In this document: one piece after another, positions 1 to 64,000 of the stretch | How the letters are laid out: each line of letters begins with the position of its first letter | How positions within the stretch are numbered: the first letter of the stretch is position 1 | DNA from: a virus | Taxonomy: Duplodnaviria; Caudoviricetes | Reading direction: 5' to 3' (one strand) | Length of the DNA: 64,000 nt | IMG/VR virus record: IMGVR_UViG_3300033074_001883 | Coordinates: 1-64,000 of that record | Translations under genes and position numbers: made by a program | Notes under the pieces: generated by a model | What the model was told of the DNA's origin: nothing | What the model saw: the letters and a program-made list of their open reading frames with translations, nothing else | Databases searched by the model: none

Positions 1-1019
1 TGCACGCCGCTCGGCCTCATGGTGATGGTGCCCGGCTCGTCGATGCGGACGGTCAACCGCACGCGCGAGTTGTCGCCAGCGACGGTGCCGCCGAGAACCG
101 ACTCGAAGGAGAACGGCACCATGATCGAGTTGATCGTGCGGTTCGCGCCGGGGCTCGGTGGCGTGAACTCGTACGTCACCACAAGCTGAATCGACATGTG
201 GTTCGCGCGAGCGAGCGCGTTCGCGCGGGCCTTGAACTGATGCGTCGCTGTCGTCGTCGGGACGGTCGCCGAGCGGTCGTAGATCCAGCGGCACATCCGG
301 TCGCTGGCGAGCGCGCACTCCTGCGCGCCGAAGGCGAACTCGCCGTCGGTGTCGATCTCCAAACCCAACGTCCAGTCCGTTGCCACGCCAGCATTTGCCT
401 CGTTACCCTCGACGACAAAGTAGTAGTCACGAATCGTGACACCTGACTCAGGGAGGATGCCGGACCCGCCTGTCAAAATCGGAATCTGGTTCGTTCCGAT
501 TTGCGTCATCGTGGTGGCGAGCGCACCCACGAGAGATTCCAGCGGGAGCACCACACTCTTGATGTGCGTCGCATCCGCGTCGTCGTACTCATAGGTAATG
601 AAGAGTTCAGCAGAGACGTTGCGGTAGCCGCCCGTCGTGCCGGTGCTCTGCGACTGGAGCCAAAACATCTCGACCGAGTGCGACGTGCCGGTGAAGTTGG
701 TGGCGAAGTAGCTGGTGAAGTCAGCGTGCCAGTGAATCGCGATGTTCTCGCCTGTGTTCGCGAGCGTCGATGCTGTGTCGTTGACGTCGCTGTCTGCCAC
801 CGCGTCGATCCCGCACGAGACCTGTACGCGGTTCACCGAGCCGCCCGTCGCGGTGATGATGTCCTGCCCCGAGAAGACGACGAACGCGGATCGAATCACC
901 CGCGACGTCGTCTCCGGGATGTAGACGGTCTTCGTGCCGAGGCTGGTCTTGGTGAGGTCAGCCGTGGCCGTGGTGAGGGAGCCCCACCCGTACCGCACTG
1001 TCTTCGTCGCAAGAGCCAC
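1..1019 (-). CDS. Putative virion/tail-fibre-associated protein, truncated by the left window edge
   Basis: Read manually: GTG at 1019 behind AAAGGCGGTG, open frame to base 1 (MALATKTVRYGWGSLTTATADLTKTSLGTKTVYIPETTSRVIRSAF...). Thr/Ser/Gly-rich. Missing from the ORF track because it has no stop in the window. Confidence 0.7.
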   Translation of the reverse strand, partial: MALATKTVRYGWGSLTTATADLTKTSLGTKTVYIPETTSRVIRSAFVVFSGQDIITATGGSVNRVQVSCGIDAVADSDVNDTASTLANTGENIAIHWHADFTSYFATNFTGTSHSVEMFWLQSQSTGTTGGYRNVSAELFITYEYDDADATHIKSVVLPLESLVGALATTMTQIGTNQIPILTGGSGILPESGVTIRDYYFVVEGNEANAGVATDWTLGLEIDTDGEFAFGAQECALASDRMCRWIYDRSATVPTTTATHQFKARANALARANHMSIQLVVTYEFTPPSPGANRTINSIMVPFSFESVLGGTVAGDNSRVRLTVRIDEPGTITMRPSGV

Positions 1020-1037
1020 GGCACACCGCCTTTGTGC

Positions 1038-1619
1038 TTAGCCGAGCGTGATGGTGAACGTGACGGTCAGCGTGTCGGTGTTCACGAGGTTGCGCTGCGT
1101 GAAAGCGAGCGCGTGGTTCATCGTGCCCGCCGAGACAGCCGTGAAGAGGGCCGCCTTCTGCGCGCTCTGCGTGCCGGTCGCCGTGAAGACCTTGGAGACG
1201 GTCGTGGTGTTGGTGCCGCCCGTGTGCGCGTACGAGCCCGCTGCGCGGCCGAGGCCGTTGAGCGTGATTTCGTTGCTCAGCGTGGTACTGGCCGTCGTCT
1301 CCGTCAGCGTGTCGTTGCTCAGCCCGATGAAGTTGAGGCCGTTCGTGCCGAGGCCTGACGTGCCGTACCCCTGAAGATGCAGGTAGTCGCGGCCTGCGGT
1401 GGTGATGACGTTCCACACCAACTCGCCCTCGTCGAGCGGAGCGTAGCGCGAGGGCACGAGGAGGCCGGTCACCTCGTCCTTGATGAAGTCGATGGCGCGG
1501 TGCTGCTGGACAAAGGCCGAGGCGCGCCCGAGCGGCACGCCCTCCTTCATGTTGATGCCGGAACCGGCGAGGACAGCGAGGGCCAGCTTGGCGCGACGGA
1601 GGTAGTCGTTCAGCTTCAT
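1038..1619 (-). CDS. Virion structural protein (minor tail/fibre-type)
   Basis: 193 aa. The pattern NVITTAGRD...IGLSND...LSNEI...R...SKVF...TLTVTFTI resembles common phage minor tail proteins. Late-gene context. Confidence 0.65.
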   Translation of the reverse strand: MKLNDYLRRAKLALAVLAGSGINMKEGVPLGRASAFVQQHRAIDFIKDEVTGLLVPSRYAPLDEGELVWNVITTAGRDYLHLQGYGTSGLGTNGLNFIGLSNDTLTETTASTTLSNEITLNGLGRAAGSYAHTGGTNTTTVSKVFTATGTQSAQKAALFTAVSAGTMNHALAFTQRNLVNTDTLTVTFTITLG

Positions 1620-1653
1620 GGTGGGTTCCTTCGGAAGAGTTGAGCTGCTTGTA

Positions 1654-1938
1654 CTACGAGCCGCCGTCTGGGACTACTCCGCACCGCAGCCACGCTTCCC
1701 TGCTGTACTGCTCCAGCGACTCCACGTACCGCAGAAGCCGCGTCCCCCCATTGAGGTCGAAGCACGCGAGGTTCTCCGGGCACCCGTCTACAGGGCCCAG
1801 CACGGGGATGCTACTTGCCAGACTTGGTGGTGCCACCGGGAGGCACGCCCGTGGGGAGCGGTCTGGGGGCGACACGGTCTTTGGACAACACGTCAGTGAG
1901 ACGAGAGCGAAGCTCAGCAGGACTGCTCGGTGCATCAC
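1654..1938 (-). CDS. o-spanin (Rz1-like outer-membrane lipoprotein)
   Basis: Lipoprotein-type signal ending LVSLT-C, Pro-rich linker, extra Cys residues. Overlaps the 3' end of the i-spanin gene in another frame, downstream of endolysin and holin. Confidence 0.75.
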   Translation of the reverse strand: MMHRAVLLSFALVSLTCCPKTVSPPDRSPRACLPVAPPSLASSIPVLGPVDGCPENLACFDLNGGTRLLRYVESLEQYSREAWLRCGVVPDGGS

Positions 1939-2158
1939 GTGCCTCCCATGCGGCCTTGTACTGGGCGATGACCTCTTCGAGCCGGGCGATCTCTGCCTTG
2001 GACTCCTCTTCGTGCTTGGCGACGGCTGCGTACGCCAAGCGCGTTGACGTGCTGTACGTGTCGAGCGCGTCGTTAAGCACGAAGATGTGACGGGCCATCA
2101 CCACGATGATGGCCACCGCCACGAGGAAGAGCACCACGAAGGTGATGAGGACCTCCAT
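1811..2158 (-). CDS. i-spanin (Rz-like)
   Basis: Start at ATG 2158 (MEVLITFVVLFLVAVAIIVVMA): N-terminal TM helix then a coiled coil (EEESKAEIARLEEVIAQYK). Coupled to the upstream gene by TGATG. Confidence 0.75.
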   Translation of the reverse strand: MEVLITFVVLFLVAVAIIVVMARHIFVLNDALDTYSTSTRLAYAAVAKHEEESKAEIARLEEVIAQYKAAWEARDAPSSPAELRSRLTDVLSKDRVAPRPLPTGVPPGGTTKSGK

Positions 2159-2373
2159 CACAGCGCGGGGTCCCGCTGGTTCACCGGGGAAATGGCGATG
2201 GCCTTCTTCGCGTAGAAGCACGCCACTTCGAGGTTCGAGCGCATCACCGCGATGCAGCGCGGGTCACCGTCAGCGGTGAGCTCGATCATTCGATCGAGCA
2301 ACGCATCGAACGACTCGCCGACCGCCTTCGCTCGGCGCGTGCCCTCCTCGTTGAGCACGTGCGTCTTGAACAT
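2158..2373 (-). CDS. Acb2/Tad1/Vs.4-like helical-hairpin protein (putative cyclic-nucleotide sponge, anti-defence)
   Basis: 71 aa from ATG 2373: MFKTHVLNEEG...AKAVGESFDALLDRM...PRCIAVMRSNLEVACFYAKKAIAISPVNQ. The C-terminal helix parallels T4 Vs.4 (TKLKEASMWACRAV.QP) and Acb2 as recalled. Confidence 0.6.
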   Translation of the reverse strand: MFKTHVLNEEGTRRAKAVGESFDALLDRMIELTADGDPRCIAVMRSNLEVACFYAKKAIAISPVNQRDPAL

Positions 2374-2378
2374 CGGGC

Positions 2379-2912
2379 TCACGGCTGCACCGTCGGAGCG
2401 GGAGGCGGAGGCGGCTTGGAGAAGAGCTTCTCGACGAGCGGGAAGACCACCTTGCTCAGCCAACTCCAGAAGCCAGAAGCCGCTGCGGCGAGGAGCACGG
2501 CGTTCAGGATGTCCATGCCCGACGGCGTCTTCCCCGCACCCCACGTAGTGGTGAGCATGCCGGAGAAGGTGACGAAGAACGCCATCACGATGGCCGCCCC
2601 GTTGGTCGCGAAGACGGGGGCCTTCGGCGCGAGGAACTTGCGGAGGACGTAGACCAGCAGCGTCACGATGATGAAGGTGAGCTTGCCCCACTCTTTCGAC
2701 GTGACGGCGTCGTGAATCGCCGTGAGGACGCGTGCCGGGTCGGCCTCGGGGTCGAGGACCGGCGCGGTCGGCGGCAGGCTGATGGGAGTGAGCGGCGCGA
2801 GCGCGACCCCGGCGTCGACCATCTCGACCGGAGGCGGAAACGCGGCGTCGACGGACTCACCGTCGGCGAACGCAGTGAGGCTGAAGAGGACGACGAGGAC
2901 GAAGCGCTTCAT
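2379..2912 (-). CDS. Putative holin (signal peptide plus about 3 TM helices)
   Basis: Signal-like N-terminus (MKRFVLVVLFSLTAFA-DG), Pro-rich segment, three hydrophobic segments. Lies between endolysin and spanins. Confidence 0.55.
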   Translation of the reverse strand: MKRFVLVVLFSLTAFADGESVDAAFPPPVEMVDAGVALAPLTPISLPPTAPVLDPEADPARVLTAIHDAVTSKEWGKLTFIIVTLLVYVLRKFLAPKAPVFATNGAAIVMAFFVTFSGMLTTTWGAGKTPSGMDILNAVLLAAAASGFWSWLSKVVFPLVEKLFSKPPPPPAPTVQP

Positions 2913-2936
2913 GGTGAGTACCCCTCGGAAACGGTG

Positions 2937-3413
2937 TCAGACGCCACGGCAATACTGGAAGTGCATGGCGTCCTTGACACTACGCCATCTCCCTCCCCAC
3001 TCCCAGCCCTGCTCTTCGAAGGCCGACAGGAAGACGGGCGGGAGGTCGGTCACGAGCTTCGAGCCCATCGGGTTCGTGTCCCAGTTGATGTCGAAGGCGA
3101 TGCCCCACGAGTGCACCGAGAGCGGCATCGTCGGGTCGTGCCGCATGTGCCGGGGGACGAAGCCGCCGAGCATGCGGATCTTGTACTGCGGGCACCGCAC
3201 CATCGCTTCCTTGAGGCACGTCTCGAAGATCGGCGCGACGAGCCGGTGAAGCTGGATGGAGCACTTCGTCCCGCACACGTTGCGGAGGACGACGAGGTTG
3301 TCCTTCTCCCACGTGTCGTCGATGTCGACGGCACCCTTCGAGAGTTCGACGTACTTGAACTTCCCGAAGACCTTCTCGATCTCCTTGAAGCCAGTCGGCG
3401 GAATGATGCTCAT
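2937..3413 (-). CDS. Endolysin, M15 family zinc peptidase (L-Ala-D-Glu/D-Ala-D-Ala type)
   Basis: Motifs R...LSVHSWGIAFDIN and WGGRW...DAMHFQY are diagnostic of peptidase M15. Confidence 0.9.
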   Translation of the reverse strand: MSIIPPTGFKEIEKVFGKFKYVELSKGAVDIDDTWEKDNLVVLRNVCGTKCSIQLHRLVAPIFETCLKEAMVRCPQYKIRMLGGFVPRHMRHDPTMPLSVHSWGIAFDINWDTNPMGSKLVTDLPPVFLSAFEEQGWEWGGRWRSVKDAMHFQYCRGV

Positions 3414-3424
3414 GGTTAGTCCCC

Positions 3425-5704
3425 TTACGTGGTGGAGCCGTTGGTGTTCATGCGCTGCCGAACGTCTTCGAGGCGGTAGGACCCGGCGAAGAACTGGGAG
3501 ATGCCCGTGTCCGTCTCGACGCCGTCCGTGTTGTTACCCCAAAGGTAGTCGTAGTAGTACGACCCCTTCCCGGCCCCCACCGCGTGTTCTGCGTAGATGG
3601 GCAGGTTCGCGCTCAGGTAGCGGTGGAAAACACAGGCCTGCACCTGAAGGTGGAACTGCACCCCAGCGTTCTGGATGAGCGTGTAGAGGAAGTTCGTCGG
3701 TCCGACCGCGAACACCGTGTTGTCGTCGGGCGTCTTCGCTCCGGTGAACTCGCACCCCTCGATGGTGATGCGCGTGCCCGTGAGCGCGGAGCCCGCGCCA
3801 GAGACGACCTGAATGGCCGCGCCGTTGGTGCCCGCCGTGTGGTTGCCGCAGAAGAAGCGGCACCCCTTGAAGACCTGCGGGAGCGCGTTCACGCCGACGT
3901 TCGCCACGGGGAACAGCGGAGCCGCCGTGCTCGGGACGTTGATCCAGAAGTCGCTGTTCTTGGCGACGACCGCAATCGAAGGTCGGTCGATGTTAACGAT
4001 GGAGTTCCCGTGCTCCACGGAGCACGACTGGAACGTCACCAACGACGCCTTGTTCCCGGAGAAGGTGAAGTCGCCGCCAGCGTTCCGGCTGATGAGCGGT
4101 GAGCTTGCGCCCGTCGAAGAGCGGCGGAACTTGTTCCCCGTGAAGACGAGGTCGAGGTACGCCGAGCCCGAGAGGAGGTTCACGCACTCGGAGAGGTTGT
4201 GCCAGTTGCAGTTGAGGAACTCCGCCGCGTACGTGCCATTCGTACCGAGGCGACCGAGACCGCGCCACTCGGGCCGTCCGGCCTCGTTGAACTGGCATCC
4301 GTCGAATTTGGCCCCGAGGACCACCTGCCCCGTGGTGAAGAGCTGATCGTTCACCGTCGTCGGGTAGAAGGAGCAGTTCTTGAACGTGATGCTGTTGCCG
4401 GAGAGCGTCAACTTGTCGAAGCAAGCCGAGCCAGTCCACTCGAAGAAGCAGTCGACGAAGCGGACGTTGGTGCCGATGGTGTTGATGTTAGCGAGGCCGC
4501 CAACGGTCGACGAACCAAGACGCCGGAAGCTGCAATTCCGGAAGAGGATGTTGGCGCACGACGTAGCACTGAGTTCGAGCAGCACGGCGTCCGTCACTTC
4601 GAGCGTCATGTTCTCGATGGTGAGCGCGGTGATGGTGCCTTGCATGCGCACGAAGGACGAGAGCGTGAGCTTCGTCGCTCCCGTGCCGTCTCCGCGAAGA
4701 ACGAAGCTGGCCTTGTTGTCGAGGTTCAGGAAACCCTCGGTGTGGTCACCCGCCTTGAGGTGGACGACACCGCGTGTGACGGCTGCGATGGCGGAGGCCA
4801 CCGAGGTGTAGTCGGCCACGCCCACCGTCGGGTGCACCGTGGCGAAGGCGGTCTTCGTCGCTTGAATGCGACGGCTCAGCGTCGTCTGAACGACCGCGTT
4901 CTGGAGGTCGGTGCGAGCGTCGATGACCTCCTGAAGCGTCGTGGGCGGGTTCCACCAGTCCTGCCCGGTCGCTCCGGAGATGGTGCGGAGCACCGAGGCG
5001 AGCGCCTTGAACATCGTGCGGATGCCCTTGACGTTGCGGTCGCCGCCCGACGAGCCGATGGCGAACGGCAGGTCGTTGACGCCGCCGTTGAGCGCCGGGA
5101 TTTGGTTACCCGAGACCATCCACATGTTGCGGAAGTCGACGTTGCTGAACGCGATGACGCCGGTCCCGTTCGTCTTGCACGCCGCGAGCGCGACGAGCTT
5201 GCGGTTCTTCCCGGAGATGAACGCCGTCGTCTGGAAGCTGCTCTGGAGGAGCGTCACGTCGGCGTTGGACGTCACGTAGAGACCGACGAGCTTCGACTTC
5301 CGCGTGGGCGTGACGAGGCTGTACTCCTCGGGCGGCGTGGGGATGTCGTTGAGGAAACGCCGCGCATCGGAGTCAGAGTCCTGCTCGATGGCGTACGCGT
5401 GGATGTAGCAGGACTGGCTCGCCGGAAGCGCAACGGAGAGCGGGGCGGAGGAGAGCATCTCAAGAACGTTCCCTTCCGCGTCGATGGCCGCGCTGTCGAC
5501 CCCGAGGAGTTGCCACGTGAGGCTGAGCGTGGAGCCGACGCCGTCGAAGCCGGTGAGCACGGTGCCGTTGACACCGGGCTCCATGAGCACGGTCATCATC
5601 TCGCGGAAGTCGGAGTCCTTGAGGGTGGAGATGGCGGTGAGGTCGTCGACGTCGACACGCTGGTCCTCGACGAAGTTCACGTTCTTCTGGGTAGCGAAGG
5701 GCAT
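3425..5704 (-). CDS. Tailspike/receptor-binding protein with parallel beta-helix (possible depolymerase)
   Basis: 759 aa. N-terminal baseplate-anchor-like region; YTSVASAIAA...VHLKAGDH beta-helix cap; repeated ITFKNCSF/AEFLNCNW/VFKGCRF/ITIEGCEF coils. Confidence 0.75.
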   Translation of the reverse strand: MPFATQKNVNFVEDQRVDVDDLTAISTLKDSDFREMMTVLMEPGVNGTVLTGFDGVGSTLSLTWQLLGVDSAAIDAEGNVLEMLSSAPLSVALPASQSCYIHAYAIEQDSDSDARRFLNDIPTPPEEYSLVTPTRKSKLVGLYVTSNADVTLLQSSFQTTAFISGKNRKLVALAACKTNGTGVIAFSNVDFRNMWMVSGNQIPALNGGVNDLPFAIGSSGGDRNVKGIRTMFKALASVLRTISGATGQDWWNPPTTLQEVIDARTDLQNAVVQTTLSRRIQATKTAFATVHPTVGVADYTSVASAIAAVTRGVVHLKAGDHTEGFLNLDNKASFVLRGDGTGATKLTLSSFVRMQGTITALTIENMTLEVTDAVLLELSATSCANILFRNCSFRRLGSSTVGGLANINTIGTNVRFVDCFFEWTGSACFDKLTLSGNSITFKNCSFYPTTVNDQLFTTGQVVLGAKFDGCQFNEAGRPEWRGLGRLGTNGTYAAEFLNCNWHNLSECVNLLSGSAYLDLVFTGNKFRRSSTGASSPLISRNAGGDFTFSGNKASLVTFQSCSVEHGNSIVNIDRPSIAVVAKNSDFWINVPSTAAPLFPVANVGVNALPQVFKGCRFFCGNHTAGTNGAAIQVVSGAGSALTGTRITIEGCEFTGAKTPDDNTVFAVGPTNFLYTLIQNAGVQFHLQVQACVFHRYLSANLPIYAEHAVGAGKGSYYYDYLWGNNTDGVETDTGISQFFAGSYRLEDVRQRMNTNGSTT

Positions 5705-6774
5705 CAGTCTCTCCTCTGGCGGAATTCCACTTTGACACCTGCTGCGCGGACCAGCTTCATCACATTCAGTAGAGCGGGTCTATTCGCTCCGCGCATGCGG
5801 GCGTAGATGGAGTTGTTGGTGATGTTGGAGACAGCGGAAGCGGGCGTCGGACGAATGCGCGGGACGTAGGTCGGGATGGCGGTCGCACGGAGGTAGTCGC
5901 CCGTGTGCGACACCGTGGAGGCGCGCGAGGGCGTTCGCAGGAAGAGACCGGTCCCCGGGCCTGTCGGCAGAAGAGTCGACGGGATCTCGATGGTGATGGT
6001 CTTCCGGCGCACCTCGAAGACGTTCCACCCGGTGGTGGCCTTGTCCCCGAAAATGGCGGTGAGCACCTTCTCCAGCGTGCTTCGCGTGCACTTCTTCTGG
6101 AAGGCGAGCGCCGCGATGTACTGGCGGAACGCGGTGTCGGTGAGCGCGAGGAGGAACGGCTTCGAGATGCCGTAGTTGTCCGCGATGGTGAGGAGGTCGT
6201 CACCGATGGCCGTGCGGAGGAACATGCCGCGACGTGCGCCCTCCAGCCCCTCTGGGTCGAGCGGCGTGAACTCACGAATGCCGGGGACGAGGCCGAGTCC
6301 GTCGCCGAACGTGCTCGCGTAGAGCAGCGCGTCGGCGGCCGTCGAGGCGGCGAGCGCGGCCTTGAGCGCGGCGGCCGTCGTCGAGATTTGACCGAAGGAG
6401 TCCGTCTCCAGCGAGACGAGCACGTCCTTCCCCGTCACCGTGATGGTTAGCGGGGAACTCACCGTCGTTGGCACGTCGTGCTTCACGCGAATCGCCGGGT
6501 CGTCGACACGCGCGACGTAGAGAACGTTGCCCGTCGGAGCCTGAGCGCGGACGAGGAGCGTGCGTTCGCCGACGGCCACGCGGTGATCCTCCAAGCCGAT
6601 GGCGTGAAGGATGGCCCCGAGGAGAGACGGGTAGCGCGTCTCGTACACCGGGGGCATGAGCTTCTTGATCTCCTCCACCTTGCGTGGAACCCCCTGCGCG
6701 CCCGAAGAGGGCGACGGACCCGGCACGGCTGGTGTGACGGGCGGAGGAAGGAGAGGCCAGAAGTAGGTAGTCAT
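5704..6774 (-). CDS. Baseplate wedge subunit (P2 gpI-like)
   Basis: FLRTAIGDDLLTIADNYGI...TDTAFRQYIAALAFQKKCTRSTLEKVL pattern. Downstream of baseplate J. Confidence 0.6.
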   Translation of the reverse strand: MTTYFWPLLPPPVTPAVPGPSPSSGAQGVPRKVEEIKKLMPPVYETRYPSLLGAILHAIGLEDHRVAVGERTLLVRAQAPTGNVLYVARVDDPAIRVKHDVPTTVSSPLTITVTGKDVLVSLETDSFGQISTTAAALKAALAASTAADALLYASTFGDGLGLVPGIREFTPLDPEGLEGARRGMFLRTAIGDDLLTIADNYGISKPFLLALTDTAFRQYIAALAFQKKCTRSTLEKVLTAIFGDKATTGWNVFEVRRKTITIEIPSTLLPTGPGTGLFLRTPSRASTVSHTGDYLRATAIPTYVPRIRPTPASAVSNITNNSIYARMRGANRPALLNVMKLVRAAGVKVEFRQRRD

Positions 6775-7202
6775 GGTGCGAGGGCTCCGAAGGCGTCGAC
6801 CGCGACGACGCTAACAGACGGCGACGCAGGCCAACCTCCCGACCGAAGAAGGACGAAGTGGAACCCGTCCGTGATTGGTGTCCGCGTGCTCTGCACGTAG
6901 GTGGGGGCGAACGCTGCGCCGTCGTGGACAACCTCGTACGCGCCCGTGGGGAAGGAGACGAGCACGACGAGCGCCACCATCGTGTCCGGGTCCGTGACGT
7001 CGAACTGGATGGGGTTGCTCGCGTAGAGCCCGTCGCCCGGCGTCGGGACGAGGTTAGTGATGAGCGGCGGGCTCGGCGTCGGCGGCACGACCGGCACGAC
7101 AACCTGACCCGCGAAGACGAACTCCGACTCGTCTCGACCGGTCAACTCCCACGTGAAGAACGGGATGTCGATGAAGGCGAAGTCTGATTCGAGAAGAGCC
7201 AC
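6771..7202 (-). CDS. Virion protein with an Ig-like domain
   Basis: 143 aa, P..P.PG...PIQFDVTD...V.V.AVD..G pattern shared with 8244-8942. Confidence 0.5.
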   Translation of the reverse strand: MALLESDFAFIDIPFFTWELTGRDESEFVFAGQVVVPVVPPTPSPPLITNLVPTPGDGLYASNPIQFDVTDPDTMVALVVLVSFPTGAYEVVHDGAAFAPTYVQSTRTPITDGFHFVLLRSGGWPASPSVSVVAVDAFGALAP

Positions 7203-7211
7203 AGTTCCTCC

Positions 7212-8228
7212 TCAGACCGTCGGCGCGACGCCGGGGCAAGCCCACACGAAGTCGCCTACCACGGTACGGGTGATGACACCGGCCAGCGAGATGGGCTCTC
7301 CGACTGCCGCGTTCGTGGTGTAGAGGTCGGGGAGGATTCCTCGGTAGGCGTACTGCGCGCCGCTGTTGCCCGCCCAGACCGCGCACGCCGTCGCGTTGTA
7401 CTTCCCCGAGAAGGCGTCCGTGGTGTAGGCCGCGCCGCCCGTCATGTCGGTACCGCCCGCGCGCAGGCCCTGCATGCCGCCCGTGTTGACCACTGTGAGG
7501 CCGTTCGGCGAGCGACCGACGACGCCTCCCGCGCCGTTGGCGATCTGAACGGCGGTGCACGACCCTCGTCCGGTTGACTGCGCGTTTCCCACCCAAAACG
7601 TGTTGCGCAAGTCACCCGCGTCAGCGCCGGTCGTCTTCATCAGCGAAATCGTCAGGAAGACCACACCCGTCCCTGCGCGATGCGCCCAGAAGGTGAACTG
7701 CTCGTCGGTTCCGGCGACGAAGCTCGTGTAGCACGTTGCTCCAGTCGTCGTGTCGGCGAGAAAGTTCTGAGGCGCGTTGCCGGTCGTCGTCGTCGCCCAG
7801 AGGTACTCCTCGGTAGAGGTCGGGCGGTCGTTCACCGTGCCGCCCGTGAACGGGGCTGCGACGCGCGTCCCCGCGATGACGATGTTCGTGTTCGTCGCGT
7901 TGATGCAGTCGATCACGATTTGCGTGTTGCCCTTCTCAAGCCAGATCCACGAGTGCGCGGCACCCGCCGCTGCCCAGACGAGGTTGGTGCGGGCCGCGAT
8001 GTGGTTCACCCCGACGAGAGAGACGCTCACCGAGTTCGACGAGCCCTTCACGGTCCAGACGCTCGCGGCGTTTCGAGTCCCGGTCAGCGTTCCAGTCGCC
8101 GCTGTGTCGAGAAGATTCTGGATGATGCTGAAGATGACCGACTGCGCGAGGTCGAGCTGCACCGCGTTCGCCGCGTAGGGCTGGTTCATCCTCGAATTGC
8201 GGGTCTGCGTCATCGCTGGGAATGTCAT
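7212..8228 (-). CDS. Tail fibre/baseplate accessory protein
   Basis: 338 aa, Thr/Gly/Ala-rich beta protein in the fibre cluster. SD AAAGGA. Confidence 0.55.
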   Translation of the reverse strand: MTFPAMTQTRNSRMNQPYAANAVQLDLAQSVIFSIIQNLLDTAATGTLTGTRNAASVWTVKGSSNSVSVSLVGVNHIAARTNLVWAAAGAAHSWIWLEKGNTQIVIDCINATNTNIVIAGTRVAAPFTGGTVNDRPTSTEEYLWATTTTGNAPQNFLADTTTGATCYTSFVAGTDEQFTFWAHRAGTGVVFLTISLMKTTGADAGDLRNTFWVGNAQSTGRGSCTAVQIANGAGGVVGRSPNGLTVVNTGGMQGLRAGGTDMTGGAAYTTDAFSGKYNATACAVWAGNSGAQYAYRGILPDLYTTNAAVGEPISLAGVITRTVVGDFVWACPGVAPTV

Positions 8229-8243
8229 GTTAGCGGGTCCTTT

Positions 8244-8942
8244 TCAGGTATCGAACGGCACAGAGAAGAGAACAGCGTCACCGAACTCGGTGGTGAGGCC
8301 GGACACACGAAGAGAGTAGCGACCGCCGCGACTGAAGAGGTCGCGCATGCACACGGTCACCGTCGTCGTGGTCTCGCCTCGAACGGAGGAGCCGGGTGTC
8401 GCGGTGCGCGTGAACATCGGCGCTGCGTAGCCGAGCCGGGTTTCGACGGCGAAGTTCGACGGGTCGAAGATGGCCGAGTCCACGAGGAGGCCCGGGCTCA
8501 CGGTGAGACGGAGGCACCGGTCGCTGATGACTTCGACGACAGCGACCACGGCCGAACTCGCGACCGTGAAGCTCCACGTCGCCGTCGTGGAGTTTCCCGA
8601 AGCGTCGAGGGCCGTCACGCTGACCGGGACGACGTCGAGGGAGGTGAGCAGGCTAGGCGGGACCGCGTTCACGCGAACGCCGTTGGTGATGACCGTGACT
8701 GAGCCAGACCACCCGTTGACGAAAACACCACCCGCGTAGGCGGAGACGCCGTCAACCGTGAGCGTGAACGAGGCATAGTTGCCGCCGTAGTCGACGACAT
8801 CGAACTCGATAGCCGTCCTCGGGCTGATGTTAGCCGTCGAAGGCGCAGGCACGCGAGCGAACACCTGCGGAGCCGTCGTGTCGGCACCGAAGACTCCGCC
8901 CACCGGACCAACTCCGACGGGCATGGTGCCGAGCGAACTCAT
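8244..8942 (-). CDS. Virion protein with bacterial Ig-like domains
   Basis: DTTAPQVFARVPAPSTANISPRTAIEFDV...VSVTALDASGN is typical of Big-type domains. Confidence 0.55.
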   Translation of the reverse strand: MSSLGTMPVGVGPVGGVFGADTTAPQVFARVPAPSTANISPRTAIEFDVVDYGGNYASFTLTVDGVSAYAGGVFVNGWSGSVTVITNGVRVNAVPPSLLTSLDVVPVSVTALDASGNSTTATWSFTVASSAVVAVVEVISDRCLRLTVSPGLLVDSAIFDPSNFAVETRLGYAAPMFTRTATPGSSVRGETTTTVTVCMRDLFSRGGRYSLRVSGLTTEFGDAVLFSVPFDT

Positions 8943-11245
8943 CAGATGATCTCCGCGTCAGCCGTCCAGTGGAACTCGTACACCTCGGAACTGGCGGGAG
9001 GGGCCGTCACGGTGAAGGTGAACCGCTCCCCTCCGTCGGCCGTGAGGACCGAGATCGTCTTGTCCGCGCCACCGCCGAGCCCGTAGACCTTCCCGGGTTG
9101 GTTGAGCGCGCTCGTCGACCAGACCTGAACGGCCGGAGTCACCGTGCGCATCCGCTTGCGGAATGGGACCGCCGCGATGTTGGAGCCGAGCGCACTGACG
9201 CTGAAGATTGTGTTAGCGGGGACGCCGCCTCCACCGATTCCACCGGTCACCGGGCTGTACCCGAAGCGGCAACTCTTCTGGTAGAAGCTCTCCAGCAAGT
9301 CGAGTTCCGCCCAGATGTCCATCTGTCGGAAGGTCGGGTTGCGGCCCACCGTGCCACTCCCCGTCGTCGCCAAGATGGCGTCGGTCACCTCGACGTAGTC
9401 GTTCGAGTCCCCGGGGCCCGTGCCCGCTTGCTGGTAGCCGACGACGAGGGCGAGCGTAGTCGCGCTTGCCGAGACGGCGGTGGTGACGAGCATGTTGTAC
9501 TTCACGAAGCTCGTCGTCAGCGTGGAGCCTGCGATGGTGAGCGTCTGAAGAAGCGTGCCTCCAGAGAAGTTGCGGAGTCGCTGCGACGAGGAGCCGGTGT
9601 TCTGCCACACCTCGACGACGAGGTTCGAACCGTTCGGCGTGGTGGAGCCCTTGCGAGCGAGGAACGAGAGGGAGACCGTCTTCCCCTTGAAGTCCCCGGT
9701 ACGCACTTCCTGCACCGCTTGGTAGCGGATGGTGTTCGCGTTCAGCGTGTTGTTGCGGATGCGGATGCAACTGCCGGATGAAGCCGGAGCGGCCGACGCC
9801 GCGAACGAGAGAATGGACGACCACGTCTGCGCGCCCGCAGCCGTCTTCTCGGCTTGGAAGTACCACCGGTCCGCGCCGTACGGCCCGAGCGTGTGCGTGG
9901 AGTCGTAATAGGCCGCGACGCTCTGGGTGTCGCCCATCGTGAAGGTGGAGCCGCGCTGCCACCAGTTGAAGCCGCCGTTGAGGAGGAGGTTGAGGTCGAA
10001 GATCTCGGTGAGCTTGTCCTTGTCGGCGATGGCCATGAAGCCTTCGCCGGAAGCCGCCACCGTTGCGACGGCATGCGTGGTGCCGCCAGCCTGAGCACCA
10101 TGCGCGTGCGTGTGGTCACCTCGCGCCACGGAGCCGGAAGCACCCGCCGCTCCCGCCGCTGCGACGGCAGGTGGGGCAATCGGGTACGTCACGATCTGGT
10201 GAATGTGGTTAGCCAGTGCGAGCGCCGAGCCTGAACCGGCCGAGTTCGCCGAGTCTGGGACGATGGTAGCCGCGACACCGGAGGTCACCGAGTGCTTGTG
10301 GTCGGCACGGGAGACGTTGCCGGAGGTTCCGGCTGCTGCGGCGGCTCCGTCCACAGCGGCGGGGGCGCTCGCCGAAGTGTTGAGGCGATGAGTGTGATCC
10401 GCCATCGCGACCTGACGCGAAGTACCATTGGTGGAGGCCGCGTCGATGACCACGGCTCCCGGAAGCGTCGAGGCGTTTTGGCGCGGGATGGGTTCGAACC
10501 AGACACGGATGTTCCCACCGTTCACGAGGAGGCAGAAGCCGACGAGTTGAGCGGCGTCGGCAGCCGGAAGCGTCTTCACGAGGACACCCGTGGTGCCGAG
10601 GTACACGGGGCTGTTCGCCACCATCGTGTCGGGGTTCGTGAACAGGTCGCTCATGCCCCACGCGAGGACGCGGATGTCTTGGTTAGTAGCGAGAGCGCCA
10701 CCATCCCAGAGGAAGACCGCCGACGAGCCTGCGCCAGCGCTCACGCGATCGACGGCCGGGACGATGTCACCGTTCGGGAGTGTCACCACCGCGCCCGTGG
10801 CGGTGAGGACGAGCGGGCCCGATGCGGCGGTGCCGACGTAGCGCACGGTGCGGCGGTTCGCCGGGATGCCGATGCGCTGATCGAGGAGCTGGTAGCTCTC
10901 GCGCCACGCCTTCGCCCAACCCTCGGTCGCGTCACCCTCGCTCGTCTCGTCCTTGGCGAACGGAATGAGGCTGACGTGCGTCGTCTTCACGCGAGCGACC
11001 GCGAGGCTCGTCCCGTCGTTCGTCACGAGGCGGATGCGGTAGGAGCCCTCCTTGTCGGCCGTGAAGGAGGACGTCGCGGCCGTCGGGGTCGCCAACGTTG
11101 CCGTGGAGCCTGCGGGCTTGGAGAGGAGCGTCCACGCCCACGAGACGACGCCCGTGTTGTCGAAGTTCGACAAGGCCACGACGCCGCCGACCGCGTAGGT
11201 CTCGTTCGGCGTGGCGTTTCCGTTCATGCGTACTGAGGAGGGCAT
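8942..11245 (-). CDS. Long tail fibre protein
   Basis: 767 aa. N-terminal PKD-like module (SWAWTLLSKPAGS...FTADKEGSY), four ADH.H-type shaft repeats, C-terminal NLLLNGGFNWWQRG carbohydrate-binding-like head. Confidence 0.75.
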   Translation of the reverse strand: MPSSVRMNGNATPNETYAVGGVVALSNFDNTGVVSWAWTLLSKPAGSTATLATPTAATSSFTADKEGSYRIRLVTNDGTSLAVARVKTTHVSLIPFAKDETSEGDATEGWAKAWRESYQLLDQRIGIPANRRTVRYVGTAASGPLVLTATGAVVTLPNGDIVPAVDRVSAGAGSSAVFLWDGGALATNQDIRVLAWGMSDLFTNPDTMVANSPVYLGTTGVLVKTLPAADAAQLVGFCLLVNGGNIRVWFEPIPRQNASTLPGAVVIDAASTNGTSRQVAMADHTHRLNTSASAPAAVDGAAAAAGTSGNVSRADHKHSVTSGVAATIVPDSANSAGSGSALALANHIHQIVTYPIAPPAVAAAGAAGASGSVARGDHTHAHGAQAGGTTHAVATVAASGEGFMAIADKDKLTEIFDLNLLLNGGFNWWQRGSTFTMGDTQSVAAYYDSTHTLGPYGADRWYFQAEKTAAGAQTWSSILSFAASAAPASSGSCIRIRNNTLNANTIRYQAVQEVRTGDFKGKTVSLSFLARKGSTTPNGSNLVVEVWQNTGSSSQRLRNFSGGTLLQTLTIAGSTLTTSFVKYNMLVTTAVSASATTLALVVGYQQAGTGPGDSNDYVEVTDAILATTGSGTVGRNPTFRQMDIWAELDLLESFYQKSCRFGYSPVTGGIGGGGVPANTIFSVSALGSNIAAVPFRKRMRTVTPAVQVWSTSALNQPGKVYGLGGGADKTISVLTADGGERFTFTVTAPPASSEVYEFHWTADAEII

Positions 11246-11254
11246 GTCGTTCCT

Positions 11255-13069
11255 TTACGAGATGGTGATGAGAGAGGCGCGAGTGCGCGGCAGCGTACCA
11301 TCGAGCACGGTCACGTTCGAGGAAGGCGTTCCGACCTTGACGTCGACGACGCCCGGGACCGACATGACCGCCGCGACGACCTCCGCGAGGATGACGTCGT
11401 CACCGATGCCGAGCCCGTTCACGTAGCCCTGCACGGCGTCACGAATCGCGGCGGAGAGCGACGACTCGACGACACCGAAGCCGCTCACCACGATGAGGTT
11501 GAACGAGACGTTCTGAAGCGTGGGCGCGCGCACCTTCAGCTTCACACCGACGGCGGCCTCGCCCGGGTAGTTGTCGAGGTCGAGCGGGTCGCCCTTGAGC
11601 ACGCGCTGCACTTCGCGGATGAGCCCCGTGTAGTAGGTGTACGCGTTCGTCGGGTTCGGCACGGCGGCGAGCACGTCGTACTGCACGAGGCCCGCTACCA
11701 ACTCCACGTCGCCTGACGTCTCGTTGAAGAGGTAGTCGGTGCCGAGCGTGAGGAACGTGGTCGCGAGGATACCGTACGGACCCACAGTCGGGAGCGTCGT
11801 CGTCACCGTCACCGTGAAGTCGTTGGCGGTGTTTGCGGTGATGACGAAGGCGTTGCGGTTATCGTCGATGACGGTGCGGCCGACGAGCGCGCCGGGAGTG
11901 AAGCCTGCTCCGGTGTCGACGCACACCGCGTTGCCGACGCCCGGGGTCACCGAGTCCACCTCGCCTCGGAGGTCGCTCTTCTTGAGCGAGAGCGAGCCGC
12001 TCACCACCGGCCAGTCGGTGAGACGTGCGCGGCGCTGACCCGTCTCTGCGCGGTGGATGAGGAGTTCGAGGCTCGTCTTCGCCGACGTCGTCGTCACGGT
12101 GCCGGTGCCGTCGTCGATGTACACCGAGACGTCGGGGTCGCTGAACTCCTCGACGACCTGTGCCGTCTGCACGCGTTGCCCACTCGCGAGCGAGACGGCG
12201 AGCGTGGCGACGAGGATGTCGTTCCACGTCCCCGCCGACAACGCTTGGAGCTTGAGCTGGAGGCGACGGAAGTATTCCTCGTCGGTCTCTTCGTCGCGTC
12301 CACCCACGGCCGGGGCGTCGTTGCTGACCGTCGCCGTCTGGAAGGGCGGCGCACCGATGAGTGAGATGCGCGCGGTGCCGACGTTGTAGACCGCGCCCGT
12401 ACTCGTCGAGATGGCGGTCACCTCGTTCGAGAAGACCTCGCCGTCCAAGAGCGTCGCGACGCTCTGCGTGAGGAAGTCAAGCTGCGCGACCTCGTCGGTC
12501 TCTGGGACGGAGACCGTGAGACCGGCACCAATGGTGCGGTCCGCGCCAGCCGTCGAGAGCAGGACTTGTGTCGCGGCGTTGTGGTTAAGCACGAGAGCCG
12601 AGGAGAGCGTGAAGACGTTTCCGGCCTTCGACGTGTACGGCCGAAGCTCACGCTGACCGGGCGTGTCTCGCTCGAAGACAAGTGCACCCGTGTTCGGGAA
12701 CGCGGAACCGTCCGTCAACGTCACCGAGGTCGCGCCGATGAGCGCGGACACGCCCATGGTCGTCTCGGTCTTGATGGAGACGGTGGAGTCACCGAACTTC
12801 ACCAGCACGGTGGACTGCGCGGGCGTGAGTCGCGCCTCGTCGTAGTCGGCCCCGCGCTCGTCGAGGTCCTCTCCCCGCGCGTTGCGGATGGAGAACGCCT
12901 GCTTCAGGCGGCTGATTTGGATGTTCTGATCGGCGTCCTGAAGGCTGGAGGCCTCCAGAATCGTGCGGGTCACCGAGCCCGGGTTGGTGTCGTCGATCTC
13001 CGAGTTCGCCTTCACCGTGGCGAGTTGCGAGTCGAGAATCTCAGGCAGCGAGCGGAAGCGGAAGGTCAT
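11255..13069 (-). CDS. Baseplate J-like wedge protein
   Basis: N-terminal EIDDTNPGSVTRTILEA, A.GEDLD, GGRDEETDEEYFRR; C-terminal YVNGLGIGDDV...VMSVPGVVDV. Confidence 0.9.
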   Translation of the reverse strand: MTFRFRSLPEILDSQLATVKANSEIDDTNPGSVTRTILEASSLQDADQNIQISRLKQAFSIRNARGEDLDERGADYDEARLTPAQSTVLVKFGDSTVSIKTETTMGVSALIGATSVTLTDGSAFPNTGALVFERDTPGQRELRPYTSKAGNVFTLSSALVLNHNAATQVLLSTAGADRTIGAGLTVSVPETDEVAQLDFLTQSVATLLDGEVFSNEVTAISTSTGAVYNVGTARISLIGAPPFQTATVSNDAPAVGGRDEETDEEYFRRLQLKLQALSAGTWNDILVATLAVSLASGQRVQTAQVVEEFSDPDVSVYIDDGTGTVTTTSAKTSLELLIHRAETGQRRARLTDWPVVSGSLSLKKSDLRGEVDSVTPGVGNAVCVDTGAGFTPGALVGRTVIDDNRNAFVITANTANDFTVTVTTTLPTVGPYGILATTFLTLGTDYLFNETSGDVELVAGLVQYDVLAAVPNPTNAYTYYTGLIREVQRVLKGDPLDLDNYPGEAAVGVKLKVRAPTLQNVSFNLIVVSGFGVVESSLSAAIRDAVQGYVNGLGIGDDVILAEVVAAVMSVPGVVDVKVGTPSSNVTVLDGTLPRTRASLITIS

Positions 13070-13076
13070 GGGGTTC

Positions 13077-15104
13077 TCATCGGAGAGGCGAGGTGAACTC
13101 GGAGCGGAGGCCGCCCTTCACACGAAGCTTGGAGACGGTCTGGTACGTGTCACGGTCCTGCCGGATGTTCAACTCCTCGACCGCTTCGATGCGTGAGTCG
13201 GACAGCAGCGTCGTCTCGAAGTTCAGGCGGAGCTTGATGAGCGCCTCGGGCGAGCCGCGTTGCCCGAAGACCGGGAGGAGACCGAACCACTGGTGAAGGA
13301 TGAGGTCGCCCGCCGACATCTCGAACTTGAGGGCGAGTGCTTGGTTGAGGTTCTCCTCGCCACGGAGCAAGCCGAGGTCGCCCGTGCTGCTGCGCACGAG
13401 GTCGTAGAGCCCCGTCTCGGGGTCCTTGCGGATGCGGAGGTCGATGCCGAGCAACGCGGCGATTCCGCCTCGTCCCGTCTGCCGTGGCTGGAGGAAGAAG
13501 ACCGTGAAGAGGTCACCCGAGGAAGGCGCGACGGAGAAGGCCACACCCACCGTGATTGAGTTAGCCGTGTTCGACACCACGAGCCTCGACTCGCCCGACG
13601 CTGCGCCGGAGAGCATTTTCACCGTGTAGCCGACCCACTGGTTGATGCGCCACTCCGTGCGACCGCTTCTGAGAAGCGTCGTCGTGGTCGCGCCCGAGAC
13701 CTCGTCCTTGTCGGTTCGCCCGATGAGCGGGGCGTCGTTGCCCGTAAGGTTCGGGTTCGAGTCCTGCGCGGCAACCGTCGGCACCATGACGACGTCACCC
13801 GGCGCGAGGGTGCCGGGCATGCGCTCGTCGGCGGATGGCGCGAAGTACGGCCAGCGCAGGCCGTTGAGGAGGATGATTTCGTGCGCACGCGTCGCGTCAC
13901 CCGTGGTGCGCGCGGCGAAGTTGAAGATGGTCTCCCCGGGGAGGAGCGATGCTTCTGACAGCGCGTTGCGGTTGCGACCGGCTTGCGTCGTTGCGTCGGA
14001 GTCGCCATCGAGTCCGTGCGTCGGCGAGAAGTCGGCCACGGCGTCGTCCCAGCGGCTCTGCCACTTCTGCGCGAAGATATCGTTGCGGGCGAGGACGAAG
14101 TCCATCTCCCGGCGCACGCCGATGAGCCCCTCCATCGCGTCGACGGGCACACTGAAGAGCATGTCCGCCGAGTTCTGAATCTGTTGGAGAACGAGCGAGA
14201 TGTTAGCGGTTGCCGACGTGATGAGAGAGCGGGGGAGGTCGAGGACCTCCGCCGTCCCCGCCGCCATGCGGGAGAGGTTCGTCGACAACGCACCGGCCGT
14301 GTCGATGACGCTGACCAACAGAGAGCGCGTCGCCCTGAACTGGTTGAAGAAGTCGAGCTTGCCGCTGATGAGCGTGTTGGCGTCGTTCAACCGATCGCGT
14401 GCCGCCGCCAGACCACGGAGCGCGTTGGTGAGCGCAGAGTTCCCAACGGTGACGTGGTCCACCGGACGGAGCACCGCCGCACCCTTCGCGATGGTGCGAA
14501 GACGGATGGTGTAGTTGTAGGTCATCGGGCTGTTCGACGCCCTCGACATGCGGAACGTGAGGGGCTCGACGAGCCACACCTCGTTGTCCTTCATGTTGAT
14601 CCAGTAGAACGTGGCCGCCTGCTCGCCCACCTTCGCGAGGCGGTGAAGTTGCCAGTATTCGCGGAAGAGCGAACGAAGCTGAAGGAACGCGTTGTACCCG
14701 GAGACGCGAGCGTAGGCGCTCTCGACGAGGTTAGCCGCGCCGCCAGTGAGGTTGGACACCGCCTGCGCCTGCAACACCTCGGAAGAGAGGTGCTTGAAGT
14801 TCTTCACCGGGAGAAAGCCTGTGGTCCCTCCGATGGTGATGTCCTTGAAGATGTTGCCTTGGTTCTCGATGTACTTCCCGCCGCCCTGAGTGGGCGTGAT
14901 GCTCACCGCGCCCTCCTCGTCCTGCTCGATGGACTTCGGGTTGATGGGGAAGACGAACTCCTTGTCACCCGTCGCCGTGCGCAGGACGAACCCGTAGCGC
15001 GCCTTCTCGTGGCCGAGGAAGTTTCGAGCGACGACGTCCTGCCCCGTCTCCCAGAGGTAGTCGGAGTCGTTGTTCGGTTCGGGCGGGCGGAGTGGTTTGC
15101 GCAT
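13077..15104 (-). CDS. Baseplate fusion protein: tube-initiator-like N-terminus, LysM, gp25-like C-terminus
   Basis: FVFPINPKSIEQ...T.GG..IE..G...KDITIGGTTG; LysM-like LPGETIFNFAARTTGDATRAHEIILLNGL; C-terminal GDL.LL.GEENLNQAL...TLLSDSRIEAV (GPW/gp25). Confidence 0.7.
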   Translation of the reverse strand: MRKPLRPPEPNNDSDYLWETGQDVVARNFLGHEKARYGFVLRTATGDKEFVFPINPKSIEQDEEGAVSITPTQGGGKYIENQGNIFKDITIGGTTGFLPVKNFKHLSSEVLQAQAVSNLTGGAANLVESAYARVSGYNAFLQLRSLFREYWQLHRLAKVGEQAATFYWINMKDNEVWLVEPLTFRMSRASNSPMTYNYTIRLRTIAKGAAVLRPVDHVTVGNSALTNALRGLAAARDRLNDANTLISGKLDFFNQFRATRSLLVSVIDTAGALSTNLSRMAAGTAEVLDLPRSLITSATANISLVLQQIQNSADMLFSVPVDAMEGLIGVRREMDFVLARNDIFAQKWQSRWDDAVADFSPTHGLDGDSDATTQAGRNRNALSEASLLPGETIFNFAARTTGDATRAHEIILLNGLRWPYFAPSADERMPGTLAPGDVVMVPTVAAQDSNPNLTGNDAPLIGRTDKDEVSGATTTTLLRSGRTEWRINQWVGYTVKMLSGAASGESRLVVSNTANSITVGVAFSVAPSSGDLFTVFFLQPRQTGRGGIAALLGIDLRIRKDPETGLYDLVRSSTGDLGLLRGEENLNQALALKFEMSAGDLILHQWFGLLPVFGQRGSPEALIKLRLNFETTLLSDSRIEAVEELNIRQDRDTYQTVSKLRVKGGLRSEFTSPLR

Positions 15105-15109
15105 GTTGG

Positions 15110-15832
15110 TTAGCTCGGAGAGACGTCAGAACGACTGCCAGTGATGAAGCCGCCACCGTTACACGCCGTGTGGTCCACCGTCAGAAGCCCCGGACCGGGG
15201 GCAGTGTACTCGACGGAGGGGCCGCCCGTCAGCACACCGAGTTCGACGTTGAACGCGTCACGGATGCGCCACGCGTAGACGAGCCCGGATCCCCGCACCG
15301 TCGACGTCATGCGAATGCGCAGCGAGCCGAGCGAGACATAGGTGAACTCGGTGGTGAGGTCGGGGTCCCTCGTCGGTGCGGCTGGAAGCTTCGGCGGCGG
15401 TGGCGCGTCCTCGGTGCCACCGACTCCACCGATGATGATGGTGCCGAGGTAGAGAGCCATCGCGAGGTCGAGCTTCGGGTTCTTCCCGGCGATGGACTGC
15501 TGAGCCGACCACGCGGCGAGCGCGAGTGACGGGTCAGGTGGGGTCCCGGAGAGAAGCTGAGTCGAGAGTTGTTGGCACGCCGCCGAGAGGGCCGGAACGA
15601 AGAGTGGGATGAAGAGGTTCGCGGGGCTGACGCGTCCGAGGTAGAGCTTGCCCGTCTCGTCTTCCGCGTCGATGCCTTGGGCGATGAGGAGCGCGGCCGG
15701 GCCGATGGCACCACCTGCCCCGGCGAGCATCAGCGGCATGATGTTATCAATCGCCGCACCAAGCTCCCGGTGACTCGGGGTGAGTTCGGTGTCGCCCGTG
15801 GCGATCTTCCATGCCGAGGTGAACTTGATCAC
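15110..15832 (-). CDS. Baseplate-region hypothetical protein
   Basis: Probable GTG start at 15832 overlapping the upstream TGA (GTGA). About 240 aa. Confidence 0.5.
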   Translation of the reverse strand: MIKFTSAWKIATGDTELTPSHRELGAAIDNIMPLMLAGAGGAIGPAALLIAQGIDAEDETGKLYLGRVSPANLFIPLFVPALSAACQQLSTQLLSGTPPDPSLALAAWSAQQSIAGKNPKLDLAMALYLGTIIIGGVGGTEDAPPPPKLPAAPTRDPDLTTEFTYVSLGSLRIRMTSTVRGSGLVYAWRIRDAFNVELGVLTGGPSVEYTAPGPGLLTVDHTACNGGGFITGSRSDVSPS

Positions 15833-16764
15833 GGGGGCGTGTCCGAGACGGCGGCCCACTTCGAGAGCATCTCGTTGCTGCTCTCCGGCGCGACCGCGCG
15901 GATCTTGAGGTTGGAGAACCCGACGATGTCGGCCGGGTTGAGTGGTGTAGGAGCGCCGAGGTTGCCGATGTGCGTGTGGCTGATGAGCTTCGTGAGGATC
16001 TCGTCGATGAACGCCGTCACCTTCGGCCCGAGCGCCATCGGCTGCGCGGAAGGGCCACCGATGTCGAAGGTGTCGGGCGTGAAGGAGAGCACGGTGCCGC
16101 CGTCCTTGACGCGGAAGGACACCGTCGTCGGGGACGTCTGGTTGTCGATGGTGATGATGAAGTCACCGACGTTGATGCGAACGAACTTGTCCTCGTTCGT
16201 CGGGTTGCCCTTGATGTCCGGCGTCTTCCCCAGCGTGATGATGACGTTCCCGTTGTCGTCGAGGACCGTCTCCGTCCCGCGATGCGTAGTGCGTCGGAAG
16301 AGCTTGCCGTCCTTCGGAAGCTCCTTCCCCTCCGCGTCCTTGAACTGTCGACGCGAGCTTCGGTGGCGCACCACGCCGTCGATGACCGGCCGCTGGATGC
16401 TCCCGTTGATGAAGCTCACGAGCACGCGGTCACCGTCGGTCTCCGCGAGTGGCGTTCGCGGCTTGCCCGGCGTGGACTCTGCCTCGAACGGTGCCGAACC
16501 CACCGTCGTCTTCGCCACGCGGAGCACGGTGTCGTCGCCGTCGTCGAGTCCACCGGACTGGTCGACGCGAGGGACGTTGTAGAGCCGCCCGAGGTTCGTT
16601 GCCGATGTGATGTCGACGTCGTACTCGATGTCCGACTTCGACACGCTGGTCGAGTCAGTAGGGTAGTGAATGCCGACGACGACGCCTTCGAGCCGGTACG
16701 GCATCTCGAAGTTGTCGTTGCGGGTCACGCTCGCCTGCCTGAGTCCGTTCTGCTTGAAGCTCAT
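15829..16764 (-). CDS. Baseplate central spike (gpV/gp5 OB-fold type)
   Basis: GVVVGIHYP...YDV...NVP...GDRVLVSFINGSIQRPVIDG, beta-repeat C-terminus and SHTH metal-binding tip motif. Confidence 0.7.
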   Translation of the reverse strand: MSFKQNGLRQASVTRNDNFEMPYRLEGVVVGIHYPTDSTSVSKSDIEYDVDITSATNLGRLYNVPRVDQSGGLDDGDDTVLRVAKTTVGSAPFEAESTPGKPRTPLAETDGDRVLVSFINGSIQRPVIDGVVRHRSSRRQFKDAEGKELPKDGKLFRRTTHRGTETVLDDNGNVIITLGKTPDIKGNPTNEDKFVRINVGDFIITIDNQTSPTTVSFRVKDGGTVLSFTPDTFDIGGPSAQPMALGPKVTAFIDEILTKLISHTHIGNLGAPTPLNPADIVGFSNLKIRAVAPESSNEMLSKWAAVSDTPP

Positions 16765-18245
16765 GCTCCCTCCGGGAGGTTCAGTTCCAGCGGGGACTGC
16801 AAGATGCTGTCGCGCTTCGGCTCTATGGTCTGGAACGGCTTCGGCTCGCTCAAGCGCGCCACGACCTTGTCGGACTTGAGCGTAGCGAGGCTGCGGAGGA
16901 GCGGGAACGACACCGCGTCGGAGGCGCGCTCCACGCCACGCGTGAGGTTCACCGACGTCGAGGCCCCGCCCGGGTACGTGTACGAGTGCGTCACGCCCTC
17001 GACGTAGAAGCTGAAGCGCTCGCCGGAGCGACGGTTCGTGTAGTCGAGTCGCGTGCCAACGTGAATGTCCGGACGCACGCGCATGCTCATCGTGCCGTCG
17101 AGGAGTTCATCGTTCTGGCCGTACCACTCCGTGAGCAGCGCCGTGTACGACTCCAGAATGCCGCGCGGCACGCCCATCTTCGAGTCAACGATGGGCTGAG
17201 AGAAGTCGGCGAATGAGTTAGTGACCGGTTCGAGCTTGCGGAACCCGGAGCGGTTCACTGACTTGGGGTTCGTGTAGCCCACGTTGAGCACGGCCACGCT
17301 CTCGTGGTTGAGCCACGCCGCCTCGGGGAAGACACGAATCCAGTTCTGCGTGTCGCTGTCGCTTCGGCGCAGGTCCTCTTGGTTGACCTCGGTGGAGTCG
17401 ACTTCGCTCGCGTGGAGGTGAGCGAAGGCCTCGTGCGTGAAGGGGCGCTCTTCGAGCGTGAGCACCGGGTGCCCGTCGATGGTGTCGACCCACATCTCGT
17501 TCAGCATGCTGTTGCTGTAGAACTGGAGCGTCGACCAGAGGTTGCCGCTGAGGTTCGGGTTCCCGGTGACGCAGAGACGCCCACGCGTCGGGTAGATGTT
17601 AGTCAGCAGACCCGGGCCGGCCCCGGCCATGGTCGGGTGACTCCGGATGAGCGGAGCCGCACGCTCCGGCATGCCGAGGAGGAGCGAGCCCGGCGCGAGG
17701 CACTGCACGCGGCCCTCGTGGTACGCCTTGAGGAGGTTCGCCACGGCTTCCCCGGGGGAGACGAACGGGTTGCCGCGCTCGGCGAACGTCGTTCTGCGGA
17801 GGAGGATCTGCGCCTCGAACAACGTCTGGTCGATGAGCGCGCCGAGCAGCGGGTCGACGATGAGCGCGATGTTGAGAAGCACCTTGCCGTAGTCGCGGCC
17901 TGAGACGGAGATGACTTCCTTCGTCACGCCCTTCCCGTCCGTCACGCGTCGGCGCGAGATGGTGTCGATGCTTCCGACCATGAGCGGTGTCGCCGATGGC
18001 GGTGACATGCCGTCGAGGTAGATCTCCACCCAGTCGTTGGGCCTGAGCGCGCGGAGGTACTCCTGCCGTGGGACGAGCGTGAACTGGAACCCTCCCGCTG
18101 CCTGACCGAGGCTCTTCTGCACGGTGCACGAGACGACGTCTTGCCGAGCGGACTCGACGACCTTCGTGCGGCGCGTGCTTCCGGGGTAGGCCTCGTGTTG
18201 GTGAAACACGAGACGGCAACTGCTGTTCTGGTAGCGAGTCGTCAT
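16761..18245 (-). CDS. Baseplate hub protein (gp27/Tal-like)
   Basis: 494 aa directly after the tape measure gene. VQKSLGQAAGGFQFTL...NDWVEI...V.I.GRDYGK.L; ends FYVEGVTHSY...T.V.LTRG. Confidence 0.75.
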   Translation of the reverse strand: MTTRYQNSSCRLVFHQHEAYPGSTRRTKVVESARQDVVSCTVQKSLGQAAGGFQFTLVPRQEYLRALRPNDWVEIYLDGMSPPSATPLMVGSIDTISRRRVTDGKGVTKEVISVSGRDYGKVLLNIALIVDPLLGALIDQTLFEAQILLRRTTFAERGNPFVSPGEAVANLLKAYHEGRVQCLAPGSLLLGMPERAAPLIRSHPTMAGAGPGLLTNIYPTRGRLCVTGNPNLSGNLWSTLQFYSNSMLNEMWVDTIDGHPVLTLEERPFTHEAFAHLHASEVDSTEVNQEDLRRSDSDTQNWIRVFPEAAWLNHESVAVLNVGYTNPKSVNRSGFRKLEPVTNSFADFSQPIVDSKMGVPRGILESYTALLTEWYGQNDELLDGTMSMRVRPDIHVGTRLDYTNRRSGERFSFYVEGVTHSYTYPGGASTSVNLTRGVERASDAVSFPLLRSLATLKSDKVVARLSEPKPFQTIEPKRDSILQSPLELNLPEGA

Positions 18246-27766: not shown

Positions 27767-28579
27767 TCAGACCACCCGCATCATCAAGCCACGGTAGTGG
27801 TCGGAGATGTCCTTGAGGAGGCCCGTCATGCTGCGACCGTCGCCCCAGAGTTCGGTGCGGTACGACGAGATGAGGCCGGAGAACACGGGCGGAAGCTGGC
27901 CGTTGTTCATGATGCCGACGCTCTGCGAGAGGCCGTCGATACCCGACGAAACGCTCGTCACCCCGGGCGGGAAGATGGTCTGGCCCATCTGCGAGAGCAC
28001 GTTGATGGCCGCGAGCTTGGAGACCGCGTCCACGAGGTCCATCGGGATCTTCCCGTCCTCGAACCCCGCCGTGTACGAGATGCGGAAGAGCTGCGGGAGG
28101 TAGCCCATGCCCGCGAACATGAGCGGGAGGTACGAACCGCCACGCCCGAGAATCACCTGCGAGAGGGTGCCCTGCGTCGGCACGAGTTGAATCTGCCCGT
28201 GCTCCTTGGTTAGCCGCACCCATTCGAGGGGGAACTCGAAGATGGTCTGCCCGGTCGGGTACACGGCCGAGACGGACTCGACCGAGATGACCGGGTACTC
28301 GAACAACTGGAGGAACGCGAAGAGTTGGTAGTCGCTGACGTGGTAGTCGTGGCGCTCGTCGGTGATGACTCGACGAAGGATGTTAACCTTCGTGATGCGC
28401 TCGATGGTCGCGGCTGCCGTGCTGATGTGGTGCGTGTAGAAGCTCGATGGGATCGGGCCCCCCTCCTTGTCCACGAAGTCCAAGCCGGACAGGTAGTTCT
28501 TCTGGAGCATGTCCGGTGAAAGCTGTGAAACAGCCTCTTCCACCTTGAGCCCTGAAACCACCTGCGGCACGGACGGCAT
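27767..28579 (-). CDS. Head-tail adaptor protein
   Basis: HISTAAATIERIT.V...ERHDY...PQLFRISYTAGF...IP.DL.DAV.KLAA...S.S.GIDGLSQS. Confidence 0.75.
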   Translation of the reverse strand: MPSVPQVVSGLKVEEAVSQLSPDMLQKNYLSGLDFVDKEGGPIPSSFYTHHISTAAATIERITKVNILRRVITDERHDYHVSDYQLFAFLQLFEYPVISVESVSAVYPTGQTIFEFPLEWVRLTKEHGQIQLVPTQGTLSQVILGRGGSYLPLMFAGMGYLPQLFRISYTAGFEDGKIPMDLVDAVSKLAAINVLSQMGQTIFPPGVTSVSSGIDGLSQSVGIMNNGQLPPVFSGLISSYRTELWGDGRSMTGLLKDISDHYRGLMMRVV

Positions 28580-28600
28580 GGACGTCTCCTCGGATGAAGG

Positions 28601-28945
28601 TTAGCGGCGCTTCTTGGGGGCGGGCTTGGCAGCGGCCTTCGCGTTCGGCGTGGCGGGCGGCGTGGGCGCGGGCTCTTCCTCCGGGGCCTCCTCGTCGACT
28701 TCCGGGGCAGTCTCGACAGACCCGGTGGCGGGGATGAACTCGCCCATGTTGATGCTGTTGGTGGTCGTCTCGACGACGGGCTCGGGGGCGGGTTCGAGGC
28801 TCTTGAAGCCGAGGCCGGGCTGGCAGAGGAACTTGCCCTGCTCCTCGGTGACGTCGGCGCAACCCTCCGCGTCGAAGGTGACGACGCCGACCGACGTGGA
28901 CGAGGTGAAGCTCTTCAGGGAAACGTGCTTGATGCGCATGGACAC
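28601..28945 (-). CDS. Small virion-associated hypothetical protein
   Basis: 114 aa (alternative ATG at 28939). VTFDAEG.A.V pattern, acidic Pro-rich tail. Follows the major capsid gene. Confidence 0.6.
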   Translation of the reverse strand: MSMRIKHVSLKSFTSSTSVGVVTFDAEGCADVTEEQGKFLCQPGLGFKSLEPAPEPVVETTTNSINMGEFIPATGSVETAPEVDEEAPEEEPAPTPPATPNAKAAAKPAPKKRR

Positions 28946-28979
28946 TAACCTTGTTGGTGAGGGTGAGACTGCAAACTAC

Positions 28980-29013
28980 GACGGGGTGGCGACCTCTCAG
29001 CCACCACCCCGTC
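28980..29013 (-). terminator. Hairpin downstream of the major capsid gene (probable intrinsic terminator)
   Basis: GACGGGGTGGC...GCCACCACCCCGTC inverted repeat about 25 nt after the MCP stop, followed on the minus strand by GTAGTTTG. Confidence 0.55.
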
Positions 29014-29038
29014 AAGCTACGTCATCTCGCTGTGCTCG

Positions 29039-30505
29039 TCAGGAGTCAGCGACGTTGATGAAGAGGACGTTCTTCCTCGGGGTGTACAGGATGTACGTGA
29101 GGTAGATGAGCTGCATCCAGCGGATGCTGGCAGCCACCGTCGCGAGGGGGATCTTCATCATCGGGGCGAGCTGGCGCACGGCGTAGTTCTGGAGGTTGTT
29201 CTGCACCATGAACGCCTGCGACGTGGCCGGGATGAACCAGTTGCGGTCCGTGTAGACGGCTCCGCCACCGGCACGCGCCACCATCGTCATGATCTTCGCC
29301 GTCGCCGCCGCGTCACCGCCGTTGTTCGTGCGGTAGATGCGGTACGCGGTCGCCGCGTTCGCACCACCACCGTCGGTGATGGTCATCGCGACCGACTGGC
29401 CAGCCGCGAGGGTCGGGGAAGCGACCGCCGAGGGAGCCGACTCGCCGAAGCGGTTGACGGCCGTGGCGTAATACTGGTGCACGCCGATTTCCGCGCCACC
29501 CGCCTTGAACATCGACGCTGTGTCAGCGCCCGGAGCACCGGCCGCGATGGTCGGAGCGTTGGGGGCCTTCGACGAGGTCGCCACCAGCGGGATGGTCTTG
29601 ATGCCGCCGACGCCACCGCGCGAAGCACCCGAGCGGAGGAAGATGTTCGGCTTGAAGTTGATCGCGCCAGCGTTCGACTCGAACGCCTTGATGGCGAGAC
29701 CGACCTTGCCCTCGACCGGGAACGGCAGGTTCAGCCGCTCACGCGGGTAGAACTGCTTGCTGATGTCGGACTGGGCCTGCGGAGCGAGCATCAGGTCCGT
29801 CGGCACGCCGTAGTTCTGGACGATGTAGTTCGTCGCAGTCTCCAGATCGTTTTCGAGGATCTTCTCGCCGCGCTTGTCGATGATGACCGTGTTCGCCGCC
29901 GACTGGAGGATGTCCGTCGCGGTGTACAGGTCGGTGTTCGGGTTCGCGACCGAGCAGCCGTCCATGATCTGCTTCGCGAGGCCGTCGAACTCCTGCGAGA
30001 TCATGTCCGAGCGACCGAAGTGCAGAGCACGTTCGAGCTGCTGAACGAGCCAGATCGCGCCGTTCTGCGTCTCCAGACCGATGGCGTTGCCGTGCGCCGG
30101 GCGCACGAGCGTCATCGGGTGCGTGACTTCACGCGTGGTGCCGAGGAACTTCACCAGAGCCGTCTTGCGCTCGTAGGTGCTATCCTGCGTCTCGGGGAGG
30201 TCACCTTCGTTCGTGAAGGCTCCCGCCTCCGCGCCGTAGTCCGTCAGACGGTTGTACTCTTCGACCGTGCTGAAGGCCGGGAGCTTCGGAACCATCTTCC
30301 AGAACTGAATGTGACCGAGGGTGGTCGTGACGACACGAAGGGTGGCCTCCAGAGACTCCACCCGAAGGACGTTACCGCCCGAGGTAGGAGGGTTCTGGGT
30401 GCCAGCGCTCAGGGCCTTGTTGAGGTTCTCGACGTCTTGCGCCGAGGACATCCCGAAGCCCTGAATCCCTTCGTAGTCACGCAGACTGACCATGTTGCCG
30501 CTCAT
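29039..30505 (-). CDS. Major capsid protein (SPO1/Twort-like)
   Basis: LNKALSAG...GGNVLRVESLEATLRV, AFSTVEEY, F..EGDLPE..DS.YERK...VKFLG.TR.V, ..E.ALHFG.S...EFDGL. Confidence 0.92.
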   Translation of the reverse strand: MSGNMVSLRDYEGIQGFGMSSAQDVENLNKALSAGTQNPPTSGGNVLRVESLEATLRVVTTTLGHIQFWKMVPKLPAFSTVEEYNRLTDYGAEAGAFTNEGDLPETQDSTYERKTALVKFLGTTREVTHPMTLVRPAHGNAIGLETQNGAIWLVQQLERALHFGRSDMISQEFDGLAKQIMDGCSVANPNTDLYTATDILQSAANTVIIDKRGEKILENDLETATNYIVQNYGVPTDLMLAPQAQSDISKQFYPRERLNLPFPVEGKVGLAIKAFESNAGAINFKPNIFLRSGASRGGVGGIKTIPLVATSSKAPNAPTIAAGAPGADTASMFKAGGAEIGVHQYYATAVNRFGESAPSAVASPTLAAGQSVAMTITDGGGANAATAYRIYRTNNGGDAAATAKIMTMVARAGGGAVYTDRNWFIPATSQAFMVQNNLQNYAVRQLAPMMKIPLATVAASIRWMQLIYLTYILYTPRKNVLFINVADS

Positions 30506-30605
30506 GTGTTGTGTCCTTGCGTGTTGGAACTACGAGGTTGGTTTGATGTTACTGGTTTGAACTTCTGAGGCAGGTGAAGCAGTGAAACGACGACAGAGAA
30601 GCGAA

Positions 30606-30634
30606 GGAGGGAGACGTGGTTAGCGTCTCCCTCC
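30606..30634 (-). terminator. Perfect 11-bp hairpin between scaffold and capsid genes
   Basis: GGAGGGAGACG-TGGTTAG-CGTCTCCCTCC, 7 nt after the scaffold stop; weak U-tract. Confidence 0.5.
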
Positions 30635-30640
30635 GACGGC

Positions 30641-31426
30641 TCAGCTTCCGAACAGCGACTTCAGCTCAGCCGAAAGCTGCGTGTGCATCTGCGGATCGAT
30701 GTACCCCGTCGACTCGTAGGCGCTCACGACGTACGGCTGGAAGCCACCCTTCTCGACGAGCGAGGAGAGTGCGTCGAGAGTCTGCGCCCGGCTGTAGCGA
30801 GGGGCGTCTGCGGACTGCTCGAACCGCTCCACCGCTTCCGACTTGCGGAGGACCGACCGGGGCTGCATCGAGACGGGCGCTTCGTCGATTCCGTCCACCG
30901 ACTTCCGGAGGTTCAGAACCATGTTGCCCATCGCGACGATGGCCTTCTGGATGCGGGCGTTGAAGGCCCGCTGCTCGTTGGCGAACTCTGCGTTCGACTT
31001 CGCGAGACCGTCCACCGACTGGGCGACGATGCCCGTCAGCTCTTCGAGGAACTCCGACACCTCGAAGGCCTTGTTGAGCGTGCCCGAGTCCTGAACCAGC
31101 GACTTCATCGACGCCCCGGTGGGGTCCTTCTCGTCGGCGTTGACGTTGAGGTCGCCGTCCAGATCGCCCTCATCCGCGAGGCCACCGTTGGCCTCGTCCG
31201 TGTCGTCAGGCATGCCCGGCGTTCCCGCCGTGTGCGCCTTGCCGACCGGCTCGTCCGAGTCTTCTTCCGACTCGTCCGACTCGTCCGACTCCTCGGCGTC
31301 CGCCTTCTCGAACTCCTCTTCGTCGGTCTCGGCTGCTTCACCTTCGAGCACGCCGAGTGCCTTGAAAAGCTCGTCCTCGGAAACCTGAGTGTTCTGCTTG
31401 ATGCTCTTCTTCGTGATCTTGTTCAT
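30641..31426 (-). CDS. Capsid scaffolding-like protein
   Basis: ATG 31426 with GGAGG SD. Very acidic N-half, coiled-coil C-half. Lies between protease and MCP, with many L/F-x-K-A/S sites. Confidence 0.7.
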   Translation of the reverse strand: MNKITKKSIKQNTQVSEDELFKALGVLEGEAAETDEEEFEKADAEESDESDESEEDSDEPVGKAHTAGTPGMPDDTDEANGGLADEGDLDGDLNVNADEKDPTGASMKSLVQDSGTLNKAFEVSEFLEELTGIVAQSVDGLAKSNAEFANEQRAFNARIQKAIVAMGNMVLNLRKSVDGIDEAPVSMQPRSVLRKSEAVERFEQSADAPRYSRAQTLDALSSLVEKGGFQPYVVSAYESTGYIDPQMHTQLSAELKSLFGS

Positions 31427-31452
31427 GTGCACTCACCTCCCTTCTGCGTTGT

Positions 31453-31734
31453 TCACTGAATGACTGCGAAATACTGCACTCGGCGGGAGACGCCAGCGGC
31501 AGCGCCAGCCGCGTCCCACGCGTAGATCGAAAACGACTTGCCATCGGCCGCGATGACCTCGGTGAGCGCGAGCGAGGCTGCCGCTTCGCCGCCCGTGTCG
31601 ACGTCGGTGAACGACGCCTTGACGAACAGGATGCGGTCGTTGAGGCCGTCGATCTTGATGCCGGTCTTGGAGCCCGTGAAGGTCTCCTGACCGAGCGCGA
31701 TGACGTTGTTGTGCGTGAAGATAGCTCCGGGCAT
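31453..31734 (-). CDS. Small head-associated protein (possible decoration)
   Basis: 93 aa beta-rich protein in the head operon. Confidence 0.5.
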   Translation of the reverse strand: MPGAIFTHNNVIALGQETFTGSKTGIKIDGLNDRILFVKASFTDVDTGGEAAASLALTEVIAADGKSFSIYAWDAAGAAAGVSRRVQYFAVIQ

Positions 31735-31738
31735 GTGC

Positions 31739-32569
31739 TTAGGCTCCTTTGACAGCGAATCCGAAGATGCGCCTGCACGCCGCTTCGGAGTAGTGGGGGC
31801 GCAACTCGCGGAGGATGCGAACAGCCTCCGCTTCCCGCAGACCGTCGGACTTCCGAACGACCCGCAGCGACTTCTCGGTTGGCTGCTCGTGCGTGCGCTC
31901 CATGTGGGCCGTGTAGCCGCCCTCAGAGCGAAACGCCTTCTTGCAGCCCTTGCACTGCCAGACTGCCTTGACTTCGTCGTGTTCGAGGTCCTGCGGCACC
32001 ATCACGCGGCCACCCGTCGTCGGGGTGATGGCGCTGCCTGCGGAGAGCGCGCGTTCGACGGTCTCGCCATCGAACGACTTCGCGAGGACCTCCCACGTGC
32101 AATTCGGGTTCACCGGGCTGTTGGTGACCGCGACGTTGCGGATCTTCGCCTTCACGATGTGGTTGCCGCGACGCTCGATGACCTTGCCTTCGATGCTGAA
32201 GCCGAGGCGACGCTTGGTGCCTTCGAGGCTCTTGGCGAGGTTCCAGATGTCGTCGACGCGGGAGAAGCCCTTGAGCATGTGGCCGGTCGTGTACCAGCCC
32301 TTGCCCTTGTGGAACTCGGCGGCATCGGGGACGCCCACGACGGCGGAGGTCGACTGGTTGTGGTTGTCGTTGAAGAAGCCGTGCTGCACGAACTCGCTGA
32401 AGTCGAGGCCCTTCTGGAGGACCACTTCGGACTGGCGATCGAGGTGCTCTGTCGAACAGTAACCACCGATGCGACGCGACTCCTCGCCGTCGCCTTCGCG
32501 GCTCTTCAGAATCTCCACCGTTCCGGGTTGCCAGATGGTGAAGAAGTCGTCGTTGAGGAGCTTGGTCAT
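31739..32569 (-). CDS. Prohead protease
   Basis: RRIGGYCSTEHLDRQSEVVLQKGLDFSEF..HGFFNDNH...GFSIEG...VAVT.SPVNP.CTWE..AKS. Confidence 0.9.
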   Translation of the reverse strand: MTKLLNDDFFTIWQPGTVEILKSREGDGEESRRIGGYCSTEHLDRQSEVVLQKGLDFSEFVQHGFFNDNHNQSTSAVVGVPDAAEFHKGKGWYTTGHMLKGFSRVDDIWNLAKSLEGTKRRLGFSIEGKVIERRGNHIVKAKIRNVAVTNSPVNPNCTWEVLAKSFDGETVERALSAGSAITPTTGGRVMVPQDLEHDEVKAVWQCKGCKKAFRSEGGYTAHMERTHEQPTEKSLRVVRKSDGLREAEAVRILRELRPHYSEAACRRIFGFAVKGA

Positions 32570-33453
32570 GAGGGGTCTTCCAGTCGGAGTTGTACCGCCC
32601 GAAGAGAGGTAGCGTCAACGTCGGACTGAAGAACGAGCGCGATGCCCTTGGAGACCGCCCGCTCTTGCCGATGGAACCACTCTTCGTACGAGGGGAACTT
32701 GTCTGTGCCGAGCTTGGGCGCACCCATCCGTCGGTATGCAAGACGGTCGCTGTGATCGAGGACGAATTGAATGCGCAACCACGTGTCGTCGACGCACGCG
32801 GCCGGTAGCAGCGGGCGAAGCACGTCCAAATCCTCACGCTTGATGCGCGCGAGCTTCTTGGTGGCCCACTCCGGCATGGGCAGACGTGCGTAGTACAGGT
32901 ACTTGTGGAAGACGCTCCGGTAACCCTTGTAGTAGCGGCCGAAGGAGAGCCCGTTGTCGATGGCCCAGACCTTCTTCTGCGTCGGGTCGGCGAGGATGTT
33001 CCGGCCGTGCCGGTCGACGTTGTTAACCACGAGGTCGAGGAGAACGATCTTCTGAAGATCGTCGAGGTTCGAGCGGAAGAAGAACTTGGCGAGCTTCTGC
33101 TTCCAGTCGCTCTGCTTCTTGTCGAAAAGCCCGGGCACCACGTCACGCGGTTGCATGCCGGTGACGACCCACTTCTGCACGCTGGCTTCGCGGCCCTTGT
33201 ACTTGGTGAGCACCGTCTCCGGCACCACGCCGAAGTCGAGCACGTGTGCGTCGAGGAGGTACGTCGCGACTTCCCTCCGAGGCAGCTCCTGCTTCGGGAT
33301 GCCCCGGAAGAAGTCGTTCGCGAAGGGCCTCGTCTTGAGGATGCCCTTCTCGCCGTTCGCGTAGACAGCAAGCTGCGCGTCGAACTTCCCCTCTTGAATC
33401 GAGGAGACTTTCGACGGCTGCTCGCTGTTGACGGTCTCGGCGAACTTGGTCAT
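32566..33453 (-). CDS. PI3/PI4-kinase-like (HipA/CtkA-related) kinase
   Basis: GILK, REVATYLLD...FGVVPETV, GREASVQKWV, catalytic-type LDLVVNNVDRHGRNIL and WAIDNGLSF. Confidence 0.8.
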   Translation of the reverse strand: MTKFAETVNSEQPSKVSSIQEGKFDAQLAVYANGEKGILKTRPFANDFFRGIPKQELPRREVATYLLDAHVLDFGVVPETVLTKYKGREASVQKWVVTGMQPRDVVPGLFDKKQSDWKQKLAKFFFRSNLDDLQKIVLLDLVVNNVDRHGRNILADPTQKKVWAIDNGLSFGRYYKGYRSVFHKYLYYARLPMPEWATKKLARIKREDLDVLRPLLPAACVDDTWLRIQFVLDHSDRLAYRRMGAPKLGTDKFPSYEEWFHRQERAVSKGIALVLQSDVDATSLRAVQLRLEDPS

Positions 33454-34043
33454 CAGACGTTGACGAGTGCGAGGTAGGTACGCGTGCCGTTCGGGAGGTT
33501 CGTGCCCGGGAGCACGGTGTTGAACTGGGTGTTGAACGTCGCCGCTTCCGGAACGCCCGTGACGGAGAGAATGCCGACCGCCGCTGCGAGGTTGCGAGCG
33601 ATGCCGAGCTTCGAGCCGGGGCCAGCCGTGGCCGCCGCCGCGTTCGCGCCGACCGCCGTCTTCACGGCCGAGGTGATGGTCTTGAACGCGACGTTGCCGA
33701 CGACCGTCGAGGCCGCGACCGCGACGATGGTCTCCGTCACCGGCTCATCGAACTGGTTCGTGCCGGTGATGACGACGTTGCCACCGTCCCACGACGCGGC
33801 GAAGGCGACCGCGATGTTGCGCGGCTGTGCAGGAGCGGCGGTGACGGTGAACGCGTTGCCTGCCGAGTTGCCTGCGAGCGACGCGAGCACGCCCGTGGTC
33901 GCGGAGGCTGCGGCGGCACCGAGGTTCACGAGCTGCGGGAGGAGGCCGCCCGCCTTGAGGTTGTCCGACGAGGAGATTTCGCGAGTGCGACCGAGGATCT
34001 CAGGGCTGTCGAGGCCCTGAACGACGAGAGTGGCGTTCGGCAT
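33453..34043 (-). CDS. Head decoration/fibre-like virion protein
   Basis: Ala/Gly/Thr-rich; PRNIAV...GNVVITGTNQFDEPVTETI...V.GNVAFKTITS pattern seen in phage structural proteins. Confidence 0.55.
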   Translation of the reverse strand: MPNATLVVQGLDSPEILGRTREISSSDNLKAGGLLPQLVNLGAAAASATTGVLASLAGNSAGNAFTVTAAPAQPRNIAVAFAASWDGGNVVITGTNQFDEPVTETIVAVAASTVVGNVAFKTITSAVKTAVGANAAAATAGPGSKLGIARNLAAAVGILSVTGVPEAATFNTQFNTVLPGTNLPNGTRTYLALVNV

Positions 34044-34079
34044 GGTGTTGCTCCGTGGGTTGGGTGTTGCGGTGGACTG

Positions 34080-34946
34080 CTACGAACCGAGGCCTTCGTA
34101 CACCAGCTTGCCTGACCGGTCGAACTTGAACCCGGGCGGCATCTCCTGAAGCTCGCACTGGCACCACGGGTGGTGACTCTTCACCGTGGGCTGGCGGTCA
34201 GCACGCACGCGGTTCACGTTGGTCCCGGTGGCGAGAAGCTCGCTGAGCTTGAAGACGCGCGGAGCGCCGCTCTTCGTGAGGTAGGCGCTCTTGCACTCCT
34301 CGCACGCGCTCTTGCGCACGCGCTTGAAGACCCACGGGTCTCGCCCCTTGTTCGACTTCTGGATGGTAGCGAGCTTGCCTTCTTGGAAGGCGTTGTTGAT
34401 TTCGGTGACGACGATGCGGTGCCAGTTGTGGGCGTGGTCGTTCGTCGCCTTGCGGAGTGCGCCGACGACCTCGTTGAGGCTCTTCCGCTTCTCGATGCCC
34501 TGCACGAGTTCACGTTTGACGACCGCCGCGAGTCGACGGCGGAGGTCTTGGTCTGCGTCGACGAGGACCTCCTGCGTCGACTGGTCGATGCGACCGCCGA
34601 GGCCCTTGAGGTGCGTCGTGACGGAGCGCTTGATGTGCTTGAGCGCCATCGTCTCCTCGGCGGAAAGCGGCACCGACTTCTGCGTGATGAAGTGCTTGAA
34701 GTCCGCGTACGACATGTCCTTCAGCTTCAATTCCTCCATCGAGTCGGCGAGGAAGCCGAAGAGGAACGCGCCTTCGACGAGGCCGCGCTTCACCTGCGCC
34801 TTGGTGACGAGGCCGGACTTGATGAGGCGGGCGACTTGCTCCTCCGGGAGCGTGTCACCGAGGCCGATCTGAACGAGGAACGCGCTGTGGTGGTCGTCGA
34901 TGATGCGCGAGACCTCCTTCAACTGCCGGTCGCTGAGCGCCTGCAT
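34080..34946 (-). CDS. MuF-like minor head (morphogenesis) protein
   Basis: NWHRIVVTEINNAFQEG...ACEECK...VFKLSEL...HHPWCQCEL...PPGF.FD. Confidence 0.8.
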   Translation of the reverse strand: MQALSDRQLKEVSRIIDDHHSAFLVQIGLGDTLPEEQVARLIKSGLVTKAQVKRGLVEGAFLFGFLADSMEELKLKDMSYADFKHFITQKSVPLSAEETMALKHIKRSVTTHLKGLGGRIDQSTQEVLVDADQDLRRRLAAVVKRELVQGIEKRKSLNEVVGALRKATNDHAHNWHRIVVTEINNAFQEGKLATIQKSNKGRDPWVFKRVRKSACEECKSAYLTKSGAPRVFKLSELLATGTNVNRVRADRQPTVKSHHPWCQCELQEMPPGFKFDRSGKLVYEGLGS

Positions 34947-34947
34947 G

Positions 34948-35328
34948 TTAGCCAGCCTCCGGGTCAGCGGGCTCGGTCTTCCACTCCTCGAACTCGCGCG
35001 TCTTCAACGGGTTCTTTCCGAAGAGCGACTCGTGCTCCTCTGGAGGAAGCTCGTCGTAGTGCGCGTTGCCCTTGAGCCACTCGGGTTCGTCGACGCCGAA
35101 CTTCTTGCAGTACCACCGAAGCGCGGGCCGCACCTTCTCGACGTGGTGACGGCGGGACTGGGTGTTGTCGGCCGTGTGGAGCTTGATGAACGGGTTCGCG
35201 AAGCGGTCGAGGGCGTGCCGCAGCGTCGCCTCGTCGCGGATGCCCGGGAGCACGGTCTCGGGGGAGTAGTAGTCGGGGAGGAGACGAGCCCCGACCTTCT
35301 TGAGACGGAGATGAGGTTTCGCGCGCAT
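34948..35328 (-). CDS. Hypothetical protein, DUF6582-like
   Basis: I.DEATLRHALDRF.N...V..AL...CKKFGV resembles the recalled DUF6582 pattern (HVR.AL.RF.Q...I..AAKKFGI). Confidence 0.45.
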   Translation of the reverse strand: MRAKPHLRLKKVGARLLPDYYSPETVLPGIRDEATLRHALDRFANPFIKLHTADNTQSRRHHVEKVRPALRWYCKKFGVDEPEWLKGNAHYDELPPEEHESLFGKNPLKTREFEEWKTEPADPEAG

Positions 35329-35331
35329 GGG

Positions 35332-38300
35332 TCACACCAACTCGAAGTCGTGAAGCGTCTTGATGAACCGCTTCACCATAGCATCAGTCGGCCGCTTATC
35401 GAGCGCTTCCTCGAAGAGGTCAGACCAGTCAGACATCGAGGCAGGCTTCTTCCGCGCCGAGCGCACGACTTCGACGATGGCCTTGAGCGGAAGCACGACT
35501 CCGCCGCCCATGTCGACCTCGTGCTTCTTGTACTCCTTCGTCTCCGTGTGCGGGCCCTTCAGCTTGTAGGCCCAGCCGCCCATGTAGTTAACCGACGGGG
35601 CCTTCACCTCCGGGTGCTCAGGCTCCGGGGCGGCCTTCGCCTTGCCGCCCTTCGCGGGAGCGGCCTTGGTCGGCTCCGGCTTCTTCTGTTGCGGGAGCGG
35701 CGTCTCCGAAGCCTTCGGCGTGTGCGTCGAGCCGCCCGTGCTGATGATGCCGAGCTTGTCGAGTTCCTTGAGGCCTTCCTTGACGACCTTCTCGACGTCG
35801 TCGCGGTTGTCCCACCACTTCTGGGCTGACGCGAGGTGCGCGGTGTGGTCTTCGACTTCGCCCTTCGCGTTACGCTTGACCTCCGCGTCGACGCCCGCCT
35901 TGAGATGGTCGTCGATGAAGTCCGTGAGCGTGAGGCCGCCCTTCGTCTTCTTGACGGCAGCGAGCACAGCCTGCGCCGTGGGGCTGAGCTTCGACGTCGG
36001 GACCTTCGTCGAGTTCGGCGAGAGCACGTACGTCGGCTCTGGCTGCGTCGGCTCCATGTCCGGTGACGGCACCATCGTACGGCCGAGGTTGCGGTTCTGG
36101 CGAACCCAGTCGCGCTCTTCCTTGTCTACGCGGCTGAGCGCGGTGCGGTACTCCTCTGGAGTGACCTCGCCGTTCTTCTTCTTCACGCCCAAGAGCATGC
36201 GCTTCGTCTTGAGGGACTCCTGCCGGAAGTCGAGGTACTCCTTGTACTCGACCGTCTTCGAGAACTCCTTGAGGTTGAACTTCGGCTGACCGGCGACGAA
36301 GCGGAGGTCTTTTGGCGTAACGAGACCCTGAAGACCCTTCGACCGGATGCGCTCTTGGAGAACGGAGTCCGGCGTCTTCTCGATCTGAGCCGCCGCGATG
36401 CCCTCGTCGCCGCCGAGGACCGCTGCCATCTGCTGCTGCATGCGGGCACTCATCAACGTCTCGTCGTAGGCCGACGACATCGCGACGTCCGTGCCGACCT
36501 TCTTCCCGAGGCCAGCGATCTTCTTCTGGTCGAAGGTCCCCTTGAGGTACATGTTAATCACCTCGACGTCGTTCTTCTGACCGGTGCGCCACACTCGCCC
36601 GAGGGCCTGCTGCTTGTGGCCGATCATGAACGGCTGGTCGAGGAAGACCATCTTGTTCGACTTCTTCTGGAGGTTCAGACCGGCACCACCGGCCTGCGTC
36701 CCGACGAAGAGCACCTTGATCTTCCCGGCGTTGACTGCGTCCTGCATCGCCGCGCGGTCGTTGACGTCGACGCCACCGTGGATCTCGCCAATGAGCGACG
36801 GGTCGATGTTGTGCTTAAGCAACTCCTCCTTCGCGTACTTGAAGGACCCCGGCCACTGGCTGAAGACGACCATCGGCTTGTCGTGGTTGCCGGGCACGTT
36901 GAAGTGCGCCTTCACCAACTCCGCGAGGTGTTCCAGCTTCGGCTGCGCGCCGTCGTAGCCGTGCTTCTTCCACTCGGCCGGGTCGTCGCCGAGCACGAGG
37001 CGCGGTGAGACGGAGAGCATCTGCTGCTGATGCATGACCTTGAAGTGGCCGCCCTTCTCGATCTCCGAGGCCGGGACGAACGGTTGACGCTCCTTCTCGG
37101 GGAGCTTGGCTTGGCGAGCGTCGTAGTCGTGCGGCTTGATGTCACCAGCCAACTCGAAGAGGCGAGCGAACGAAGGCGGGGCCACGAGGCCGTGCGTCGC
37201 GCCGCCCTCTTCGCCCTCGTCGCCGATGAGCCTCGGCAGAACCTGAACAGCCTTCTTGTTAGCCTCGACGACGTCCGGGTCGAGCTTGTTCTTGCGGAAC
37301 ACGTACGGCTGAACGTCCTTCGCGACACGACCCCAGTCAGCGACGGAGGTGACCTCTTCGGCACCCTCCTCGTTGATGCCGACCTCGTCGACCATCATCT
37401 TGTTCTCGAACTTCTTCACGTCCGGGCCAGCGGAGCCCGGGTTGATGAGGTCCATCAACTCGAAGAGTTCCTCTGGCTTGCCGTTCGGCATCGGCGTCGC
37501 GGTGAGGAGGAATGAGTGCTCACGGTCCTTGAGGAACTCACGCGCAGCGGCGTTGTGCGTATTCGCCGCCGTCTTCAGGCCCTGTTGCTCGTGGTGGGCC
37601 TCGTCGAAGAAGACGCACCCCTTGAGCTGCCGGAGCGCCGTGCAGAGCTTGTCGCCGGAGGCGTGGTCGCGGAGCGCCGTGACGAACTCGTCGTCCGTGA
37701 CGCCCTTCTTCTTGACGACCTCGCCCTTGTCGTTCTCCTCGAAGATCTCCGAGCCCTTGAACGACGCACGCGTGTCCTCGTGGAAATTGACCACTGACGA
37801 GGAGAGGATGACGAAGTCGGCTTCGAGGTCGCCGTTCTGGATGGCTTCGAGGACCTTCACGCGGTCCTCTGCGCTCTTGACGTCGTCGCCGATGGTAACG
37901 ACCTTGGCGTCGGGGAAGAACTTGCGGATCTCCCCGGGCCACTGCTTCGTGAGGCCGAGCGGCATCACCATGATGCCGCGTGCGTCGCCCTTTCCGATCT
38001 TCCCTTGCTTAGCCAACTCCTGAAGGTGGGCGATCATCGAGATGGACATGGGCGTCTTCCCCATGCCCGTGTCGTACGCGAGGATGCCGCGTTTGATTTT
38101 CGTCATCCAGCTCAGGGCCTGACGCTGGTACGGGAACAGGTCGTGACCTTGGCCCTGCGCCTTGAAGCCGTCCGCGATACCCTTTGGGGTAGCGAAGCTC
38201 GTGTCTTCTTGCGCGGCCAGCGAGGACTCGATGAGCGCCTTCTGGGCGGCGACCTTTTCGGCCAGCCGCTTGATCGCGTTGTCGTCCTTGAAGAGTGAGT

Positions 38301-39636
38301 CGGGCGCGATGGACTGCGTGAGGATGAGACCGAGTTCGGCACCACCGGAGTCGTCGTTGAAGGAGCGAACGTAGTTGTAGATCTCGCTCGCCAACTCGCG
38401 CGTGCGGGCGAACCCCTTCTTCGCCGCCTCGTCGTCGAACTCGTCTGCGCCGAACACCGAGTGCAGGAGCTGCACGTTGAGTGACTTGTTCGCGCGTTCG
38501 ACGTCGGACTTGCCTTCGTCGTTGAGCGCGAGGTCTTTGAACTTGTCACCATCTTTGAAGTAGCCGTCCGTCTCGTTTCCGACGTCGCCGCCCGGCTGGA
38601 AAGCGATGCCGCCTTCGCGCATGTCGCGGAACATCTGGGCGACGTAGATGGCGAGCGCCTGAGTGCCGTTCGTGTCGTCGAGACGCGAGTAGAGCGCTTG
38701 GAGGCGCTCCTTGTTCGGAACGATGTTACCCACCGCCCGCTTCGCGTCCTTGCGCTGGACGAACGTCTCGCCCGCCTCGCGCGCGTTGTGCGGGATGTGG
38801 AGGAGTTCCATGTCCGACATGAGCGCAAGGAGACGAATCGCTTCGTCCTTCACGTTGCCGGTGAGGATCTGGTCCGTCTTCCCGTCGCTGTACTTCTCGC
38901 TGCGGCGAATCTGCGCGTGCGCGTGCTGCTCCTGAAGCTGGCGCTTCTGCACCGCCTGCCGCGCCTTCTGCCGGAACTTCGGGTCTTCGAGGAGGCCGTG
39001 GTAGGCCTCGAACATCTGAGCGAGGGCTTCTTCGCCCTCCTTCTCGTCGATGCCCGCTTCCTCGCAGAGGTCCTTCCAGTAGTCCTTGATGTCGAGGCCT
39101 GCCGTGCTCGCGTCACGGAAGAGGGCCATCACCATGTCGGTGTCGTAGCCCTTCGACGTCATCGCTGCCTGCACCTCGGAGCGGATGGACGAGTGGTAGT
39201 TGTAGACGACATTGATGTTCTCGTGGAGCTTCTTGGTCTCCTCCTCGTCGAGGGGTTCCCACTCGCGCTCGTTGTCGTCGTCAGTCGGCTTCGTGCCGTA
39301 GCGAACGTGACCGTTCTTGTCGCGCCACCACTTGCCACCACGGATGCCGGGGTTCTTGATGCCTGCTTCGCGGCGCTTCTTGTCGGCCTCGATGTCCTTG
39401 GCCGTCTTCGGCTTCTTCGCGCCCGGGGCCTTCGCCGCCTTGGCGAAGTCTTCGCTGAGCCCACCGGGGATGACGTAGAGCCCCTCGGACTTGGTGATGC
39501 CGTGTGCCCGACCGAGGACCGAGGCGATGGCCTCGTTCATTCGACCGAGCATCCCGATGTACTCGCGGCTGAGGTTAGTCGCGAGTTCATCGAGAACCGG
39601 GTGTGCCAGCATCACTTCGTCACGAGGAGTCTCCAC
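35332..39636 (-). CDS. SNF2-family (SF2) helicase/translocase, 1434 aa, probably virion-packaged
   Basis: LFPYQRQAL, AYDTGMGKT (I), FFDEAHH (II), LLTATPMPNGKPEELF (III), VFSQW, IHGGV...R, GGAGLNLQ, QALGRVWRTGQ (VI). Long N- and C-terminal extensions. Confidence 0.9.
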   Translation of the reverse strand: METPRDEVMLAHPVLDELATNLSREYIGMLGRMNEAIASVLGRAHGITKSEGLYVIPGGLSEDFAKAAKAPGAKKPKTAKDIEADKKRREAGIKNPGIRGGKWWRDKNGHVRYGTKPTDDDNEREWEPLDEEETKKLHENINVVYNYHSSIRSEVQAAMTSKGYDTDMVMALFRDASTAGLDIKDYWKDLCEEAGIDEKEGEEALAQMFEAYHGLLEDPKFRQKARQAVQKRQLQEQHAHAQIRRSEKYSDGKTDQILTGNVKDEAIRLLALMSDMELLHIPHNAREAGETFVQRKDAKRAVGNIVPNKERLQALYSRLDDTNGTQALAIYVAQMFRDMREGGIAFQPGGDVGNETDGYFKDGDKFKDLALNDEGKSDVERANKSLNVQLLHSVFGADEFDDEAAKKGFARTRELASEIYNYVRSFNDDSGGAELGLILTQSIAPDSLFKDDNAIKRLAEKVAAQKALIESSLAAQEDTSFATPKGIADGFKAQGQGHDLFPYQRQALSWMTKIKRGILAYDTGMGKTPMSISMIAHLQELAKQGKIGKGDARGIMVMPLGLTKQWPGEIRKFFPDAKVVTIGDDVKSAEDRVKVLEAIQNGDLEADFVILSSSVVNFHEDTRASFKGSEIFEENDKGEVVKKKGVTDDEFVTALRDHASGDKLCTALRQLKGCVFFDEAHHEQQGLKTAANTHNAAAREFLKDREHSFLLTATPMPNGKPEELFELMDLINPGSAGPDVKKFENKMMVDEVGINEEGAEEVTSVADWGRVAKDVQPYVFRKNKLDPDVVEANKKAVQVLPRLIGDEGEEGGATHGLVAPPSFARLFELAGDIKPHDYDARQAKLPEKERQPFVPASEIEKGGHFKVMHQQQMLSVSPRLVLGDDPAEWKKHGYDGAQPKLEHLAELVKAHFNVPGNHDKPMVVFSQWPGSFKYAKEELLKHNIDPSLIGEIHGGVDVNDRAAMQDAVNAGKIKVLFVGTQAGGAGLNLQKKSNKMVFLDQPFMIGHKQQALGRVWRTGQKNDVEVINMYLKGTFDQKKIAGLGKKVGTDVAMSSAYDETLMSARMQQQMAAVLGGDEGIAAAQIEKTPDSVLQERIRSKGLQGLVTPKDLRFVAGQPKFNLKEFSKTVEYKEYLDFRQESLKTKRMLLGVKKKNGEVTPEEYRTALSRVDKEERDWVRQNRNLGRTMVPSPDMEPTQPEPTYVLSPNSTKVPTSKLSPTAQAVLAAVKKTKGGLTLTDFIDDHLKAGVDAEVKRNAKGEVEDHTAHLASAQKWWDNRDDVEKVVKEGLKELDKLGIISTGGSTHTPKASETPLPQQKKPEPTKAAPAKGGKAKAAPEPEHPEVKAPSVNYMGGWAYKLKGPHTETKEYKKHEVDMGGGVVLPLKAIVEVVRSARKKPASMSDWSDLFEEALDKRPTDAMVKRFIKTLHDFELV

Positions 39637-39670
39637 AGTTCACCGCCCGGCACGCTACGAGGTTGAGGGT

Positions 39671-39766
39671 TCAACGAGTCAGAAGGTAGAGCCCGGCCGA
39701 GGAGACGAGGGCGAGCGCGAGAAGCGCTGCCCTCAGAAGGCGGATGCGACGCCGCATAGCGCGCAT
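39671..39766 (-). CDS. 31-aa single-TM peptide
   Basis: Strong SD GAGGAGGAG before ATG 39766; MRAMRRRIRLLRAALLALALVSSAGLYLLTR fills the gap between two genes. Confidence 0.5.
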   Translation of the reverse strand: MRAMRRRIRLLRAALLALALVSSAGLYLLTR

Positions 39767-39783
39767 CTCCTCCTCGTACGACT

Positions 39784-40353
39784 TCACTCTTCGTCCGAGC
39801 CCGGCGTCGCGCGCTCCATCTCCGGGTTGCGGAGCGAAGGCGTGATGAGCGAGTTCTCTTCGAGCTGCTTCGAGAGAACCATGTCGGGGAGCGCGGTGTA
39901 CTCGACGACCGACACGGAGTCGAACGAGGGGAACGACTTCACGACGCCCGAGCGAGGAGCATGCGGCTTCTTCGCGTGGTCGCGCTCCGCGCCGCCACCG
40001 GCCGACGAGACGCCCTTCTTCTTGACGAACGAACCGGGCTGCGAGCCACGGACCGGGTTCATCTCGTTGCCGATCTTCGCGGCAACGCCCTTGCCCTTCT
40101 TCTTCATGCCCTTCTCGACATCGGTCTCGAAGAACTCGGCGAACGACTTGATCATGACTTCTCCTTCGGGTTGGTCCTGCGTGGTTGACTTGCCCATCTT
40201 CGTCATCTTGTTGAGCGACGCCGTGTTCTTCTTCTTCTGCGCAGCGGAGAGGCCGGGCGCGTGAACGACCTTGCCCATCTTCGGCTTGTTCTTCTTCTTC
40301 CACGCCATCGTCGCCATGCCCTTGCCCTTCGCGAGATACTCTCTTCCAGTCAT
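39784..40353 (-). CDS. Lys-rich hypothetical protein (putative internal head protein)
   Basis: 189 aa, very basic, with MIKS/VEKG/VVKS motifs. ATGA-coupled to the upstream gene. Confidence 0.6.
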   Translation of the reverse strand: MTGREYLAKGKGMATMAWKKKNKPKMGKVVHAPGLSAAQKKKNTASLNKMTKMGKSTTQDQPEGEVMIKSFAEFFETDVEKGMKKKGKGVAAKIGNEMNPVRGSQPGSFVKKKGVSSAGGGAERDHAKKPHAPRSGVVKSFPSFDSVSVVEYTALPDMVLSKQLEENSLITPSLRNPEMERATPGSDEE

Positions 40354-41933
40354 GAGATTGCTCCTTGCTTCTTGAGTAGCGAGTGGAATTCCTTGGCCGA
40401 CTTGGCCGCGTCGGACTGTGAGAGGTCGTAGCCCTTGGTCAGGAAGGTAGCAAGTTTCGCCAGCGTGTTCACCCCCGAGACGTGGAGTGAGTCGGCGAAC
40501 TCGCGCTCCTCGGTGCCCTTCTTGAGGGCGCGCGGGTTGAGCGTGAAGCTCTTCTTCGAGAGCGCGGCCTTGTCGCGCTTGATGCCGGTCTTCAGCTTCG
40601 TGACCTGCTCCTCGGCCTCGGTGATGTCCTCGCGGAGGTGGTCGCGGGAGACGGGCACGGTCTTCGTCTTCGCGAGCGTGACGCCGCGCTTGGCGAGGTC
40701 GGCCTTCTTCGGGTTGAGCGACTTGGTGGCCTGACGCTTGAGCACGGCGAAGACGGAGGCGAGGTACTCGTCGCTAACCTTGTGCTTCGTGATGAAGCTG
40801 GAACCGTGTTGCTTGAAGAACGTGATGAAGCCGCGCTCGTCGCGGGAGTCGGCGATCTTGTGGAGCCGGTCGACGGTGACGCCGAGGACGGCTGCGAGCC
40901 GGTGGGGCGACGGCTCCACCATCGTGTCCGGGGCCATGTCCGGGACCGCGCCCTTCGGTGACGACGCGGCGGCGGGCTTCTTGCCCGACGGCTTCCGGTA
41001 GTCGTAGGTCTTCTTGCCGTTCTTGCTCGCGCCCACCTTCGCCGTCGGTGCTGCGGTCGCTTTCTTCTGTGGTCGCTCGCGCTTCTCCGACGGCTTCGTG
41101 AGGATGGCTTTGTTGAGGTGCTCGTCGATGCGCTCAACGAGTTGGCTGGCGACATCGTCCGAGTAGGCGTCGAGGCCGTGGTGCTTGAAAGCACGCACCG
41201 CTTCGAGACGCTGACTGCGCGCGGAGTCGAGCCTTCCGGCCATGGCCGCGCCGAGCGCCTCGTCGAGCAGACCACGAGCCGCTTGCACAGAGAGCTTCGT
41301 CACCGGACCGGCCGCGCCCTTGGCTCCGACGTGAACCAGCTTCCCCGACTTCGTCTTGCGCGTGTACGCCTTGTGGTTCTTCGACTTCTTCGTCTCCTCC
41401 GACGACTCGTCCTCGACGCCGTGCATCGCGTTGAAGATGCGCTTGTCGCGGTTCGCGGGCATCGACTCCTTGCCACGTCCTGCCGAGGCGGCCGGTGAGC
41501 CTGCGCGGTCGGTGCCTACCATCGAGCCGATGGCCTTGTGCACGAGGTTCATGAAGGCGCGATTCTCGATGGCCTTCTTGTAGACCTCGTACGGACCGAA
41601 GCGCTTCGCTGCGAAGTAGCCCTTGGCGACCTCGAAGAGCTTCACGCTCGGCATCGACTTGATGGTCTCCTCTTCGTCGACCGGGCGCTCTTCGTAGTAG
41701 CGAACGACCTGATGCTTCGTCGCGCGCTCTTGGAACGCAGTGATGCGGGCCGCGTTCTCGGGGCTGTCGGTGTCGCGCGTCACTTCGTCCTTCGGGCCGT
41801 ACTTGCCCGTCCAGAAGCCCTGCCCCTGCGCCCCTGACTCCGGGTTGAGGTAGAGCTTCGCGGCGGAGATCTGCGTGTGACGGTTGCCACCGCCGCTCAC
41901 TACGCCATTCGGCTGTTCACGTTCGACGCCCAT
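40350..41933 (-). CDS. Basic hypothetical protein (putative internal head protein)
   Basis: 527 aa with many hydrophobic-x-K-[ASG] sites and a YTRKTKSGKLVHV motif. Confidence 0.65.
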   Translation of the reverse strand: MGVEREQPNGVVSGGGNRHTQISAAKLYLNPESGAQGQGFWTGKYGPKDEVTRDTDSPENAARITAFQERATKHQVVRYYEERPVDEEETIKSMPSVKLFEVAKGYFAAKRFGPYEVYKKAIENRAFMNLVHKAIGSMVGTDRAGSPAASAGRGKESMPANRDKRIFNAMHGVEDESSEETKKSKNHKAYTRKTKSGKLVHVGAKGAAGPVTKLSVQAARGLLDEALGAAMAGRLDSARSQRLEAVRAFKHHGLDAYSDDVASQLVERIDEHLNKAILTKPSEKRERPQKKATAAPTAKVGASKNGKKTYDYRKPSGKKPAAASSPKGAVPDMAPDTMVEPSPHRLAAVLGVTVDRLHKIADSRDERGFITFFKQHGSSFITKHKVSDEYLASVFAVLKRQATKSLNPKKADLAKRGVTLAKTKTVPVSRDHLREDITEAEEQVTKLKTGIKRDKAALSKKSFTLNPRALKKGTEEREFADSLHVSGVNTLAKLATFLTKGYDLSQSDAAKSAKEFHSLLKKQGAIS

Positions 41934-44577
41934 TGGGTCCCCTCAACACACGACGGAGTTTGACGAGCAACTGAGCGAGCACGGGGTCGACCCGAGTCGC
42001 GGACTTGATGATGAGACCGATGGGGCGCTTGATGGCCTTGTTGTCCATCGCTCGCTGCTGAACGATGAGGCGCGCCATCTGCTCGATGACCTCTGGTGAC
42101 GCGCCCTCGATGGAGACGACCTTGCCGCCCTTCTTCTGCACCGTGAACGCGGTGCTGATGGGCGTGCGCACCTTCGCGCCCGTCGGCATGTCGGCCACCT
42201 TGGCGTCGTGCGTAGCGTAGGCGGCGGCCTGCGCGCGGTGGTGGTCGTCCTTGAACTTGAGGAACTCGGGACGCGTCGACAACGCGGCGAGCCGCCACGA
42301 GCCGAGCTTCGAGAGCTTCCGCCACACCTTCATGAGGTGGATGCCACGAAGCTGCTTGAGCCGGAGTTGCGGCGTCATCCCCAATCCGGCCGGAGCGACG
42401 TGACCCATGCCGAGGTCGAGCTGCGAGGCGGGGTCGAAGTGCGGAGCGCGGTTGGTCGACACGGGTTGACCCGCGACGTTGCGAGCCTGCGCCGCCCAGA
42501 AGTCGTGAGCCTCTCGCACCTTCGGGTGCGCGATGAGCGGGTGCTGCTTCGCCGAGTGCCCCGTGACGGGAGGCTTGAGGTTGACTTGCCGGGAAATCTT
42601 CGCGTGGAGCGGGAGCGCCGTCGACTCGCCCGGCTTCGACTGCTTGTGCTTAGCCGCCTGCGTGGGCTCGTGAATCCGCTCCCACGCTTGCGTCCCCGGG
42701 ATGGAGGCGCGACGGAAAGCCGACACGCGGATGAGCGCGCGGATGCCCTCCTTGAGGCCTTCCTTCTCACTCGGGCGCAGACCGGCTGCGAAGCCGTCGC
42801 CCGCGACGCGAGTGAGGGACGAGAGGTTGCGCGTGAGCATGCCCTTGATGTGAGCGACGGACGGGCCCTCGTGCTTCGTCTTCTTGAGGTAGCCCGCGAC
42901 GTCCTTCGCGACGGAGGTCCAGTCTTTCAGCCCGCCGCCACCCGACGGCGTGTCGTCCGGGTTGTGGAGGTTGAGGCGCGACATGAGGCCGATGGCCGCG
43001 ATGGGCGAGAGGCGCGTCTCGACAATGCGCTGCACGTCCTTGATGGCGACGATGTCCTCGGCCGACGTGTACGGCGTGCCGAGTGCGTCGGTGTGCTCTC
43101 GAAGCTGCGACGAGGTGAACGCGCCCTCCTCGTTCCACGTGAGGGCTCCACCAATCTCGTGGAGAATCTCGGGCTCCACCGTGCCCGCGTGGATGGCGTC
43201 TGCGAGTGCGGAGCGCACGGTGTTCTGCGCCGTCTTCTTGAGTAGCGACAACGCGTAGAAGCGGAAGTTGGAACCACTGTCGCGACCCGTGCTCGCCATG
43301 TGCGCCGTGTACGTCTCGGCGATGTCGTTGAGCTTGATGCGGAGGTCGGACTCGATGTCCTTCGCCAGCTCCTTCGAGTCGAGGATGGTGCCCCACCCCA
43401 TCTTGTTCGTACCGAACGCGCGGCCTCGCGCGATGTTCCGGATGTCGGAGTCGAACTCCTTGAAGAGGGCGGCCCGCTGACCCGGCGTGAACCAGTTGCG
43501 GCCGGACTCCGGGAGACGCTCGCCGCGCCAACCGGAGGAGAGTGCGTAGGCGAGGGGGTTCGACTGTGGGTCGAGGTCGTTGATGTCGGCCGACTCGGTG
43601 ATGATGAGTCGCTCGCCGACGCCGAGCTTCGGTGCCTTCGTCGGCACGACGAGTGCGAGCCCCTTGGTGCCCTTGAGCTTCCACTTCAGGTTAGTCAGTT
43701 GCTGCTCGATGTGCGGCGGGAACTCAAGCGCCGACTTCGGCTTCTCACCGAGAGCGCGAATCTTCTTCGACGCGGCCTCGTGCTCTTTCAGGTACAGAGC
43801 CCACTTCTCCGGGTTCTGCTTAATCCACTCGCGGCCTTCCTCGCGAAGCTGCTCCACCTGCTGCTGGAGCGTGAGCACGCGGAGGAGCTTGGTCGCGAGC
43901 GGGCGCTTGTTCACTTGCGGGAAGAGCGCGGCGAGGTCCTTCTTCACCTTGTCGAGCTTGACCTGAAGGTCCGCCTTCGCTTCGAGGAGGCTCTGCGAGT
44001 CCTTGTGCTCGGCGAGCTTCGCCGTCGCGTTGCCGATCTTGCTGATGAGCACGTCGCGCTGCGCGCCGAGCGCGACTACCTTCTTCGCGGCGTCGTAGCC
44101 GACCGGGTCGAGCTGCTTCAGCTTGTCGCCGAGGCGCACGTACGTGTAGCGGATGTTGTTCTCGTGGTCGGCCCGGCGCGCCTCGACCTCCGCCACAGAG
44201 ACCGACGTAGCCCCTTCCAGAGGCACCGGGATGCCCGCAGGCGAGAACTTCAGGCCCGAGGAGGGCCCGGAGGTGGGCGGAGGGGCGATCGTCGTTCCTG
44301 CGGCCGCGTAGGGCCTCGGAGCGCCCTTCTTCTCGGTGGCCGTGTTCGCCGGGAAGCGGTGGGGTGAGGTGAGGTCCCGAGCCACGGCCACGTTGCCTCG
44401 ACGGTGCTGGAGCGCGAGCCACGTGCCGATGCGGCCGGAGTCCTTGGCGTAGAAGTATTGCGGGTACGTCTTCCCGGCACGAGTCGTCACGTCGTAGATG
44501 GCGACGTACTTCGTCTTGCCGCTACCGGCCGTGCGACCCTTCTTCAGGTTAACGATGTTGAAGACGCCGAAAGTCAT
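41917..44577 (-). CDS. Large protein with a sigma70-like region 2/4 module
   Basis: ATG 44577 overlaps the portal TGA. Region-2-like FDSDIRNIARG...DL.IKL.DIAETY...GSNFRFYAL.LLK...N.VR; region-4-like VQRIVETRLSP...GL.SRLNL...TSVAKDV...SVAHIK.MLTRNL.SL. Confidence 0.55.
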   Translation of the reverse strand: MTFGVFNIVNLKKGRTAGSGKTKYVAIYDVTTRAGKTYPQYFYAKDSGRIGTWLALQHRRGNVAVARDLTSPHRFPANTATEKKGAPRPYAAAGTTIAPPPTSGPSSGLKFSPAGIPVPLEGATSVSVAEVEARRADHENNIRYTYVRLGDKLKQLDPVGYDAAKKVVALGAQRDVLISKIGNATAKLAEHKDSQSLLEAKADLQVKLDKVKKDLAALFPQVNKRPLATKLLRVLTLQQQVEQLREEGREWIKQNPEKWALYLKEHEAASKKIRALGEKPKSALEFPPHIEQQLTNLKWKLKGTKGLALVVPTKAPKLGVGERLIITESADINDLDPQSNPLAYALSSGWRGERLPESGRNWFTPGQRAALFKEFDSDIRNIARGRAFGTNKMGWGTILDSKELAKDIESDLRIKLNDIAETYTAHMASTGRDSGSNFRFYALSLLKKTAQNTVRSALADAIHAGTVEPEILHEIGGALTWNEEGAFTSSQLREHTDALGTPYTSAEDIVAIKDVQRIVETRLSPIAAIGLMSRLNLHNPDDTPSGGGGLKDWTSVAKDVAGYLKKTKHEGPSVAHIKGMLTRNLSSLTRVAGDGFAAGLRPSEKEGLKEGIRALIRVSAFRRASIPGTQAWERIHEPTQAAKHKQSKPGESTALPLHAKISRQVNLKPPVTGHSAKQHPLIAHPKVREAHDFWAAQARNVAGQPVSTNRAPHFDPASQLDLGMGHVAPAGLGMTPQLRLKQLRGIHLMKVWRKLSKLGSWRLAALSTRPEFLKFKDDHHRAQAAAYATHDAKVADMPTGAKVRTPISTAFTVQKKGGKVVSIEGASPEVIEQMARLIVQQRAMDNKAIKRPIGLIIKSATRVDPVLAQLLVKLRRVLRGPNGRRT

Positions 44578-46361
44578 CAGAGGTCCCGGAAGGAAGAGAG
44601 CGCCTTCTTGAGGTCGCCCGCGAGATTCTTCGGCAGCGAGGCGTGGATGGTCTCCTCCCACACGTCGCTCGTCTCCTCACGGGAGAACGAGTGCTCGTCG
44701 TTGGGCGTGGCTTCCTCGTCCTTGGCGGGAGCGCCAGCGGGCGCGGAGGTCTGCGTGTCCTTCTCGATGGCTCCGCCGAGACGGCGCTCGGGCTGACCGG
44801 GCTGAGGCGGCTTGTTCGGAGGACCGAACTGCTGCTCGAACATCTCCTTGTGGCTCGGAGGACGGCCGCCCGACGGGAGGCCGGGAGGCATCTCGGGTGC
44901 GCCACCGGGCGCACCACCGGGAGCGCCGGGCATCCCCGGCATGCCGCCCGGAGGACCCGCCTGCTGCTGAGCCTGCATCGCGAGTTGGTTCTTGAGCCCG
45001 ATGTACGTCGGGTTCATCACCGTGTCCCCGTGTTCGACTGGCGCGAGTTCGTCGGCCTCGCGGCGGATCTCGTTGAGCGTCTTGTACGAGCCGAGTTCCT
45101 TCATGCGGAGTTCGATGGCTTCCGACTCCGAGCGAGCGTCGAGGCCGACGAAGAGGAACTCGTAGTCCTCGTCCATCTCCCAGATGATTTCCTCGTTCAC
45201 CGTGTTCTGGAGGAAGCGCAGGAGCGGCTGGAGGCCTCGGTCCTTCGAGACCTTCTGCTGCGCCTCGTTCGTCGTCATGAACATCGGCTGCGAGCCGACG
45301 CCACCACGCGAGTCGAAGTTAATCTCAGCGGGGTCGATGAGGTAGACGGCGCACGCGATCTTGATGAGGTACTCCAGCCACTGCTGGAACCCCATGTCGT
45401 TGTTGCTCGGCTGAAGCGGAATCCACTGAAGGTTATCCGAGTTCATCACGGGCGTGCGCCACGCGTTCGACACGCTGCTCACCTGCGTGAGCCACTGCCG
45501 ACGGAACGCCTCCATCTGCGGCGCGGGCACCTTGCCCTGCACGTTCAGGATGCCCTTCACCGTCGAGCCCTGAGAGAAGACCTTGCGGTTCCACTCCTCG
45601 GCCCAGAGGTGCGACGTCACCGTGTTGATGAGCAACTCCAACTCGGAGAGCCCGTAGCCGTAGCTCTTCAGGTCGGTGCGCGGGTTCGCGACGCGGAAGA
45701 TGAGTTCCCGGCGCGTGAACTCGTTGACGATGGTGCCGTCGATGACTTGCACGTACTGCGGCACGTACGTCTGCTCGTGCTTCGTGAGCGGAGCGCCACG
45801 GCGCGTCTTCGCCGGAGCGATGCGGTACGTCGCCGAGTCGACCGCGTGAATCGAGTAAGGTCGGCCGTTGCGACGGAGCACCTTCTCGGAGACGAGCTGG
45901 TCGTAGACGAGCCGGTCGCGCACGACCTTGCGCGCCCACGTCTCGAACGAGTCGCGGCCCGGGTCGCGGCCCTCACCCATGTTCTGGATGAACCTCTCCA
46001 GATGCGTGATGTGCTCTTTCTCGGAATCGGTGAGCTTGCGCTTCTGGTCGCGGTGCTGAACGCGGAAGCCGACGCTGTACTTGTTCCGCTGCGGTTGGCA
46101 GAACGACGCGACTTGGTTAACCCGCGTCTGGACGATGGCGGAGACGACCGAGTTCTTCTCGCTCATCTGCTTCAGCGTCTCGTACGAGATGGCCGACGGG
46201 TTGGACCGGTAGCCCAAGCCCATCGAGTCCATCAACGCGTACGGATCGTTGAACCATGACTTCGGGATGCCGAGTTGCTGCCCGTCACCCGAACCCTTCT
46301 GGAGGTCAGCGTGATCGAGGCCCGCCTGTACGAGCGCGAGCGTGCTGTTGGGGTGCGCCAT
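44577..46361 (-). CDS. Portal protein
   Basis: LKQMSEKNSVVSAIVQTRVNQV..F, DSFETW.RK.VRD.L.YDQ, YGYGLSELE, WN.K.FSQG...GIL, DMGFQQWL.YL...CAVYLIDP.EINF. Confidence 0.93.
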   Translation of the reverse strand: MAHPNSTLALVQAGLDHADLQKGSGDGQQLGIPKSWFNDPYALMDSMGLGYRSNPSAISYETLKQMSEKNSVVSAIVQTRVNQVASFCQPQRNKYSVGFRVQHRDQKRKLTDSEKEHITHLERFIQNMGEGRDPGRDSFETWARKVVRDRLVYDQLVSEKVLRRNGRPYSIHAVDSATYRIAPAKTRRGAPLTKHEQTYVPQYVQVIDGTIVNEFTRRELIFRVANPRTDLKSYGYGLSELELLINTVTSHLWAEEWNRKVFSQGSTVKGILNVQGKVPAPQMEAFRRQWLTQVSSVSNAWRTPVMNSDNLQWIPLQPSNNDMGFQQWLEYLIKIACAVYLIDPAEINFDSRGGVGSQPMFMTTNEAQQKVSKDRGLQPLLRFLQNTVNEEIIWEMDEDYEFLFVGLDARSESEAIELRMKELGSYKTLNEIRREADELAPVEHGDTVMNPTYIGLKNQLAMQAQQQAGPPGGMPGMPGAPGGAPGGAPEMPPGLPSGGRPPSHKEMFEQQFGPPNKPPQPGQPERRLGGAIEKDTQTSAPAGAPAKDEEATPNDEHSFSREETSDVWEETIHASLPKNLAGDLKKALSSFRDL

Positions 46362-46374
46362 GGTTAACCACGTT

Positions 46375-48171
46375 TCAGGAAGTGCGGGTGGAGGACGGCT
46401 TGTTGAGGACCAGCTTGCCGCCGAGCGGGTTGTGGACGTTCATCGGAGCGCGGACCTCCATGCTCTCGACGAGGGCCTCGCCACCACCGCCAGCCTCGAT
46501 GGCCTTGGCGATGTCGGCGTCCGTCGGGTTGTTCGAGAGCGAGACGGCGAGGCTCTTCGCAGCATCGCTGAGGAACGCCTGCGGCTCCAAGACGCCCGTG
46601 GCCGAGCGCTCTTTGGCGTAGCGAGCGGACGAGTGGTCCATCGCCGTCTTGCCGTGACGACGCCCGAGAAGGTTGTGCTTCTGGGCGATGTCGCCGAGGT
46701 ACTTCCGAGCTGCGTGCGGGAGCTTGCCGCGAGGACCGTAGGAAGTGACGCCGTGGGCTGCGTCGGAGAGGCGCTCGCCGATGTCGCGGTGAATCTCCTC
46801 CGCCTCGCGGTGCTCGTCCTCGGTGTAACCCTCCGCGCCGTGAGCGTCGGAGTGGATGGGCTTGCCCGACGAGGTGTGACCGACGACGCAGCGCTTGCCG
46901 CTCTTGTGCGCCTTGATGAGGTCGAGGTCCATCGTGGTGAGGGCCTTCTTCGAGGAGAGACCGTGTGACTCGGCTGCCGCCTTCGCGTGTCCCGCGCTCT
47001 CGAAGTCGCCGATGTGCATCATCCCCGCGAGCTTCGGCTTGTGGAAGAGGCCCACCTTGCTCTGGGTTCCGTGAAGGTGAACGTGGAAGTGGCCACCGCC
47101 CGGAGCACGGGCCTTCACACCACCTGACTGCGGGTGAGGTGCCCACTTCAACCCCTTCGACACGTCCGGGTTCATCGAGTGCATGAGGCCGGTCGAGTGG
47201 TAGGCCGAGCGGATCTGGCCTGACGTGAGATTCTTCGCCTTGTCACCGAACTCCGCGCGCACCTTGTTGTGGAAGTCGTGCACGTGGTCGCTCGCGTGCG
47301 CGAGGTCAGCGATGTGCTCCGGCTTCATGCCGACGTGAGCCGCGAGGTGCTTGTGAGAGAACACCTTGCCGCCACCGGCCTGCGCCGCCTTGTACTGCGA
47401 GGCGGACGACGGGTTCTGCATGTGACGACGACGGACCTCGTGGAGGATGGGGCTCTTCGCCGGGTTCACCTTCGCGCCGACGACCGTCTTCCCGGGCTCC
47501 CAGCCGCCGCTGTCCACCTTCGCCCGGCTCGCCACCGGGGTAGCACCGGCCTTCGGGTTCGGGCCCACGACGTGGAGACCAGCAGGCTTCACGCCTGCCT
47601 GTGTGCGGTCCGTGTCCTCGCCTCGGTAGCCCTGCTTCATACTCGGGTTCTTGAGTTTGGGCATCGGCATCGTCGCGGCCTTCTTCATCGTGCCGGGGCG
47701 GTACTCCGTACTCGCGGTCGCGTGCTTCTGCTTCATCAGCTTGAGCCGCTTGGAGTAACCAACCGGGGCCTTCTTTTTCGGAATGCCCGACGTCTCCTTC
47801 GACTTCGTGCCGCCCTTCCACGGCATCTTCGGCCCACCGGCTCCCTTCCCGAGGTCCATGTGCCCCTCGTCGCCGAGTACCTGAATCACGAGGTCCGGGC
47901 CGGAGCGGTCGTCGGAAGCGGGCGTGGTCGAGCGCGGAGCGTTGTGCGCGAGGCCGCGCTTCGCGCGCCACTCCTGATACGCGGCTGCGTCGGTGACGAC
48001 CGGTGCGTAGCCGACCTCGGGCGCGGAGCCGTCACCGCACGCGTTCGGCACGGTGCCCTTGAGGCAGAGCGTGCGGTTCGCGACGTAGTGCAGGCACCCG
48101 TCGCACTTCGCGTTGGGCATGATGATGGTGCCAACACCAGTCGTCTCGTCGTCGGAGTGGGACTTTTTCAT
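46375..48171 (-). CDS. Basic His/Lys-rich hypothetical protein (putative internal head protein)
   Basis: 598 aa. N-terminal CxxC...C...C cluster, VVGHTSSGKPIH motif, multiple L/I/V-x-K-[AGS] sites. Confidence 0.65.
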   Translation of the reverse strand: MKKSHSDDETTGVGTIIMPNAKCDGCLHYVANRTLCLKGTVPNACGDGSAPEVGYAPVVTDAAAYQEWRAKRGLAHNAPRSTTPASDDRSGPDLVIQVLGDEGHMDLGKGAGGPKMPWKGGTKSKETSGIPKKKAPVGYSKRLKLMKQKHATASTEYRPGTMKKAATMPMPKLKNPSMKQGYRGEDTDRTQAGVKPAGLHVVGPNPKAGATPVASRAKVDSGGWEPGKTVVGAKVNPAKSPILHEVRRRHMQNPSSASQYKAAQAGGGKVFSHKHLAAHVGMKPEHIADLAHASDHVHDFHNKVRAEFGDKAKNLTSGQIRSAYHSTGLMHSMNPDVSKGLKWAPHPQSGGVKARAPGGGHFHVHLHGTQSKVGLFHKPKLAGMMHIGDFESAGHAKAAAESHGLSSKKALTTMDLDLIKAHKSGKRCVVGHTSSGKPIHSDAHGAEGYTEDEHREAEEIHRDIGERLSDAAHGVTSYGPRGKLPHAARKYLGDIAQKHNLLGRRHGKTAMDHSSARYAKERSATGVLEPQAFLSDAAKSLAVSLSNNPTDADIAKAIEAGGGGEALVESMEVRAPMNVHNPLGGKLVLNKPSSTRTS

Positions 48172-48182
48172 GGGCGTGTTCC

Positions 48183-48476
48183 TTAGACGACGGAGATCCA
48201 GAGAAGATGGTAGGCGACGGTGGCCGCGCTCGACTGCACCTTGACGTCCTTCATCAGCGCCTGCACCGGGAGGTCGACGGTCGAGAGCGGGCGCACGTTG
48301 AAGAACGTCTTCCCGCCGTCGAAGCTGATCTGGAGGATGTTCGTCGCATCCGCGTTGTGGGCGATGATGCGGGCGCTCTCTTGCCCGTTGAGGGTAGGGA
48401 GCCCGGCCCCGGGAGAGACGACTGCGGTGCCGTTGATGTGCGTGACCTTACCGCCACGCGTGAGTGCCATGGACAT
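48183..48476 (-). CDS. Small beta-rich virion-type protein
   Basis: ATG 48476 behind GAGGAG; IIAHNADATNILQISFDGG..F..V.P pattern. Confidence 0.6.
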   Translation of the reverse strand: MSMALTRGGKVTHINGTAVVSPGAGLPTLNGQESARIIAHNADATNILQISFDGGKTFFNVRPLSTVDLPVQALMKDVKVQSSAATVAYHLLWISVV

Positions 48477-48478
48477 TG

Positions 48479-49177
48479 TTAATCTCCTCGCATGCCCTTC
48501 ACCGCCGACACGCAGTCGGAGATGAGGAGCTGGGTGTTGTGGTGAACCGACGTGGACTTCTCGAAGGCGGCCTTGGTGGCATCGGCTGAGGCCGACCGGG
48601 GGACGTGCCACGCGGAGTAAGCGTAGCGCGGGAAGATGAAGCCCACCGCGTTGAGGGCCATCATGAGCTGCCCGGTGGCACCGAGCGCGCCGTCACCGAC
48701 GACGAGGAGACCGGCGAGCTTGTCCTTGATGAGGGGCTTGCCAGCCGCCGCTTGGTTCACGAACGGGTTGAGCCGCTCGATGAAGCGCTGGGTGTAGTGG
48801 TTGAGGCCGCCCCATCGAACGTCGGTCGCGAGGATGAGGATGTCGGTCGCGATGAGTTGCTCGTAGAGCATCGCCATGCCGTCGTTCGGCTGGAAGATGT
48901 CGGACTCGATGTCGTTGCGGTCGCACGGGTGCATGCACACGCGCCCGCCTCCGCCGTAGCAGCCGACGCACGGGTGGATGCGCGTGCCGGTGAGCGAGTA
49001 GTTCGCGACCTCGACATGCGCGTCACGGAGAAGCTGGGTGGCCTCCTCCGCCATCCAGCTTGAGGCGTTCGGCTCGTCGGCTCGCGCCGAGGTGATGACC
49101 ATGGCCTTGACGGCTTGGTCGCTCGGCGACGGAGACGCCTTGCTCAGGAAGTCCTCGACGGAGATGGGGGACGTCAC
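48479..49177 (-). CDS. Flavodoxin-fold NAD(P)H-dependent FMN reductase / iron-sulfur flavoprotein (WrbA/Isf family)
   Basis: ITSAR...SS.MA, IHPCVGCY...VCMHPC, DGM..LYEQL...DILILAT.V.WGG...Y...FIERL, K.AGLLVVG. Confidence 0.85.
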   Translation of the reverse strand: MTSPISVEDFLSKASPSPSDQAVKAMVITSARADEPNASSWMAEEATQLLRDAHVEVANYSLTGTRIHPCVGCYGGGGRVCMHPCDRNDIESDIFQPNDGMAMLYEQLIATDILILATDVRWGGLNHYTQRFIERLNPFVNQAAAGKPLIKDKLAGLLVVGDGALGATGQLMMALNAVGFIFPRYAYSAWHVPRSASADATKAAFEKSTSVHHNTQLLISDCVSAVKGMRGD

Positions 49178-49180
49178 CGA

Positions 49181-49369
49181 CTACCGCCCCTTCCGGAGGT
49201 CGTTGTCGTCGATGGTCTTCTTCGTCAGCTCGTCGCCGCGAGTGCCGGACTCAAGGCACGTCGGGCACGTCGAGGACTTCGCAAGGTACTTCTTGCCGCA
49301 GCCGGGGCAGGTCCACTCGTAGTTCGACGAGTCACTTGCCGAGGGGCGGGGGCGGGAAGGCTGAGGCAT
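49181..49369 (-). CDS. Small zinc-ribbon protein
   Basis: From ATG 49369: WTCPGCGKKY...TCPTC. Confidence 0.55.
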   Translation of the reverse strand: MPQPSRPRPSASDSSNYEWTCPGCGKKYLAKSSTCPTCLESGTRGDELTKKTIDDNDLRKGR

Positions 49370-49586
49370 TGGTCTGCTCCTTGGGTACGGCGGTTCGAGG
49401 TGCGTCAGGCTGTGCTTCTGCCTCGTCACCCACCATCTTCGCAAGGAGCTGGCTCGTGTTGTAGAGACCCGCTGCCCGGCGCTTCGCGAGGAGCGCGCGA
49501 CGATCGGCCTCTTCACGCTTCAACCGGTCGGCCTCTTGCTGGAGGTCGGCTTGCTGGGAGGCTGCGATGAGGTCGTCGAGGTTCAT
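49332..49586 (-). CDS. Hypothetical coiled-coil protein
   Basis: 84 aa with AAGGAG SD, first gene after the tandem terminators. Confidence 0.55.
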   Translation of the reverse strand: MNLDDLIAASQQADLQQEADRLKREEADRRALLAKRRAAGLYNTSQLLAKMVGDEAEAQPDAPRTAVPKEQTNASAFPPPPLGK

Positions 49587-49607
49587 GAGGAGCTCCTTGA
49601 AGAAAGA

Positions 49608-49667
49608 GAGGGGCGGTGACGCTGTGCCACCACCCCTCGGAACGAAACGCGCCTCCGAGGGGGCGCG
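49608..49667 (-). terminator. Tandem intrinsic terminators
   Basis: Minus strand: CGCGCCCC-CTC-GGAGGCGCG plus TTTCGTT, then GAGGGGTGGTG-loop-CACCGCCCCTC plus TCTTTCTTC. Confidence 0.7.
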
Positions 49668-49678
49668 GTGACGCGGTG

Positions 49679-49852
49679 TTACTTCTTCTTCTTCTTCGCG
49701 GCAGCAGCCAGCTTCTTCGCCGACTTGCTCTTGCCGCCCGGAGCCTTGCCGCCCTTCGCGGGCTTCTTCTTCTTCTTCTGGCTGCCACCACCACCGCCGC
49801 TGCCGCGTGCGAACACGGACAGCGAGGCGAACATCTCAGACGGAACTCGCAT
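49679..49852 (-). CDS. 57-aa Gly/Lys-rich basic peptide
   Basis: SD GAGGA; MRVPSEMFASLSVFARGSGGGGGSQKKKKKPAKGGKAPGGKSKSAKKLAAAAKKKKK-stop. Read manually; below the ORF-track cutoff. Confidence 0.7.
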   Translation of the reverse strand: MRVPSEMFASLSVFARGSGGGGGSQKKKKKPAKGGKAPGGKSKSAKKLAAAAKKKKK

Positions 49853-49897
49853 GATCTTGTCCTCTCGATTGGTTGGAACGTTACTGCGCTCGACAGC

Positions 49898-50983
49898 CTA
49901 CGCGGTGGCAACAAGTTTTGCAAAGTTTCGCTGAGCGAGCACGACGAGGTCGCTCTTCGGTGCCTTCGACTTCTTCGTCCGCCCCTCGACGGTGAACTCG
50001 AACCCCTTGTGAGAGGAGATCCACGGAGCCGATGCCATGAAGTAGCAGTCGCGTCCACGAGTAACCTTCTTGAGCGCGCCGATGACGCGCGGGTTCGATG
50101 CACCGTTGAACCAGAAGGTGACCGACTTCGGGAGCGTCGAGTGCCACACGAGGATGGCCCGCAGGAAGTCTGACGCTGCCGCGACGCCGTCCGACGAGAG
50201 CTTCTGCACGTGGAAGTTCAACTGCGGGACGATGGGTGCGTAGCGCTTCACGTCCGGCTTCGTGTCGAAGCGTGCGTAGTGCGCCATGAGGAAAAAGTCG
50301 CCGCCGCCCTCCTCCATTCCCTTCAGCGTGCGGCTCCAGTTGAAGTGGTGGTTCTGCACCGACTCGTCGCCGTAGATGGAGTACCCCAGCGGTTCGTACG
50401 CGTCGATGTCACGGCGTGACGCGAACTCAAGGTGCACGTCCTTGTCCGACGCACGCTCCAGCACGTCGTCGTACATCGCGGTCTGGAGGATGAGCTTCTT
50501 GCTCTTCGGGAGCCCCATGTAGTCCTTGAGGTCGTCCGAGTAGAACCCGCGAGACGCGCTCCACACGTGCCGCAGAGCGACTGCGTAGATGTCGATTTCG
50601 TCCGGGTACGCCGCGCTCGCGTTCCCGGCGAACGCGGACGACTTTCCGCCGATGAGTGTCACCACCGCCTTCGAGGGGGACGAGAGCACGCGACCCGGGC
50701 GGATGTTGTAGTCGGCCTTCGCGAACTTCTGCTGGAAGAGGTCGAGCATCGGGCTCTTGATGCACACGGCCGGGACCTCGACGTTCTCCACGCCACCGCC
50801 GCCGCACGTTCCGCAGGCACCGCCGCAGGAGCTTTGCTTGCACCGCTCGCGTCCACCGTTCGCTTCGCACCCGGCGCACTTGCCTGCCTTGAAGAGGTTG
50901 CAGTTCGAGCACCAGTCTTTGGTGCCGCAGGTGAGGGTCTTCTCGGAAGACGGCGGCTTCATCACGGGAACGCTCAGAGACAT
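49898..50983 (-). CDS. Cys-rich (DUF3795-like) N-terminus plus DUF4417-like domain protein
   Basis: Nine Cys in about 42 aa (C.....WCSNC...GKCAGC...C....C...C..C). C-terminal DDVLER...PLGYSIYGD...NHHFNWSR parallels recalled DUF4417 motifs (D..FER...PDFSLY.D...WNHYR). Confidence 0.5.
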   Translation of the reverse strand: MSLSVPVMKPPSSEKTLTCGTKDWCSNCNLFKAGKCAGCEANGGRERCKQSSCGGACGTCGGGGVENVEVPAVCIKSPMLDLFQQKFAKADYNIRPGRVLSSPSKAVVTLIGGKSSAFAGNASAAYPDEIDIYAVALRHVWSASRGFYSDDLKDYMGLPKSKKLILQTAMYDDVLERASDKDVHLEFASRRDIDAYEPLGYSIYGDESVQNHHFNWSRTLKGMEEGGGDFFLMAHYARFDTKPDVKRYAPIVPQLNFHVQKLSSDGVAAASDFLRAILVWHSTLPKSVTFWFNGASNPRVIGALKKVTRGRDCYFMASAPWISSHKGFEFTVEGRTKKSKAPKSDLVVLAQRNFAKLVATA

Positions 50984-51672
50984 TTTGCTAGCTCCTTCAC
51001 ACGAGACACGTGGAACGACGACGGCTTCGACTGCAAGAGAGGCAACACGACGGTGCGAGCCATTACGCTTCGAGCGTATGGTGTGAAGCCAGAGAACCCG
51101 ACGAAGGTGGTGATGCCCTTCGCCCAGAGGCGTTCGCGGACAACGCGAGCGCGCGGGGTGTGGATGACGACGTGCGACGTTGCGTCAACTACGAGTCCGG
51201 GAAGTCGCGAGTAGCCAGCGAGAACGTCGGACGGCAACGGGGGCTCGGACGGCACCGGAAGGCTCGGTACGACGAACCCGCCTCCTTGGAGTGACACTGC
51301 CTTGCCCGGGCCGGTGGAGAAGAGATGGTAGTGAGCGCTCACGAGGTTGCTCGCGGAGTGAGCGCAGTCCTCGACGACGACAAGACCACGAGCGGATGGT
51401 GGCGGCGGCGACCGAACGCCCCACAGATGAGTCAGCAGCGCGAGGCCCTCGGACCAATCCACCGCGCCGAGCATCCACGTCCACCCGTCGAGTTCGACGA
51501 AGGTGAGACGAGCACCGCGTCGACGGAGCGCCCTCACCACATGAGCGCAGTGGACGGCGGGGACGAAGACGCGCTTCGGCTTCAACGTGTCGACGAGGTG
51601 AAGGAGGCCAACGGTTGCGCTGGGGAAGGCGCGAACGCCAAGCGCCTCCATCGAGCGGAGGAGCGCGATCAT
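50974..51672 (-). CDS. DegT/DnrJ/EryC1/StrS-like PLP-dependent enzyme (shortened)
   Basis: PSATVGL, VFVPA..C..V, GARLTFVELD, THLWG, VVEDCAHS, FSTGPGKAV..QGGG (PLP Asp and Lys positions present). Confidence 0.75.
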   Translation of the reverse strand: MIALLRSMEALGVRAFPSATVGLLHLVDTLKPKRVFVPAVHCAHVVRALRRRGARLTFVELDGWTWMLGAVDWSEGLALLTHLWGVRSPPPPSARGLVVVEDCAHSASNLVSAHYHLFSTGPGKAVSLQGGGFVVPSLPVPSEPPLPSDVLAGYSRLPGLVVDATSHVVIHTPRARVVRERLWAKGITTFVGFSGFTPYARSVMARTVVLPLLQSKPSSFHVSRVKELAKCL

Positions 51673-52508
51673 GACGCCTTCTTCTTCTTGCTTGGCTTAG
51701 CCTCCGCTTTCTTCGAGGGCCTCGCGTCCGGGAGTGGCGTCTGCGACGAGTTCACCGCCATGAACTCCAACGCGCGCATGCGCTTCGCCTTGCCCTCCAA
51801 AGACTCAGCGAGGCGGTCGAGTTCGCGCTCAACGATGGTGGCGGCTTCGAGCGGGAGCGAGAAGTTCAGCGTGACCCACTTCTCCTCGTCCTTGTCGTCG
51901 TCGGTCGCGTCCTTGGTTGACGAGCGCGAGAGGAGGTCGGCGAGCACCGAGGTGTCGAGGTCCGACGCTGCGATGAGGTCTTCGAGTTGCGCCGCGTCCT
52001 TCGGCACGAGGAGCGCGAGGTCGGCGACCGTGAGTGACTCGTCGCCCATCAGAATCTCGGCGAGCATTCGGCCGCGCTTGTCGTTGTCGGGGCTGCCGCG
52101 AAGGTAGTTGAGCGTGTCAGTGAGGAGGCGGGCTTGAGCGTCATCGACGTTAAGCACGAACGAATCGACCGTCTTCTGGTTCAGCTTCCTGAGCACCTTC
52201 CATCGGTGGAAGCCGTCGATGATCTCGTACATCCCCGGGGAGCCCGGCGCGGGCCTCACGACGATGGGCGGGATGGCACCGGTCTTGTCGAGGAGCCGTG
52301 TGATGCCTGCCACGAGCCGAGCCTGAAGCTCGGGTGCCATCGAGTTCGGGTTCCACGTGTTGGGCTTGACCGAGTCAATGTCGAGGGCGAGCGTCTTGCC
52401 GCCTGCCTTCGGTCGAGCTTCCTCGGCGACCTTCTTCGGCTTCGCCTCTGCTACCGACTCGCCCTTCACCTTCGCCAGCTTTTCGCGCAACTGCTCCTTG
52501 AGACCCAT
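51669..52508 (-). CDS. ParB/Srx N-terminal domain protein (IbrB-like)
   Basis: IDSVKPNTWNPNSM...IPPIVVRP...YEIIDGFHRW...LN.LRG. Confidence 0.85.
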   Translation of the reverse strand: MGLKEQLREKLAKVKGESVAEAKPKKVAEEARPKAGGKTLALDIDSVKPNTWNPNSMAPELQARLVAGITRLLDKTGAIPPIVVRPAPGSPGMYEIIDGFHRWKVLRKLNQKTVDSFVLNVDDAQARLLTDTLNYLRGSPDNDKRGRMLAEILMGDESLTVADLALLVPKDAAQLEDLIAASDLDTSVLADLLSRSSTKDATDDDKDEEKWVTLNFSLPLEAATIVERELDRLAESLEGKAKRMRALEFMAVNSSQTPLPDARPSKKAEAKPSKKKKAS

Positions 52509-52537
52509 TCACGCTCCACACGACCACGAGGAAGACT

Positions 52538-52921
52538 TCAGGCTGCGTAGACCACGGTGACGACGACTGAGGTCGCGCCGGGGTTCTGAATCGACAACGA
52601 CGTGAGGCCGCTCCCGTAGACGAGGTACCGCGCCGGGTACGACGGAGGGTTGGTCCCGATGCCGGTGCGCGGCGCGATGTCGAAGAAGCCGAGGCCGTTG
52701 AGGTTCAGCCGCACCGCCGAGGCGCACTGCACGTAGAGGAACTTGGCGGCGATGCCACCGAGGCTCACCGTGGCACCCGCACCGACTGAGACTGCCTGTG
52801 TCGTCGCGTTGCCGAAGTCGTCGGTCACCTCGTCGTCGCGTTGCGTCCGCTCGAAGTGCTGCGTCGTCTCGGTGGAGTCGCTGCTCAGGAGAAGCGTCAA
52901 CTTCGAACGGAGTCGGGACAT
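52538..52921 (-). CDS. Hypothetical beta-rich protein
   Basis: 127 aa, first gene of the ParB operon. Confidence 0.6.
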   Translation of the reverse strand: MSRLRSKLTLLLSSDSTETTQHFERTQRDDEVTDDFGNATTQAVSVGAGATVSLGGIAAKFLYVQCASAVRLNLNGLGFFDIAPRTGIGTNPPSYPARYLVYGSGLTSLSIQNPGATSVVVTVVYAA

Positions 52922-53034
52922 GCCGACGGTGTACCAGAAAGATGCTGGTTACCCAAGCGACTAGCGCTCGGGTTTGGAGGGACCAGCGACTCCACCACGG
53001 TTTTTACGGAGGGTGACTCCTGCGAGTGCCGCTT

Positions 53035-53505
53035 TTACGCGGCCTCATTCTGGCGCTTCATCGCGCGGAGCTTGGCCTTCAGCTTCTCGGCAGGCGAGAG
53101 GTTCTTCGACGCCTTCGGCTTCTTCGCCACGGGCTTCGGGTCGTCCTTCTTCGCGACCTTCTTCTTCGCGGGCTTCTCGACCTTCGCGGGCTTCTCGACC
53201 TTCGCGGCCTTCGCCTTCTTCGAGGGCTTGACCGACTTCGGCCGCTTGCCTTCGCCCCACACCGTGGGCTTCGAGGTGCGCTCCGTCTTCACGCCTGCCG
53301 GAGCGGGCACCGCCTTGTTGAAGGCCTCGACGAGCTGCTGAAGCAGGCCCGCCATCGAGACCCCGAGCGACTTCGCCCGGCGCTCGAAGCCCTGCGCCTC
53401 CTTGATGGGGAAGCGGTACGTGGAGAGGTAGAAGTCCTTCCCCAGAGCACCGCGCTCGTACGGCTGCGGGATGACCGACAACACCACCTTCTTGTTCTTC
53501 GACAT
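53035..53505 (-). CDS. RHH-like DNA-binding protein with histone H1-like Lys/Ala/Pro tail
   Basis: TYRFPIKE...FERRAKSLGVSMAGLLQQLVE (ribbon-helix-helix) followed by KVEKPA repeats. Confidence 0.65.
   Translation of the reverse strand: MSKNKKVVLSVIPQPYERGALGKDFYLSTYRFPIKEAQGFERRAKSLGVSMAGLLQQLVEAFNKAVPAPAGVKTERTSKPTVWGEGKRPKSVKPSKKAKAAKVEKPAKVEKPAKKKVAKKDDPKPVAKKPKASKNLSPAEKLKAKLRAMKRQNEAA
53163..53205. repeat. 18-bp tandem coding repeat (KVEKPA)
   Basis: CTTCGCGGGCTTCTCGAC occurs twice in tandem, followed by a partial third copy. Confidence 0.7.
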
Positions 53506-53587
53506 GACACGCTCCCTTGAGCATTGGTTAGCGCCCGTGAATGGGCGAACGGGGACCCTAACCTTCACTGGAGCGGAACGTCAATAA

Positions 53588-53782
53588 CTACTTCGCGTCG
53601 AGCTTAGCGAGCAGAAGCTCGTACAAGAACCGCTGCACCGTGACGTCCCGGCCGTGCACGTGAGCGAGGAGGCGGGTGTGCACCTTCTTGGGGAGCTTGA
53701 GGTTCACTCGGATAACCTCGTTGCCGTACTCGTTGGCGCGCATCCACTTGCCTCGCGCAGGAGTGCTTTTGTCTTTTGCCAC
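53588..53782 (-). CDS. Ribbon-helix-helix (Arc/CopG-like) regulator
   Basis: IRVNLKLPKKVHTRLLAHV...VTVQRFLYELL. Confidence 0.65.
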   Translation of the reverse strand: MAKDKSTPARGKWMRANEYGNEVIRVNLKLPKKVHTRLLAHVHGRDVTVQRFLYELLLAKLDAK

Positions 53783-53964
53783 TGTGGTTCGTCCTTGAGG
53801 TGAATGAGACCGCGCTCTAGCTCGCCGAACTTGACGACGTCGAGACCGAGAGCGGCTGCTGCTTGGCGAAGCGTAAGCTCAAGCTCGGTCCGGAACGCGC
53901 GGAGTTCGCCCTTCGGGGGGACTTGCGTGTTCTCGGCAGTAAGCTCAATGAATGGAATCGCCAT
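53704..53964 (-). CDS. XRE-type HTH protein
   Basis: From ATG 53964: LRAFRTELELTLRQAAAALGLDVVKFGELERG. Confidence 0.65.
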   Translation of the reverse strand: MAIPFIELTAENTQVPPKGELRAFRTELELTLRQAAAALGLDVVKFGELERGLIHLKDEPQWQKTKALLREASGCAPTSTATRLSE

Positions 53965-54001
53965 CGGCCAAACGAAGCACGGAAGGCAAGGTTGACGCAA
54001 C

Positions 54002-54355
54002 ATGAAGGTCCTCTGCATAGACGACGACCCGTCTGTCGCTGAACTCGTAGCCGAGATCGTCACCTACTGCGGGCACACGGCCGTGGTGCTGACTGACCCG
54101 ATGGCGTTGGTGGTGCACCTCCGAGACCCTGACCTCGGCGCGGTGCTGACCGACTACATGATGCCGAAGCTCGATGGCATCGAGGTGCTCACCATCGTCC
54201 AAGAGACAAGCGCGCCCCGGGTGCGCCGGGTGCTCATCACGGCGGCCCCGCAAGAGGCTGCGGTGAAGGCGGCCTCGGTGAGCGGAGTGGTGCAACTCGT
54301 CATCTCGAAGCCGCCGCGCATCCTCGACGTGAAGCTCGCGCTCGCGTGGATGTGA
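54002..54355 (+). CDS. Stand-alone response regulator receiver (CheY-like)
   Basis: KVLCIDDD, VLTDYMMPKLDG (phospho-Asp), VLITA, ISKP. Confidence 0.92.
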   Translation: MKVLCIDDDPSVAELVAEIVTYCGHTAVVLTDPMALVVHLRDPDLGAVLTDYMMPKLDGIEVLTIVQETSAPRVRRVLITAAPQEAAVKAASVSGVVQLVISKPPRILDVKLALAWM

Positions 54356-54356
54356 G

Positions 54357-54830
54357 TCAGCGCTTCGGTTGCTTCTGCTTCGAGAGAATCTGCGCGTCGT
54401 GGATGGCGCGGGTCGTGTCCTGCCGGAGTTCGTACTCCATCGTCTCCAGCTTCGCGGTGACGGAGCCGAGCACCTCCTTGACGGAGTCCCGGTAGAACGC
54501 GGCCTGCTTCTCGATGCGGTCGTCGAACGCTTCACGCGTCGAGGAGAGCGAGCCGAGGGAGGCGTCGAGCTTCTCCTTGAGGTACCGCTGCTCGTTGGCG
54601 AGGGCGCTGATGGAGCCGTCCAGCTTGGTGAGGCTGGCGACGAGCGCCTCACGCTGAGACTGAAGCTCCTCGACGTCTTCACGCAGCGAGGCGAGCTTCT
54701 CGTCTTCGAGTTGAATCTTCCGCGCGTTGAGCCACTTCACGAAGGTGGCTCCGCCTTGGAAGACTTCCTTCACGACGAGCCCGCCGACCGCGACGTAGAT
54801 GGGTGTGAGGGCTGCGTCGACGTCAGCCAT
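54357..54830 (-). CDS. Membrane-anchored coiled-coil protein
   Basis: N-terminal hydrophobic segment followed by a long heptad region. Confidence 0.6.
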   Translation of the reverse strand: MADVDAALTPIYVAVGGLVVKEVFQGGATFVKWLNARKIQLEDEKLASLREDVEELQSQREALVASLTKLDGSISALANEQRYLKEKLDASLGSLSSTREAFDDRIEKQAAFYRDSVKEVLGSVTAKLETMEYELRQDTTRAIHDAQILSKQKQPKR

Positions 54831-55164
54831 GCTTGTCGGGCTCCGGAGGCATCGGCGGAGTCGGGGCGGCTTCCTTGGGGGCCTCGGCGTGCACGGAGGT
54901 GGCGATGCGTTCGAGGATGCGGAGCATCTGACGCTGCTCGCCCTGCATGCTCATCATGAGCTTCTCACCCCGGATGGTGCGCTCGTCGATGCCCTTGACG
55001 ACGCTCCGCAACAGCGACACTTCGTCGTCGAGGCGCTTCACCGTGACTCCAATCCCGGTCATGCCGAGTTCGAGGATGGTCACTCGCTTGTCGAGATGAG
55101 CGAGGACACGAGACACAGAGTTCGGCTTGGGAGACGGCTTCTTCTTCGATTGTCGAGGGGCCAT
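54823..55164 (-). CDS. Coiled-coil hypothetical protein
   Basis: From ATG 55164 (MAPRQSKKK...), heptad pattern. Confidence 0.55.
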   Translation of the reverse strand: MAPRQSKKKPSPKPNSVSRVLAHLDKRVTILELGMTGIGVTVKRLDDEVSLLRSVVKGIDERTIRGEKLMMSMQGEQRQMLRILERIATSVHAEAPKEAAPTPPMPPEPDKHG

Positions 55165-55208
55165 GTCTGGCGGCAGGGTACACGGCAACCGGCCAGATGG
55201 CCAGTGCT

Positions 55209-55478
55209 TCAGCGGGGTCGGTTGCCCCGGTAGCACGGGAGCCGTGCCGCCATGCTGAAGCCGAAGCGTCCCTGCGACTTGGGGAACGGCTTCCGCTTCA
55301 TCGGCCACGGCGGCACGGAGGTCTTCTTCGGCGGAACGAACTCCTCGGGCCAGATGAGGGGATCAGTCGATGTGACGGTGGAGTGGTCTTCGTAGGAGTG
55401 GAAGACCACCACCACCGTCGCGGAGGTGGTGGAGGGACGGAGCGTGACGATGGGGTACGGCCTGTCGAAGACGGTCAA
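55209..55478 (-). CDS. Hypothetical protein
   Basis: Possible TTG start overlapping the upstream TGA; uncertain. Confidence 0.3.
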   Translation of the reverse strand: MTVFDRPYPIVTLRPSTTSATVVVVFHSYEDHSTVTSTDPLIWPEEFVPPKKTSVPPWPMKRKPFPKSQGRFGFSMAARLPCYRGNRPR

Positions 55479-55651
55479 GCCCAGAGCCCGGGGATGGGAC
55501 TGATGGGCTCCGCCTTGAAGGGCAACTCCTCGCCCGGGCGCTTGGCCGCGTTGGTGAGGTCGCTCCCGTGGCGGAAGCAGAATACGGCGAACGAACCGTT
55601 GGGGTAGCTCACGAGACCGACTGCGAGGCACGAGCACTTTGAGCACTTCAT
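55475..55651 (-). CDS. Small Cys/His (zinc-binding-like) protein
   Basis: SD GGAGG; MKCSKCSCLAV...FCFRH, 58 aa, read manually. Confidence 0.55.
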   Translation of the reverse strand: MKCSKCSCLAVGLVSYPNGSFAVFCFRHGSDLTNAAKRPGEELPFKAEPISPIPGLWA

Positions 55652-55693
55652 GGGTACGACCTCCTTTCAACGACGTGACGCATCGACTGTAGG

Positions 55694-55918
55694 TTACTGA
55701 CCGGTGTGCGTCAACTTCTCTGCGAGGTCGGCGAGGAGGTACGACTGCGCCTGCAAGTAGCCGCGTCGGGAGCGAGCGCTCAGGTTGAGCGTACCAGCGA
55801 GACCGATCGCGCCTTGCACCGTCGACGCATCGACCTCGGCGACGTACCACTCGTTGTCGCGCCAGAAGCGGAACCAGAGACGTTGGACCTGCGAGTCGTG
55901 CGTGATGATGGGTTTCAT
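55694..55918 (-). CDS. Hypothetical protein
   Basis: 74 aa, ATGA overlap with the upstream gene. Confidence 0.55.
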   Translation of the reverse strand: MKPIITHDSQVQRLWFRFWRDNEWYVAEVDASTVQGAIGLAGTLNLSARSRRGYLQAQSYLLADLAEKLTHTGQ

Positions 55919-56493
55919 TCGACGATGTCCTTCCCAAGCAAGAGGAGCGAGGCGGCGCGGAGAACGGAGAGGCGCTTCCCCGGCTTCACCGGGCGGAGGG
56001 CTTCAAGGACACGCTGCGCAATCTGGAGTTCGAGGAGCGACTTGTCGATGGGGTCGTTGGTGTTGTGGTTACCAGCGAGCCGGGCCTTCTCGCGTTGGAG
56101 GCTGGAGAGTTCGGATTGCTTCAACTCGTAGTAGTCGCGGTTGTTGTCGAGACGGGTCGGGTCGTACGCGATGCCTGCCGCCGAGAGTGCTCGCTTGAGT
56201 GCGTCGAGCGGCGTCTCGTAGCGGACCTCGGTGCGCGCGAGCTTCTTCTTCATCGACTCGGCGTAGTCGCGGTTGTGGAAAAGCTGCTCCGGGTTGAACG
56301 GGATGTGTGCCGCGCAGAGACCTCGATGGAGTGAGCCGAGTTCGTCCGAGGCGCTCTTGTAGGCGTACTTGATGTGCGACGGGTGGCAGACGACATAGCC
56401 GTTCTCGTGGGGGATGAGCGTGCACTCGTTGGCGCGCTCCTCCTCCGTGAGTTCGGCGGTGGAATTGACGACGCGGTCGAAGACGATGGGCAT
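55915..56493 (-). CDS. Hypothetical protein
   Basis: 192 aa with AAGGAG SD. Confidence 0.65.
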   Translation of the reverse strand: MPIVFDRVVNSTAELTEEERANECTLIPHENGYVVCHPSHIKYAYKSASDELGSLHRGLCAAHIPFNPEQLFHNRDYAESMKKKLARTEVRYETPLDALKRALSAAGIAYDPTRLDNNRDYYELKQSELSSLQREKARLAGNHNTNDPIDKSLLELQIAQRVLEALRPVKPGKRLSVLRAASLLLLGKDIVE

Positions 56494-56598
56494 GGGGACG
56501 ACTCCTTCAGGAAGGGCCCTAGACGGGCCGTGGTTGAACGAACGACGGGAAAGGCGGCTCCCGGGCCGGTGAGCCCGGGGAAACGGCGTGGTGGGGCT

Positions 56599-57168
56599 TC
56601 AGCGGCCGAGGACGATGCCGAGGAGGCGACGGAGGACGTTCCGCATCGAACCCGAGGATTCGGGCATGTCATCATGGGCTGGCGGGCCAAGCATCAGGCG
56701 GTACGTCGCTGCGCGGTCGTTGGGGTGGTGGTGGTGCTGAATCGAATTGGTGGGAAACGCGCAGTCGTAGCAACCGTCGGCTTGAAGGATCGCGTCGAGC
56801 CGGAGTAGCTCTTTCTTGTCGTCGAGGCTTACGCCCTTGCCTTCGAGGAAATCGTTAAGCACGAGGCGGAGTTCGTCTCGCTCCTTCGCGAGCGCGCGGA
56901 TGTTCGCTGCCAACTGGCTCGGTACTTTGAGGTAACCCTCCAACGGAGTCGCGATGCCCGTGCCCGCCATGGCGGCGAGCGCGGTGTCCGCCAAGTCGGG
57001 GGTGACATACGCACGGTCGCGCCAGCCCAAGACGCACTTGACGTGATGAGGGACCGGGCGGCCGGGGTTGTTCGGGCGCGGGAGCCCGATGGGCCACTCG
57101 CCGGGGTTTCCGGCGTAGCTGCTCGTCGGTCCGCCGCACTCCGCGCAGAGACCGTCGACCGACCTCAT
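56599..57168 (-). CDS. Hypothetical protein with CxxC motifs
   Basis: CAECGG...HHVKC and CYDC; ATGA overlap. Confidence 0.55.
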   Translation of the reverse strand: MRSVDGLCAECGGPTSSYAGNPGEWPIGLPRPNNPGRPVPHHVKCVLGWRDRAYVTPDLADTALAAMAGTGIATPLEGYLKVPSQLAANIRALAKERDELRLVLNDFLEGKGVSLDDKKELLRLDAILQADGCYDCAFPTNSIQHHHHPNDRAATYRLMLGPPAHDDMPESSGSMRNVLRRLLGIVLGR

Positions 57169-57674
57169 GACGTGCCTCTGATGAGGGCGAGCAACTCGCT
57201 CGCAAAGGTCGCCGTCGCGATGTCGACGAAGCGGGCCTGCCCGGGAAGGCGTAGCTCCAGTTGATAGATGACCTTCTGGAGTCTGTCGTTGAGAGTCGCC
57301 ATGTCGCGCTCCAGAGCAGACGTCATATCGACGTTGAGGCGCGTGAGGTCGACCTTGGATGCGTCGACGCGAATGGGAACGGGTTGCTTCACGTAAGCAG
57401 AGAGCCGCGCCGTGAGTTCCCTTGCCTCCGCTCTGAGTGCCTCGTACTGGTCCTTGAGCCTGTCGTAGCGACCGCGCTCGTAGTCGCGCTCCTTGACCGT
57501 GAGGCTGTAGAAGGCCTCGCGCACCTCTTGCTCCGCTCGGAGCCCGTAGATGTAGGCGACGACCTGACGGTAGTCCTCGCGCGTCGTCTGAGGCCCCATC
57601 CGGTTCTCGGCTGCCGCGTCGAGGTTATTCACGGCGTCCTGCACTTCCTTGGGAATCGGCTCTTGCTTATTCAT
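57165..57674 (-). CDS. Coiled-coil hypothetical protein
   Basis: From ATG 57674 (MNKQEPIP), SD GAGGAG. Confidence 0.6.
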   Translation of the reverse strand: MNKQEPIPKEVQDAVNNLDAAAENRMGPQTTREDYRQVVAYIYGLRAEQEVREAFYSLTVKERDYERGRYDRLKDQYEALRAEARELTARLSAYVKQPVPIRVDASKVDLTRLNVDMTSALERDMATLNDRLQKVIYQLELRLPGQARFVDIATATFASELLALIRGTS

Positions 57675-57888
57675 CGAACTTCTCCTCGAAGTGGCCCATG
57701 ACGGTCTGCAAGAGGTGGTCGAAGTCGCCGGACTTGGCTTTCTTCGCGAAAGCCTCGATGCGCTCGGGGCTCCACCCGGCTTGCTTGGCTGCCCTGCGGC
57801 ACTTCGCGAGGATGACGAATGCGTTGCCCTCTTCGTAGAGGCGGAAGACGGGGATGAGCGGCTCGGGCTTCGGCTTGCGGGCTCCCAT
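57667..57888 (-). CDS. Conserved small phage protein
   Basis: GNAFVIL..CRRAAKQAGWS.E.I.AF...A.SGDFDHLLQT, a pattern common in phage small proteins. Confidence 0.7.
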   Translation of the reverse strand: MGARKPKPEPLIPVFRLYEEGNAFVILAKCRRAAKQAGWSPERIEAFAKKAKSGDFDHLLQTVMGHFEEKFDE

Positions 57889-57889
57889 G

Positions 57890-58222
57890 TTAGTGAGTCC
57901 CTTCGATGATGACCTTCTTCTGCTGCGCCTCGTCCCGCTTCACCTCCTCGTCGACCTTCTTGGAGACGCTGTCCGCGATGGCGTGGCACGCCTCGATGAG
58001 CGGCTTGACGAGCGTCTCGGAGTTGGCTGCGGGACCGAGGACGTCGCGGATGGTCATGATGCCGAGTTGAGCACCGAGGATGAAGCCGCCGACCTCTTCG
58101 AGGAGGGCGCTGAGTTGCTCAGGCGAGGGCGGTCCTTCGACGCGGACGTTGATGGCCTCGAACGCCTTGTTGAAGTTCCGGATGATGTTATCGGTCTTGG
58201 CTTGGATGTTGATGGTCTTCAT
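57890..58222 (-). CDS. Hypothetical protein
   Basis: From ATG 58222 with GGAGG SD. Confidence 0.6.
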   Translation of the reverse strand: MKTINIQAKTDNIIRNFNKAFEAINVRVEGPPSPEQLSALLEEVGGFILGAQLGIMTIRDVLGPAANSETLVKPLIEACHAIADSVSKKVDEEVKRDEAQQKKVIIEGTH

Positions 58223-58258
58223 GTGGGCTGCCTCCGTTCCCGTGATTGGGAGGCGAGC

Positions 58259-58288
58259 ATCATTCGCCGACGCGAGAAGTTGTGTCAA
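58259..58288 (-). promoter_or_regulatory. Candidate sigma70-type promoter
   Basis: TTGACA-N18-AATGAT in the intergenic gap upstream of ATG 58222. Confidence 0.45.
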
Positions 58289-58309
58289 GAACCTTTCGAC
58301 GCGCTCTCG

Positions 58310-58948
58310 TTAACCTTCTTCAAGTCGGCGTTGGTGACGTTGCACCCAGCGGACGTAGTCGATGAGTTCGAGGTGTGGCTTACCGTCTGATGCGTTGGGG
58401 TGCTCGAAGATGTTCATCGGCCGGTAGTCGTAGTCGGCAGGCACGCCGTTGCCGGTGAGCGGCTTCCCGTCGACGCCGAGCGGGATGCGTTGGTTCCACC
58501 ACGTGTCGTTGACGCTGGTCGCGTCGATGCCGACGCCGAGGAGGCCGGGATGGTAGCGAAGGTCGTCGAGGTGGTCGGCCATCTGAAGCGTTGTGGAGGC
58601 GATGCCTTGGGGACCGAGGTGCGTCGTGTAGAGCCATCGAAGCGCCTCGGCGAGTGGAGCGAATCCATCACGCCTCACCCAGACGCGGTCGAAGGTCGCG
58701 GCGAGCAGGAGCCGCAACCGTTCGTCGAGGCGGTCGCCGTACGCCTCGGCGCAGATGAGGTCGAGTTCGGGGGACACGCCCGTCGCCGCTGACCACGTGC
58801 GCATCCACGCTTTGTTGAGCCCGCACGCGAGGGCCACCGTGTCCCAGATGGCAGGCGCGAAGCCCCATGAGTTGTGTGCTTCCCGTCGCCTCGGAAAGTT
58901 GGCGACCCATCCGTCCTCGTTAATCAACCGCAGTGTCACGCGACTCAT
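58310..58948 (-). CDS. Hypothetical protein
   Basis: About 212 aa from ATG 58948; NSWGFAP.IW...L..TFD..W pattern. Confidence 0.6.
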   Translation of the reverse strand: MSRVTLRLINEDGWVANFPRRREAHNSWGFAPAIWDTVALACGLNKAWMRTWSAATGVSPELDLICAEAYGDRLDERLRLLLAATFDRVWVRRDGFAPLAEALRWLYTTHLGPQGIASTTLQMADHLDDLRYHPGLLGVGIDATSVNDTWWNQRIPLGVDGKPLTGNGVPADYDYRPMNIFEHPNASDGKPHLELIDYVRWVQRHQRRLEEG

Positions 58949-59033
58949 CGAATGCTCCACGCTAACCTCACCGTGATTGGTGAAGAGCCCGAGCCTTGGC
59001 CGAAGAGGCTCCGTTCGTCAAGCGTTCGTTAAC

Positions 59034-59522
59034 CTAGAGCCACGCGTGGTACTCGTCGACGGCTGCGTTGTAGCCGCGTTCGGCCCAGTGCGCGTGGTCC
59101 TTCTGGTTCACGGGTTGAGGGCCGTGGACGAGGGTCTCGTGCCGGTGCGCGAGTTCATGGCAGAGCGCGGCGAAGTCACGGCCGACGACGATGTTCCGGT
59201 CGTTCTGGAGACCGGCGACACGACGACCCCAGTCGTCGGTCCATTCGTTCTCGGGCATGACGAAGATGCGCACGTCGGCGAGGAGGACTCTGGCTCTGAC
59301 GACCGTAGCGACGCGGTAGTCGAGGGAGATGAGCGCACGCGCGAAGGCCGCTTCGAGGCGATGCGCGTCGACCTCGTGACCGTAGCCGTGGAAGGTGACC
59401 TTTGGGTAACCAACCAGTGGCGTCATCTTCGGTTGAGCGAGGAGCCATCGGATGCCAATGGACGCGAGGCCTCCCACGATGAGGGTGAGGACGATGAGGA
59501 CGACGACAGTGGATGCGGACAT
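59034..59522 (-). CDS. Membrane-anchored HExxH (zincin-like) protein
   Basis: N-terminal TM (VVVLIVLTLIVGGLASIGI), ALCHELAHRHE, later H. Confidence 0.55.
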   Translation of the reverse strand: MSASTVVVLIVLTLIVGGLASIGIRWLLAQPKMTPLVGYPKVTFHGYGHEVDAHRLEAAFARALISLDYRVATVVRARVLLADVRIFVMPENEWTDDWGRRVAGLQNDRNIVVGRDFAALCHELAHRHETLVHGPQPVNQKDHAHWAERGYNAAVDEYHAWL

Positions 59523-59549
59523 TCGTTTCTCCTTGTGGACCTACGTTAA

Positions 59550-59626
59550 GCAGTAAAAAATCGAGCCCGTTGTGTCACGACCGTTCTCGGTGTGGTGCAG
59601 TAAAAATTCGAGGTCGGGTGTCACGA
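59550..59626. repeat. Imperfect 30-31 bp direct repeat (operator/iteron-like)
   Basis: GCAGTAAAAAATCGAGCCCGTTGTGTCACGA (59550-59580) and GCAGTAAAAATTCGAGGTCGGGTGTCACGA (59597-59626). Confidence 0.7.
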
Positions 59627-59661
59627 TTGGCGAACCCGGTAGCACCCTATGTGTGACCCCC

Positions 59662-60102
59662 TCATCCTGTAACAAGCACCCCTTCATGCACCGTGCCACT
59701 CGCGGCCGTGCGTTCACGCACCACGTCACGCCATTGCGCCAACAGCCATGCCACGTGCTTAGCGTCGCGGTGCCATGGCCCATGGTTGGGCGGGTCGCCT
59801 GCCGTGTAGCCGTGCGCCTGCGAGAGCATGGCGCGGAGGCGGTCGACCGTGATGCTCTCCACCGGCTGGCCTTCGAAGACGCGCATGCATTCACGCCATG
59901 CCTCGTGCGTGTGGCGCGTCCACGCCATGCGGCCTACGTACAGCGAGGCCGGTGGCGTGCGCATCCACGTCCATGCGTGCGGGTCGACCGCGTAGGCGAT
60001 GGGCTCGTTGTACGCGAGGCGGTTCACCCCAGTGATGCGCTCGTCGCCCACCGTGACGGTCACCGTTCCGGGTGCGTAGGCCTTGCGCTCGTTGGCGCTC
60101 AC
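59662..60102 (-). CDS. Hypothetical protein
   Basis: 146 aa, GTGA overlap with the upstream gene. Confidence 0.5.
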   Translation of the reverse strand: MSANERKAYAPGTVTVTVGDERITGVNRLAYNEPIAYAVDPHAWTWMRTPPASLYVGRMAWTRHTHEAWRECMRVFEGQPVESITVDRLRAMLSQAHGYTAGDPPNHGPWHRDAKHVAWLLAQWRDVVRERTAASGTVHEGVLVTG

Positions 60103-60308
60103 GTGCCCTCCGTGTGCTTAACGAGCGGTACACGAGTGCCGTCGTGACGCCTGCGCATGCCGGTGGCCTCTTCGAGGAGGATGCGCGCCACGGTGTCGCG
60201 CTTGATGCCCAATCGAGCGGCCAACTGGGGTGTCGTGAGGCTCGGGTCCTTGGCCCGGAGGGCGATGATGGTGGCCCGTTGCAGGGCGATGCGTTCCTTG
60301 CGTTGCAT
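60099..60308 (-). CDS. HTH DNA-binding protein
   Basis: LTTPQLAARLGIKRDTVARIL; SD GAGGA. Confidence 0.7.
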   Translation of the reverse strand: MQRKERIALQRATIIALRAKDPSLTTPQLAARLGIKRDTVARILLEEATGMRRRHDGTRVPLVKHTEGT

Positions 60309-60579
60309 GTGGTCCTCGCTGGTGGTGCGTCGTGGTGCTTAATCAAACGTCGAAAATGAGGGTCAAGCTGCCAAAACGATGACGAATTGCGAACCCGGAC
60401 CCGAAATCGGGGTGTTTCGGCCTCTTCGGCGTGCTTCCGGGTGTCGGGCGCGTGTTGGCGTGCCTTTGGGACGGCTCCGAGGGCCTAGGAGGGCTTGTGG
60501 GGTGTTTTCGGGCCTTCGGTGGGGCTCCCGGAGGGTTCCGGGCATGAAAACGGCTCCACGGGCCTCCTAGGCGGCTTCC

Positions 60580-60954
60580 CTAGGTGTCTTCGGGCTCCCT
60601 CGTGTGGCCTTTGAGCCTTGGGGTGAGCCTTTCGGGACTCTTCACGTGGTGGGGTGGCTCTTGTGGGGTGTGCCCCGGGGGATGAATCCCCCGGACCCCC
60701 TCTTTGCGCATGACGTGGGTCACCGTGCATCGCCCACCCGTCTGCCTCGTGTGCATGGTGCCCTCGCGGACGGTATCGCGGCAATGCGGGCACCGGTCGA
60801 GAGGGCCTTCGATGTGGTTAGCCTTCGGTGGGTGCACGGGCCGGAGTTCCACGATGGTGCACCTCCCGCCCCCGTAGAACACGTGGGCAAATCGGTCAGT
60901 CACCTTCTCTCCGCAATTGGGGCACGTGTGCGCCCCTTCGATGCTTAACGTCAT
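60580..60954 (-). CDS. Protein with two tandem CxxC-H-C zinc-finger-like repeats
   Basis: SD AAGGAG; IEGAHTCPNC...H...GGRCT and IEGPLDRCPHC...H...GGRCT. Confidence 0.55.
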   Translation of the reverse strand: MTLSIEGAHTCPNCGEKVTDRFAHVFYGGGRCTIVELRPVHPPKANHIEGPLDRCPHCRDTVREGTMHTRQTGGRCTVTHVMRKEGVRGIHPPGHTPQEPPHHVKSPERLTPRLKGHTREPEDT

Positions 60955-61095
60955 GGCGTCTCCTTGAGTGTGGCAATCCAACGGTCAATGGCCACGAGGC
61001 GCGGCCCATCCGTCCAACGCGGCGCATACCCACGGCTCCGCTTGAACCTCGCGGGCCCGTAGGGTTGACGCTGGAGAGGCGCTTCTACTTGGTCT

Positions 61096-61434
61096 TCACG
61101 GGTGTGGGCGTGGGCGTCGCTTTGCCTTCACCGCGACGCGGTCGCCGTTGATGTCGAACCAGAGCTTCGAGTGGTCGACCGTGTAGGACACCTCCGGGTA
61201 GCGCGCGTTCGCGAGCGCCACCTCTTCCGCGTTGCCGGTCACCGAGCCGTACTCCTTGAGGTGACGCTCCGTGATGGTGGCCCCGAGCGCACGTGCCGCC
61301 GCAGCCCTACTCTTGGCGGCTACAATGGCGCGCGCTTGGCTATGAGTGAGCGCGAGCTTCTCCCGGAACGCGCTCGGCATGTGCATGGTGATGCCCCACA
61401 CGCGGAGCGCTGGGGTTGCTTTGACGGTCTTCAT
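61096..61434 (-). CDS. Hypothetical protein
   Basis: From ATG 61434 (MKTVK...), ATGA overlap. Confidence 0.55.
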   Translation of the reverse strand: MKTVKATPALRVWGITMHMPSAFREKLALTHSQARAIVAAKSRAAAARALGATITERHLKEYGSVTGNAEEVALANARYPEVSYTVDHSKLWFDINGDRVAVKAKRRPRPHP

Positions 61435-61760
61435 GGTTGCCTCCGGTGCGGCGTGAGCGACTTGCGAGCCTTCTTGTCGTACTTCGTGAAGTCGACTTCG
61501 AGGACGCCGCCGATGCGCATGTAGATGCGCATCAGGTTCCCCGTGCCCCGGAGGAGGAACTCGTGGTCGTAGTAGCCCCGGCACACGACGGTCTCCTTCT
61601 TGAGCGCCTTCTCGGTGAGCTTCTTGTGGCAGATGAAGTGCACGTCCCTCTCCCGGAGGTCCTCGACGATGTCGCGCACGCGCTCCTTGCTCACGAGCGA
61701 GTCCTTCGTCCACGGGCACCCGAAGCACGGCTTCTTGGGCATGATGAGCTGACCACTCAT
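61431..61760 (-). CDS. Cys-rich protein (DUF6283-like)
   Basis: KPCFGCPW...HFICH...VCRG, from ATG 61760. Confidence 0.55.
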   Translation of the reverse strand: MSGQLIMPKKPCFGCPWTKDSLVSKERVRDIVEDLRERDVHFICHKKLTEKALKKETVVCRGYYDHEFLLRGTGNLMRIYMRIGGVLEVDFTKYDKKARKSLTPHRRQP

Positions 61761-61762
61761 GG

Positions 61763-62125
61763 TTAGCCACCCGCCTTCTCGATGGTCGCCATGATGCGTG
61801 TGGCGTCGTCGAAGGTGATGCCCCACTTCTGCTTCTCGACGCTCCAGCCGTCCTTGTCGACGCACTTCGCGACCCACTCCGGGAAGAGGTCGTTGATGGC
61901 GCGCGTGACGACTTGGTTCACCGCGTTGTTGATGCGCTTCTTCAGGTACGAGTCCGAGGTGCTCCGCTCGTGGTCGGCGTAGGTCGCCCACGCCGCGTCG
62001 GTCATGGCGCGCACGACGCGAGCGATGCGTCGGGCCTCCTCTAGCTCGCGTGCCTTCCTCTTGCGCCTTGCCTTGTCGGCCTTCCGGCGCTTCGCGAGGT
62101 AGTCGGGGTGGTTGTAGCTGCCCAT
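61763..62125 (-). CDS. Hypothetical protein
   Basis: 120 aa with a basic N-terminus. Confidence 0.6.
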   Translation of the reverse strand: MGSYNHPDYLAKRRKADKARRKRKARELEEARRIARVVRAMTDAAWATYADHERSTSDSYLKKRINNAVNQVVTRAINDLFPEWVAKCVDKDGWSVEKQKWGITFDDATRIMATIEKAGG

Positions 62126-62126
62126 G

Positions 62127-62735
62127 TTAGCGCTCCTCCTTCGGCGTGAGGTCGAGGAGCTTCCACACGGGCATCTGCCCTACGACCTTGGGCTTCCAAA
62201 CGAACCACGCGTACTCGATGGAGTCGGTGTTGCCGTTCTTGGTGAACGAGGGCCGGTTGGGGAGCACGTAGAGGTCGGGCGGGTGCGTCGTCATGAACTC
62301 GTGCCGGTCAGCCGTGCCGATGTAGTTGAGCCGGAGGAGCATCGCGGTCACCTTGGCGTTCTCGCGCCCGTACTCGATGAACTCCATCGCTCGGCTGAAC
62401 GGAGGGTTGCCGATGCATACGTCGAAGAGCCGCCTCGCTCCGAACGTCGGGTTGTCGGTGATGGTCGCCACCTTGAAGAACCCGTTGCACTCCGCGCGCA
62501 TGCGCTTGAGGAACGGCGTCTCCCGGATGTCGAAGCCGTACCACGTCAGCTTCTTCTTGAAGGACGGGATGGCGATCTTGTTCACGGCCTTGATGATGTC
62601 GCCGTTGCCGCACCCCGGTTCCATCCATCGCCCGGCCGGGAAGGCCACCCGCTCCAGCAAGCGGTGCACGCACCACGCGGGGGTTGGGTAGTTGTCTTGT
62701 CGGTTACGCTTCTTGCCACGGTTCGTTGATGACAC
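62127..62735 (-). CDS. DNA amino-methyltransferase (N6-A/N4-C), orphan
   Basis: DNYPTP, MEPGCGNGDI (SAM binding), IGNPPFS (catalytic), MLLRLNY...R, RPSF, D...YAWFVW. Start probably GTG 62735 (AAGGAG SD); alternative 62780. Confidence 0.85.
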   Translation of the reverse strand: MSSTNRGKKRNRQDNYPTPAWCVHRLLERVAFPAGRWMEPGCGNGDIIKAVNKIAIPSFKKKLTWYGFDIRETPFLKRMRAECNGFFKVATITDNPTFGARRLFDVCIGNPPFSRAMEFIEYGRENAKVTAMLLRLNYIGTADRHEFMTTHPPDLYVLPNRPSFTKNGNTDSIEYAWFVWKPKVVGQMPVWKLLDLTPKEER

Positions 62736-62760
62736 GTTGCCACGCTCCTTGCTTCGTTGG

Positions 62761-63168
62761 TTACCACTCCGCTTCGTCACTTCGCCTCTTGAAGAGGTCG
62801 TCGAACGCGTCGCGCTCTTCGGCCTCCTCCTTCGTCTCTTGCTTAGCCTTGCGCACGGTCGGTGCCACAGGATTCGTCGTGAGCCGCTTCACCGTCTCGT
62901 CGTAGTCGGGGAGTTCTGTGATGTGCTTGAACCGGAGGTTCGCGGGGATCTTCGCCTTGTCCAGCCACACCGTGGACACGTGGTAGACTCGGAGGTTCAC
63001 GTCGCGTGTGGCATCGAAGGCGTAGTCGGCTCGTTGAAACGCGGTTGGAATGTACGCCACGCCCTTCGGTGGAGCTTCCAGTTGCACCGCGTCGGACTTC
63101 GGCATCCTCTTGGTGAAGAGTCCGACGACGTACTCGTAGGTCGTGTTGCCCGTGGCTCCAAAGCTCAT
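62761..63168 (-). CDS. Hypothetical protein
   Basis: 135 aa, SD GAGGAG. Confidence 0.6.
   Translation of the reverse strand: MSFGATGNTTYEYVVGLFTKRMPKSDAVQLEAPPKGVAYIPTAFQRADYAFDATRDVNLRVYHVSTVWLDKAKIPANLRFKHITELPDYDETVKRLTTNPVAPTVRKAKQETKEEAEERDAFDDLFKRRSDEAEW

Positions 63169-64000: not shown

Follow-up and report, generated by a model that had tools for sequence, protein, structure and literature searches.

Acb2 proteins of the canonical type, as represented by those of Pseudomonas phage PaMx33 (8H2J and 8H2X) and by T4 Vs.4 (7UQ2), are hexameric sponges, the cGAMP pocket of which uses the residues Y11, L14, and P90 (10.1101/2025.08.24.671296). The same source describes two shorter members of the family that bear on the present study. 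Acb2_43 forms a hexamer with three pockets, sequesters 3'cADPR through contacts at T4, H5, L6, V7, K19, and K55, and blocks type I Thoeris, but not CBASS (Hadary et al., 2025, 10.1101/2025.08.24.671296). Acb2_3 blocks type I Thoeris together with the 3'3'-cGAMP CBASS of E. albertii (Table S2, 10.1101/2025.08.24.671296). Specificity thus varies sharply within the family, with Acb2_43 acting on Thoeris only, Acb2_3 on both systems, and many others on CBASS only (10.1101/2025.08.24.671296). The Tad1 homologues assayed in that work were 98-148 aa long and carried sequence preceding the hairpin (Table S2, 10.1101/2025.08.24.671296).

In the present study, we analyzed a stretch of 64,000 nucleotides, hereafter referred to as the window, from an 80-kb linear IMG/VR viral contig that was 62% complete (CheckV) and did not contain host sequence. 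An earlier note on this DNA had proposed that a 71-aa protein encoded near its beginning is a sponge of the Acb2 type and that its gene, besides lying within the lysis cassette, is coupled to the genes there. This core reading, with the coupling taken as translational, is supported by the family profile, by the predicted structure, and by a TGATG junction, each of which is described below.

The 71-aa gene and its conservation

The ORF opens with an ATG at 2373-2371 and closes with a TGA at 2160-2158 on the minus strand, exactly where the earlier note had placed it, and the overlap of its stop codon with the spanin start codon was confirmed as a single common base: in the junction TGATG, the A at 2158 ends the sponge TGA and begins the i-spanin-like ATG. 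Translation is taken to begin at the ATG at 2373, the position at which 78 homologues have their N-termini in the alignment. An upstream GTG at 2691 was considered as an alternative start and was rejected on the same alignment.

An exhaustive search returned 281 cluster representatives that matched the 71-aa protein at E ≤ 1e-3. In comparisons of the gene with three relatives, dN/dS ranged between 0.29 and 0.52 and was below 1 in all six pairs. Judging from these sequence comparisons, the 71-aa ORF is a real and conserved gene and not a chance ORF, and its dN/dS, taken together with the intact near-invariant residues of its clade, argues for a functional gene. Hydropathy and topology analyses found no transmembrane (TM) segment in the protein.

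Family assignment and predicted fold

Searched by itself, the 71-aa protein matched the Acb2_Tad1_hairpin family (PF24729) with 24.6 bits (E 2.8e-5), the gathering cutoff of which is 27, so the single sequence falls just below it. The best PDB match in phmmer was 9PTQ, the structure of Acb2 homolog 43 (E 0.0039, residues 1-62). BLASTP did not produce an alignment between the window protein and Acb2_43, though phmmer and the profile both align the pair. The family profile, for which 78 near-length relatives were aligned, matched 9PTQ at E 1.5e-14 and T4 Vs.4 (7UQ2) at E 0.022, and PF24729 was matched individually by 76 of these 78 relatives (best E 1e-11). The consensus of the relatives reads F-x-x-H-x-LNE-x-G ... 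R-E ... TKLEEACF-x-AKKAMA-x-x-P-x-NQ, and the window protein possesses all of the near-invariant residues of the clade, i.e., F2, H5, L7, N8, G11, R14, F22, R39, L48, E49, A51, F53, Y54, A55, K56, K57, N65, and Q66. PHROG matches to phrog_1454 (unknown function, E 0.025) and to a MotA-like activator (E 0.03) were rejected as noise beside the Acb2 evidence. Tblastn searches of 50,697 isolated phage records with the window protein and with P0061, a consensus-like relative, yielded no match, and blastn of window positions 1-8000 against isolated phage records was equally negative.

The AlphaFold2 model, which was based on the alignment of the 78 relatives, had a mean pLDDT of 95.5 and placed helices at residues 9-32 and 38-61, in accordance with the two-helix description given in the earlier note, and one strand-like residue at either terminus; in DSSP, residues 7 and 66 were assigned to a strand or bridge. 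The terminal strands that flank the hairpin in Acb2_43 are present in the model, and the motif of the N-terminal strand is conserved. In Foldseek, 9PTQ ranked first (TM 0.78/0.80, rmsd 1.6 A over 65 columns), and ranks 1-9 were taken up by 9PTQ, Vs.4, and PaMx33 Acb2. VIA-align returned a Z of 9.2 for 9PTQ, with 68/68 residues aligned including both termini, and the remaining Acb2 entries (7UQ2, 8H2X, and 8H2J) scored 7.4, 7.1, and 7.1, while unrelated hairpins reached 6.9 at most. Since helical hairpins are common, these Z-scores alone discriminate weakly. The earlier note had named the lack of a structural match to Acb2 or Tad1, together with a lack of nucleotide binding, as grounds against its proposal; when the structural comparison was run, the top matches of both programs were all Acb2 proteins. 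Because these structural matches combine with the profile match to 9PTQ, the window protein can, on its sequence and model, be assigned securely to the Acb2 family and, within it, to the short clade typified by Acb2_43.

Acb2_43 is the best match in sequence as well as in structure. The two proteins (75 and 71 aa) have in common an N-terminal strand, two long antiparallel helices, a C-terminal strand, and the N-terminal motif MF-x-TH-x-x-N-x-x-G. They differ in that only approximately 25% of residues are identical in the structural alignment, and in that the binding of 3'cADPR was demonstrated for Acb2_43 and is attributed to the window protein by analogy only. Acb2_3 (IMG/VR 3300014501_000031), which belongs to the same clade, shares the motifs F-x-x-H-x-LN-x-x-G and LE-x-A-x-F-x-AKKA with the window protein and is 36% identical to it over 67 aa (E 1e-16); Acb2_3 was assayed and is without a structure, whereas the window protein is known from its sequence and model. 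The canonical Acb2 proteins of PaMx33 and T4 share the PF24729 domain and the central two-helix hairpin, but are longer (approximately 90-95 aa), have extra N-terminal elements, and are 14-19% identical to the window protein, in which their cGAMP-pocket residues Y11, L14, and P90 have no evident counterpart.

Regarding Tad1, which is also a signal sponge and in which the PF24729 hairpin domain is C-terminal, the resemblance is limited to that domain. The window protein is not a Tad1 because it consists of the hairpin alone, without the N-terminal domain, and no Tad1 structure appeared among the matches. The wording "Acb2/Tad1-like" of the earlier note consequently holds for Acb2 and not for Tad1.

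Acb2 homologues were also noted in Paenibacillus and Brevibacillus phages under the label "phosphomannomutase" (e.g., KT361654.1, MH460825.1, and NC_028805.1), which, on hairpin proteins of approximately 65 aa, looks like a propagated misannotation.

Predicted ligand pocket and likely target

Three of the six residues through which Acb2_43 contacts its ligand are identical in the window protein, namely, T4, H5, and K55 (K57 in the window protein), and L6 and V7 are conservatively replaced by V6 and L7. The remaining contact, K19, is Gly in the window protein and mostly Ala across the clade, and, therefore, the diphosphate site appears to be only partly conserved.

Since both of the tested clade members block type I Thoeris, Thoeris is, by analogy, at least as likely as CBASS to be the target of the window protein. 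The emphasis of the earlier note on CBASS needs to be revised to this extent: it is weakened by Acb2_43, the closest solved relative, which does not block CBASS, and retains a footing in Acb2_3, the closer of the two assayed relatives, which blocks CBASS in addition to Thoeris. Considering the activities of Acb2_43 and Acb2_3, the best-supported mechanism would be that of a sponge for 3'cADPR and possibly 3'3'-cGAMP, the presumed hexamer and ligand both being drawn from these relatives.

Lysis cassette and operon layout

The features surrounding the 71-aa gene are listed in Table 1. The endolysin exceeded the PF13539 cutoff of 25 by a wide margin (61.3 bits), and several PHROG endolysin families also matched it. 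The 177-aa membrane protein has a signal-like N-terminus and hydrophobic segments at residues 78-96 and 98-116, plus a third weaker one. No Pfam or PHROG family was matched by this putative holin, an Atlas search placed it among hypothetical viral proteins and gave a single weak lead, to an r1t-holin cluster, and its gene is kept at the same position in two related loci, L001 and L003. The earlier note had described the sponge gene as lying between a holin and an i-spanin gene; the i-spanin is supported by its architecture, while the holin is a positional assignment with no family match.

Table 1. Genes and ORFs of the cassette and its surroundings (positions are those of the window)
Feature	Position	Strand	Remarks
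Baseplate protein gene	13077-15104	minus	
Baseplate wedge gene	11255-13069	minus	phrog_6, E 2e-29
759-aa protein, probable tail fibre by position only	3425-5704	minus	11 nt ahead of the endolysin start; no PHROG family
Endolysin, peptidase M15_4 (D-Ala-D-Ala carboxypeptidase type)	2937-3413	minus	PF13539 E 1.4e-16, 61.3 bits
177-aa membrane protein, putative holin	2379-2912	minus	Assigned by position and topology only
Acb2-family gene (predicted sponge), 71 aa	2158-2373	minus	Short Acb2_43/Acb2_3-like clade, beta1-alpha1-alpha2-beta2 type
i-spanin-like gene, 115 aa	1811-2158	minus	One N-terminal TM, charged helical middle, Pro-rich C-terminus
o-spanin-like ORF	1654-1938	minus	+1 frame, overlaps the i-spanin gene and runs past its end
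193-aa conserved protein	1038-1619	minus	C-terminus ...TLTVTFTITLG; immediately downstream of the cassette in the window, L001, and L006

The TM segment of the i-spanin-like protein spans residues 3-21 (hydropathy 3.41). The o-spanin-like ORF begins with a hydrophobic signal followed by the lipobox-like sequence LTCC and is rich in Pro (11.7%), with several Cys. Homologous o-spanin ORFs were found in L001, with an AFAAC lipobox, and in L003. Neither of the spanin ORFs matched a curated family in Pfam or PHROG. Their architecture, in which a protein with an N-terminal TM segment is paired with an overlapping, lipoprotein-like ORF in the +1 frame, is that of a two-component overlapped spanin pair, and this prediction is supported. 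The 193-aa protein that follows the cassette was also without a Pfam or PHROG family.

From the 759-aa gene to the i-spanin-like gene, the intergenic gaps are 11, 24, 5, and -1 nt, the third of these being the distance between the stop of the 177-aa membrane gene and the sponge ATG. No promoter-like site was found between 900 and 6000, and terminator-like sites in this region were no commoner than in shuffled sequence. Because the gaps are tight, promoter-like sites were not found in this interval, and the baseplate genes upstream lie on the same strand, it is a reasonable inference from the layout that these genes are co-transcribed in a late tail and lysis operon. The late timing proposed in the earlier note likewise derives from this arrangement of genes.

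Relatives and synteny

The order endolysin, membrane protein, sponge gene, and spanins is kept in L001 (73% identity) and L003 (83%). In the more distant L006 (51% identical), the sponge gene is retained and directly precedes the conserved structural gene. The lysis partners in the latter locus (L006:4161-5222) differ and consist of a 192-aa protein, in which an N-terminal TM segment accompanies a repetitive charged region, and a protein of 83 aa with two TM segments; an Rz/Rz1-type overlapping pair was not seen at the L006 locus.

A shortened form of the sponge homologue was observed in the 83%-identical lineage (L003:5981-6201, and also in L004 and L005), in which it was called as 66 aa. The ancestral N-terminus is still in frame as LFKSY inside a 20-nt spacer, without a start codon. 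The homologue starts at a Met corresponding to residue 6 of the window protein and, therefore, is without the pocket residues F2, T4, and H5; the position of N8 is occupied by Thr. From the sequence, this may represent a natural truncation or a change in specificity.

In wastewater metatranscriptome libraries, a relative that is approximately 90% identical was represented by contigs reaching 9.5 kb (window 1681-5000), and these contigs run unbroken through the 759-aa gene, the endolysin, the membrane gene, the sponge gene, and the spanins. They provide a lead on habitat and, possibly, on expression, with assembled contigs from RNA libraries proving neither transcription nor a single transcript. 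Among species-representative prokaryote genomes, the sole match to the clade motif was L090 (JBEIQF010000003.1, 41% identity), a 44.8-kb contig in a Halobacteriovoraceae MAG, which may represent a prophage or phage DNA that was binned with the genome and might hint at hosts of the clade.

Placement of the gene within the clade

We surveyed 80 other viral (IMG/VR) loci that encode members of the clade and range in GC content between 26% and 71%. Neighbouring genes within two positions were tallied at 61 non-redundant loci, and the 25 commonest of 42 and of 34 Pfam families did not include a lysis family; the families listed were RecA, AAA_24, DUF2800, PD-(D/E)XK, RusA, methylases, DNA polymerase, helicase, portal, and terminase. 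In a tblastn search of the clade loci with the lysis proteins of the window, the only match, obtained in L078 and L079, was to an M15 gene that is not adjacent and is encoded on the other strand. Since neither the neighbour survey nor tblastn revealed adjacent lysis genes, placement in a lysis cassette is atypical for the short Acb2 clade and was not seen in the 80 surveyed loci, yet it is not unique in the family.

Another Acb2-family gene within a lysis cassette is gene 19 of the isolated Gordonia phage Jace (MH153804.1; L089:2501-2722). It shares 4 nt with lysin A (gene 18), and the next gene encodes a 59-aa membrane protein; the cassette is without spanins because the host is an actinobacterium. 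The product, which is annotated as a hypothetical protein, is 40% identical to a canonical Acb2 homologue (E 4e-7) and differs from the window protein in belonging to the canonical FTYH-type Acb2 clade, not to the short clade. The "unusual place" that the earlier note had claimed for the gene is, accordingly, appropriate with respect to the short clade, but not unprecedented for Acb2 genes as a whole.

Discussion

We consider it probable that the 71-aa product is a cytoplasmic Acb2-family hairpin protein that acts as a hexameric sponge and is encoded in a late tail and lysis operon. This explanation takes the family membership, fold, conservation, and operon layout as found in the analysis, and we infer from them the hexamer, the identity of the ligand, the timing, and the benefit. 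By analogy with Acb2_43 and Acb2_3, the protein would most likely assemble as a homo-hexamer, the pockets of which would be formed by the N-terminal strands of opposing protomers and by helix 2 lysines. These pockets would sequester the nucleotide signals of host immunity, most likely 3'cADPR (type I Thoeris) and possibly 3'3'-cGAMP (CBASS), and the sequestration of the signal would keep the defence effector inactive. The sponge gene would be transcribed together with the genes for the tail, the endolysin, the putative holin, and the spanins, and its translation would be coupled to that of the spanin gene, so that the sponge would be made in the late phase of infection, as the virion proteins that act as triggers accumulate.

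An alternative of lower probability, which nevertheless deserves some weight, is that the protein has the Acb2 fold and is still a sponge, but binds a ligand outside those of the tested clade members; a cyclic trinucleotide, His-ADPR, N7-cADPR, a cyclic mononucleotide, or an undescribed signal would be candidates. Such a new specificity would be in keeping with the sharp variation in targets within the Acb2 family, with the lack of conservation in the window protein of K19 of Acb2_43, and with the identities of only 36% and approximately 25% to the tested relatives Acb2_3 and Acb2_43, respectively. Acb2_43 and the window protein do, however, share the pocket strand motif F-x-T-H-x-L-N together with the helix-2 lysine, and the inhibition of type I Thoeris is common to both of the tested clade members, which favours the sequestration of the signals already known for the clade.

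The location of the gene, flanked by the putative holin and spanin genes, and its translational coupling to the spanin gene may also suggest a lysis accessory protein, such as a cytoplasmic antiholin or a regulator of the holin or spanins, which is merely hairpin-shaped and encoded there because it helps to time lysis; close relatives have the gene in the same place, and hairpin folds are common. We regard this as very improbable because the profile homology is to a solved sponge (9PTQ, E 1.5e-14), clade members in the 80 other loci adjoin replication, recombination, methylase, or packaging genes, and L006 retains the sponge gene even though its lysis partners differ; furthermore, the 71-aa protein is without a TM segment. 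Scarcely any probability, and slightly less than for a lysis accessory protein, is assigned to a decaying or inactive sponge remnant that is carried along in the operon. The homologue in L003-L005, which lost the ancestral start and the first five residues with pocket residues among them, and dN/dS values of 0.3-0.5, which are not very low, point in this direction, whereas the gene in the window has an intact frame, an intact start, and all of the near-invariant residues of the clade, dN/dS was below 1 in 6/6 pairs, and the AlphaFold2 model is very confident.

A bolder form of the sponge explanation concerns the reason for its location. A recent report describes tail fibres and capsids as triggers of Thoeris and CBASS (10.64898/2026.06.04.730250), and, therefore, the late co-expression of a sponge with such proteins is a sensible and testable hypothesis on when sponges are needed. 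A sponge wired into the late lysis operon may buffer the Thoeris or CBASS signals that are elicited by late structural proteins until lysis takes place, perhaps with an Acb2 ligand specificity that has yet to be described. In this full form, the proposal is speculative and rather unlikely to be correct. If true, it would represent a counter-defence tied to a particular phase of infection, in contrast to the rest of the clade, in which the genes are placed early or in accessory regions.

The mechanism and family are already known, and the gain from the present analysis is therefore incremental. It adds one member, with an activity assigned by analogy, to the recently described short Acb2 clade that targets Thoeris as well as CBASS, and it provides a clear case of a predicted sponge gene that is hard-wired into what appears to be a late tail and lysis operon. 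For the annotation of phage genomes, small soluble genes within lysis cassettes are not automatically to be regarded as encoding lysis proteins.

Follow-up and report, generated by a model that had tools for sequence, protein, structure and literature searches.

Gene order and protein comparisons indicate that the 12-kb segment separating the portal and prohead protease genes of IMGVR_UViG_3300033074_001883:1-64000 (the window, 64,000 nucleotides) is an old module shared throughout a lineage of uncultured SPO1-like (Herelleviridae-like) myoviruses. We give about an even chance to the full reading of this cassette as a cargo module within the head-morphogenesis operon, the proteins of which would be loaded into the head and ejected together with the DNA. 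The initial annotation had proposed an island encoding a co-ejected host-takeover and anti-defence kit, in a combination not recognized from described phages. "Island" is a misleading label for a module that is syntenic in at least seven diverged relatives, and the gene combination is not unique to the present genome. The genes and features considered are as follows.

46375..48171, minus strand: 598-aa basic protein, pI 9.7, its N-terminus rich in Cys; the gene lies just before that of the portal
44577..46361, minus strand: portal protein, 594 aa (PF04860 3.9e-20, phrog_15361 1.1e-60)
41917..44577, minus strand: p886, 886-aa basic protein, its ATG overlapping the stop codon of the portal gene by one base
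44539..44577, minus strand: p886 leader, 13 aa (M-x-F-G-V-F-x-x-x-N-L-x-K, then G or A)
42748..43587, minus strand: sigma-70-like module of p886, aa ~331-610 (predicted fold)
40350..41933, minus strand: p527, 527-aa basic protein, derived from a type IB topoisomerase carrier by internal deletion (BLASTP)
39784..40353, minus strand: 189-aa basic protein rich in Lys, pI 9.8 (194-278 aa in syntenic homologues)
39671..39766, minus strand: 31-aa ORF with one hydrophobic helix
35332..39636, minus strand: SNF2-family ATPase, 1434 aa (PF00176 5.8e-18, PF00271 2.4e-9, phrog_62 1.4e-53)
34948..35328, minus strand: 126-aa conserved protein (orthologues 61-93% identical)
34080..34946, minus strand: MuF/SPP1-gp7-like minor head protein, 288 aa (phrog_115 1.6e-6, phrog_4728 8.1e-5)
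33453..34043, minus strand: 196-aa beta-rich protein (ESM Atlas TM 0.54 to the PF22758 Phage_cement cluster)
32566..33453, minus strand: PI3/PI4-kinase-like atypical kinase, 295 aa (PF00454 38.3 bits, cut-off 27.1)
31739..32569, minus strand: prohead protease, 276 aa (phrog_1028 5.6e-54)
30641..31432, minus strand: acidic scaffolding protein, 263 aa, pI 4.3 (weak phrog_15087 match)
29039..30505, minus strand: major capsid protein (MCP) of SPO1 type, 488 aa (phrog_752 3.7e-84)

Organization and conservation of the cassette

Nine minus-strand genes occupy the 12,012 nt (32566-44577) between portal and protease, encoding, after the portal, p886, p527, the 189-aa protein, the 31-aa ORF, the SNF2 ATPase, the 126-aa protein, the MuF-like protein, the 196-aa protein and the kinase. 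The separation is real, since portal and protease genes are adjacent in SPO1 and SP-10, the nearest cultured relatives, and also in P1 (PMC9024508). One nucleotide is common to the portal stop and the p886 start; overlaps of 17 nt (p886/p527), 4 nt (p527/189-aa), 1 nt (196-aa/kinase) and 4 nt (kinase/protease, an ATGA coupling) and gaps of 3 nt (SNF2/126-aa) and 1 nt (126-aa/MuF-like) follow, only three gaps in the cassette being longer, at 17-36 nt. No convincing minus-strand terminator or sigma-70-type promoter was found inside the cassette. On re-checking of ORFs and junctions, the tight coupling described in the initial annotation was confirmed. The cassette proteins are rich in lysine (8.8%, versus 5.1% elsewhere), and four of them have a pI of 9.7-10.1.

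The synteny survey that had been suggested as a check was carried out, and the cassette order recurs in at least seven diverged metagenomic relatives from independent samples (L002, L008/L013, L009/L012, L010, L015, L016 and an ENA contig), with protein identities of 30-94%. Conservation and synteny of all nine in relatives show that they are real genes rather than chance ORFs. The SNF2, 126-aa and MuF-like genes are adjacent in every locus containing them, and the kinase gene lies directly upstream of the protease gene in each of the seven loci extending that far. In relatives, additional genes for 504-650-aa proteins occupy the slot before the kinase, one p886 homologue carries a NUDIX domain, and some proteins are fusions of topoisomerase and DUF5661. 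Such modularity, seen also in the loss of the enzyme from p527, is typical of delivered effectors.

The flanking genes place the phage near SPO1, the portal being 44-46% identical to SPO1-like portals and the MCP 39% identical to those of Herelleviridae. The 598-aa protein matches no Pfam, PHROG or NCBIfam family; its homologues (626-853 aa), which combine conserved blocks with variable inserts, occur at the equivalent place in L002, L008, L009 and L010. The gene is outside 32566-44577 yet belongs to the conserved block, and its product may be additional cargo. A terminase assignment for it was rejected, the large terminase gene (TerL) being ~18 kb away.

The sigma-like protein p886

An N-terminal leader, a long coiled coil (aa ~148-305), a sigma-like module and a helical C-terminal part make up p886. 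It matches no family in Pfam (at E<=5), PHROG or NCBIfam, and a PDB profile search returned coiled coils only; exhaustive phmmer searching gave 16 homologues. A structural model of p886 has pLDDT 72.6, with aa 1-22 disordered. In the module (model pLDDT 72.7), the predicted fold comprises a sigma2-like region (aa ~331-474) followed by a sigma4-like helix-turn-helix (aa ~520-600). With Foldseek, all of the top 10 PDB matches of the module are sigma factors, at weak E-values (from 0.16), and in an unbiased VIA structure search of 48,161 chains sigma factors make up about 27 of the top 32 PDB matches. The best scores are to sigB (Z 8.3, 163 residues aligned), ShbA (Z 7.3), T4 gp55 (Z 7.2) and SigC region 2 (Z 6.4, 87 of 89 residues aligned), a range that is possibly non-specific for helical folds. 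The description "sigma-like" is thus favored by the predicted fold and by a weak, below-cut-off Sigma70_r2 match in 2 of 17 p886 homologues (best E 0.0042), but Pfam Sigma70_r2 and Sigma70_r4 give no match to the window protein at E<=5.

In 14 of 15 full-length homologues, some of them as little as 25% identical, the leader closes with a hydrophobic-x-K-[GA] site; 12 have strict L-x-K, P0004 has V-V-K-A and P0008 has I-N-K-A. The homologue P0014 is without the leader. The same motif forms the invariant MCP site NLNK|A, and the leader, with a protease-type site at its end, is a candidate for a propeptide or a signal for capsid targeting.

The carrier remnant p527, its small neighbors and the SNF2 ATPase

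In p527, residues 2-248 and 257-527 correspond by BLASTP to the two ends of 1008-1230-aa proteins of L008, L009 and L010. These full-length carriers match PF01028 (1e-16 to 3.5e-18) and PF02919, and no Topoisom_I catalytic core is found by Pfam in p527 of the window; judged from these alignments, both carrier termini are retained, and ~700 aa in the middle, the enzyme among them, have been deleted. Of the two "basic proteins" of the initial annotation, both real and conserved, the 527-aa one is accordingly re-read as a topoisomerase IB carrier remnant; the other, of 189 aa, matches no Pfam or PHROG family. The 31-aa ORF, earlier called a TM peptide, retains its frame and a conservatively substituted sequence in L002 only, and more distant relatives have no gap where it sits.

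The SNF2 assignment is solid. Both lobes score above the curated cut-offs (PF00176 65.4 bits against 24.9, PF00271 37.8 bits against 23.5), and the ATPase motifs GMGKT (GxGKT), DEAH and QALGRVWRTGQ (QxxGRxxRxGQ) are intact. The core (aa ~495-1047) is flanked by conserved regions, ~480 aa N-terminal and ~385 aa C-terminal, and orthologues are 50-94% identical over the full length. Outside the helicase core, no methylase domain was found with Pfam, NCBIfam or PHROG.

The 126-aa, MuF-like and 196-aa proteins and the kinase

The 126-aa gene lies between the SNF2 and MuF-like genes in every relative examined. The label "DUF6582-like" given to it earlier was dropped, as Pfam yields no family at E<=5.

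The MuF call is weak. In its favor is the phrog_115 match (annotated "minor head protein"). Homologues lie next to portal genes in two phages: SP-10 gp137, full-length and 32% identical, is encoded directly upstream of the SP-10 portal, and in Mx1 the homologue immediately follows the portal. Against it, TIGR01641 gives 16.6 bits (E 0.0079), below its cut-off of 39.65, and PF04233 does not match the window protein, with matches at E 0.0011 to the MuF-like proteins of 2 of 9 relatives. The protein has four invariant Cys, and in the present phage its gene follows the portal at a distance of 9.6 kb.

Similarly weak is the earlier "decoration protein" for the 196-aa product, which is possibly a capsid cement or decoration protein by its modeled resemblance to the cement cluster (PF22758, the family of E217 gp24 and Pam3 gp6), but has no Pfam sequence match. 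Its ESM Atlas matches are viral clusters only; the gene is the most divergent between the window and L002 (76%) and is missing in L016. The kinase call, by comparison, is solid: PF00454 exceeds its cut-off, and GILK, the catalytic loop NNVDRHGRN and the metal-binding IDNG are invariant in four orthologues, of about 20 found. TIGR03843 matches below cut-off (3.5e-17), and tblastn with the kinase found no match in 50,697 phage records.

A protease-type motif at protein ends

The MCP N-terminus L-N-K-A-L-x-A-G is invariant in the present phage, SPO1 and SP-10. L-x-K-[AGS] occurs five times in the scaffold against 0.34 expected (p ~0.001), with six motif sites kept across five orthologues, and three times in the protease against 0.26 expected (p 0.004), where six [LIVMF]-x-K-[AGS] sites are conserved. 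From these patterns we infer a cut specificity of [LIV]-x-K|[AGS] for the prohead protease; a literature search for the Herelleviridae cut site found no paper fixing the cleavage position. Conserved sites are K22, K34 and K586 in the portal, only K13 and K858 in p886, and, of 1434 residues of the SNF2 protein, only K49 and K66 ([LIV]-x-K-[SA]). All p527 orthologues share the C-terminal ALKK|G and FLxK|G, and the 598-aa protein has four conserved [LIVMF]-x-K-[AGS] sites. The kinase, 126-aa and 196-aa proteins have no conserved motif site. A non-head control, an FMN-reductase-like protein, has a conserved N-terminal motif site as well, and two upstream genes are also motif-rich.

Proposed delivery and alternative explanations

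For the mechanism envisaged, the analysis shows gene content, coupling, conservation, motif distribution and predicted folds, and from these we infer packaging, cleavage, ejection and all targets of the cassette proteins. The cassette genes would be transcribed and translated along with those for portal, protease, scaffold and capsid protein. The large basic proteins (p886, p527, SNF2 and probably the 598-aa protein) would enter the prohead, where the MuF-like protein may serve as a portal-associated adaptor and the protease would trim cargo ends at [LIV]-x-K|[AGS] sites. Cargo would then exit the capsid together with the DNA. Once inside the cell, the sigma-like module, together with the SNF2 translocase, would engage host RNA polymerase and the entering DNA, to serve early transcription and to clear away or evade host proteins bound to DNA. 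Relatives would additionally bring a type IB topoisomerase, and the PI3/4-kinase-like enzyme would modify a target of host or phage origin by phosphorylation. The co-ejected kit of the initial annotation draws support from the conserved head-operon position, the MuF-like gene, the motifs at protein ends and precedents; the kinase, 126-aa and 196-aa proteins without the motif, and the frequent presence of non-structural genes among the head genes of SPO1-like phages, as in SP-10, speak against it. An anti-defence role is purely conjectural.

Phages are known to inject whole RNA polymerases or modifying enzymes, but we know of no injected sigma factor described. A narrower version of the cargo reading, that the capsid delivers a transcription take-over kit in which the sigma-like protein, assisted by SNF2 and kinase and like them loaded through a protease-gated leader, captures the host RNA polymerase core at DNA entry, we consider unlikely as matters stand. 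If true, it would mean a virion-borne sigma factor, with a type IB topoisomerase as helper in relatives.

A slightly less doubtful proposal, still on the unlikely side, is that the cassette encodes late-expressed enzymes that stay out of the virion and lie in the head operon only for timing, the sigma-like protein for late transcription, as driven by SPO1 gp34 and T4 gp55, the SNF2 protein (and the topoisomerase of relatives) for preparing replicated DNA for packaging, and the kinase for control of assembly. Head-region location is weak evidence for packaging in this lineage because the SP-10 terminase-portal interval contains a sigma factor and an SNF2 helicase among non-structural genes (holin, Fpg, PhoH and others), and the ~18 kb between TerL and portal in the present phage likewise hold mixed genes. 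T4 gp55 is moreover among the best structural matches of p886, and a canonical sigma was not found in 80 kb of a record that is 62% complete. Left unexplained by such enzymes are the family-wide disordered leader with its capsid-type L-x-K|[GA] site, the confinement of conserved sites to protein termini, the retention of both carrier ends in p527 after enzyme loss, and the unvarying location, in all relatives, between the portal gene and the protease gene, two genes that cultured relatives keep adjacent.

It is improbable, more so than either of the foregoing, that the large basic proteins serve structurally in the head, as an internal core (inner body), as DNA condensers or as auxiliary scaffold, and do no enzymatic work once ejected, their sigma-like fold and SNF2 domain being exapted or incidental. 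The high pI, Lys-rich low-complexity stretches and long coiled coil of p886 would fit such a role, as would the persistence of p527 without its enzyme and motif sites consistent with scaffold-like processing. The intact, invariant catalytic motifs of the SNF2 ATPase and kinase and the full-length conservation of SNF2 in relatives argue instead for selection on enzymatic activity. A recent acquisition, as a moron or a defence island, or else an artefact of assembly, in either case unconnected with head function, would agree with the absence of any close DNA match to the block in 50,697 phage records and with the "island" of the initial annotation; it is hardly credible, as GC content and GC3 equal those of the flanks and the synteny in diverged relatives from independent samples contradicts it.

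Comparison with known systems

Among known systems, the P1 Dar proteins, the capsid-targeted internal proteins of T4 and the polyvalent proteins come closest to the cargo reading. For transcription, it has parallels in the N4 vRNAP and phiKZ-like virion RNA polymerases, late products that are stored in the capsid and start transcription in the next host. Those phages carry whole RNA polymerases, whereas the predicted module here is sigma-like only and would depend on capturing a core enzyme supplied by the host.

The P1 Dar system comprises DarB, Ulx, DarA, Hdf, DdrA and DdrB; DarB, whose gene neighbors those of the P1 portal and protease, enters the head along with helper proteins by means of an N-terminal signal of <=30 aa and leaves it with the DNA (PMC9024508). 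The likeness lies in a very large SF2/SNF2-type helicase protein encoded beside portal and prohead protease genes (PMC9024508). The window SNF2 matches the DarB-like phrog_10089 weakly (1.1e-11), in the helicase C part only, and is without the N6-adenine methyltransferase domain that is fused to the helicase in DarB. Homologues of DarA, Hdf, Ulx and Ddr were not detected in the present phage, the partners here being a sigma-like protein, a kinase and a topoisomerase carrier in a capsid lineage that is SPO1-like.

As cited in PMC9024508 and PMC5512222, the capsid-targeting sequence of T4 is a short N-terminal leader that ends at a head-protease site and is removed after loading, and the payload (internal proteins, Alt) acts on host transcription or defence. 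The p886 leader may be similar, its motif in 14 of 15 full-length homologues matching the MCP site; the motif here is [LIV]-x-K|[AGS], unlike L-x-E in T4, and the proteins, which would be targeted and cleaved in a like manner, are far larger. In the polyvalent proteins of Iyer et al. 2017, according to the passages of PMC5512222 drawn on, MuF, SWI2/SNF2 ATPase and kinase domains occur in a virion-gene context, with delivery alongside the DNA predicted. Those passages describe 2-15 effector domains per polypeptide, in contrast to the separate, translationally coupled genes found here, and a truncated Ser/Thr kinase in place of a PI3/4K-like one; sigma-like and type IB topoisomerase payloads do not appear in them, "topoisomerase" occurring once in the text. 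The window SNF2 protein also resembles, by description, the large virionic helicase (Lvh) of Lalka27a, a Thermus phage of different type. Lvh measures 1715 aa, includes an SF2 helicase domain, has its gene in the structural cluster and was detected in virions by mass fingerprinting (bioRxiv 10.64898/2026.04.20.719267). The strategy of capsid-loaded proteins injected together with the DNA is thus already known; it is the payload that is unusual.

Gene order around the portal and protease genes

The IMG/VR record is 80,045 bp long (62% complete by CheckV estimate), the window being its first 64 kb, with a GC content of ~64% and nearly all genes carried on the minus strand. Its capsid and portal proteins show 39-46% identity to Herelleviridae counterparts. 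Because SPO1 and SP-10 keep the portal, protease, scaffold and capsid genes contiguous, the 12-kb separation of portal and protease pointed out in the initial annotation is upheld. In what follows, unnamed proteins are called by their length in amino acids (p886, p527 and so on), and u598 is the 598-aa protein encoded before the portal.

Genes from u598 to the major capsid protein, in transcription order
46375-48171 (-) basic protein u598, 598 aa
44577-46361 (-) portal, 594 aa
41917-44577 (-) p886, 886 aa
40350-41933 (-) p527, 527 aa
39784-40353 (-) p189, 189 aa
39671-39766 (-) hydrophobic ORF, 31 aa
35332-39636 (-) SNF2 ATPase, 1434 aa
34948-35328 (-) p126, 126 aa
34080-34946 (-) MuF-like protein, 288 aa
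33453-34043 (-) p196, 196 aa
32566-33453 (-) PI3/4-kinase-like protein, 295 aa
31739-32569 (-) prohead protease, 276 aa
31453-31734 unnamed ORF between protease and scaffold, 93 aa
30641-31432 (-) acidic scaffold, 263 aa
29039-30505 (-) SPO1-type major capsid protein, 488 aa

Of the nine junctions inside the block, six are overlaps or gaps of at most 3 nt. Scanning for terminators and promoters gave chance-level results, with no convincing terminator or sigma-70 promoter inside the block, and no phage-specific promoter signal emerged from a crude 8-mer search of intergenic sequence. The u598 gene was ruled out as a terminase; TerL (phrog_675, 2.9e-125) sits elsewhere, at genome 64219-65934, ~18 kb upstream of the portal. 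Together with a TerS-like gene it occupies genome 64219-66710 (L004:2219-4710, in the part of the genome beyond the window). The TerL-to-portal stretch holds ParB-like, FMN-reductase-like and many small genes, a mixed non-structural content comparable to that in SP-10 and SPO1. The basic protein u598 has a Cys-rich N-terminus (C-x2-C ... C ... C), and its counterparts in relatives (626-853 aa, always directly before the portal) combine conserved blocks with variable inserts; u598 may be part of the same putative cargo set as the block.

Conservation of the block

Searched by megablast against 50,697 phage records, the block gave zero matches, an IMG/VR scan with p886 gave zero relatives, and a word-based protein search with p886 found a single relative, on the 54-kb Logan contig L002, which has synteny identical to the window and protein identities of 66-96%. 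Since the word-based search gave one relative, an exhaustive phmmer search of 1.84 billion representatives was required, and this recovered 16 homologues at 25-85% identity. The relatives derive from Logan and JGI samples. Gene contexts were compared for five p886 homologues and three kinase homologues; two short contigs that end after the gene following p886 (L007 and L011) are left out of the statement of order. As far as each contig reaches, the order is large basic protein, portal, p886-like protein, carrier protein, small basic protein and SNF2, then a ~130-aa protein, a MuF-like protein and zero to three variable genes, and finally kinase, protease, a ~95-aa protein, scaffold and capsid protein. 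In the relatives examined, SNF2, the ~130-aa protein and the MuF-like protein are neighbours without exception, as are kinase and protease. The slot before the kinase is variable, the 196-aa gene being missing in contig L016 and an extra gene of 504 or 650 aa being present in contig L015 and an ENA contig. The synteny survey proposed in the initial annotation thus finds the block order recurring in metagenomic relatives of p886 and of the kinase. With the same order in diverged relatives, the block is an old module and not the island that it had been called.

One relative carries intein or LAGLIDADG insertions in its portal (L009:5533-8466, 977 aa), SNF2 (L009:15139-20487, 1782 aa) and protease (L012:12793-14460, 555 aa) genes alike. 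In p189 (39784-40353), a 34-aa Lys-rich segment (aa 25-58) has 79% identity to aa 342-375 of a relative's large pre-portal protein (L008:5658-8219), which suggests that short modules are swapped between putative cargo proteins.

Proteins of the block

The SNF2 identity is secure from its sequence, with scores above Pfam cut-offs and GxGKT, DEAH and motif VI intact, as originally named. Its best named matches (SCO1167 helicase, DrmD and Rad26, with RapA weak) indicate no single subfamily, and the protein contains no methylase and is therefore not a DarB orthologue. The kinase call was likewise correct: the protein exceeds the PF00454 gathering score, and four orthologues share GILK, DRHGRN and IDNG without change. 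About 20 orthologues were found, all metagenomic, and tblastn against 50,697 deposited phage genomes matched none. The MuF call is weak by profile, and appears to gain support from full-length homologues that directly adjoin the portals of SP-10 (gp137) and Mx1. The best SNF2 matches are in phages that carry a MuF-like homologue, a few kb from it. Four cysteines of the MuF-like protein (34080-34946), C215, C218, C262 and C264, are invariant in the SP-10, Mx1 and Bacteroides phage homologues, which suggests a zinc site. For p196, named as a decoration protein, membership of phage-only clusters and a modest structural likeness to cement proteins (TM 0.54) were found; for p126, the DUF6582-like label was not recovered, as the protein matched neither DUF6582 nor anything else. 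When p527, p189, p126, p196 and u598 were searched by sequence in Pfam, NCBIfam, PHROG and the PDB, nothing usable came out.

The protein p886 went unrecognized in Pfam, NCBIfam and PHROGs and in sequence or profile searches of the PDB, BLASTP against the SP-10 sigma factor gave no match, and an ESM Atlas search with its module gave no usable match. The sigma-like label given to it draws its support from the predicted fold and from weak matches in two homologues. In a model from a 17-sequence alignment (pLDDT 72.6), the N-terminus is disordered and the protein also has a long coiled coil and helical domains; this coiled coil dominated fold searches with the whole protein, and the sigma signal became clear only when aa 325-640 were folded alone (pLDDT 72.7). 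With Foldseek, each of the best 10 PDB matches of this sub-model was a sigma factor, although the E-values were weak (from 0.16). Unbiased alignment to 48,161 PDB representatives placed S. aureus sigB first (Z 8.3, 163 residues), followed by ShbA, T4 gp55, SigI6, pro-sigmaK, SigK, sigma28 and SigC region 2 (87/89 residues), and sigma factors filled about 27 of the best 32 rows. Of all Pfam families, Sigma70_r2 alone had matches in more than a single homologue (two of the 17, best E 0.0042). Because the Z values fall in a range flagged by the tool as possibly non-specific for helical folds, the predicted sigma2/sigma4-like module at aa ~331-610 is graded as likely rather than established. A canonical Sigma70_r2 was not found in the 80 kb of the record, itself an estimated 62% complete. 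A small ORF of ~69 aa at 60177-60272 has a weak, sub-threshold Sigma70_r4 HTH match (E 0.0056). A NUDIX domain (9.7e-17) is present in one p886 homologue, so this family also gains enzymatic add-ons.

In contigs L008, L009 and L010, the position of p527 is occupied by proteins of 1008-1230 aa, to whose opposite ends p527 aa 2-248 and 257-527 align. The middles of these carrier proteins are type IB topoisomerases (PF01028, 1e-16 to 3.5e-18, plus PF02919). Judged from these alignments, p527 is a carrier whose enzyme has been lost in this phage with both flanks retained. The orthologue in L002, the closest relative (L002:6808-8115), has lost a further 92 aa relative to the window gene (40350-41933), and the end of this deletion coincides with the H-L-N-K/A site of p527 (here and below, the slash marks the proposed cut). 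A search for packaged type IB topoisomerases in phages found nothing relevant.

A candidate protease motif

The N-terminal L-N-K-A-L-x-A-G of the capsid protein is invariant in this phage, its relatives, SPO1 and SP-10, and a maturation cut would be expected at the L-N-K-A site, after K30; a literature search for a published Herelleviridae capsid cleavage site found none. L-x-K-[AGS] occurs five times in the scaffold (0.34 expected, p ~0.001) and three times in the protease (0.26 expected, p 0.004), each protein having six motif positions conserved over five orthologues. The start of p886 reads M-x-F-G-V-F-x-x-x-N-L-x-K-[GA], and 14 of 15 full-length homologues, down to 25% identity, have a leader ending in hydrophobic-x-K-[GA] (strictly L-x-K in 12), disordered in the predicted model. 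Conserved sites are K13 and K858 only in p886, K49 and K66 only in the 1434-aa SNF2 protein, and include two near the C-terminus in p527. Many sites in the scaffold, as opposed to terminal-only sites in the large enzymes, form the pattern that protease-gated cargo would show. As caveats on this reading, the kinase, p126 and p196 lack conserved sites, two upstream genes are motif-rich, and a control, the FMN-reductase-like protein (48479-49177), has a conserved N-terminal L-x-K-[AGS] at K13; either this site is a false positive of the motif or the protein is another head-associated one. The gene for this flavoprotein lies three genes upstream of the portal and is conserved in all relatives.

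Interpretation and comparison with known systems

The 12-kb separation seen in the initial annotation was confirmed, and the interpretation of the block as an injected kit is supported in part. That the block is a conserved head-loaded cargo module, as the leader and terminal sites would have it, is given about an even chance. The proteins could instead be late enzymes that stay out of the virion, a less probable reading. Purely structural internal proteins, a reading against which the intact motifs of the SNF2 ATPase stand, are improbable. Within the cargo-module reading, an injected sigma-like factor is the most novel proposal and a rather unlikely one. If the proteins are packaged, this clade widens capsid-borne effectors past anti-restriction proteins and whole RNA polymerases, adding a sigma-like factor as well as a motor of chromatin-remodeller type, a topoisomerase of eukaryote type and an enzyme with a lipid-kinase fold, and loading and cleavage would follow a simple testable code of a leader and then [LIV]-x-K/[AGS], reusable, if true, for protein delivery with phage capsids. 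Being modular, since an enzyme deleted here is present in relatives, the cassette offers a natural experiment separating loading parts from function parts.

The principle of capsid-borne cargo is already known. The gene for the 250-kDa DarB of P1 lies immediately beside portal and protease genes, and DarB is loaded through an N-terminal signal of at most 30 aa and then ejected (PMC9024508); that paper also mentions the capsid-targeting sequence of T4. Polyvalent proteins, as described by Iyer et al. (PMC5512222), bring together MuF, SNF2, kinases and further effectors, and their entry along with the DNA is predicted. Thermus phage Lalka27a encodes a 1715-aa helicase protein among its structural genes, and it was detected in virions (bioRxiv 10.64898/2026.04.20.719267). 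The present phage differs from these in that its genes are separate yet coupled, its payload comprises a sigma-like module, a PI3/4K-fold kinase and, in relatives, a topoisomerase IB, its proposed motif is K-specific, and its capsid lineage is SPO1-like.

Follow-up and report, generated by a model that had tools for sequence, protein, structure and literature searches.

A predicted sigma-70 domain 2-like module in a large orphan protein encoded beside the portal gene of an uncultured wastewater phage

Results

The source phage is uncultured and comes from wastewater, and in the explanation that we favor it is a high-GC myovirus with an SPO1-like head. Its record is 80 kb long, with a completeness of approximately 62%, and the window referred to herein is a 64,000-nucleotide stretch of that record; metatranscriptome contigs cover 20 kb evenly, a cover by which RNA and carried-over phage DNA are not distinguishable. 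The gene under study lies in an ORF of the minus strand (41917..44661) that is open over 914 codons, in which an ATG at 44577 starts a form of 886 aa. This ATG overlaps the stop codon of the portal gene as TGATG, bearing out the coupling to the portal gene that had been proposed, and the last 17 nt of the gene overlap the start of the next one. The location in the head cluster was also correctly recognized in the original prediction, the order being portal, 886-aa gene and, further on, MuF-like protein, protease, scaffold, and major capsid protein. The genes concerned are:

44577..46361, minus strand: portal gene, immediately upstream (PF04860, E 3.9e-20; phrog_15361 and phrog_12; 46% identical to SPO1-group portals)
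41917..44577, minus strand: 886-aa gene of an orphan family (P0002; ORF call and 18 homologue clusters)
40350..41933, minus strand: 527-aa downstream gene (BLASTP 2e-44, 4e-59, and 7e-52 to the ends of relatives' Topoisom_I proteins)
35332..39636, minus strand: 1434-aa SNF2-family helicase (PF00176, PF00271, PF04851; weak DarB-like PHROG match)
31739..34946, minus strand: remaining genes of the island, ending with the head-maturation protease, among them a 196-aa protein and the following three genes
34080..34946, minus strand: MuF-like minor head protein
32566..33453, minus strand: PI3/PI4-kinase-like protein
31739..32569, minus strand: head-maturation protease

A 598-aa gene upstream of the portal gene was considered as the terminase and rejected, because TerL lies at 64219-65934 of the record.

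The family gene directly follows the portal gene on every contig that reaches upstream. On contigs that reach downstream, a modular protein comes next (with a topoisomerase IB in five of them), and then an SNF2 helicase in six, while in the window and in one relative these are followed by a MuF-like-sized protein and a kinase-like gene, upstream of the protease, scaffold, and capsid protein. The 527-aa protein of the window carries the N- and C-terminal modules of this cargo protein and is devoid of the type IB topoisomerase domain present in most relatives, its BLASTP partners being Topoisom_I proteins of 787 aa (L002) and 1230 aa (L001) on relatives' contigs. The TGATG overlap, the position of the island between portal and protease, and the synteny on contigs reaching far enough place the gene in the head-morphogenesis module, as one co-expressed with it.

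The family is tiny, with 18 clusters among 1.84 billion representatives, and its sources are wastewater, aquatic, and other metagenomes. Word-index searches with alignments returned only the protein itself and an 84%-identical relative, or nothing, and at their limited sensitivity found no stand-alone form of 153-650 aa. Searches of IMG/VR and of GTDB species genomes confirmed no relatives, and the named phages closest in tail sheath, Pseudomonas Touem01 and Bordetella PHB04, do not have the island. Residues F438, L535, N536, and K551 are invariant across the 18 homologues and A428, S533, A557, and D559 nearly so; since they are kept in homologues whose overall identity falls as low as 18-22%, the motif patterns exceed chance. 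The layout of the protein is:

44539..44577, minus strand: residues 1-13, leader MxFGVFxxxNLxK, ending in an [LIVMF]-x-K/[GAS] site (LKK/G; conservation)
44368..44538, minus strand: residues 14-70, small conserved strand-rich N-terminal domain (GRTxGSGKTKY...YFY; conservation, low-confidence strands)
43672..44196, minus strand: residues 128-302, long helical hairpins or coiled coil (predicted helices, pLDDT mostly 60-87)
43183..43572, minus strand: residues 336-465, predicted sigma-70 domain 2-like module, regions 1.2/2.1-2.4 (AF2 model, hhalign, family hits)
43066..43182, minus strand: residues 466-504, acidic linker with a conserved W-x-EEG-x-x-T-x-DQLR block (pLDDT 36-54, poorly modelled)
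42808..43065, minus strand: residues 505-590, predicted four-helix HTH-like subdomain (AF2 model, pLDDT 65-84)
42001..42012, minus strand: residues 856-859, IIK/S, a conserved [LIVMF]-x-K/[SAG] site near the C-terminus, at a distance of 23-31 residues
41941..41985, minus strand: residues 865-879, conserved basic amphipathic C-terminal helix LAxLLxKLRRLLK (conservation, helix prediction)

The helices predicted between residues 128 and 302 (128-156, 158-190, 195-223, 226-254, 256-275, and 288-302) come from a full-length AF2 model that was built from 3 sequences and, with a pLDDT of 48, is too poor for use.

A sigma70-like region 2/4 module had been proposed at 42810-43480, which corresponds to residues 366-589 of the 886-aa protein, and the two residue strings on which it was based are both present. 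The region 2 string spans residues about 379-447 (I379..I382-A383, D411-L412...L416...A420..Y423, and G435-x-N437-F438..Y441-A442...L446-K447), and the region 4 string residues about 523-588 (L523-x-P525.....L531..R534..L537 and T554-x-V556-A557, followed by S573...I577-K578..L581-x-R583-x-L585..L588). A sigma fold was indeed predicted for residues 336-626, whose template-free AF2 model reached a pLDDT of 71.5 (73-94 over residues 336-465, except for about 54 at the loop 386-395). The leading matches of a Foldseek search of the PDB were for the most part sigma chains (E 0.07-1), and in an unbiased VIA-align search of 48,161 representative chains sigma factors or sigma-derived proteins took 31 of the 33 top places. 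The best VIA-align match was SigB (Z 9.3, rmsd 2.3 A over 92 residues), with ECF sigmas at Z 7-7.7. A second structural look gave sigma chains in all 50 rows, with SigB and sigma28 aligned across both subdomains, and in the viral structure library BFVD phage sigma factors ranked at the top; a feature search of the ESM Atlas gave no usable match, its structure rows having TM<=0.33. Values of Z up to 9.3 are in the range common for helical models, which often reach about 14 by chance, and the structural case therefore draws its strength from match lists made up almost entirely of sigmas, and not from the height of the scores.

Sequence comparisons point to the same domain. Against six E. coli sigmas, hhalign gave P 0.009 with 10 sequences and P 0.005 with 18, in the canonical register of region 2: DL..L..A..Y (residues 411-423) is paired with DLIQEG..GL..AV..F, and G-x-N-F-x-x-Y (residues 435-441) with G-x-K-F-S-T-Y, so that the proposed region 2 string is the stretch paired with sigma regions 2.1-2.4. 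Two family members were matched by TIGR02937 (P0013, E 9.9e-5 and 22 bits; P0012, E 9.1e-4 and 18.9 bits; cut-off 42.9 bits) and by Sigma70_r2, PF04542 (13.2 and 17.3 bits, respectively; cut-off 24; E up to 0.08), both in the stretch homologous to residues 336-465, and Sigma70_r2 is the only Pfam family that recurs among the members. The window protein itself had no match to PF04542 or TIGR02937 at E<=10, no family match in Pfam, NCBIfam, or PHROG reached a curated threshold, and PDB-sequence and phage tblastn searches with the whole protein and the sub-region returned nothing usable. Among the aromatic residues of region 2.3, F438 is kept in every homologue and position 441 holds Y, F, or H in ten aligned members, these two pairing with F427 and Y430 of sigma70 in the hhalign register; the Trp pair of the same region is not kept, the equivalents of W433/W434 being aliphatic. 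With 10-18 sequences the alignment has little depth, and model quality is poor in the linker and at the ends. Four separate lines, in which the sequence statistics are weak but concordant, tie residues about 336-465 to sigma-70 domain 2, as a remote homology below formal membership.

The proposal as a whole is partly supported, its region 4 part through the predicted fold. The HTH-like subdomain (predicted helices 506-522, 525-534, 553-567, and 574-589) aligns in the model collinearly with sigma domain 4 in two-domain alignments with SigB, sigma28, sigma32, and ECF sigmas, while Pfam Sigma70_r4 (PF04545), Sigma70_r4_2 (PF08281), and hhalign gave no sigma4 signal on residues 505-590. Region 2 is thus backed by fold, hhalign, and TIGR02937, and region 4 by a collinear HTH-like fold without support from sequence, which leaves residues 505-590 as a candidate equivalent of sigma domain 4. 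In the VIA-align list winged-helix and HTH chains match this subdomain alone, and its helix-turn-helix linker is longer than that of canonical sigma domain 4. The subdomain holds the most conserved block of the family, SRLNLHNP...GGLKSWDxVAxDV. An hhalign pairing of W..L.PSER.GL (residues 597-610) with L..L..RER.VL (P 0.067) was considered spurious, because no HTH follows it, and the Pfam Sigma70_r4 match was confined to an unrelated small ORF at 60177-60272.

At the N-terminus, the NLKKG motif that had been noted occupies residues 10-14, and all 15 members with an N-terminus carry the leader motif at position 9-12. The leader resembles that of the capsid protein (...ENLNK/A), which aligns with ...ALNKA of the SPO1 group, and residues 1-13 are a candidate propeptide or capsid-targeting tag that may be cleaved off. 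At the other end, a 260-residue tail follows the sigma-like core and finishes in the basic helix; the IIK/S-type site is found in 11 of the 12 closest members, and four divergent members retain KKS. The pattern [LIVMF]xK[SAG] is depleted in these proteins (2-3 per protein against 4-5 expected), with the sites at position about 11 and at -23 to -31. As the conserved sites at both ends are like the leader site of the capsid protein, trimming of both ends by the prohead protease is suggested, in which case the C-terminal helix would be a candidate assembly or targeting peptide removed at IIK/S.

Discussion

Our preferred explanation, which we hold tentatively, is that the 886-aa protein is a cargo encoded in the head cluster, the core of which (residues about 336-626) descends from a sigma-70 factor and is highly diverged, and that it is packaged, trimmed, ejected, and able to dock on RNA polymerase. 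The gene position and the trimmed-looking ends suggest, without proving, that the protein travels inside the head and is injected with the DNA. The steps from packaging through cleavage and ejection to the binding of RNA polymerase, together with any promoter specificity, are inferred and would run as follows: the protein would be made late, along with the portal, and then built into the prohead, where the protease would cut at L-x-K/G (13/14) and I-x-K/S (858/859); the trimmed protein would be ejected with the DNA and, in the new cell, its sigma-like module would dock on the core of the host RNA polymerase, directing or tethering it to the incoming genome so that the first round of transcription can take place. 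Neither a canonical sigma nor an RNA polymerase turned up in the 80-kb record, which makes a role directed at the host polymerase plausible; the part missing from the record could hold an RNA polymerase or another sigma. A k-mer search of 29 intergenic regions gave no repeated phage-specific promoter motif.

We regard it as unlikely, and still worth weighing, that the sigma fold has been exapted and binds no RNA polymerase, serving instead to bind DNA or protein within a structural protein that lies inside the head or at the portal and could, for example, hold the genome end or plug the portal in the manner of SPP1 gp7/MuF. The extreme divergence below all family thresholds and the loss of the Trp pair would agree with this, as would a most conserved block without counterpart in sigma consensus sequences, a size 3-4 times that of a sigma with a long coiled coil, and a place directly after the portal that suits a portal-associated protein. 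However, the sigma2 core keeps its DL... and G-x-x-F-x-x-aromatic signatures in register, another HTH-like domain comes after it where the spacing would place sigma4, and the island already has a separate MuF-like protein. A genuine sigma or sigma competitor that acts in the producing cell, unpackaged, and sits in the late head operon by chance appears improbable to us. It would share all the sigma evidence of our preferred explanation; SPO1-type phages transcribe middle and late genes with sigmas that they encode themselves, and the 80-kb record showed no other sigma. Nevertheless, a portal-coupled gene of a late operon is badly timed for switching on late genes, and the terminal protease-type sites with their internal depletion, the strict portal adjacency in every relative, and the modular cargo neighbors would be left without a role. 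We give very little credence to an absence of any sigma kinship, with a generic helical bundle from a shallow alignment attracting the sigma chains abundant in the PDB, since, although each E-value and Z-score is weak by itself, given the Z that helical models attain by chance, and the Atlas feature search was empty, sigma chains took nearly all the top places while being a small share (estimated, uncounted) of the 40%-identity representatives, independent sequence-only tests gave the same family, domain, and register, and the differently composed viral library also ranked sigma factors first.

The closest structural matches of the packaged cargo that we propose are sigma-70 factors of groups 3 and 4 (SigB, sigma28/FliA, and ECF; TIGR02937, PF04542), with which it shares the domain 2 fold, the register of regions 2.1-2.4, and a second HTH-like helical domain after a linker. 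Unlike them, the 886-aa protein falls below the curated cut-offs, lacks the region 4 signature and the Trp dyad, and carries the module embedded among a coiled coil and extra domains, in a head operon. The background given with the original prediction, that sigma factors of SPO1-like phages are separate non-virion genes, needs a qualifier, because in Salmonella phage Arash a virion-associated sigma, Gp10, was detected by mass spectrometry (PMC10585845). Gp10 is a recognizable stand-alone RpoS-like sigma, present in virions with the phage's own beta and beta-prime subunits (PMC10585845). Gp10 is particle-associated, presumably for transcription at the start of infection, and our sigma-like protein is a candidate for such an association; here, moreover, no phage RNA polymerase is seen, and the module is far more diverged and lies inside a large multidomain protein.

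The T4 internal proteins and Alt carry a capsid-targeting sequence, are trimmed by gp21, and are ejected, Alt then modifying the host RNA polymerase (PMC5512222). The 886-aa gene resembles theirs in being a late head-module gene with a short N-terminal leader that ends at a candidate protease site like that of the capsid protein and, as far as our proposal goes, in acting on host transcription immediately after entry. In contrast, there is no homology, the site is L-x-K/[GAS] instead of the L-x-E/ of T4, and the proposed action is a sigma-like docking, whereas Alt ADP-ribosylates. Large DNA-acting proteins (here the SNF2 helicase and the modular cargo that holds a topoisomerase IB in most relatives) beside the portal and MuF genes of a portal-terminase phage also recall the head-packaged polyvalent and MuF-neighborhood effectors and P1 DarB (Iyer et al. 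2017, PMC5512222), which differ in being one fused polypeptide where the domains here are on separate, translationally coupled genes; the word "sigma" is absent from the main text of that work.

Packaged polymerases (N4, phiKZ, and Arash-type) and packaged polymerase-modifying enzymes (T4 Alt) are the known solutions. Should the 886-aa protein be both packaged and able to bind RNA polymerase, a phage that has no polymerase of its own would bring promoter specificity inside the particle, so that the very first transcription event would already be phage-directed. More speculatively, and with low probability in our judgment, the sigma-like factor could be part of a co-injected "pioneer" nucleic-acid kit loaded in the head, together with the topoisomerase IB cargo of most relatives and the SNF2 translocase, in which it would catch the host's RNA polymerase at the genome end that enters first, with supercoiling and the removal of host proteins or restriction factors left to the topoisomerase and the translocase. 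In poxviruses an initiation factor is packaged in the core along with a type IB topoisomerase and SNF2-type ATPases, and such a kit would be the counterpart of that core in a bacterial virus. A sigma fold that had drifted past every curated model and become embedded in a large delivery protein would be useful for the annotation of viral dark matter and for the question of the minimal sigma-core interface, and the clade of about 18 clusters forms a defined, testable set.

Gene order around the portal

The IMG/VR virus record that holds the window is 80,045 bp long and about 62% complete (CheckV estimate). The window has a GC content of 63–67% and carries nearly all of its genes on the minus strand; its head genes are distantly related to those of the SPO1/Herelleviridae set (about 39% identity for the major capsid protein and 46% for the portal), and the closest relatives of the sheath are found in 90-kb myoviruses of Pseudomonas, Bordetella, and Aeromonas. 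The features discussed here are the following.

Window 41917–44577, minus: 886-aa gene, its ATG overlapping the portal stop codon as TGATG
Window 46375–48171, minus: 598-aa gene directly upstream of the portal, with a Cys-rich N-terminus
Window 48479–49177, minus: FMN-reductase-like flavoprotein, upstream of the portal block, order kept in relatives
Window 51669–52508, minus: ParB_N protein, upstream of the portal block, order kept in relatives
Window 32566–33453, minus: PI3/PI4-kinase-like protein, 295 aa (PF00454, E 1.9e-9; weak Fam20C and HipA-like matches)
Whole record 64219–65934 (219–1934 of its part beyond the window), minus: large terminase (GpA_ATPase, E 6.6e-15), separated from the portal by about 18 kb

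Read along the coding strand, the order is the unknown 598-aa gene, the portal (PF04860), the 886-aa, 527-aa, and 189-aa genes, a 1434-aa SNF2 helicase, a 126-aa gene, a MuF-like minor head protein, a 196-aa gene, the PI3/PI4-kinase-like protein, the head-maturation protease, the scaffold, the major capsid protein, and the tail genes. The placement of the 886-aa gene in the head cluster and its coupling to the portal gene, both part of the original prediction, are thus borne out by the TGATG overlap, with the portal before it and the protease, scaffold, and capsid genes after it; at its 3' end, the last 17 nt are shared with the start of the next gene. The 598-aa gene was considered as a terminase and rejected, having no Pfam or PHROG match, and the GpA_ATPase terminase lies elsewhere; its counterparts in relatives (562–853 aa) are likewise unannotated. 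The part of the record beyond the window also encodes an SbcC/Rad50-like ATPase, an SbcD-like phosphoesterase, a 5'–3' exonuclease, RecA (E 3.5e-94), a KH-domain protein, and an HTH_23 protein.

The portal directly precedes the homologue of the 886-aa gene on every homologue contig that reaches upstream, and the upstream block of ParB_N, FMN-reductase, and unknown large protein is kept in relatives. On contigs reaching downstream, a modular protein comes after the homologue, followed in six by an SNF2 helicase (about 1350–1780 aa) and, in one relative, then by a 287-aa MuF-like-sized protein and a PI3/PI4-kinase-like gene, which belongs to the same family and occupies the same place, between the MuF-like gene and the prohead protease, as in the window. 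Against a 1230-aa protein of one relative, the 527-aa protein (40350–41933, minus) aligns with the N-terminal ~250 and the C-terminal ~270 residues (4e-59 and 7e-52); against the 787-aa protein of a second relative, it aligns with the N-terminal ~215 (2e-44). Both of these larger proteins have in their middle a topoisomerase IB domain of the eukaryotic/poxvirus type (PF01028/PF02919), absent from the window version, which keeps only the shared N- and C-terminal modules; the gene after the 886-aa gene is modular in the manner of cargo proteins. Five relatives carry topoisomerase IB versions of 787–1230 aa, and a head-cluster topoisomerase IB is apparently undescribed for phages in the searchable literature.

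L001:10835–14527, topoisomerase IB version
L002:11117–13480, topoisomerase IB version
L006:10988–14377, topoisomerase IB version
L007:11012–14038, topoisomerase IB version
L008:11231–14458, topoisomerase IB version

In L007, a LAGLIDADG homing endonuclease is part of an intein within the portal (977 aa; 5068–8001), and a LAGLIDADG match is also seen in the SNF2 helicase (1782 aa; 14674–19009).

Similarity to sigma factors

Searches with the 886-aa protein gave nothing in Pfam even at E≤10, nothing in PHROG, no sequence relative in the PDB, and nothing by tblastn against 50,697 phage records. When 1.84 billion cluster representatives were searched exhaustively with HMMER, its family came to just 18 proteins, and neither IMG/VR nor the GTDB species genomes yielded a confirmed relative. 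Identity among the 18 falls to 18–22%; G359, G394, F438, L535, N536, and K551 are invariant, and G349, A428, S533, A557, and D559 nearly so, with the conserved positions concentrated in two blocks, G-x-N-F-x-x-Y and SRLNLHNP...GGLKSWDxVAxDV.

All the residue patterns from which a sigma-like module had been proposed are present, 42810–43480 corresponding to residues 366–589. Modelling the full length from three sequences was of no use (pLDDT 48); an alignment of residues 336–626 alone, built with the DNA of nine homologues, gave a fold with pLDDT 71.5 (mostly 73–94 in the first subdomain). Foldseek against the PDB returned no row at E≤0.001 for this model; its best 50 were mostly sigma chains (HrdB/SigA, σS, σ32, and σE; E 0.07–1), and a second look at the list counted 50/50 sigma chains among the matches listed. 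With an independent aligner and 48,161 representative chains, 31 of the first 33 were sigma factors or a sigma-derived scaffold, the best example being Staphylococcus aureus SigB (Z 9.3, rmsd 2.3 Å, 92 residues), besides ShbA, pro-σK, SigI6, SigK, σ28, SigC, SigW, AlgU, RpoS, σE, and σ70; chain F of the T4 late-transcription complex 7d7d, also in these places, was counted as what we take to be a sigma-type chain. Because helical models commonly give Z values under about 13, we place the weight on the near-exclusive sigma content of the lists and not on the scores. Phage sigma factors rank first also in a viral model library of quite different composition. In the second look, SigB (159 residues) and Pseudomonas aeruginosa σ28 (Z 8.6) aligned across both subdomains, the latter reaching Z 8.3 with 22% identity on domain 2. 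The predicted fold retrieves almost exclusively sigma chains, as the original prediction would have it.

The family profile was also compared by hhalign with six Escherichia coli sigmas (the C-terminal half of RpoD, RpoS, RpoH, FliA, RpoE, and FecI), which yielded a single alignment (P 0.0094 with 10 sequences and 0.005 with 18). It pairs ALFKEFDSDIRNIARG with the region 2.1 helix, DLRIKLNDIAETY with DLIQEGNIGLMKAVDKF, and G-S-N-F-R-F-Y-A with G-Y-K-F-S-T-Y-A, the same register that had been proposed for region 2. In a member-by-member Pfam scan, Sigma70_r2 was the sole recurring family, at the homologous place in two members (P0012, E 0.0042; P0013, E 0.082), and the NCBIfam superfamily model TIGR02937 matched the same two (P0013, E 9.9e-5, profile positions 13–97; P0012, E 9.1e-4), all these sigma matches falling under the curated cut-offs. 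We interpret residues 336–465 as remotely homologous to sigma domain 2, short of formal membership in the family. F438 and the aromatic at 441 correspond to σ70 F427 and Y430; the W433/W434 pair of σ70 is not retained in the family.

Residues 505–590 are modelled as four helices (506–522, 525–534, 553–567, and 574–589) whose order and spacing are as expected for regions 4.1–4.2, with a long, extremely conserved loop joining helices 2 and 3. The putative HTH has a turn that exceeds the canonical length. In two-domain alignments this segment falls on σ4 of ECF, σ28, σ32, and SigB chains, and by itself it is matched by winged-helix/HTH chains. Of the combined region 2/4 module, region 2 was recovered in both the fold lists and hhalign, and region 4 by structural alignment only, Pfam Sigma70_r4 and r4_2 and hhalign giving no signal on residues 505–590; as a modelled equivalent of sigma domain 4, the segment is plausible but unproven. 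The record's only Sigma70_r4 Pfam signal (E 0.0056, 13.3 bits, below cut-off) comes from a small ORF of about 69–79 aa (window 60177–60272, minus), probably a small HTH regulator.

Possible role in the virion

The 80-kb record (~62% complete) yielded neither a canonical sigma nor a polymerase domain of the T7-like or multisubunit type, and a phage dependent on the host polymerase gains by bringing a specificity factor with its DNA. Our leading, still tentative, reading is that the 886-aa protein would be made late, packaged into the head, and trimmed at both ends, and that its sigma-like core would dock on the host core polymerase, which would then be directed or tethered to the incoming genome. 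Synteny, the modular cargo-like neighbor, and the terminal motifs are three indirect lines that point toward virion delivery. The motif [LIVMF]-x-K-[SAG] occurs 2 or 3 times per family member, against 4–5 expected from composition; one copy lies at position 9–12 in all 15 members having an N-terminus. In 11 of the 12 closest members a second lies 23–31 residues before the C-terminus, and the four divergent members retain K-K-S at the C-proximal site. The end of the capsid protein leader (...ENLNK|ALS) aligns with ...ALNKALE of the SPO1 group. Trimming of both ends by the prohead protease, whose specificity we infer, together with selection against internal sites, would be expected to leave this pattern.

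The main rival, that the sigma fold was exapted as a DNA- or portal-binding module and polymerase binding lost, appears somewhat unlikely. A non-packaged transcription factor encoded in a late operon, which would leave the terminal motifs and the constant place after the portal without a role, is rather improbable. That the sigma similarity is spurious, as the weakness of each single E-value and Z score might suggest, is very improbable beside lists filled with sigma chains. When intergenic regions were compared by k-mers, no phage promoter motif recurred that could have pointed to a new specificity.

For the preferred reading, a packaged sigma-like protein, precedents exist in the virion polymerases of N4 and phiKZ-type phages and in T4 Alt (PMC5512222), a paper on polyvalent proteins whose main text does not contain the word sigma. 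Particles of Salmonella phage Arash contain a stand-alone RpoS-like sigma, Gp10 (100% coverage), with phage β and β' subunits (PMC10585845), whereas here a sigma-derived module is read from sequence within a large putative cargo protein. The literature searched yielded no account of a sigma-like domain within a large protein of the head cluster; what we describe is a sigma-derived module, orphan and highly diverged, within the putative cargo protein of an apparently polymerase-less phage (80-kb record, ~62% complete).

Habitat and strain variation

Two unlabelled runs contain identical or near-identical sequence, and related strains, 90–99% alike over 20 kb, are present in metatranscriptome libraries from wastewater and in one aquatic metagenome; cover in the RNA libraries is even and indistinguishable from carried-over phage DNA. 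The wastewater-run strains lack 268 bp inside the 527-aa gene (window 41116–41385), with 10 other letters instead, and 101 bp near 39.7 kb (window 39677–39779), both gaps being strain-level length variation within the island of putatively packaged genes between portal and prohead protease.

Follow-up and report, generated by a model that had tools for sequence, protein, structure and literature searches.

A five-gene cassette on the minus strand of the phage record IMGVR_UViG_3300033074_001883 is a new branch of the widespread phage ParB–DUF4417 module. The genes run from position 52921 to 49679 of the window, the 64,000-nucleotide stretch that we analysed (Table 1), and combine a ParB-like protein with a Cys-rich protein that is predicted to adopt the TGT fold and that profile comparisons link to DUF4417. 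A truncated PLP-domain protein, a Lys-rich peptide with a Gly-rich leader and a 127-aa protein complete the set. Genome-wide searches covered the 80-kb phage record, estimated to be 62% of the genome.

Table 1. Positions in the window of the cassette, its domains and its flanking features.
Feature	Position	Strand	Evidence or remark
127-aa conserved protein, first gene of the co-oriented run	52538-52921	-	ORF
ParB_N (ParB/Srx NTPase-fold) protein, 279 aa	51669-52508	-	Pfam PF02195
Mini-DegT, truncated fold-type-I PLP domain, 232 aa	50974-51672	-	profile matches to DegT/DnrJ/EryC1
Cys-rich TGT-fold protein, 361 aa	49898-50983	-	AF2 model, fold search, profile search
N-terminal Cys-rich metal-binding region (predicted), residues 19-74	50762-50929	-	C25xxC28, C36xxC39, C48, C53xxxC57xxC60, C74
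TIM-barrel domain, residues 97-361	49901-50695	-	AF2 model and family alignment
57-aa Lys-rich peptide	49679-49852	-	15-residue N-terminal part, RGSGGGGGS, Lys-rich tail
Two consecutive GC-rich terminator-like hairpins	49667-49648 and 49638-49608	-	close the transcription unit
Iron-sulfur flavoprotein-like gene (FMN_red, CxxCx7Cx3C motif)	48479-49177	-	Pfam FMN_red, E 1e-6; downstream of the terminators

Gene order and its variation

An ORF check placed all five co-oriented genes where the first-pass annotation had put them. The ParB-like and 232-aa ORFs overlap by 4 nt and the 232-aa and 361-aa ORFs by 10 nt, while the remaining gaps are 29 and 45 nt. The tandem terminators described at the end of the run were also recovered: the two hairpins folded as one give −42.3 kcal/mol (z = −5.5 against shuffles), with a U-rich tail behind them. 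Terminator-like sites in the region are not above chance (4 found, 4.5 expected); these two are individually strong.

The cassette had also been described as a self-contained operon, but the related loci show that its five genes are not a fixed unit. The mini-DegT gene is missing from L001 and L006, which keep everything else, and in L005 it comes after the TGT-fold gene, giving two gene orders in all; we regard the gene as an accessory that is optional to the module. The 127-aa protein gave no family match in database searches and is unrelated to the 142-aa protein encoded at 48183-48611. L001 and L002 encode homologues of it (133 and 135 aa) immediately upstream of ParB, and in L005 an HNH gene occupies its place; the gene is specific to this lineage and no universal part of the module. 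Beyond the terminators, the iron-sulfur flavoprotein-like gene holds the same position in L001, L002 and L006 and was not found in the more distant neighbourhoods examined. It is a possible redox partner of the cassette.

A TGT-fold protein related to DUF4417

The 361-aa protein has 57 homologues among 1.84e9 representative proteins in a profile search. Its AF2 model (pLDDT 90.3) was submitted to Foldseek, as the first-pass annotation had advised with a TGT fold among its candidates, and the best matches in PDB and BFVD were indeed TGTs and phage queuine ribosyltransferases (E about 1e-5). VIA-align ranked ArcTGT (Z 16.9), QTRT2 (15.5), TGT (15.2), DpdA (14.5) and Cap10 (12.9) above other TIM barrels (Z ≤ 12); the TGT-type superpositions with Z 16.9-14.5 aligned 246-253 residues with rmsd 3.2-3.9. 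At the sequence level, PF01702 had no match at E ≤ 1 in the 80-kb genome, the family profile found no TGT in PDB, and hhalign of the family against a TGT alignment was not significant (E 0.077, probability 0.7%).

Nine residues of the barrel are conserved (D151, D172, E176, S202, Y204, R218, G294, P320 and G327), the first six being strongly conserved polar residues at strand ends across 41 sequences; the family consensus also repeats F315, W321 and K326. D172, the sole invariant column, is located close to where strand 3 ends and is a candidate for the general acid of the barrel. Strand 4 ends in S202/Y204, where the base-recognition Asp seems to be replaced, and in the non-significant alignment (E 0.077) the E. 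coli TGT nucleophile D264 falls on a variable column, 316 (Met). The C-terminal half of the family alignment has no conserved Cys or His that would correspond to the TGT-type CxCxxC...H zinc site. The Cys columns of the N-terminal region, which precedes barrel strand 1, are kept across the family. C53x3C57x2C60 has a radical-SAM-like spacing but lies about 45 residues ahead of that strand; the 50 best fold matches contain no radical-SAM structure, an absence that does not exclude the family.

The DUF4417-like label given to this protein in the first-pass annotation stands at the level of profile homology but not as a direct family match: PF14386 gave no match at E ≤ 0.1, and neither PHROG nor NCBIfam returned one. 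Among 41 family members one, the distal P0063, matches PF14386 (E 1e-15), and a search of 1.84e9 proteins with the 361-aa family profile picks up this bridging member at E 6e-4. When 30 core sequences were compared with 6 phage DUF4417 proteins by hhalign, the result was E 2e-4 (probability 47%, 90 columns), with DDxLERAW...FSxY...R paired to DDYxFExxW...FSLY...YRSR. These profile comparisons place the 361-aa protein on a distant branch of the DUF4417 superfamily.

A ParB gene adjoins the 361-aa homologue, upstream or downstream, in all eight informative neighbourhoods (the window, L001, L002, L005, L006, L008, L009 and L011), down to 28% identity, and the adjacent ParBs share the PNxWNPN type. 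The neighbourhood comparison upholds the ParB pairing, but not a constant mini-DegT or 127-aa gene. Near distant homologues there are nucleotide-metabolism genes, namely thymidylate kinase (L009, L010) and a dCTP-deaminase-like gene (L012). ParB and DUF4417 are fused in phiBHN167 gp20 and in the gut phage MT835524, and such fusions are reported to be frequent in phages (bioRxiv 10.1101/2025.10.10.680097). A tblastn search found DUF4417 in 333 phage records, the L5/D29 mycobacteriophage group among them, and in known phages its position is next to terminase genes or at the cos-proximal end of the genome. The co-occurrence with ParB and small Gly/Arg-rich basic ORFs near packaging genes, which the first-pass annotation had mentioned, is seen in known phages. 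The literature searched assigned no fold, activity or role to DUF4417 and mentioned neither its TGT fold nor its pairing with Gly-rich leaders.

The cassette shares with the phage ParB–DUF4417 systems (PF14386; Streptococcus phage phiBHN167 gp20, mycobacteriophage Che12/D29-type gp1) the DDxxExxW motif after strand 3, FSxY followed by R at strand 4, a fused or adjacent ParB, a next gene with a Gly/Arg-rich leader, and residence in a phage. Classical phage DUF4417 proteins have a shorter barrel (about 220-280 aa against 361) and lack the extra N-terminal domain of 8-10 Cys. Here, in contrast, ParB is a separate gene, mini-DegT is inserted, the partner is the Lys-rich 57-aa peptide with an internal leader, and the locus sits between terminase and portal, some 12 kb away from the terminase gene, whereas those systems lie immediately ahead of the small terminase.

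The partner proteins

The ParB-like identity of the 279-aa protein was confirmed by PF02195 (E 3e-7, 30.7 bits against a cut-off of 26.3) and by the retained P-motif Arg: its GFHRW aligns with GERRW of Caulobacter ParB and Noc among the PDB matches. Matches to ParB-like PHROG families reach 6e-16, a methyltransferase PHROG matches through its ParB part at 1.3e-9, and PADLOC reports the ParB part of MTase_II. The motifs PNTWNPN and DGFHRW place the protein with the ParB type found alongside DNA-modifying enzymes, and ParBc proteins are companions of such enzymes in phages (PMC12783734). Both the N- and the C-terminus carry Lys-rich tails.

The claim that the 232-aa protein is a PLP enzyme fared less well. 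A DegT-like core with its Asp and Lys was recovered from two databases, but there was no direct family match in Pfam (PF01041 included), PHROG or NCBIfam. Its family profile matched BtrR (5w71, 2c7t; E 1.2e-3) and 7b0m (E 4e-3) in PDB and, among 5.8e9 proteins, a perosamine synthetase (PF01041; E 2.4e-3). K124 lines up with the Schiff-base Lys of the BtrR SxxxGK motif, and D102 with the Asp of EDCAQ; D102, H105 and K124 are invariant across 6 homologues of 32-79% identity. Just 5 relatives are known, all adjoining ParB and the TGT-fold gene. With BtrR and perosamine synthetase the protein shares a PLP core with the EDCAH/Q Asp and a Schiff-base Lys followed by a GGG turn. At 232 aa it is, however, far shorter than DegT/DnrJ/EryC1 enzymes (about 370-420) and is without their N-terminal segment and normal C-terminal domain; the ORF cannot be extended upstream, and the full two-domain architecture is absent. 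These alignments weakly support a relationship to the DegT/DnrJ/EryC1 sugar aminotransferases. Nothing in the data points in particular to an amino sugar, which had been proposed as the modification alongside an amine.

The 57-aa ORF is preceded by a GAGAGGA Shine-Dalgarno sequence 8 nt ahead of its ATG. In relatives this position too is taken by a small Lys-rich ORF: ones of 40-85 aa adjoin the homologous TGT-fold gene in L001, L002, L005, L006, L007/L008 and L009, and leaders in this subfamily read RGSGGGGGS, KRGGKGG and MSGGSG. Among 194 coding-like ORFs of the 80-kb genome, the 57-aa peptide alone carries RGSG, GGRG or RGGKG within its 40 N-terminal residues, a pattern that we defined post hoc, after inspecting the data, and that has no curated definition. 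The RGSGGGG string recurs in the gene after DUF4417 of Gordonia phage Remus. The corresponding gene begins with MGGRGS in Remus, Lakes and MT835524, with MGGRSG in a Dulem virus and with a Gly run in Che12, and the cargo varies: an ADP-ribosyltransferase in Remus, a 'peptidase' in Che12 and other proteins elsewhere. The peptide is probably a partner or substrate of the TGT-fold enzyme. Because the Gly-rich leader is conserved, the earlier suggestion that the Lys-rich peptide is a modification target gains weight.

Possible mechanism and alternatives

Two known systems frame the interpretation. In the Dpd 7-deazaguanine system the TGT-fold DNA enzyme DpdA requires DpdB, a ParB-fold ATPase (PMC10164549). 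The cassette likewise pairs a TGT-fold TIM barrel (Z 14.5 to PDB 7ui4) with a ParB-fold NTPase and keeps the ParB Arg motif (DGQQR in Dpd, DGFHR here). It differs from DpdA in having no sequence similarity, an apparently missing nucleophile and base-recognition Asp, and no TGT-type Zn site. QueC, FolE, amidoligase, other preQ0 genes and DpdC were not found in the 80-kb record (62% of the genome; the host could supply preQ0), and the module belongs to a phage late region rather than to a bacterial restriction-modification island. In type IV CBASS, Cap10 binds the M(G/S)G(G/S)GG N-terminus of CdnD (bioRxiv 10.1101/2025.04.06.647259; PDB 9ntn). Cap10-CdnD, which works with Cap9, resembles the cassette in its TGT-fold protein (Z 12.9) without the TGT Zn site and in a partner with a Gly-rich leader (MGGRGS or RGSGG here). 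Cap10, however, keeps a catalytic Asp/His pair and has no ParB partner, and CBASS is a defence system, not a phage module. The QueC-like ligase Cap9 was not found here, and the genome-wide Pfam overview contained no nucleotidyltransferase that could be a CD-NTase partner. The leader here is internal, 15 residues from the extreme N-terminus, and the Cap10-like N-terminal-amine mechanism therefore does not transfer directly.

We tentatively suggest, as a reading that may well prove wrong, that this divergent member of the ParB–DUF4417 module acts as a DNA-directed transferase of the Dpd kind, guided by ParB, and that it uses the leader peptide or attaches it. The ParB protein would load on phage DNA with nucleotide and bring in the TGT-fold enzyme, as DpdB does with DpdA. 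The enzyme would then carry out glycosidic-bond (base-sugar) chemistry on DNA, with Asp172 as acid, and install a new group. The Lys-rich leader peptide would likely serve as co-substrate, attached group or carrier, like the Gly-rich N-terminus of CdnD for Cap10, and mini-DegT may add an optional tailoring step in which amine and carbonyl are interconverted on the donor or on the opened sugar. The product would be phage DNA that is marked or bears a basic peptide, made late and near packaging. The TGT fold, the DUF4417 link, ParB adjacency or fusion, the P-motif Arg, the leader and the PLP Asp and Lys count for a DNA transferase. Counting against it are the lack of a sequence-level TGT/DpdA match, a Zn site and donor genes in the 80-kb fragment, the variable column at the nucleophile Asp and the apparent replacement of the base-recognition Asp in that non-significant alignment, the internal position of the leader, and the high rank in the fold search of QTRT2, a TGT paralogue that is not catalytic.

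Several of these observations can be read differently. ParB and the TGT-fold enzyme might simply exchange or derivatize a DNA base in a Dpd-like manner, with a small-molecule donor possibly from mini-DegT, and so evade host restriction, leaving the peptide as a DNA-binding helper or unrelated neighbour. The DpdB/DpdA precedent for a TGT fold with the ParB P-motif Arg, phage DpdA-type proteins as top BFVD matches, and the thymidylate kinase and dCTP-deaminase-like genes near distant homologues speak for such base modification, which we nevertheless think fairly unlikely: the donor pathway was not found in the 80-kb record, the catalytic Asp triad is not conserved, and the leader-bearing gene after DUF4417 in unrelated phages stays unexplained. 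That leader, kept while the downstream cargo is swapped, would fit instead an enzyme whose substrate is the RGSGG-leader peptide or cargo (toxins, peptidases or basic peptides in other phages), which it would modify, process or chaperone, perhaps for head packaging, with ParB as regulator or scaffold and DNA chemically unaltered. Cap10, whose TGT fold has been remodelled so that it binds the N-terminus of a protein, and the missing canonical nucleophile agree with a protein substrate; the tight, repeated fusion or adjacency of ParB argues for a role on DNA, and no Cap9-like ligase is present in the 80-kb record, making this an unlikely account.

TIM-barrel DNA nucleases such as Endo IV exist, and in cluster A mycobacteriophages DUF4417 carries the annotation 'nuclease'. 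Together with the ParB-like 'nuclease' domain it could then cut DNA ends or ready them for terminase, or break down host DNA, in keeping with the terminase- or cos-proximal position of DUF4417 in known phages and with HNH genes nearby. Such a role is improbable: support for the label was not found, the top fold matches include no Endo IV-type barrel, the family alignment has no conserved metal-binding His/Asp/Glu cluster typical of these nucleases, and the distance to the terminase gene is about 12 kb in this phage. We are equally doubtful that the barrel is a degenerate, QTRT2-like TGT relative that only binds a ligand and mini-DegT a decaying fragment, whether as a non-catalytic adaptor or as no functional unit at all. 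The QTRT2 score (Z 15.5), the missing nucleophile and a truncated, dispensable mini-DegT would suit such decay, but polar strand-end residues are strongly kept over 41 sequences, mini-DegT retains D102, H105 and K124 over 32-79% identity and two gene orders, and the overlapping genes are tightly coupled in translation.

The DNA-directed transferase that we favour has a bolder form, which we consider distinctly unlikely. ParB–DUF4417 modules would serve phages as machinery for coupling leader-tagged proteins or peptides covalently to DNA by transglycosylase-type chemistry, a protamine-like Lys-rich peptide here and a toxin or peptidase elsewhere, with a mini PLP enzyme unique to this lineage preparing the reactive amine or carbonyl. 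If true, CBASS deazaguanylation and Dpd would have a joint counterpart in phages, and the cargo would travel with the genome into the capsid and on to the next host.

Among the partners of the ParB fold in phages, DUF4417 ranks with the commonest. Three links, from its fold to transglycosylases, from its ParB partner to DpdB and from the downstream leader to the Gly-rich tail bound by Cap10, turn this orphan family into a testable hypothesis of a new DNA mark or a new way to load proteins onto phage DNA. The window offers a compact natural variant, with a 57-aa basic peptide as cargo and a PLP enzyme known from five sequences, and its small cargo and extra enzyme make the cassette handy for reconstitution and mass spectrometry.

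The cassette and its host record

The cassette is a module in which an enzyme of TGT fold is linked to a ParB protein and to a Gly-rich leader borne by a small partner, with a PLP-domain protein as an optional accessory. It lies between the terminase on one side and the portal on the other in a linear IMG/VR record of 80,045 bp (G+C about 64%, CheckV completeness 62%), nearly all genes of which are on the minus strand. The window covers the first 64 kb of that record. The portal is 46% identical to SPO1-type portals and there is a weak match to an SU10-like capsid (E 4.6e-4, under the Pfam cut-off). The record also encodes an SNF2 helicase, RecA, a 5'-3' exonuclease, SbcCD-like proteins and a thymidylate kinase. 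PI3/PI4-kinase-like and RyR domains are, like the thymidylate kinase, among the genome-wide Pfam matches listed. For a phage whose G+C is 64% and whose portal is SPO1-like, these three make unusual cargo. The first-pass annotation was confirmed for all five ORFs, for the overlaps of 4 nt and 10 nt and for the hairpins that close the unit; the hairpin pair folds with -42.3 kcal/mol (z = -5.5). Neither blastn and tblastn of the phage collection nor a search of viral contigs gave a close relative of the cassette or related loci, respectively.

Other genes nearby are listed in the table. The iron-sulfur flavoprotein was rejected as a core member since its gene lies past the terminators and is conserved solely in the close phage group; it might supply the Cys-rich enzyme with electrons, or have no connection with it. 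The 127-aa and 142-aa β-rich proteins were considered as paralogues and this was rejected. Topoisom_I, found in two of the related loci, had no Pfam match among the window ORFs scanned (part of the ORFs, with 25 of 38 families listed).

Features of the record, of loci with relatives of cassette genes (L001, L002, L006, L007, L013) and of Mycobacterium phage Lakes (L025)
Record	Positions (strand)	Feature	Observations
Window record	40350-41933 (-)	527-aa head-region protein	Gly run near N-terminus (VVSGGGNRH); one of just four genome ORFs with at least 4 Gly per 8-residue stretch in the first 30 residues
Window record	48479-49177 (-)	Iron-sulfur flavoprotein-like gene	FMN_red and CxxCx7Cx3C; same site in L001, L002, L006
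Window record	49181-49586 (-)	Two small conserved genes between cassette and flavoprotein gene	First: 84-aa coiled-coil protein, C-terminal FPPPPLGK; second: CxxC...CxxC zinc-ribbon protein, C-terminal motif TKKTIDDNDLRKG; both recur in L001, L002, L006, L007
Window record	54002-54355 (+)	Stand-alone CheY-like receiver domain	Opposite strand; Response_reg E 1e-13; kept in L002
Window record	64219-65934	GpA-type large terminase	
L001	19462-21071	Eukaryotic-type topoisomerase IB	Topoisom_I_N, Topoisom_I; two genes past portal
L002	16109-17265	Eukaryotic-type topoisomerase IB	Topoisom_I_N, Topoisom_I; two genes past portal
L013	8272-9617	P0063, distal homologue of the 361-aa protein	Only family member matching Pfam DUF4417; 2 kb from Amidoligase_2 genes, beside RecA
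L025 (MW924646.1)	about 1100-1318	Leader region of Lakes gp2	Annotated start (1318) probably too far downstream; frame open upstream, with MGGRGSAGSGG, then a long Gly-rich stretch overlapping the end of gp1 (DUF4417); leader matches that in gp2 of Gordonia phage Remus and in the gut phage MT835524

Fold and family of the 361-aa protein

The 361-aa protein has no direct family match in Pfam, PHROGs, NCBIfam, PADLOC or a phmmer search of the PDB. A word-indexed search gave three close homologues and an exhaustive profile search 57, 24 of them below 1e-30. AF2 reached a pLDDT of 36 with a 4-sequence alignment and of 90.3 with 41 sequences; the Protein Atlas's own model was of poor quality, with feature matches at noise level. 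The AF2 model has a Cys-rich N-terminal region followed, from about residue 97, by a (β/α)8 barrel. Against representative structures its highest Z scores were to archaeosine TGT (16.9), QTRT2 (15.5), bacterial TGT (15.2), the DNA preQ0 insertase DpdA (14.5; PMC10164549) and CBASS Cap10 (12.9), and the remaining TIM barrels (Z ≤12) all ranked below these TGT-type matches. Foldseek, which had been proposed as a check, likewise found the TGT fold in the PDB and in viral models, including phage 'queuine tRNA-ribosyltransferases', and gave a weak match to a ParB/Srx-annotated protein (E 0.015). A radical-SAM-like fold, another of the options raised, is unsupported: the CX3CX2C motif lies outside the barrel and none of the best 50 fold matches is a radical-SAM structure.

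At the sequence level no TGT signal was detected, either with the family profile against the PDB or with a TGT profile across the genome. In a non-significant hhalign alignment (E 0.077) the motifs FWFxG and RDxYFxSxxPWxxAxKG fall opposite the TGT strands YLMGVG and GxDMFDCVxPxRxARNG, and the TGT nucleophile falls on a variable column, occupied by Met316 in the window protein. D172 is the sole fully invariant column of the family; D151, E176, S202, Y204, R218 and G294 are also conserved, and K326 recurs in the consensus. Canonical TGT/DpdA membership was rejected (no profile match, no Zn site, nucleophile apparently missing). Our label for the protein is therefore TGT-fold, and neither TGT nor DpdA.

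The suggestion that it is DUF4417-like was borne out at profile level. The distal member P0063 matches PF14386 at 1e-15, and a profile of 30 core members matches six true phage DUF4417 proteins over two shared motifs (E 2e-4). An N-terminal Cys cluster (C25xxC28, C36xxC39, C48, C53xxxC57xxC60, C74), absent from classical DUF4417 proteins, distinguishes the window protein's subfamily. With P0063 as a tblastn query DUF4417 was found in 333 phage records, mainly L5/D29-type mycobacteriophages, Gordonia phages and streptococcal phages.

Partners of the TGT-fold enzyme

With ParB_N the 279-aa protein scores over the Pfam cut-off, and it also matches numerous ParB-like PHROGs, among them the ParB portion of methyltransferase fusions. 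In alignments to the solved structures of ParB and Noc, its DGFHRW stands opposite the GERRW P-motif, and the arginine that binds the nucleotide is thus kept. A PNxWNPN-type ParB gene directly adjoins the homologue of the 361-aa protein in seven loci (L001, L002, L005, L006, L008, L009 and L011), upstream in some and downstream in others, and the adjacency holds at identities down to 28%. ParB and DUF4417 form a single polypeptide in gp20 of phiBHN167 and in the gut phage MT835524; such fusions are reported to be frequent in phages, with no function given (2025 preprint, bioRxiv 10.1101/2025.10.10.680097).

The 232-aa protein (mini-DegT), annotated at first as a PLP enzyme, likewise lacks a direct match in Pfam, PHROGs, NCBIfam, PADLOC or PDB phmmer. 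A profile built from the six relatives known for it matches the DegT-family aminotransferase BtrR in the PDB (E 1.2e-3), and in a set of 5.8 billion proteins its sole match outside the family was a perosamine synthetase with PF01041 (E 2.4e-3). K124 aligns with the Schiff-base lysine and D102 with the Asp of EDCAQ; both are invariant in the relatives, as is H105. Because it has neither the N-terminal segment nor the C-terminal domain that is usual in DegT proteins, it counts as DegT-like and not as a regular member. Its occurrences are extremely few, and every one is within the ParB/TGT-fold module: between the ParB and TGT-fold genes in the window, L002 (absent from the gene calls there) and the P0007 contigs, and after the TGT-fold gene in L005. 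Mini-DegT is missing from L001 and L006, in which the genes for ParB, the TGT-fold enzyme, the flavoprotein and the basic peptide are all retained, so it is an accessory and not a core part.

A good Shine-Dalgarno sequence precedes the 57-aa ORF, and a Lys-rich ORF of 40-85 aa stands beside the enzyme in seven contexts of the window protein's subfamily. The leader sequence is FARGSGGGGGS in the window, while L005 has FKRGGKGG and L002 has MSGGSG; in this subfamily the leader is internal. Right after classical DUF4417, the next gene starts with MGGRGSGGGG in Gordonia phage Remus, where it encodes an ADP-ribosyltransferase, MGGRGSTSSS in MT835524, MGGRSG in Dulem virus 39 and a Gly/Ser run in Che12 (gp2); in the D29-like phage Lakes the leader lies upstream of the annotated start. 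Among the 194 coding-like ORFs of the 80-kb genome only the 57-aa peptide has the motif within its first 40 residues, a count that is only indicative because the pattern was picked after the data were seen.

Possible functions of the module

We tentatively favour a model that combines DNA and peptide. The ParB protein would bring the TGT-fold enzyme to phage DNA, the enzyme would carry out glycosidic-bond chemistry, and the leader peptide may be its co-substrate or product carrier. The Dpd system, in which TGT-fold DpdA requires ATP hydrolysis by ParB-fold DpdB for preQ0 insertion into DNA (PMC10164549), is a mechanistic precedent for the ParB/TGT-fold pair. The apparently missing nucleophile, the absent Zn site and the lack of deazaguanine or ligase genes in the 62%-complete fragment speak against a canonical mechanism. 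Modification of bases alone is a rather unlikely reading. The closest known parallel to the enzyme-leader pair is the Cap10-CdnD structure, where a TGT-fold protein grips the M(G/S)G(G/S)GG N-terminus of its partner, which bears a deazaguanine 'poised for transfer' (bioRxiv 10.1101/2025.04.06.647259). A role confined to protein appears slightly less probable still. In the 333 phage records DUF4417 is encoded immediately ahead of the terminase genes or at the genome end near cos, and is labelled 'nuclease', 'methylase' or hypothetical. A nuclease or packaging role is improbable in our judgement. We give equally little credence to the reading of a non-catalytic enzyme or of genes that do not form a unit.

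The pairing of ParB with DUF4417 has already been published, as a domain fusion with no function assigned. Neither the TGT fold of DUF4417 nor its leader-bearing partner was found in the literature searched that mentions DUF4417 or PF14386. The Cys-rich, peptide-linked branch is a new variant of the ParB-DUF4417 module, and so is the insertion of mini-DegT.
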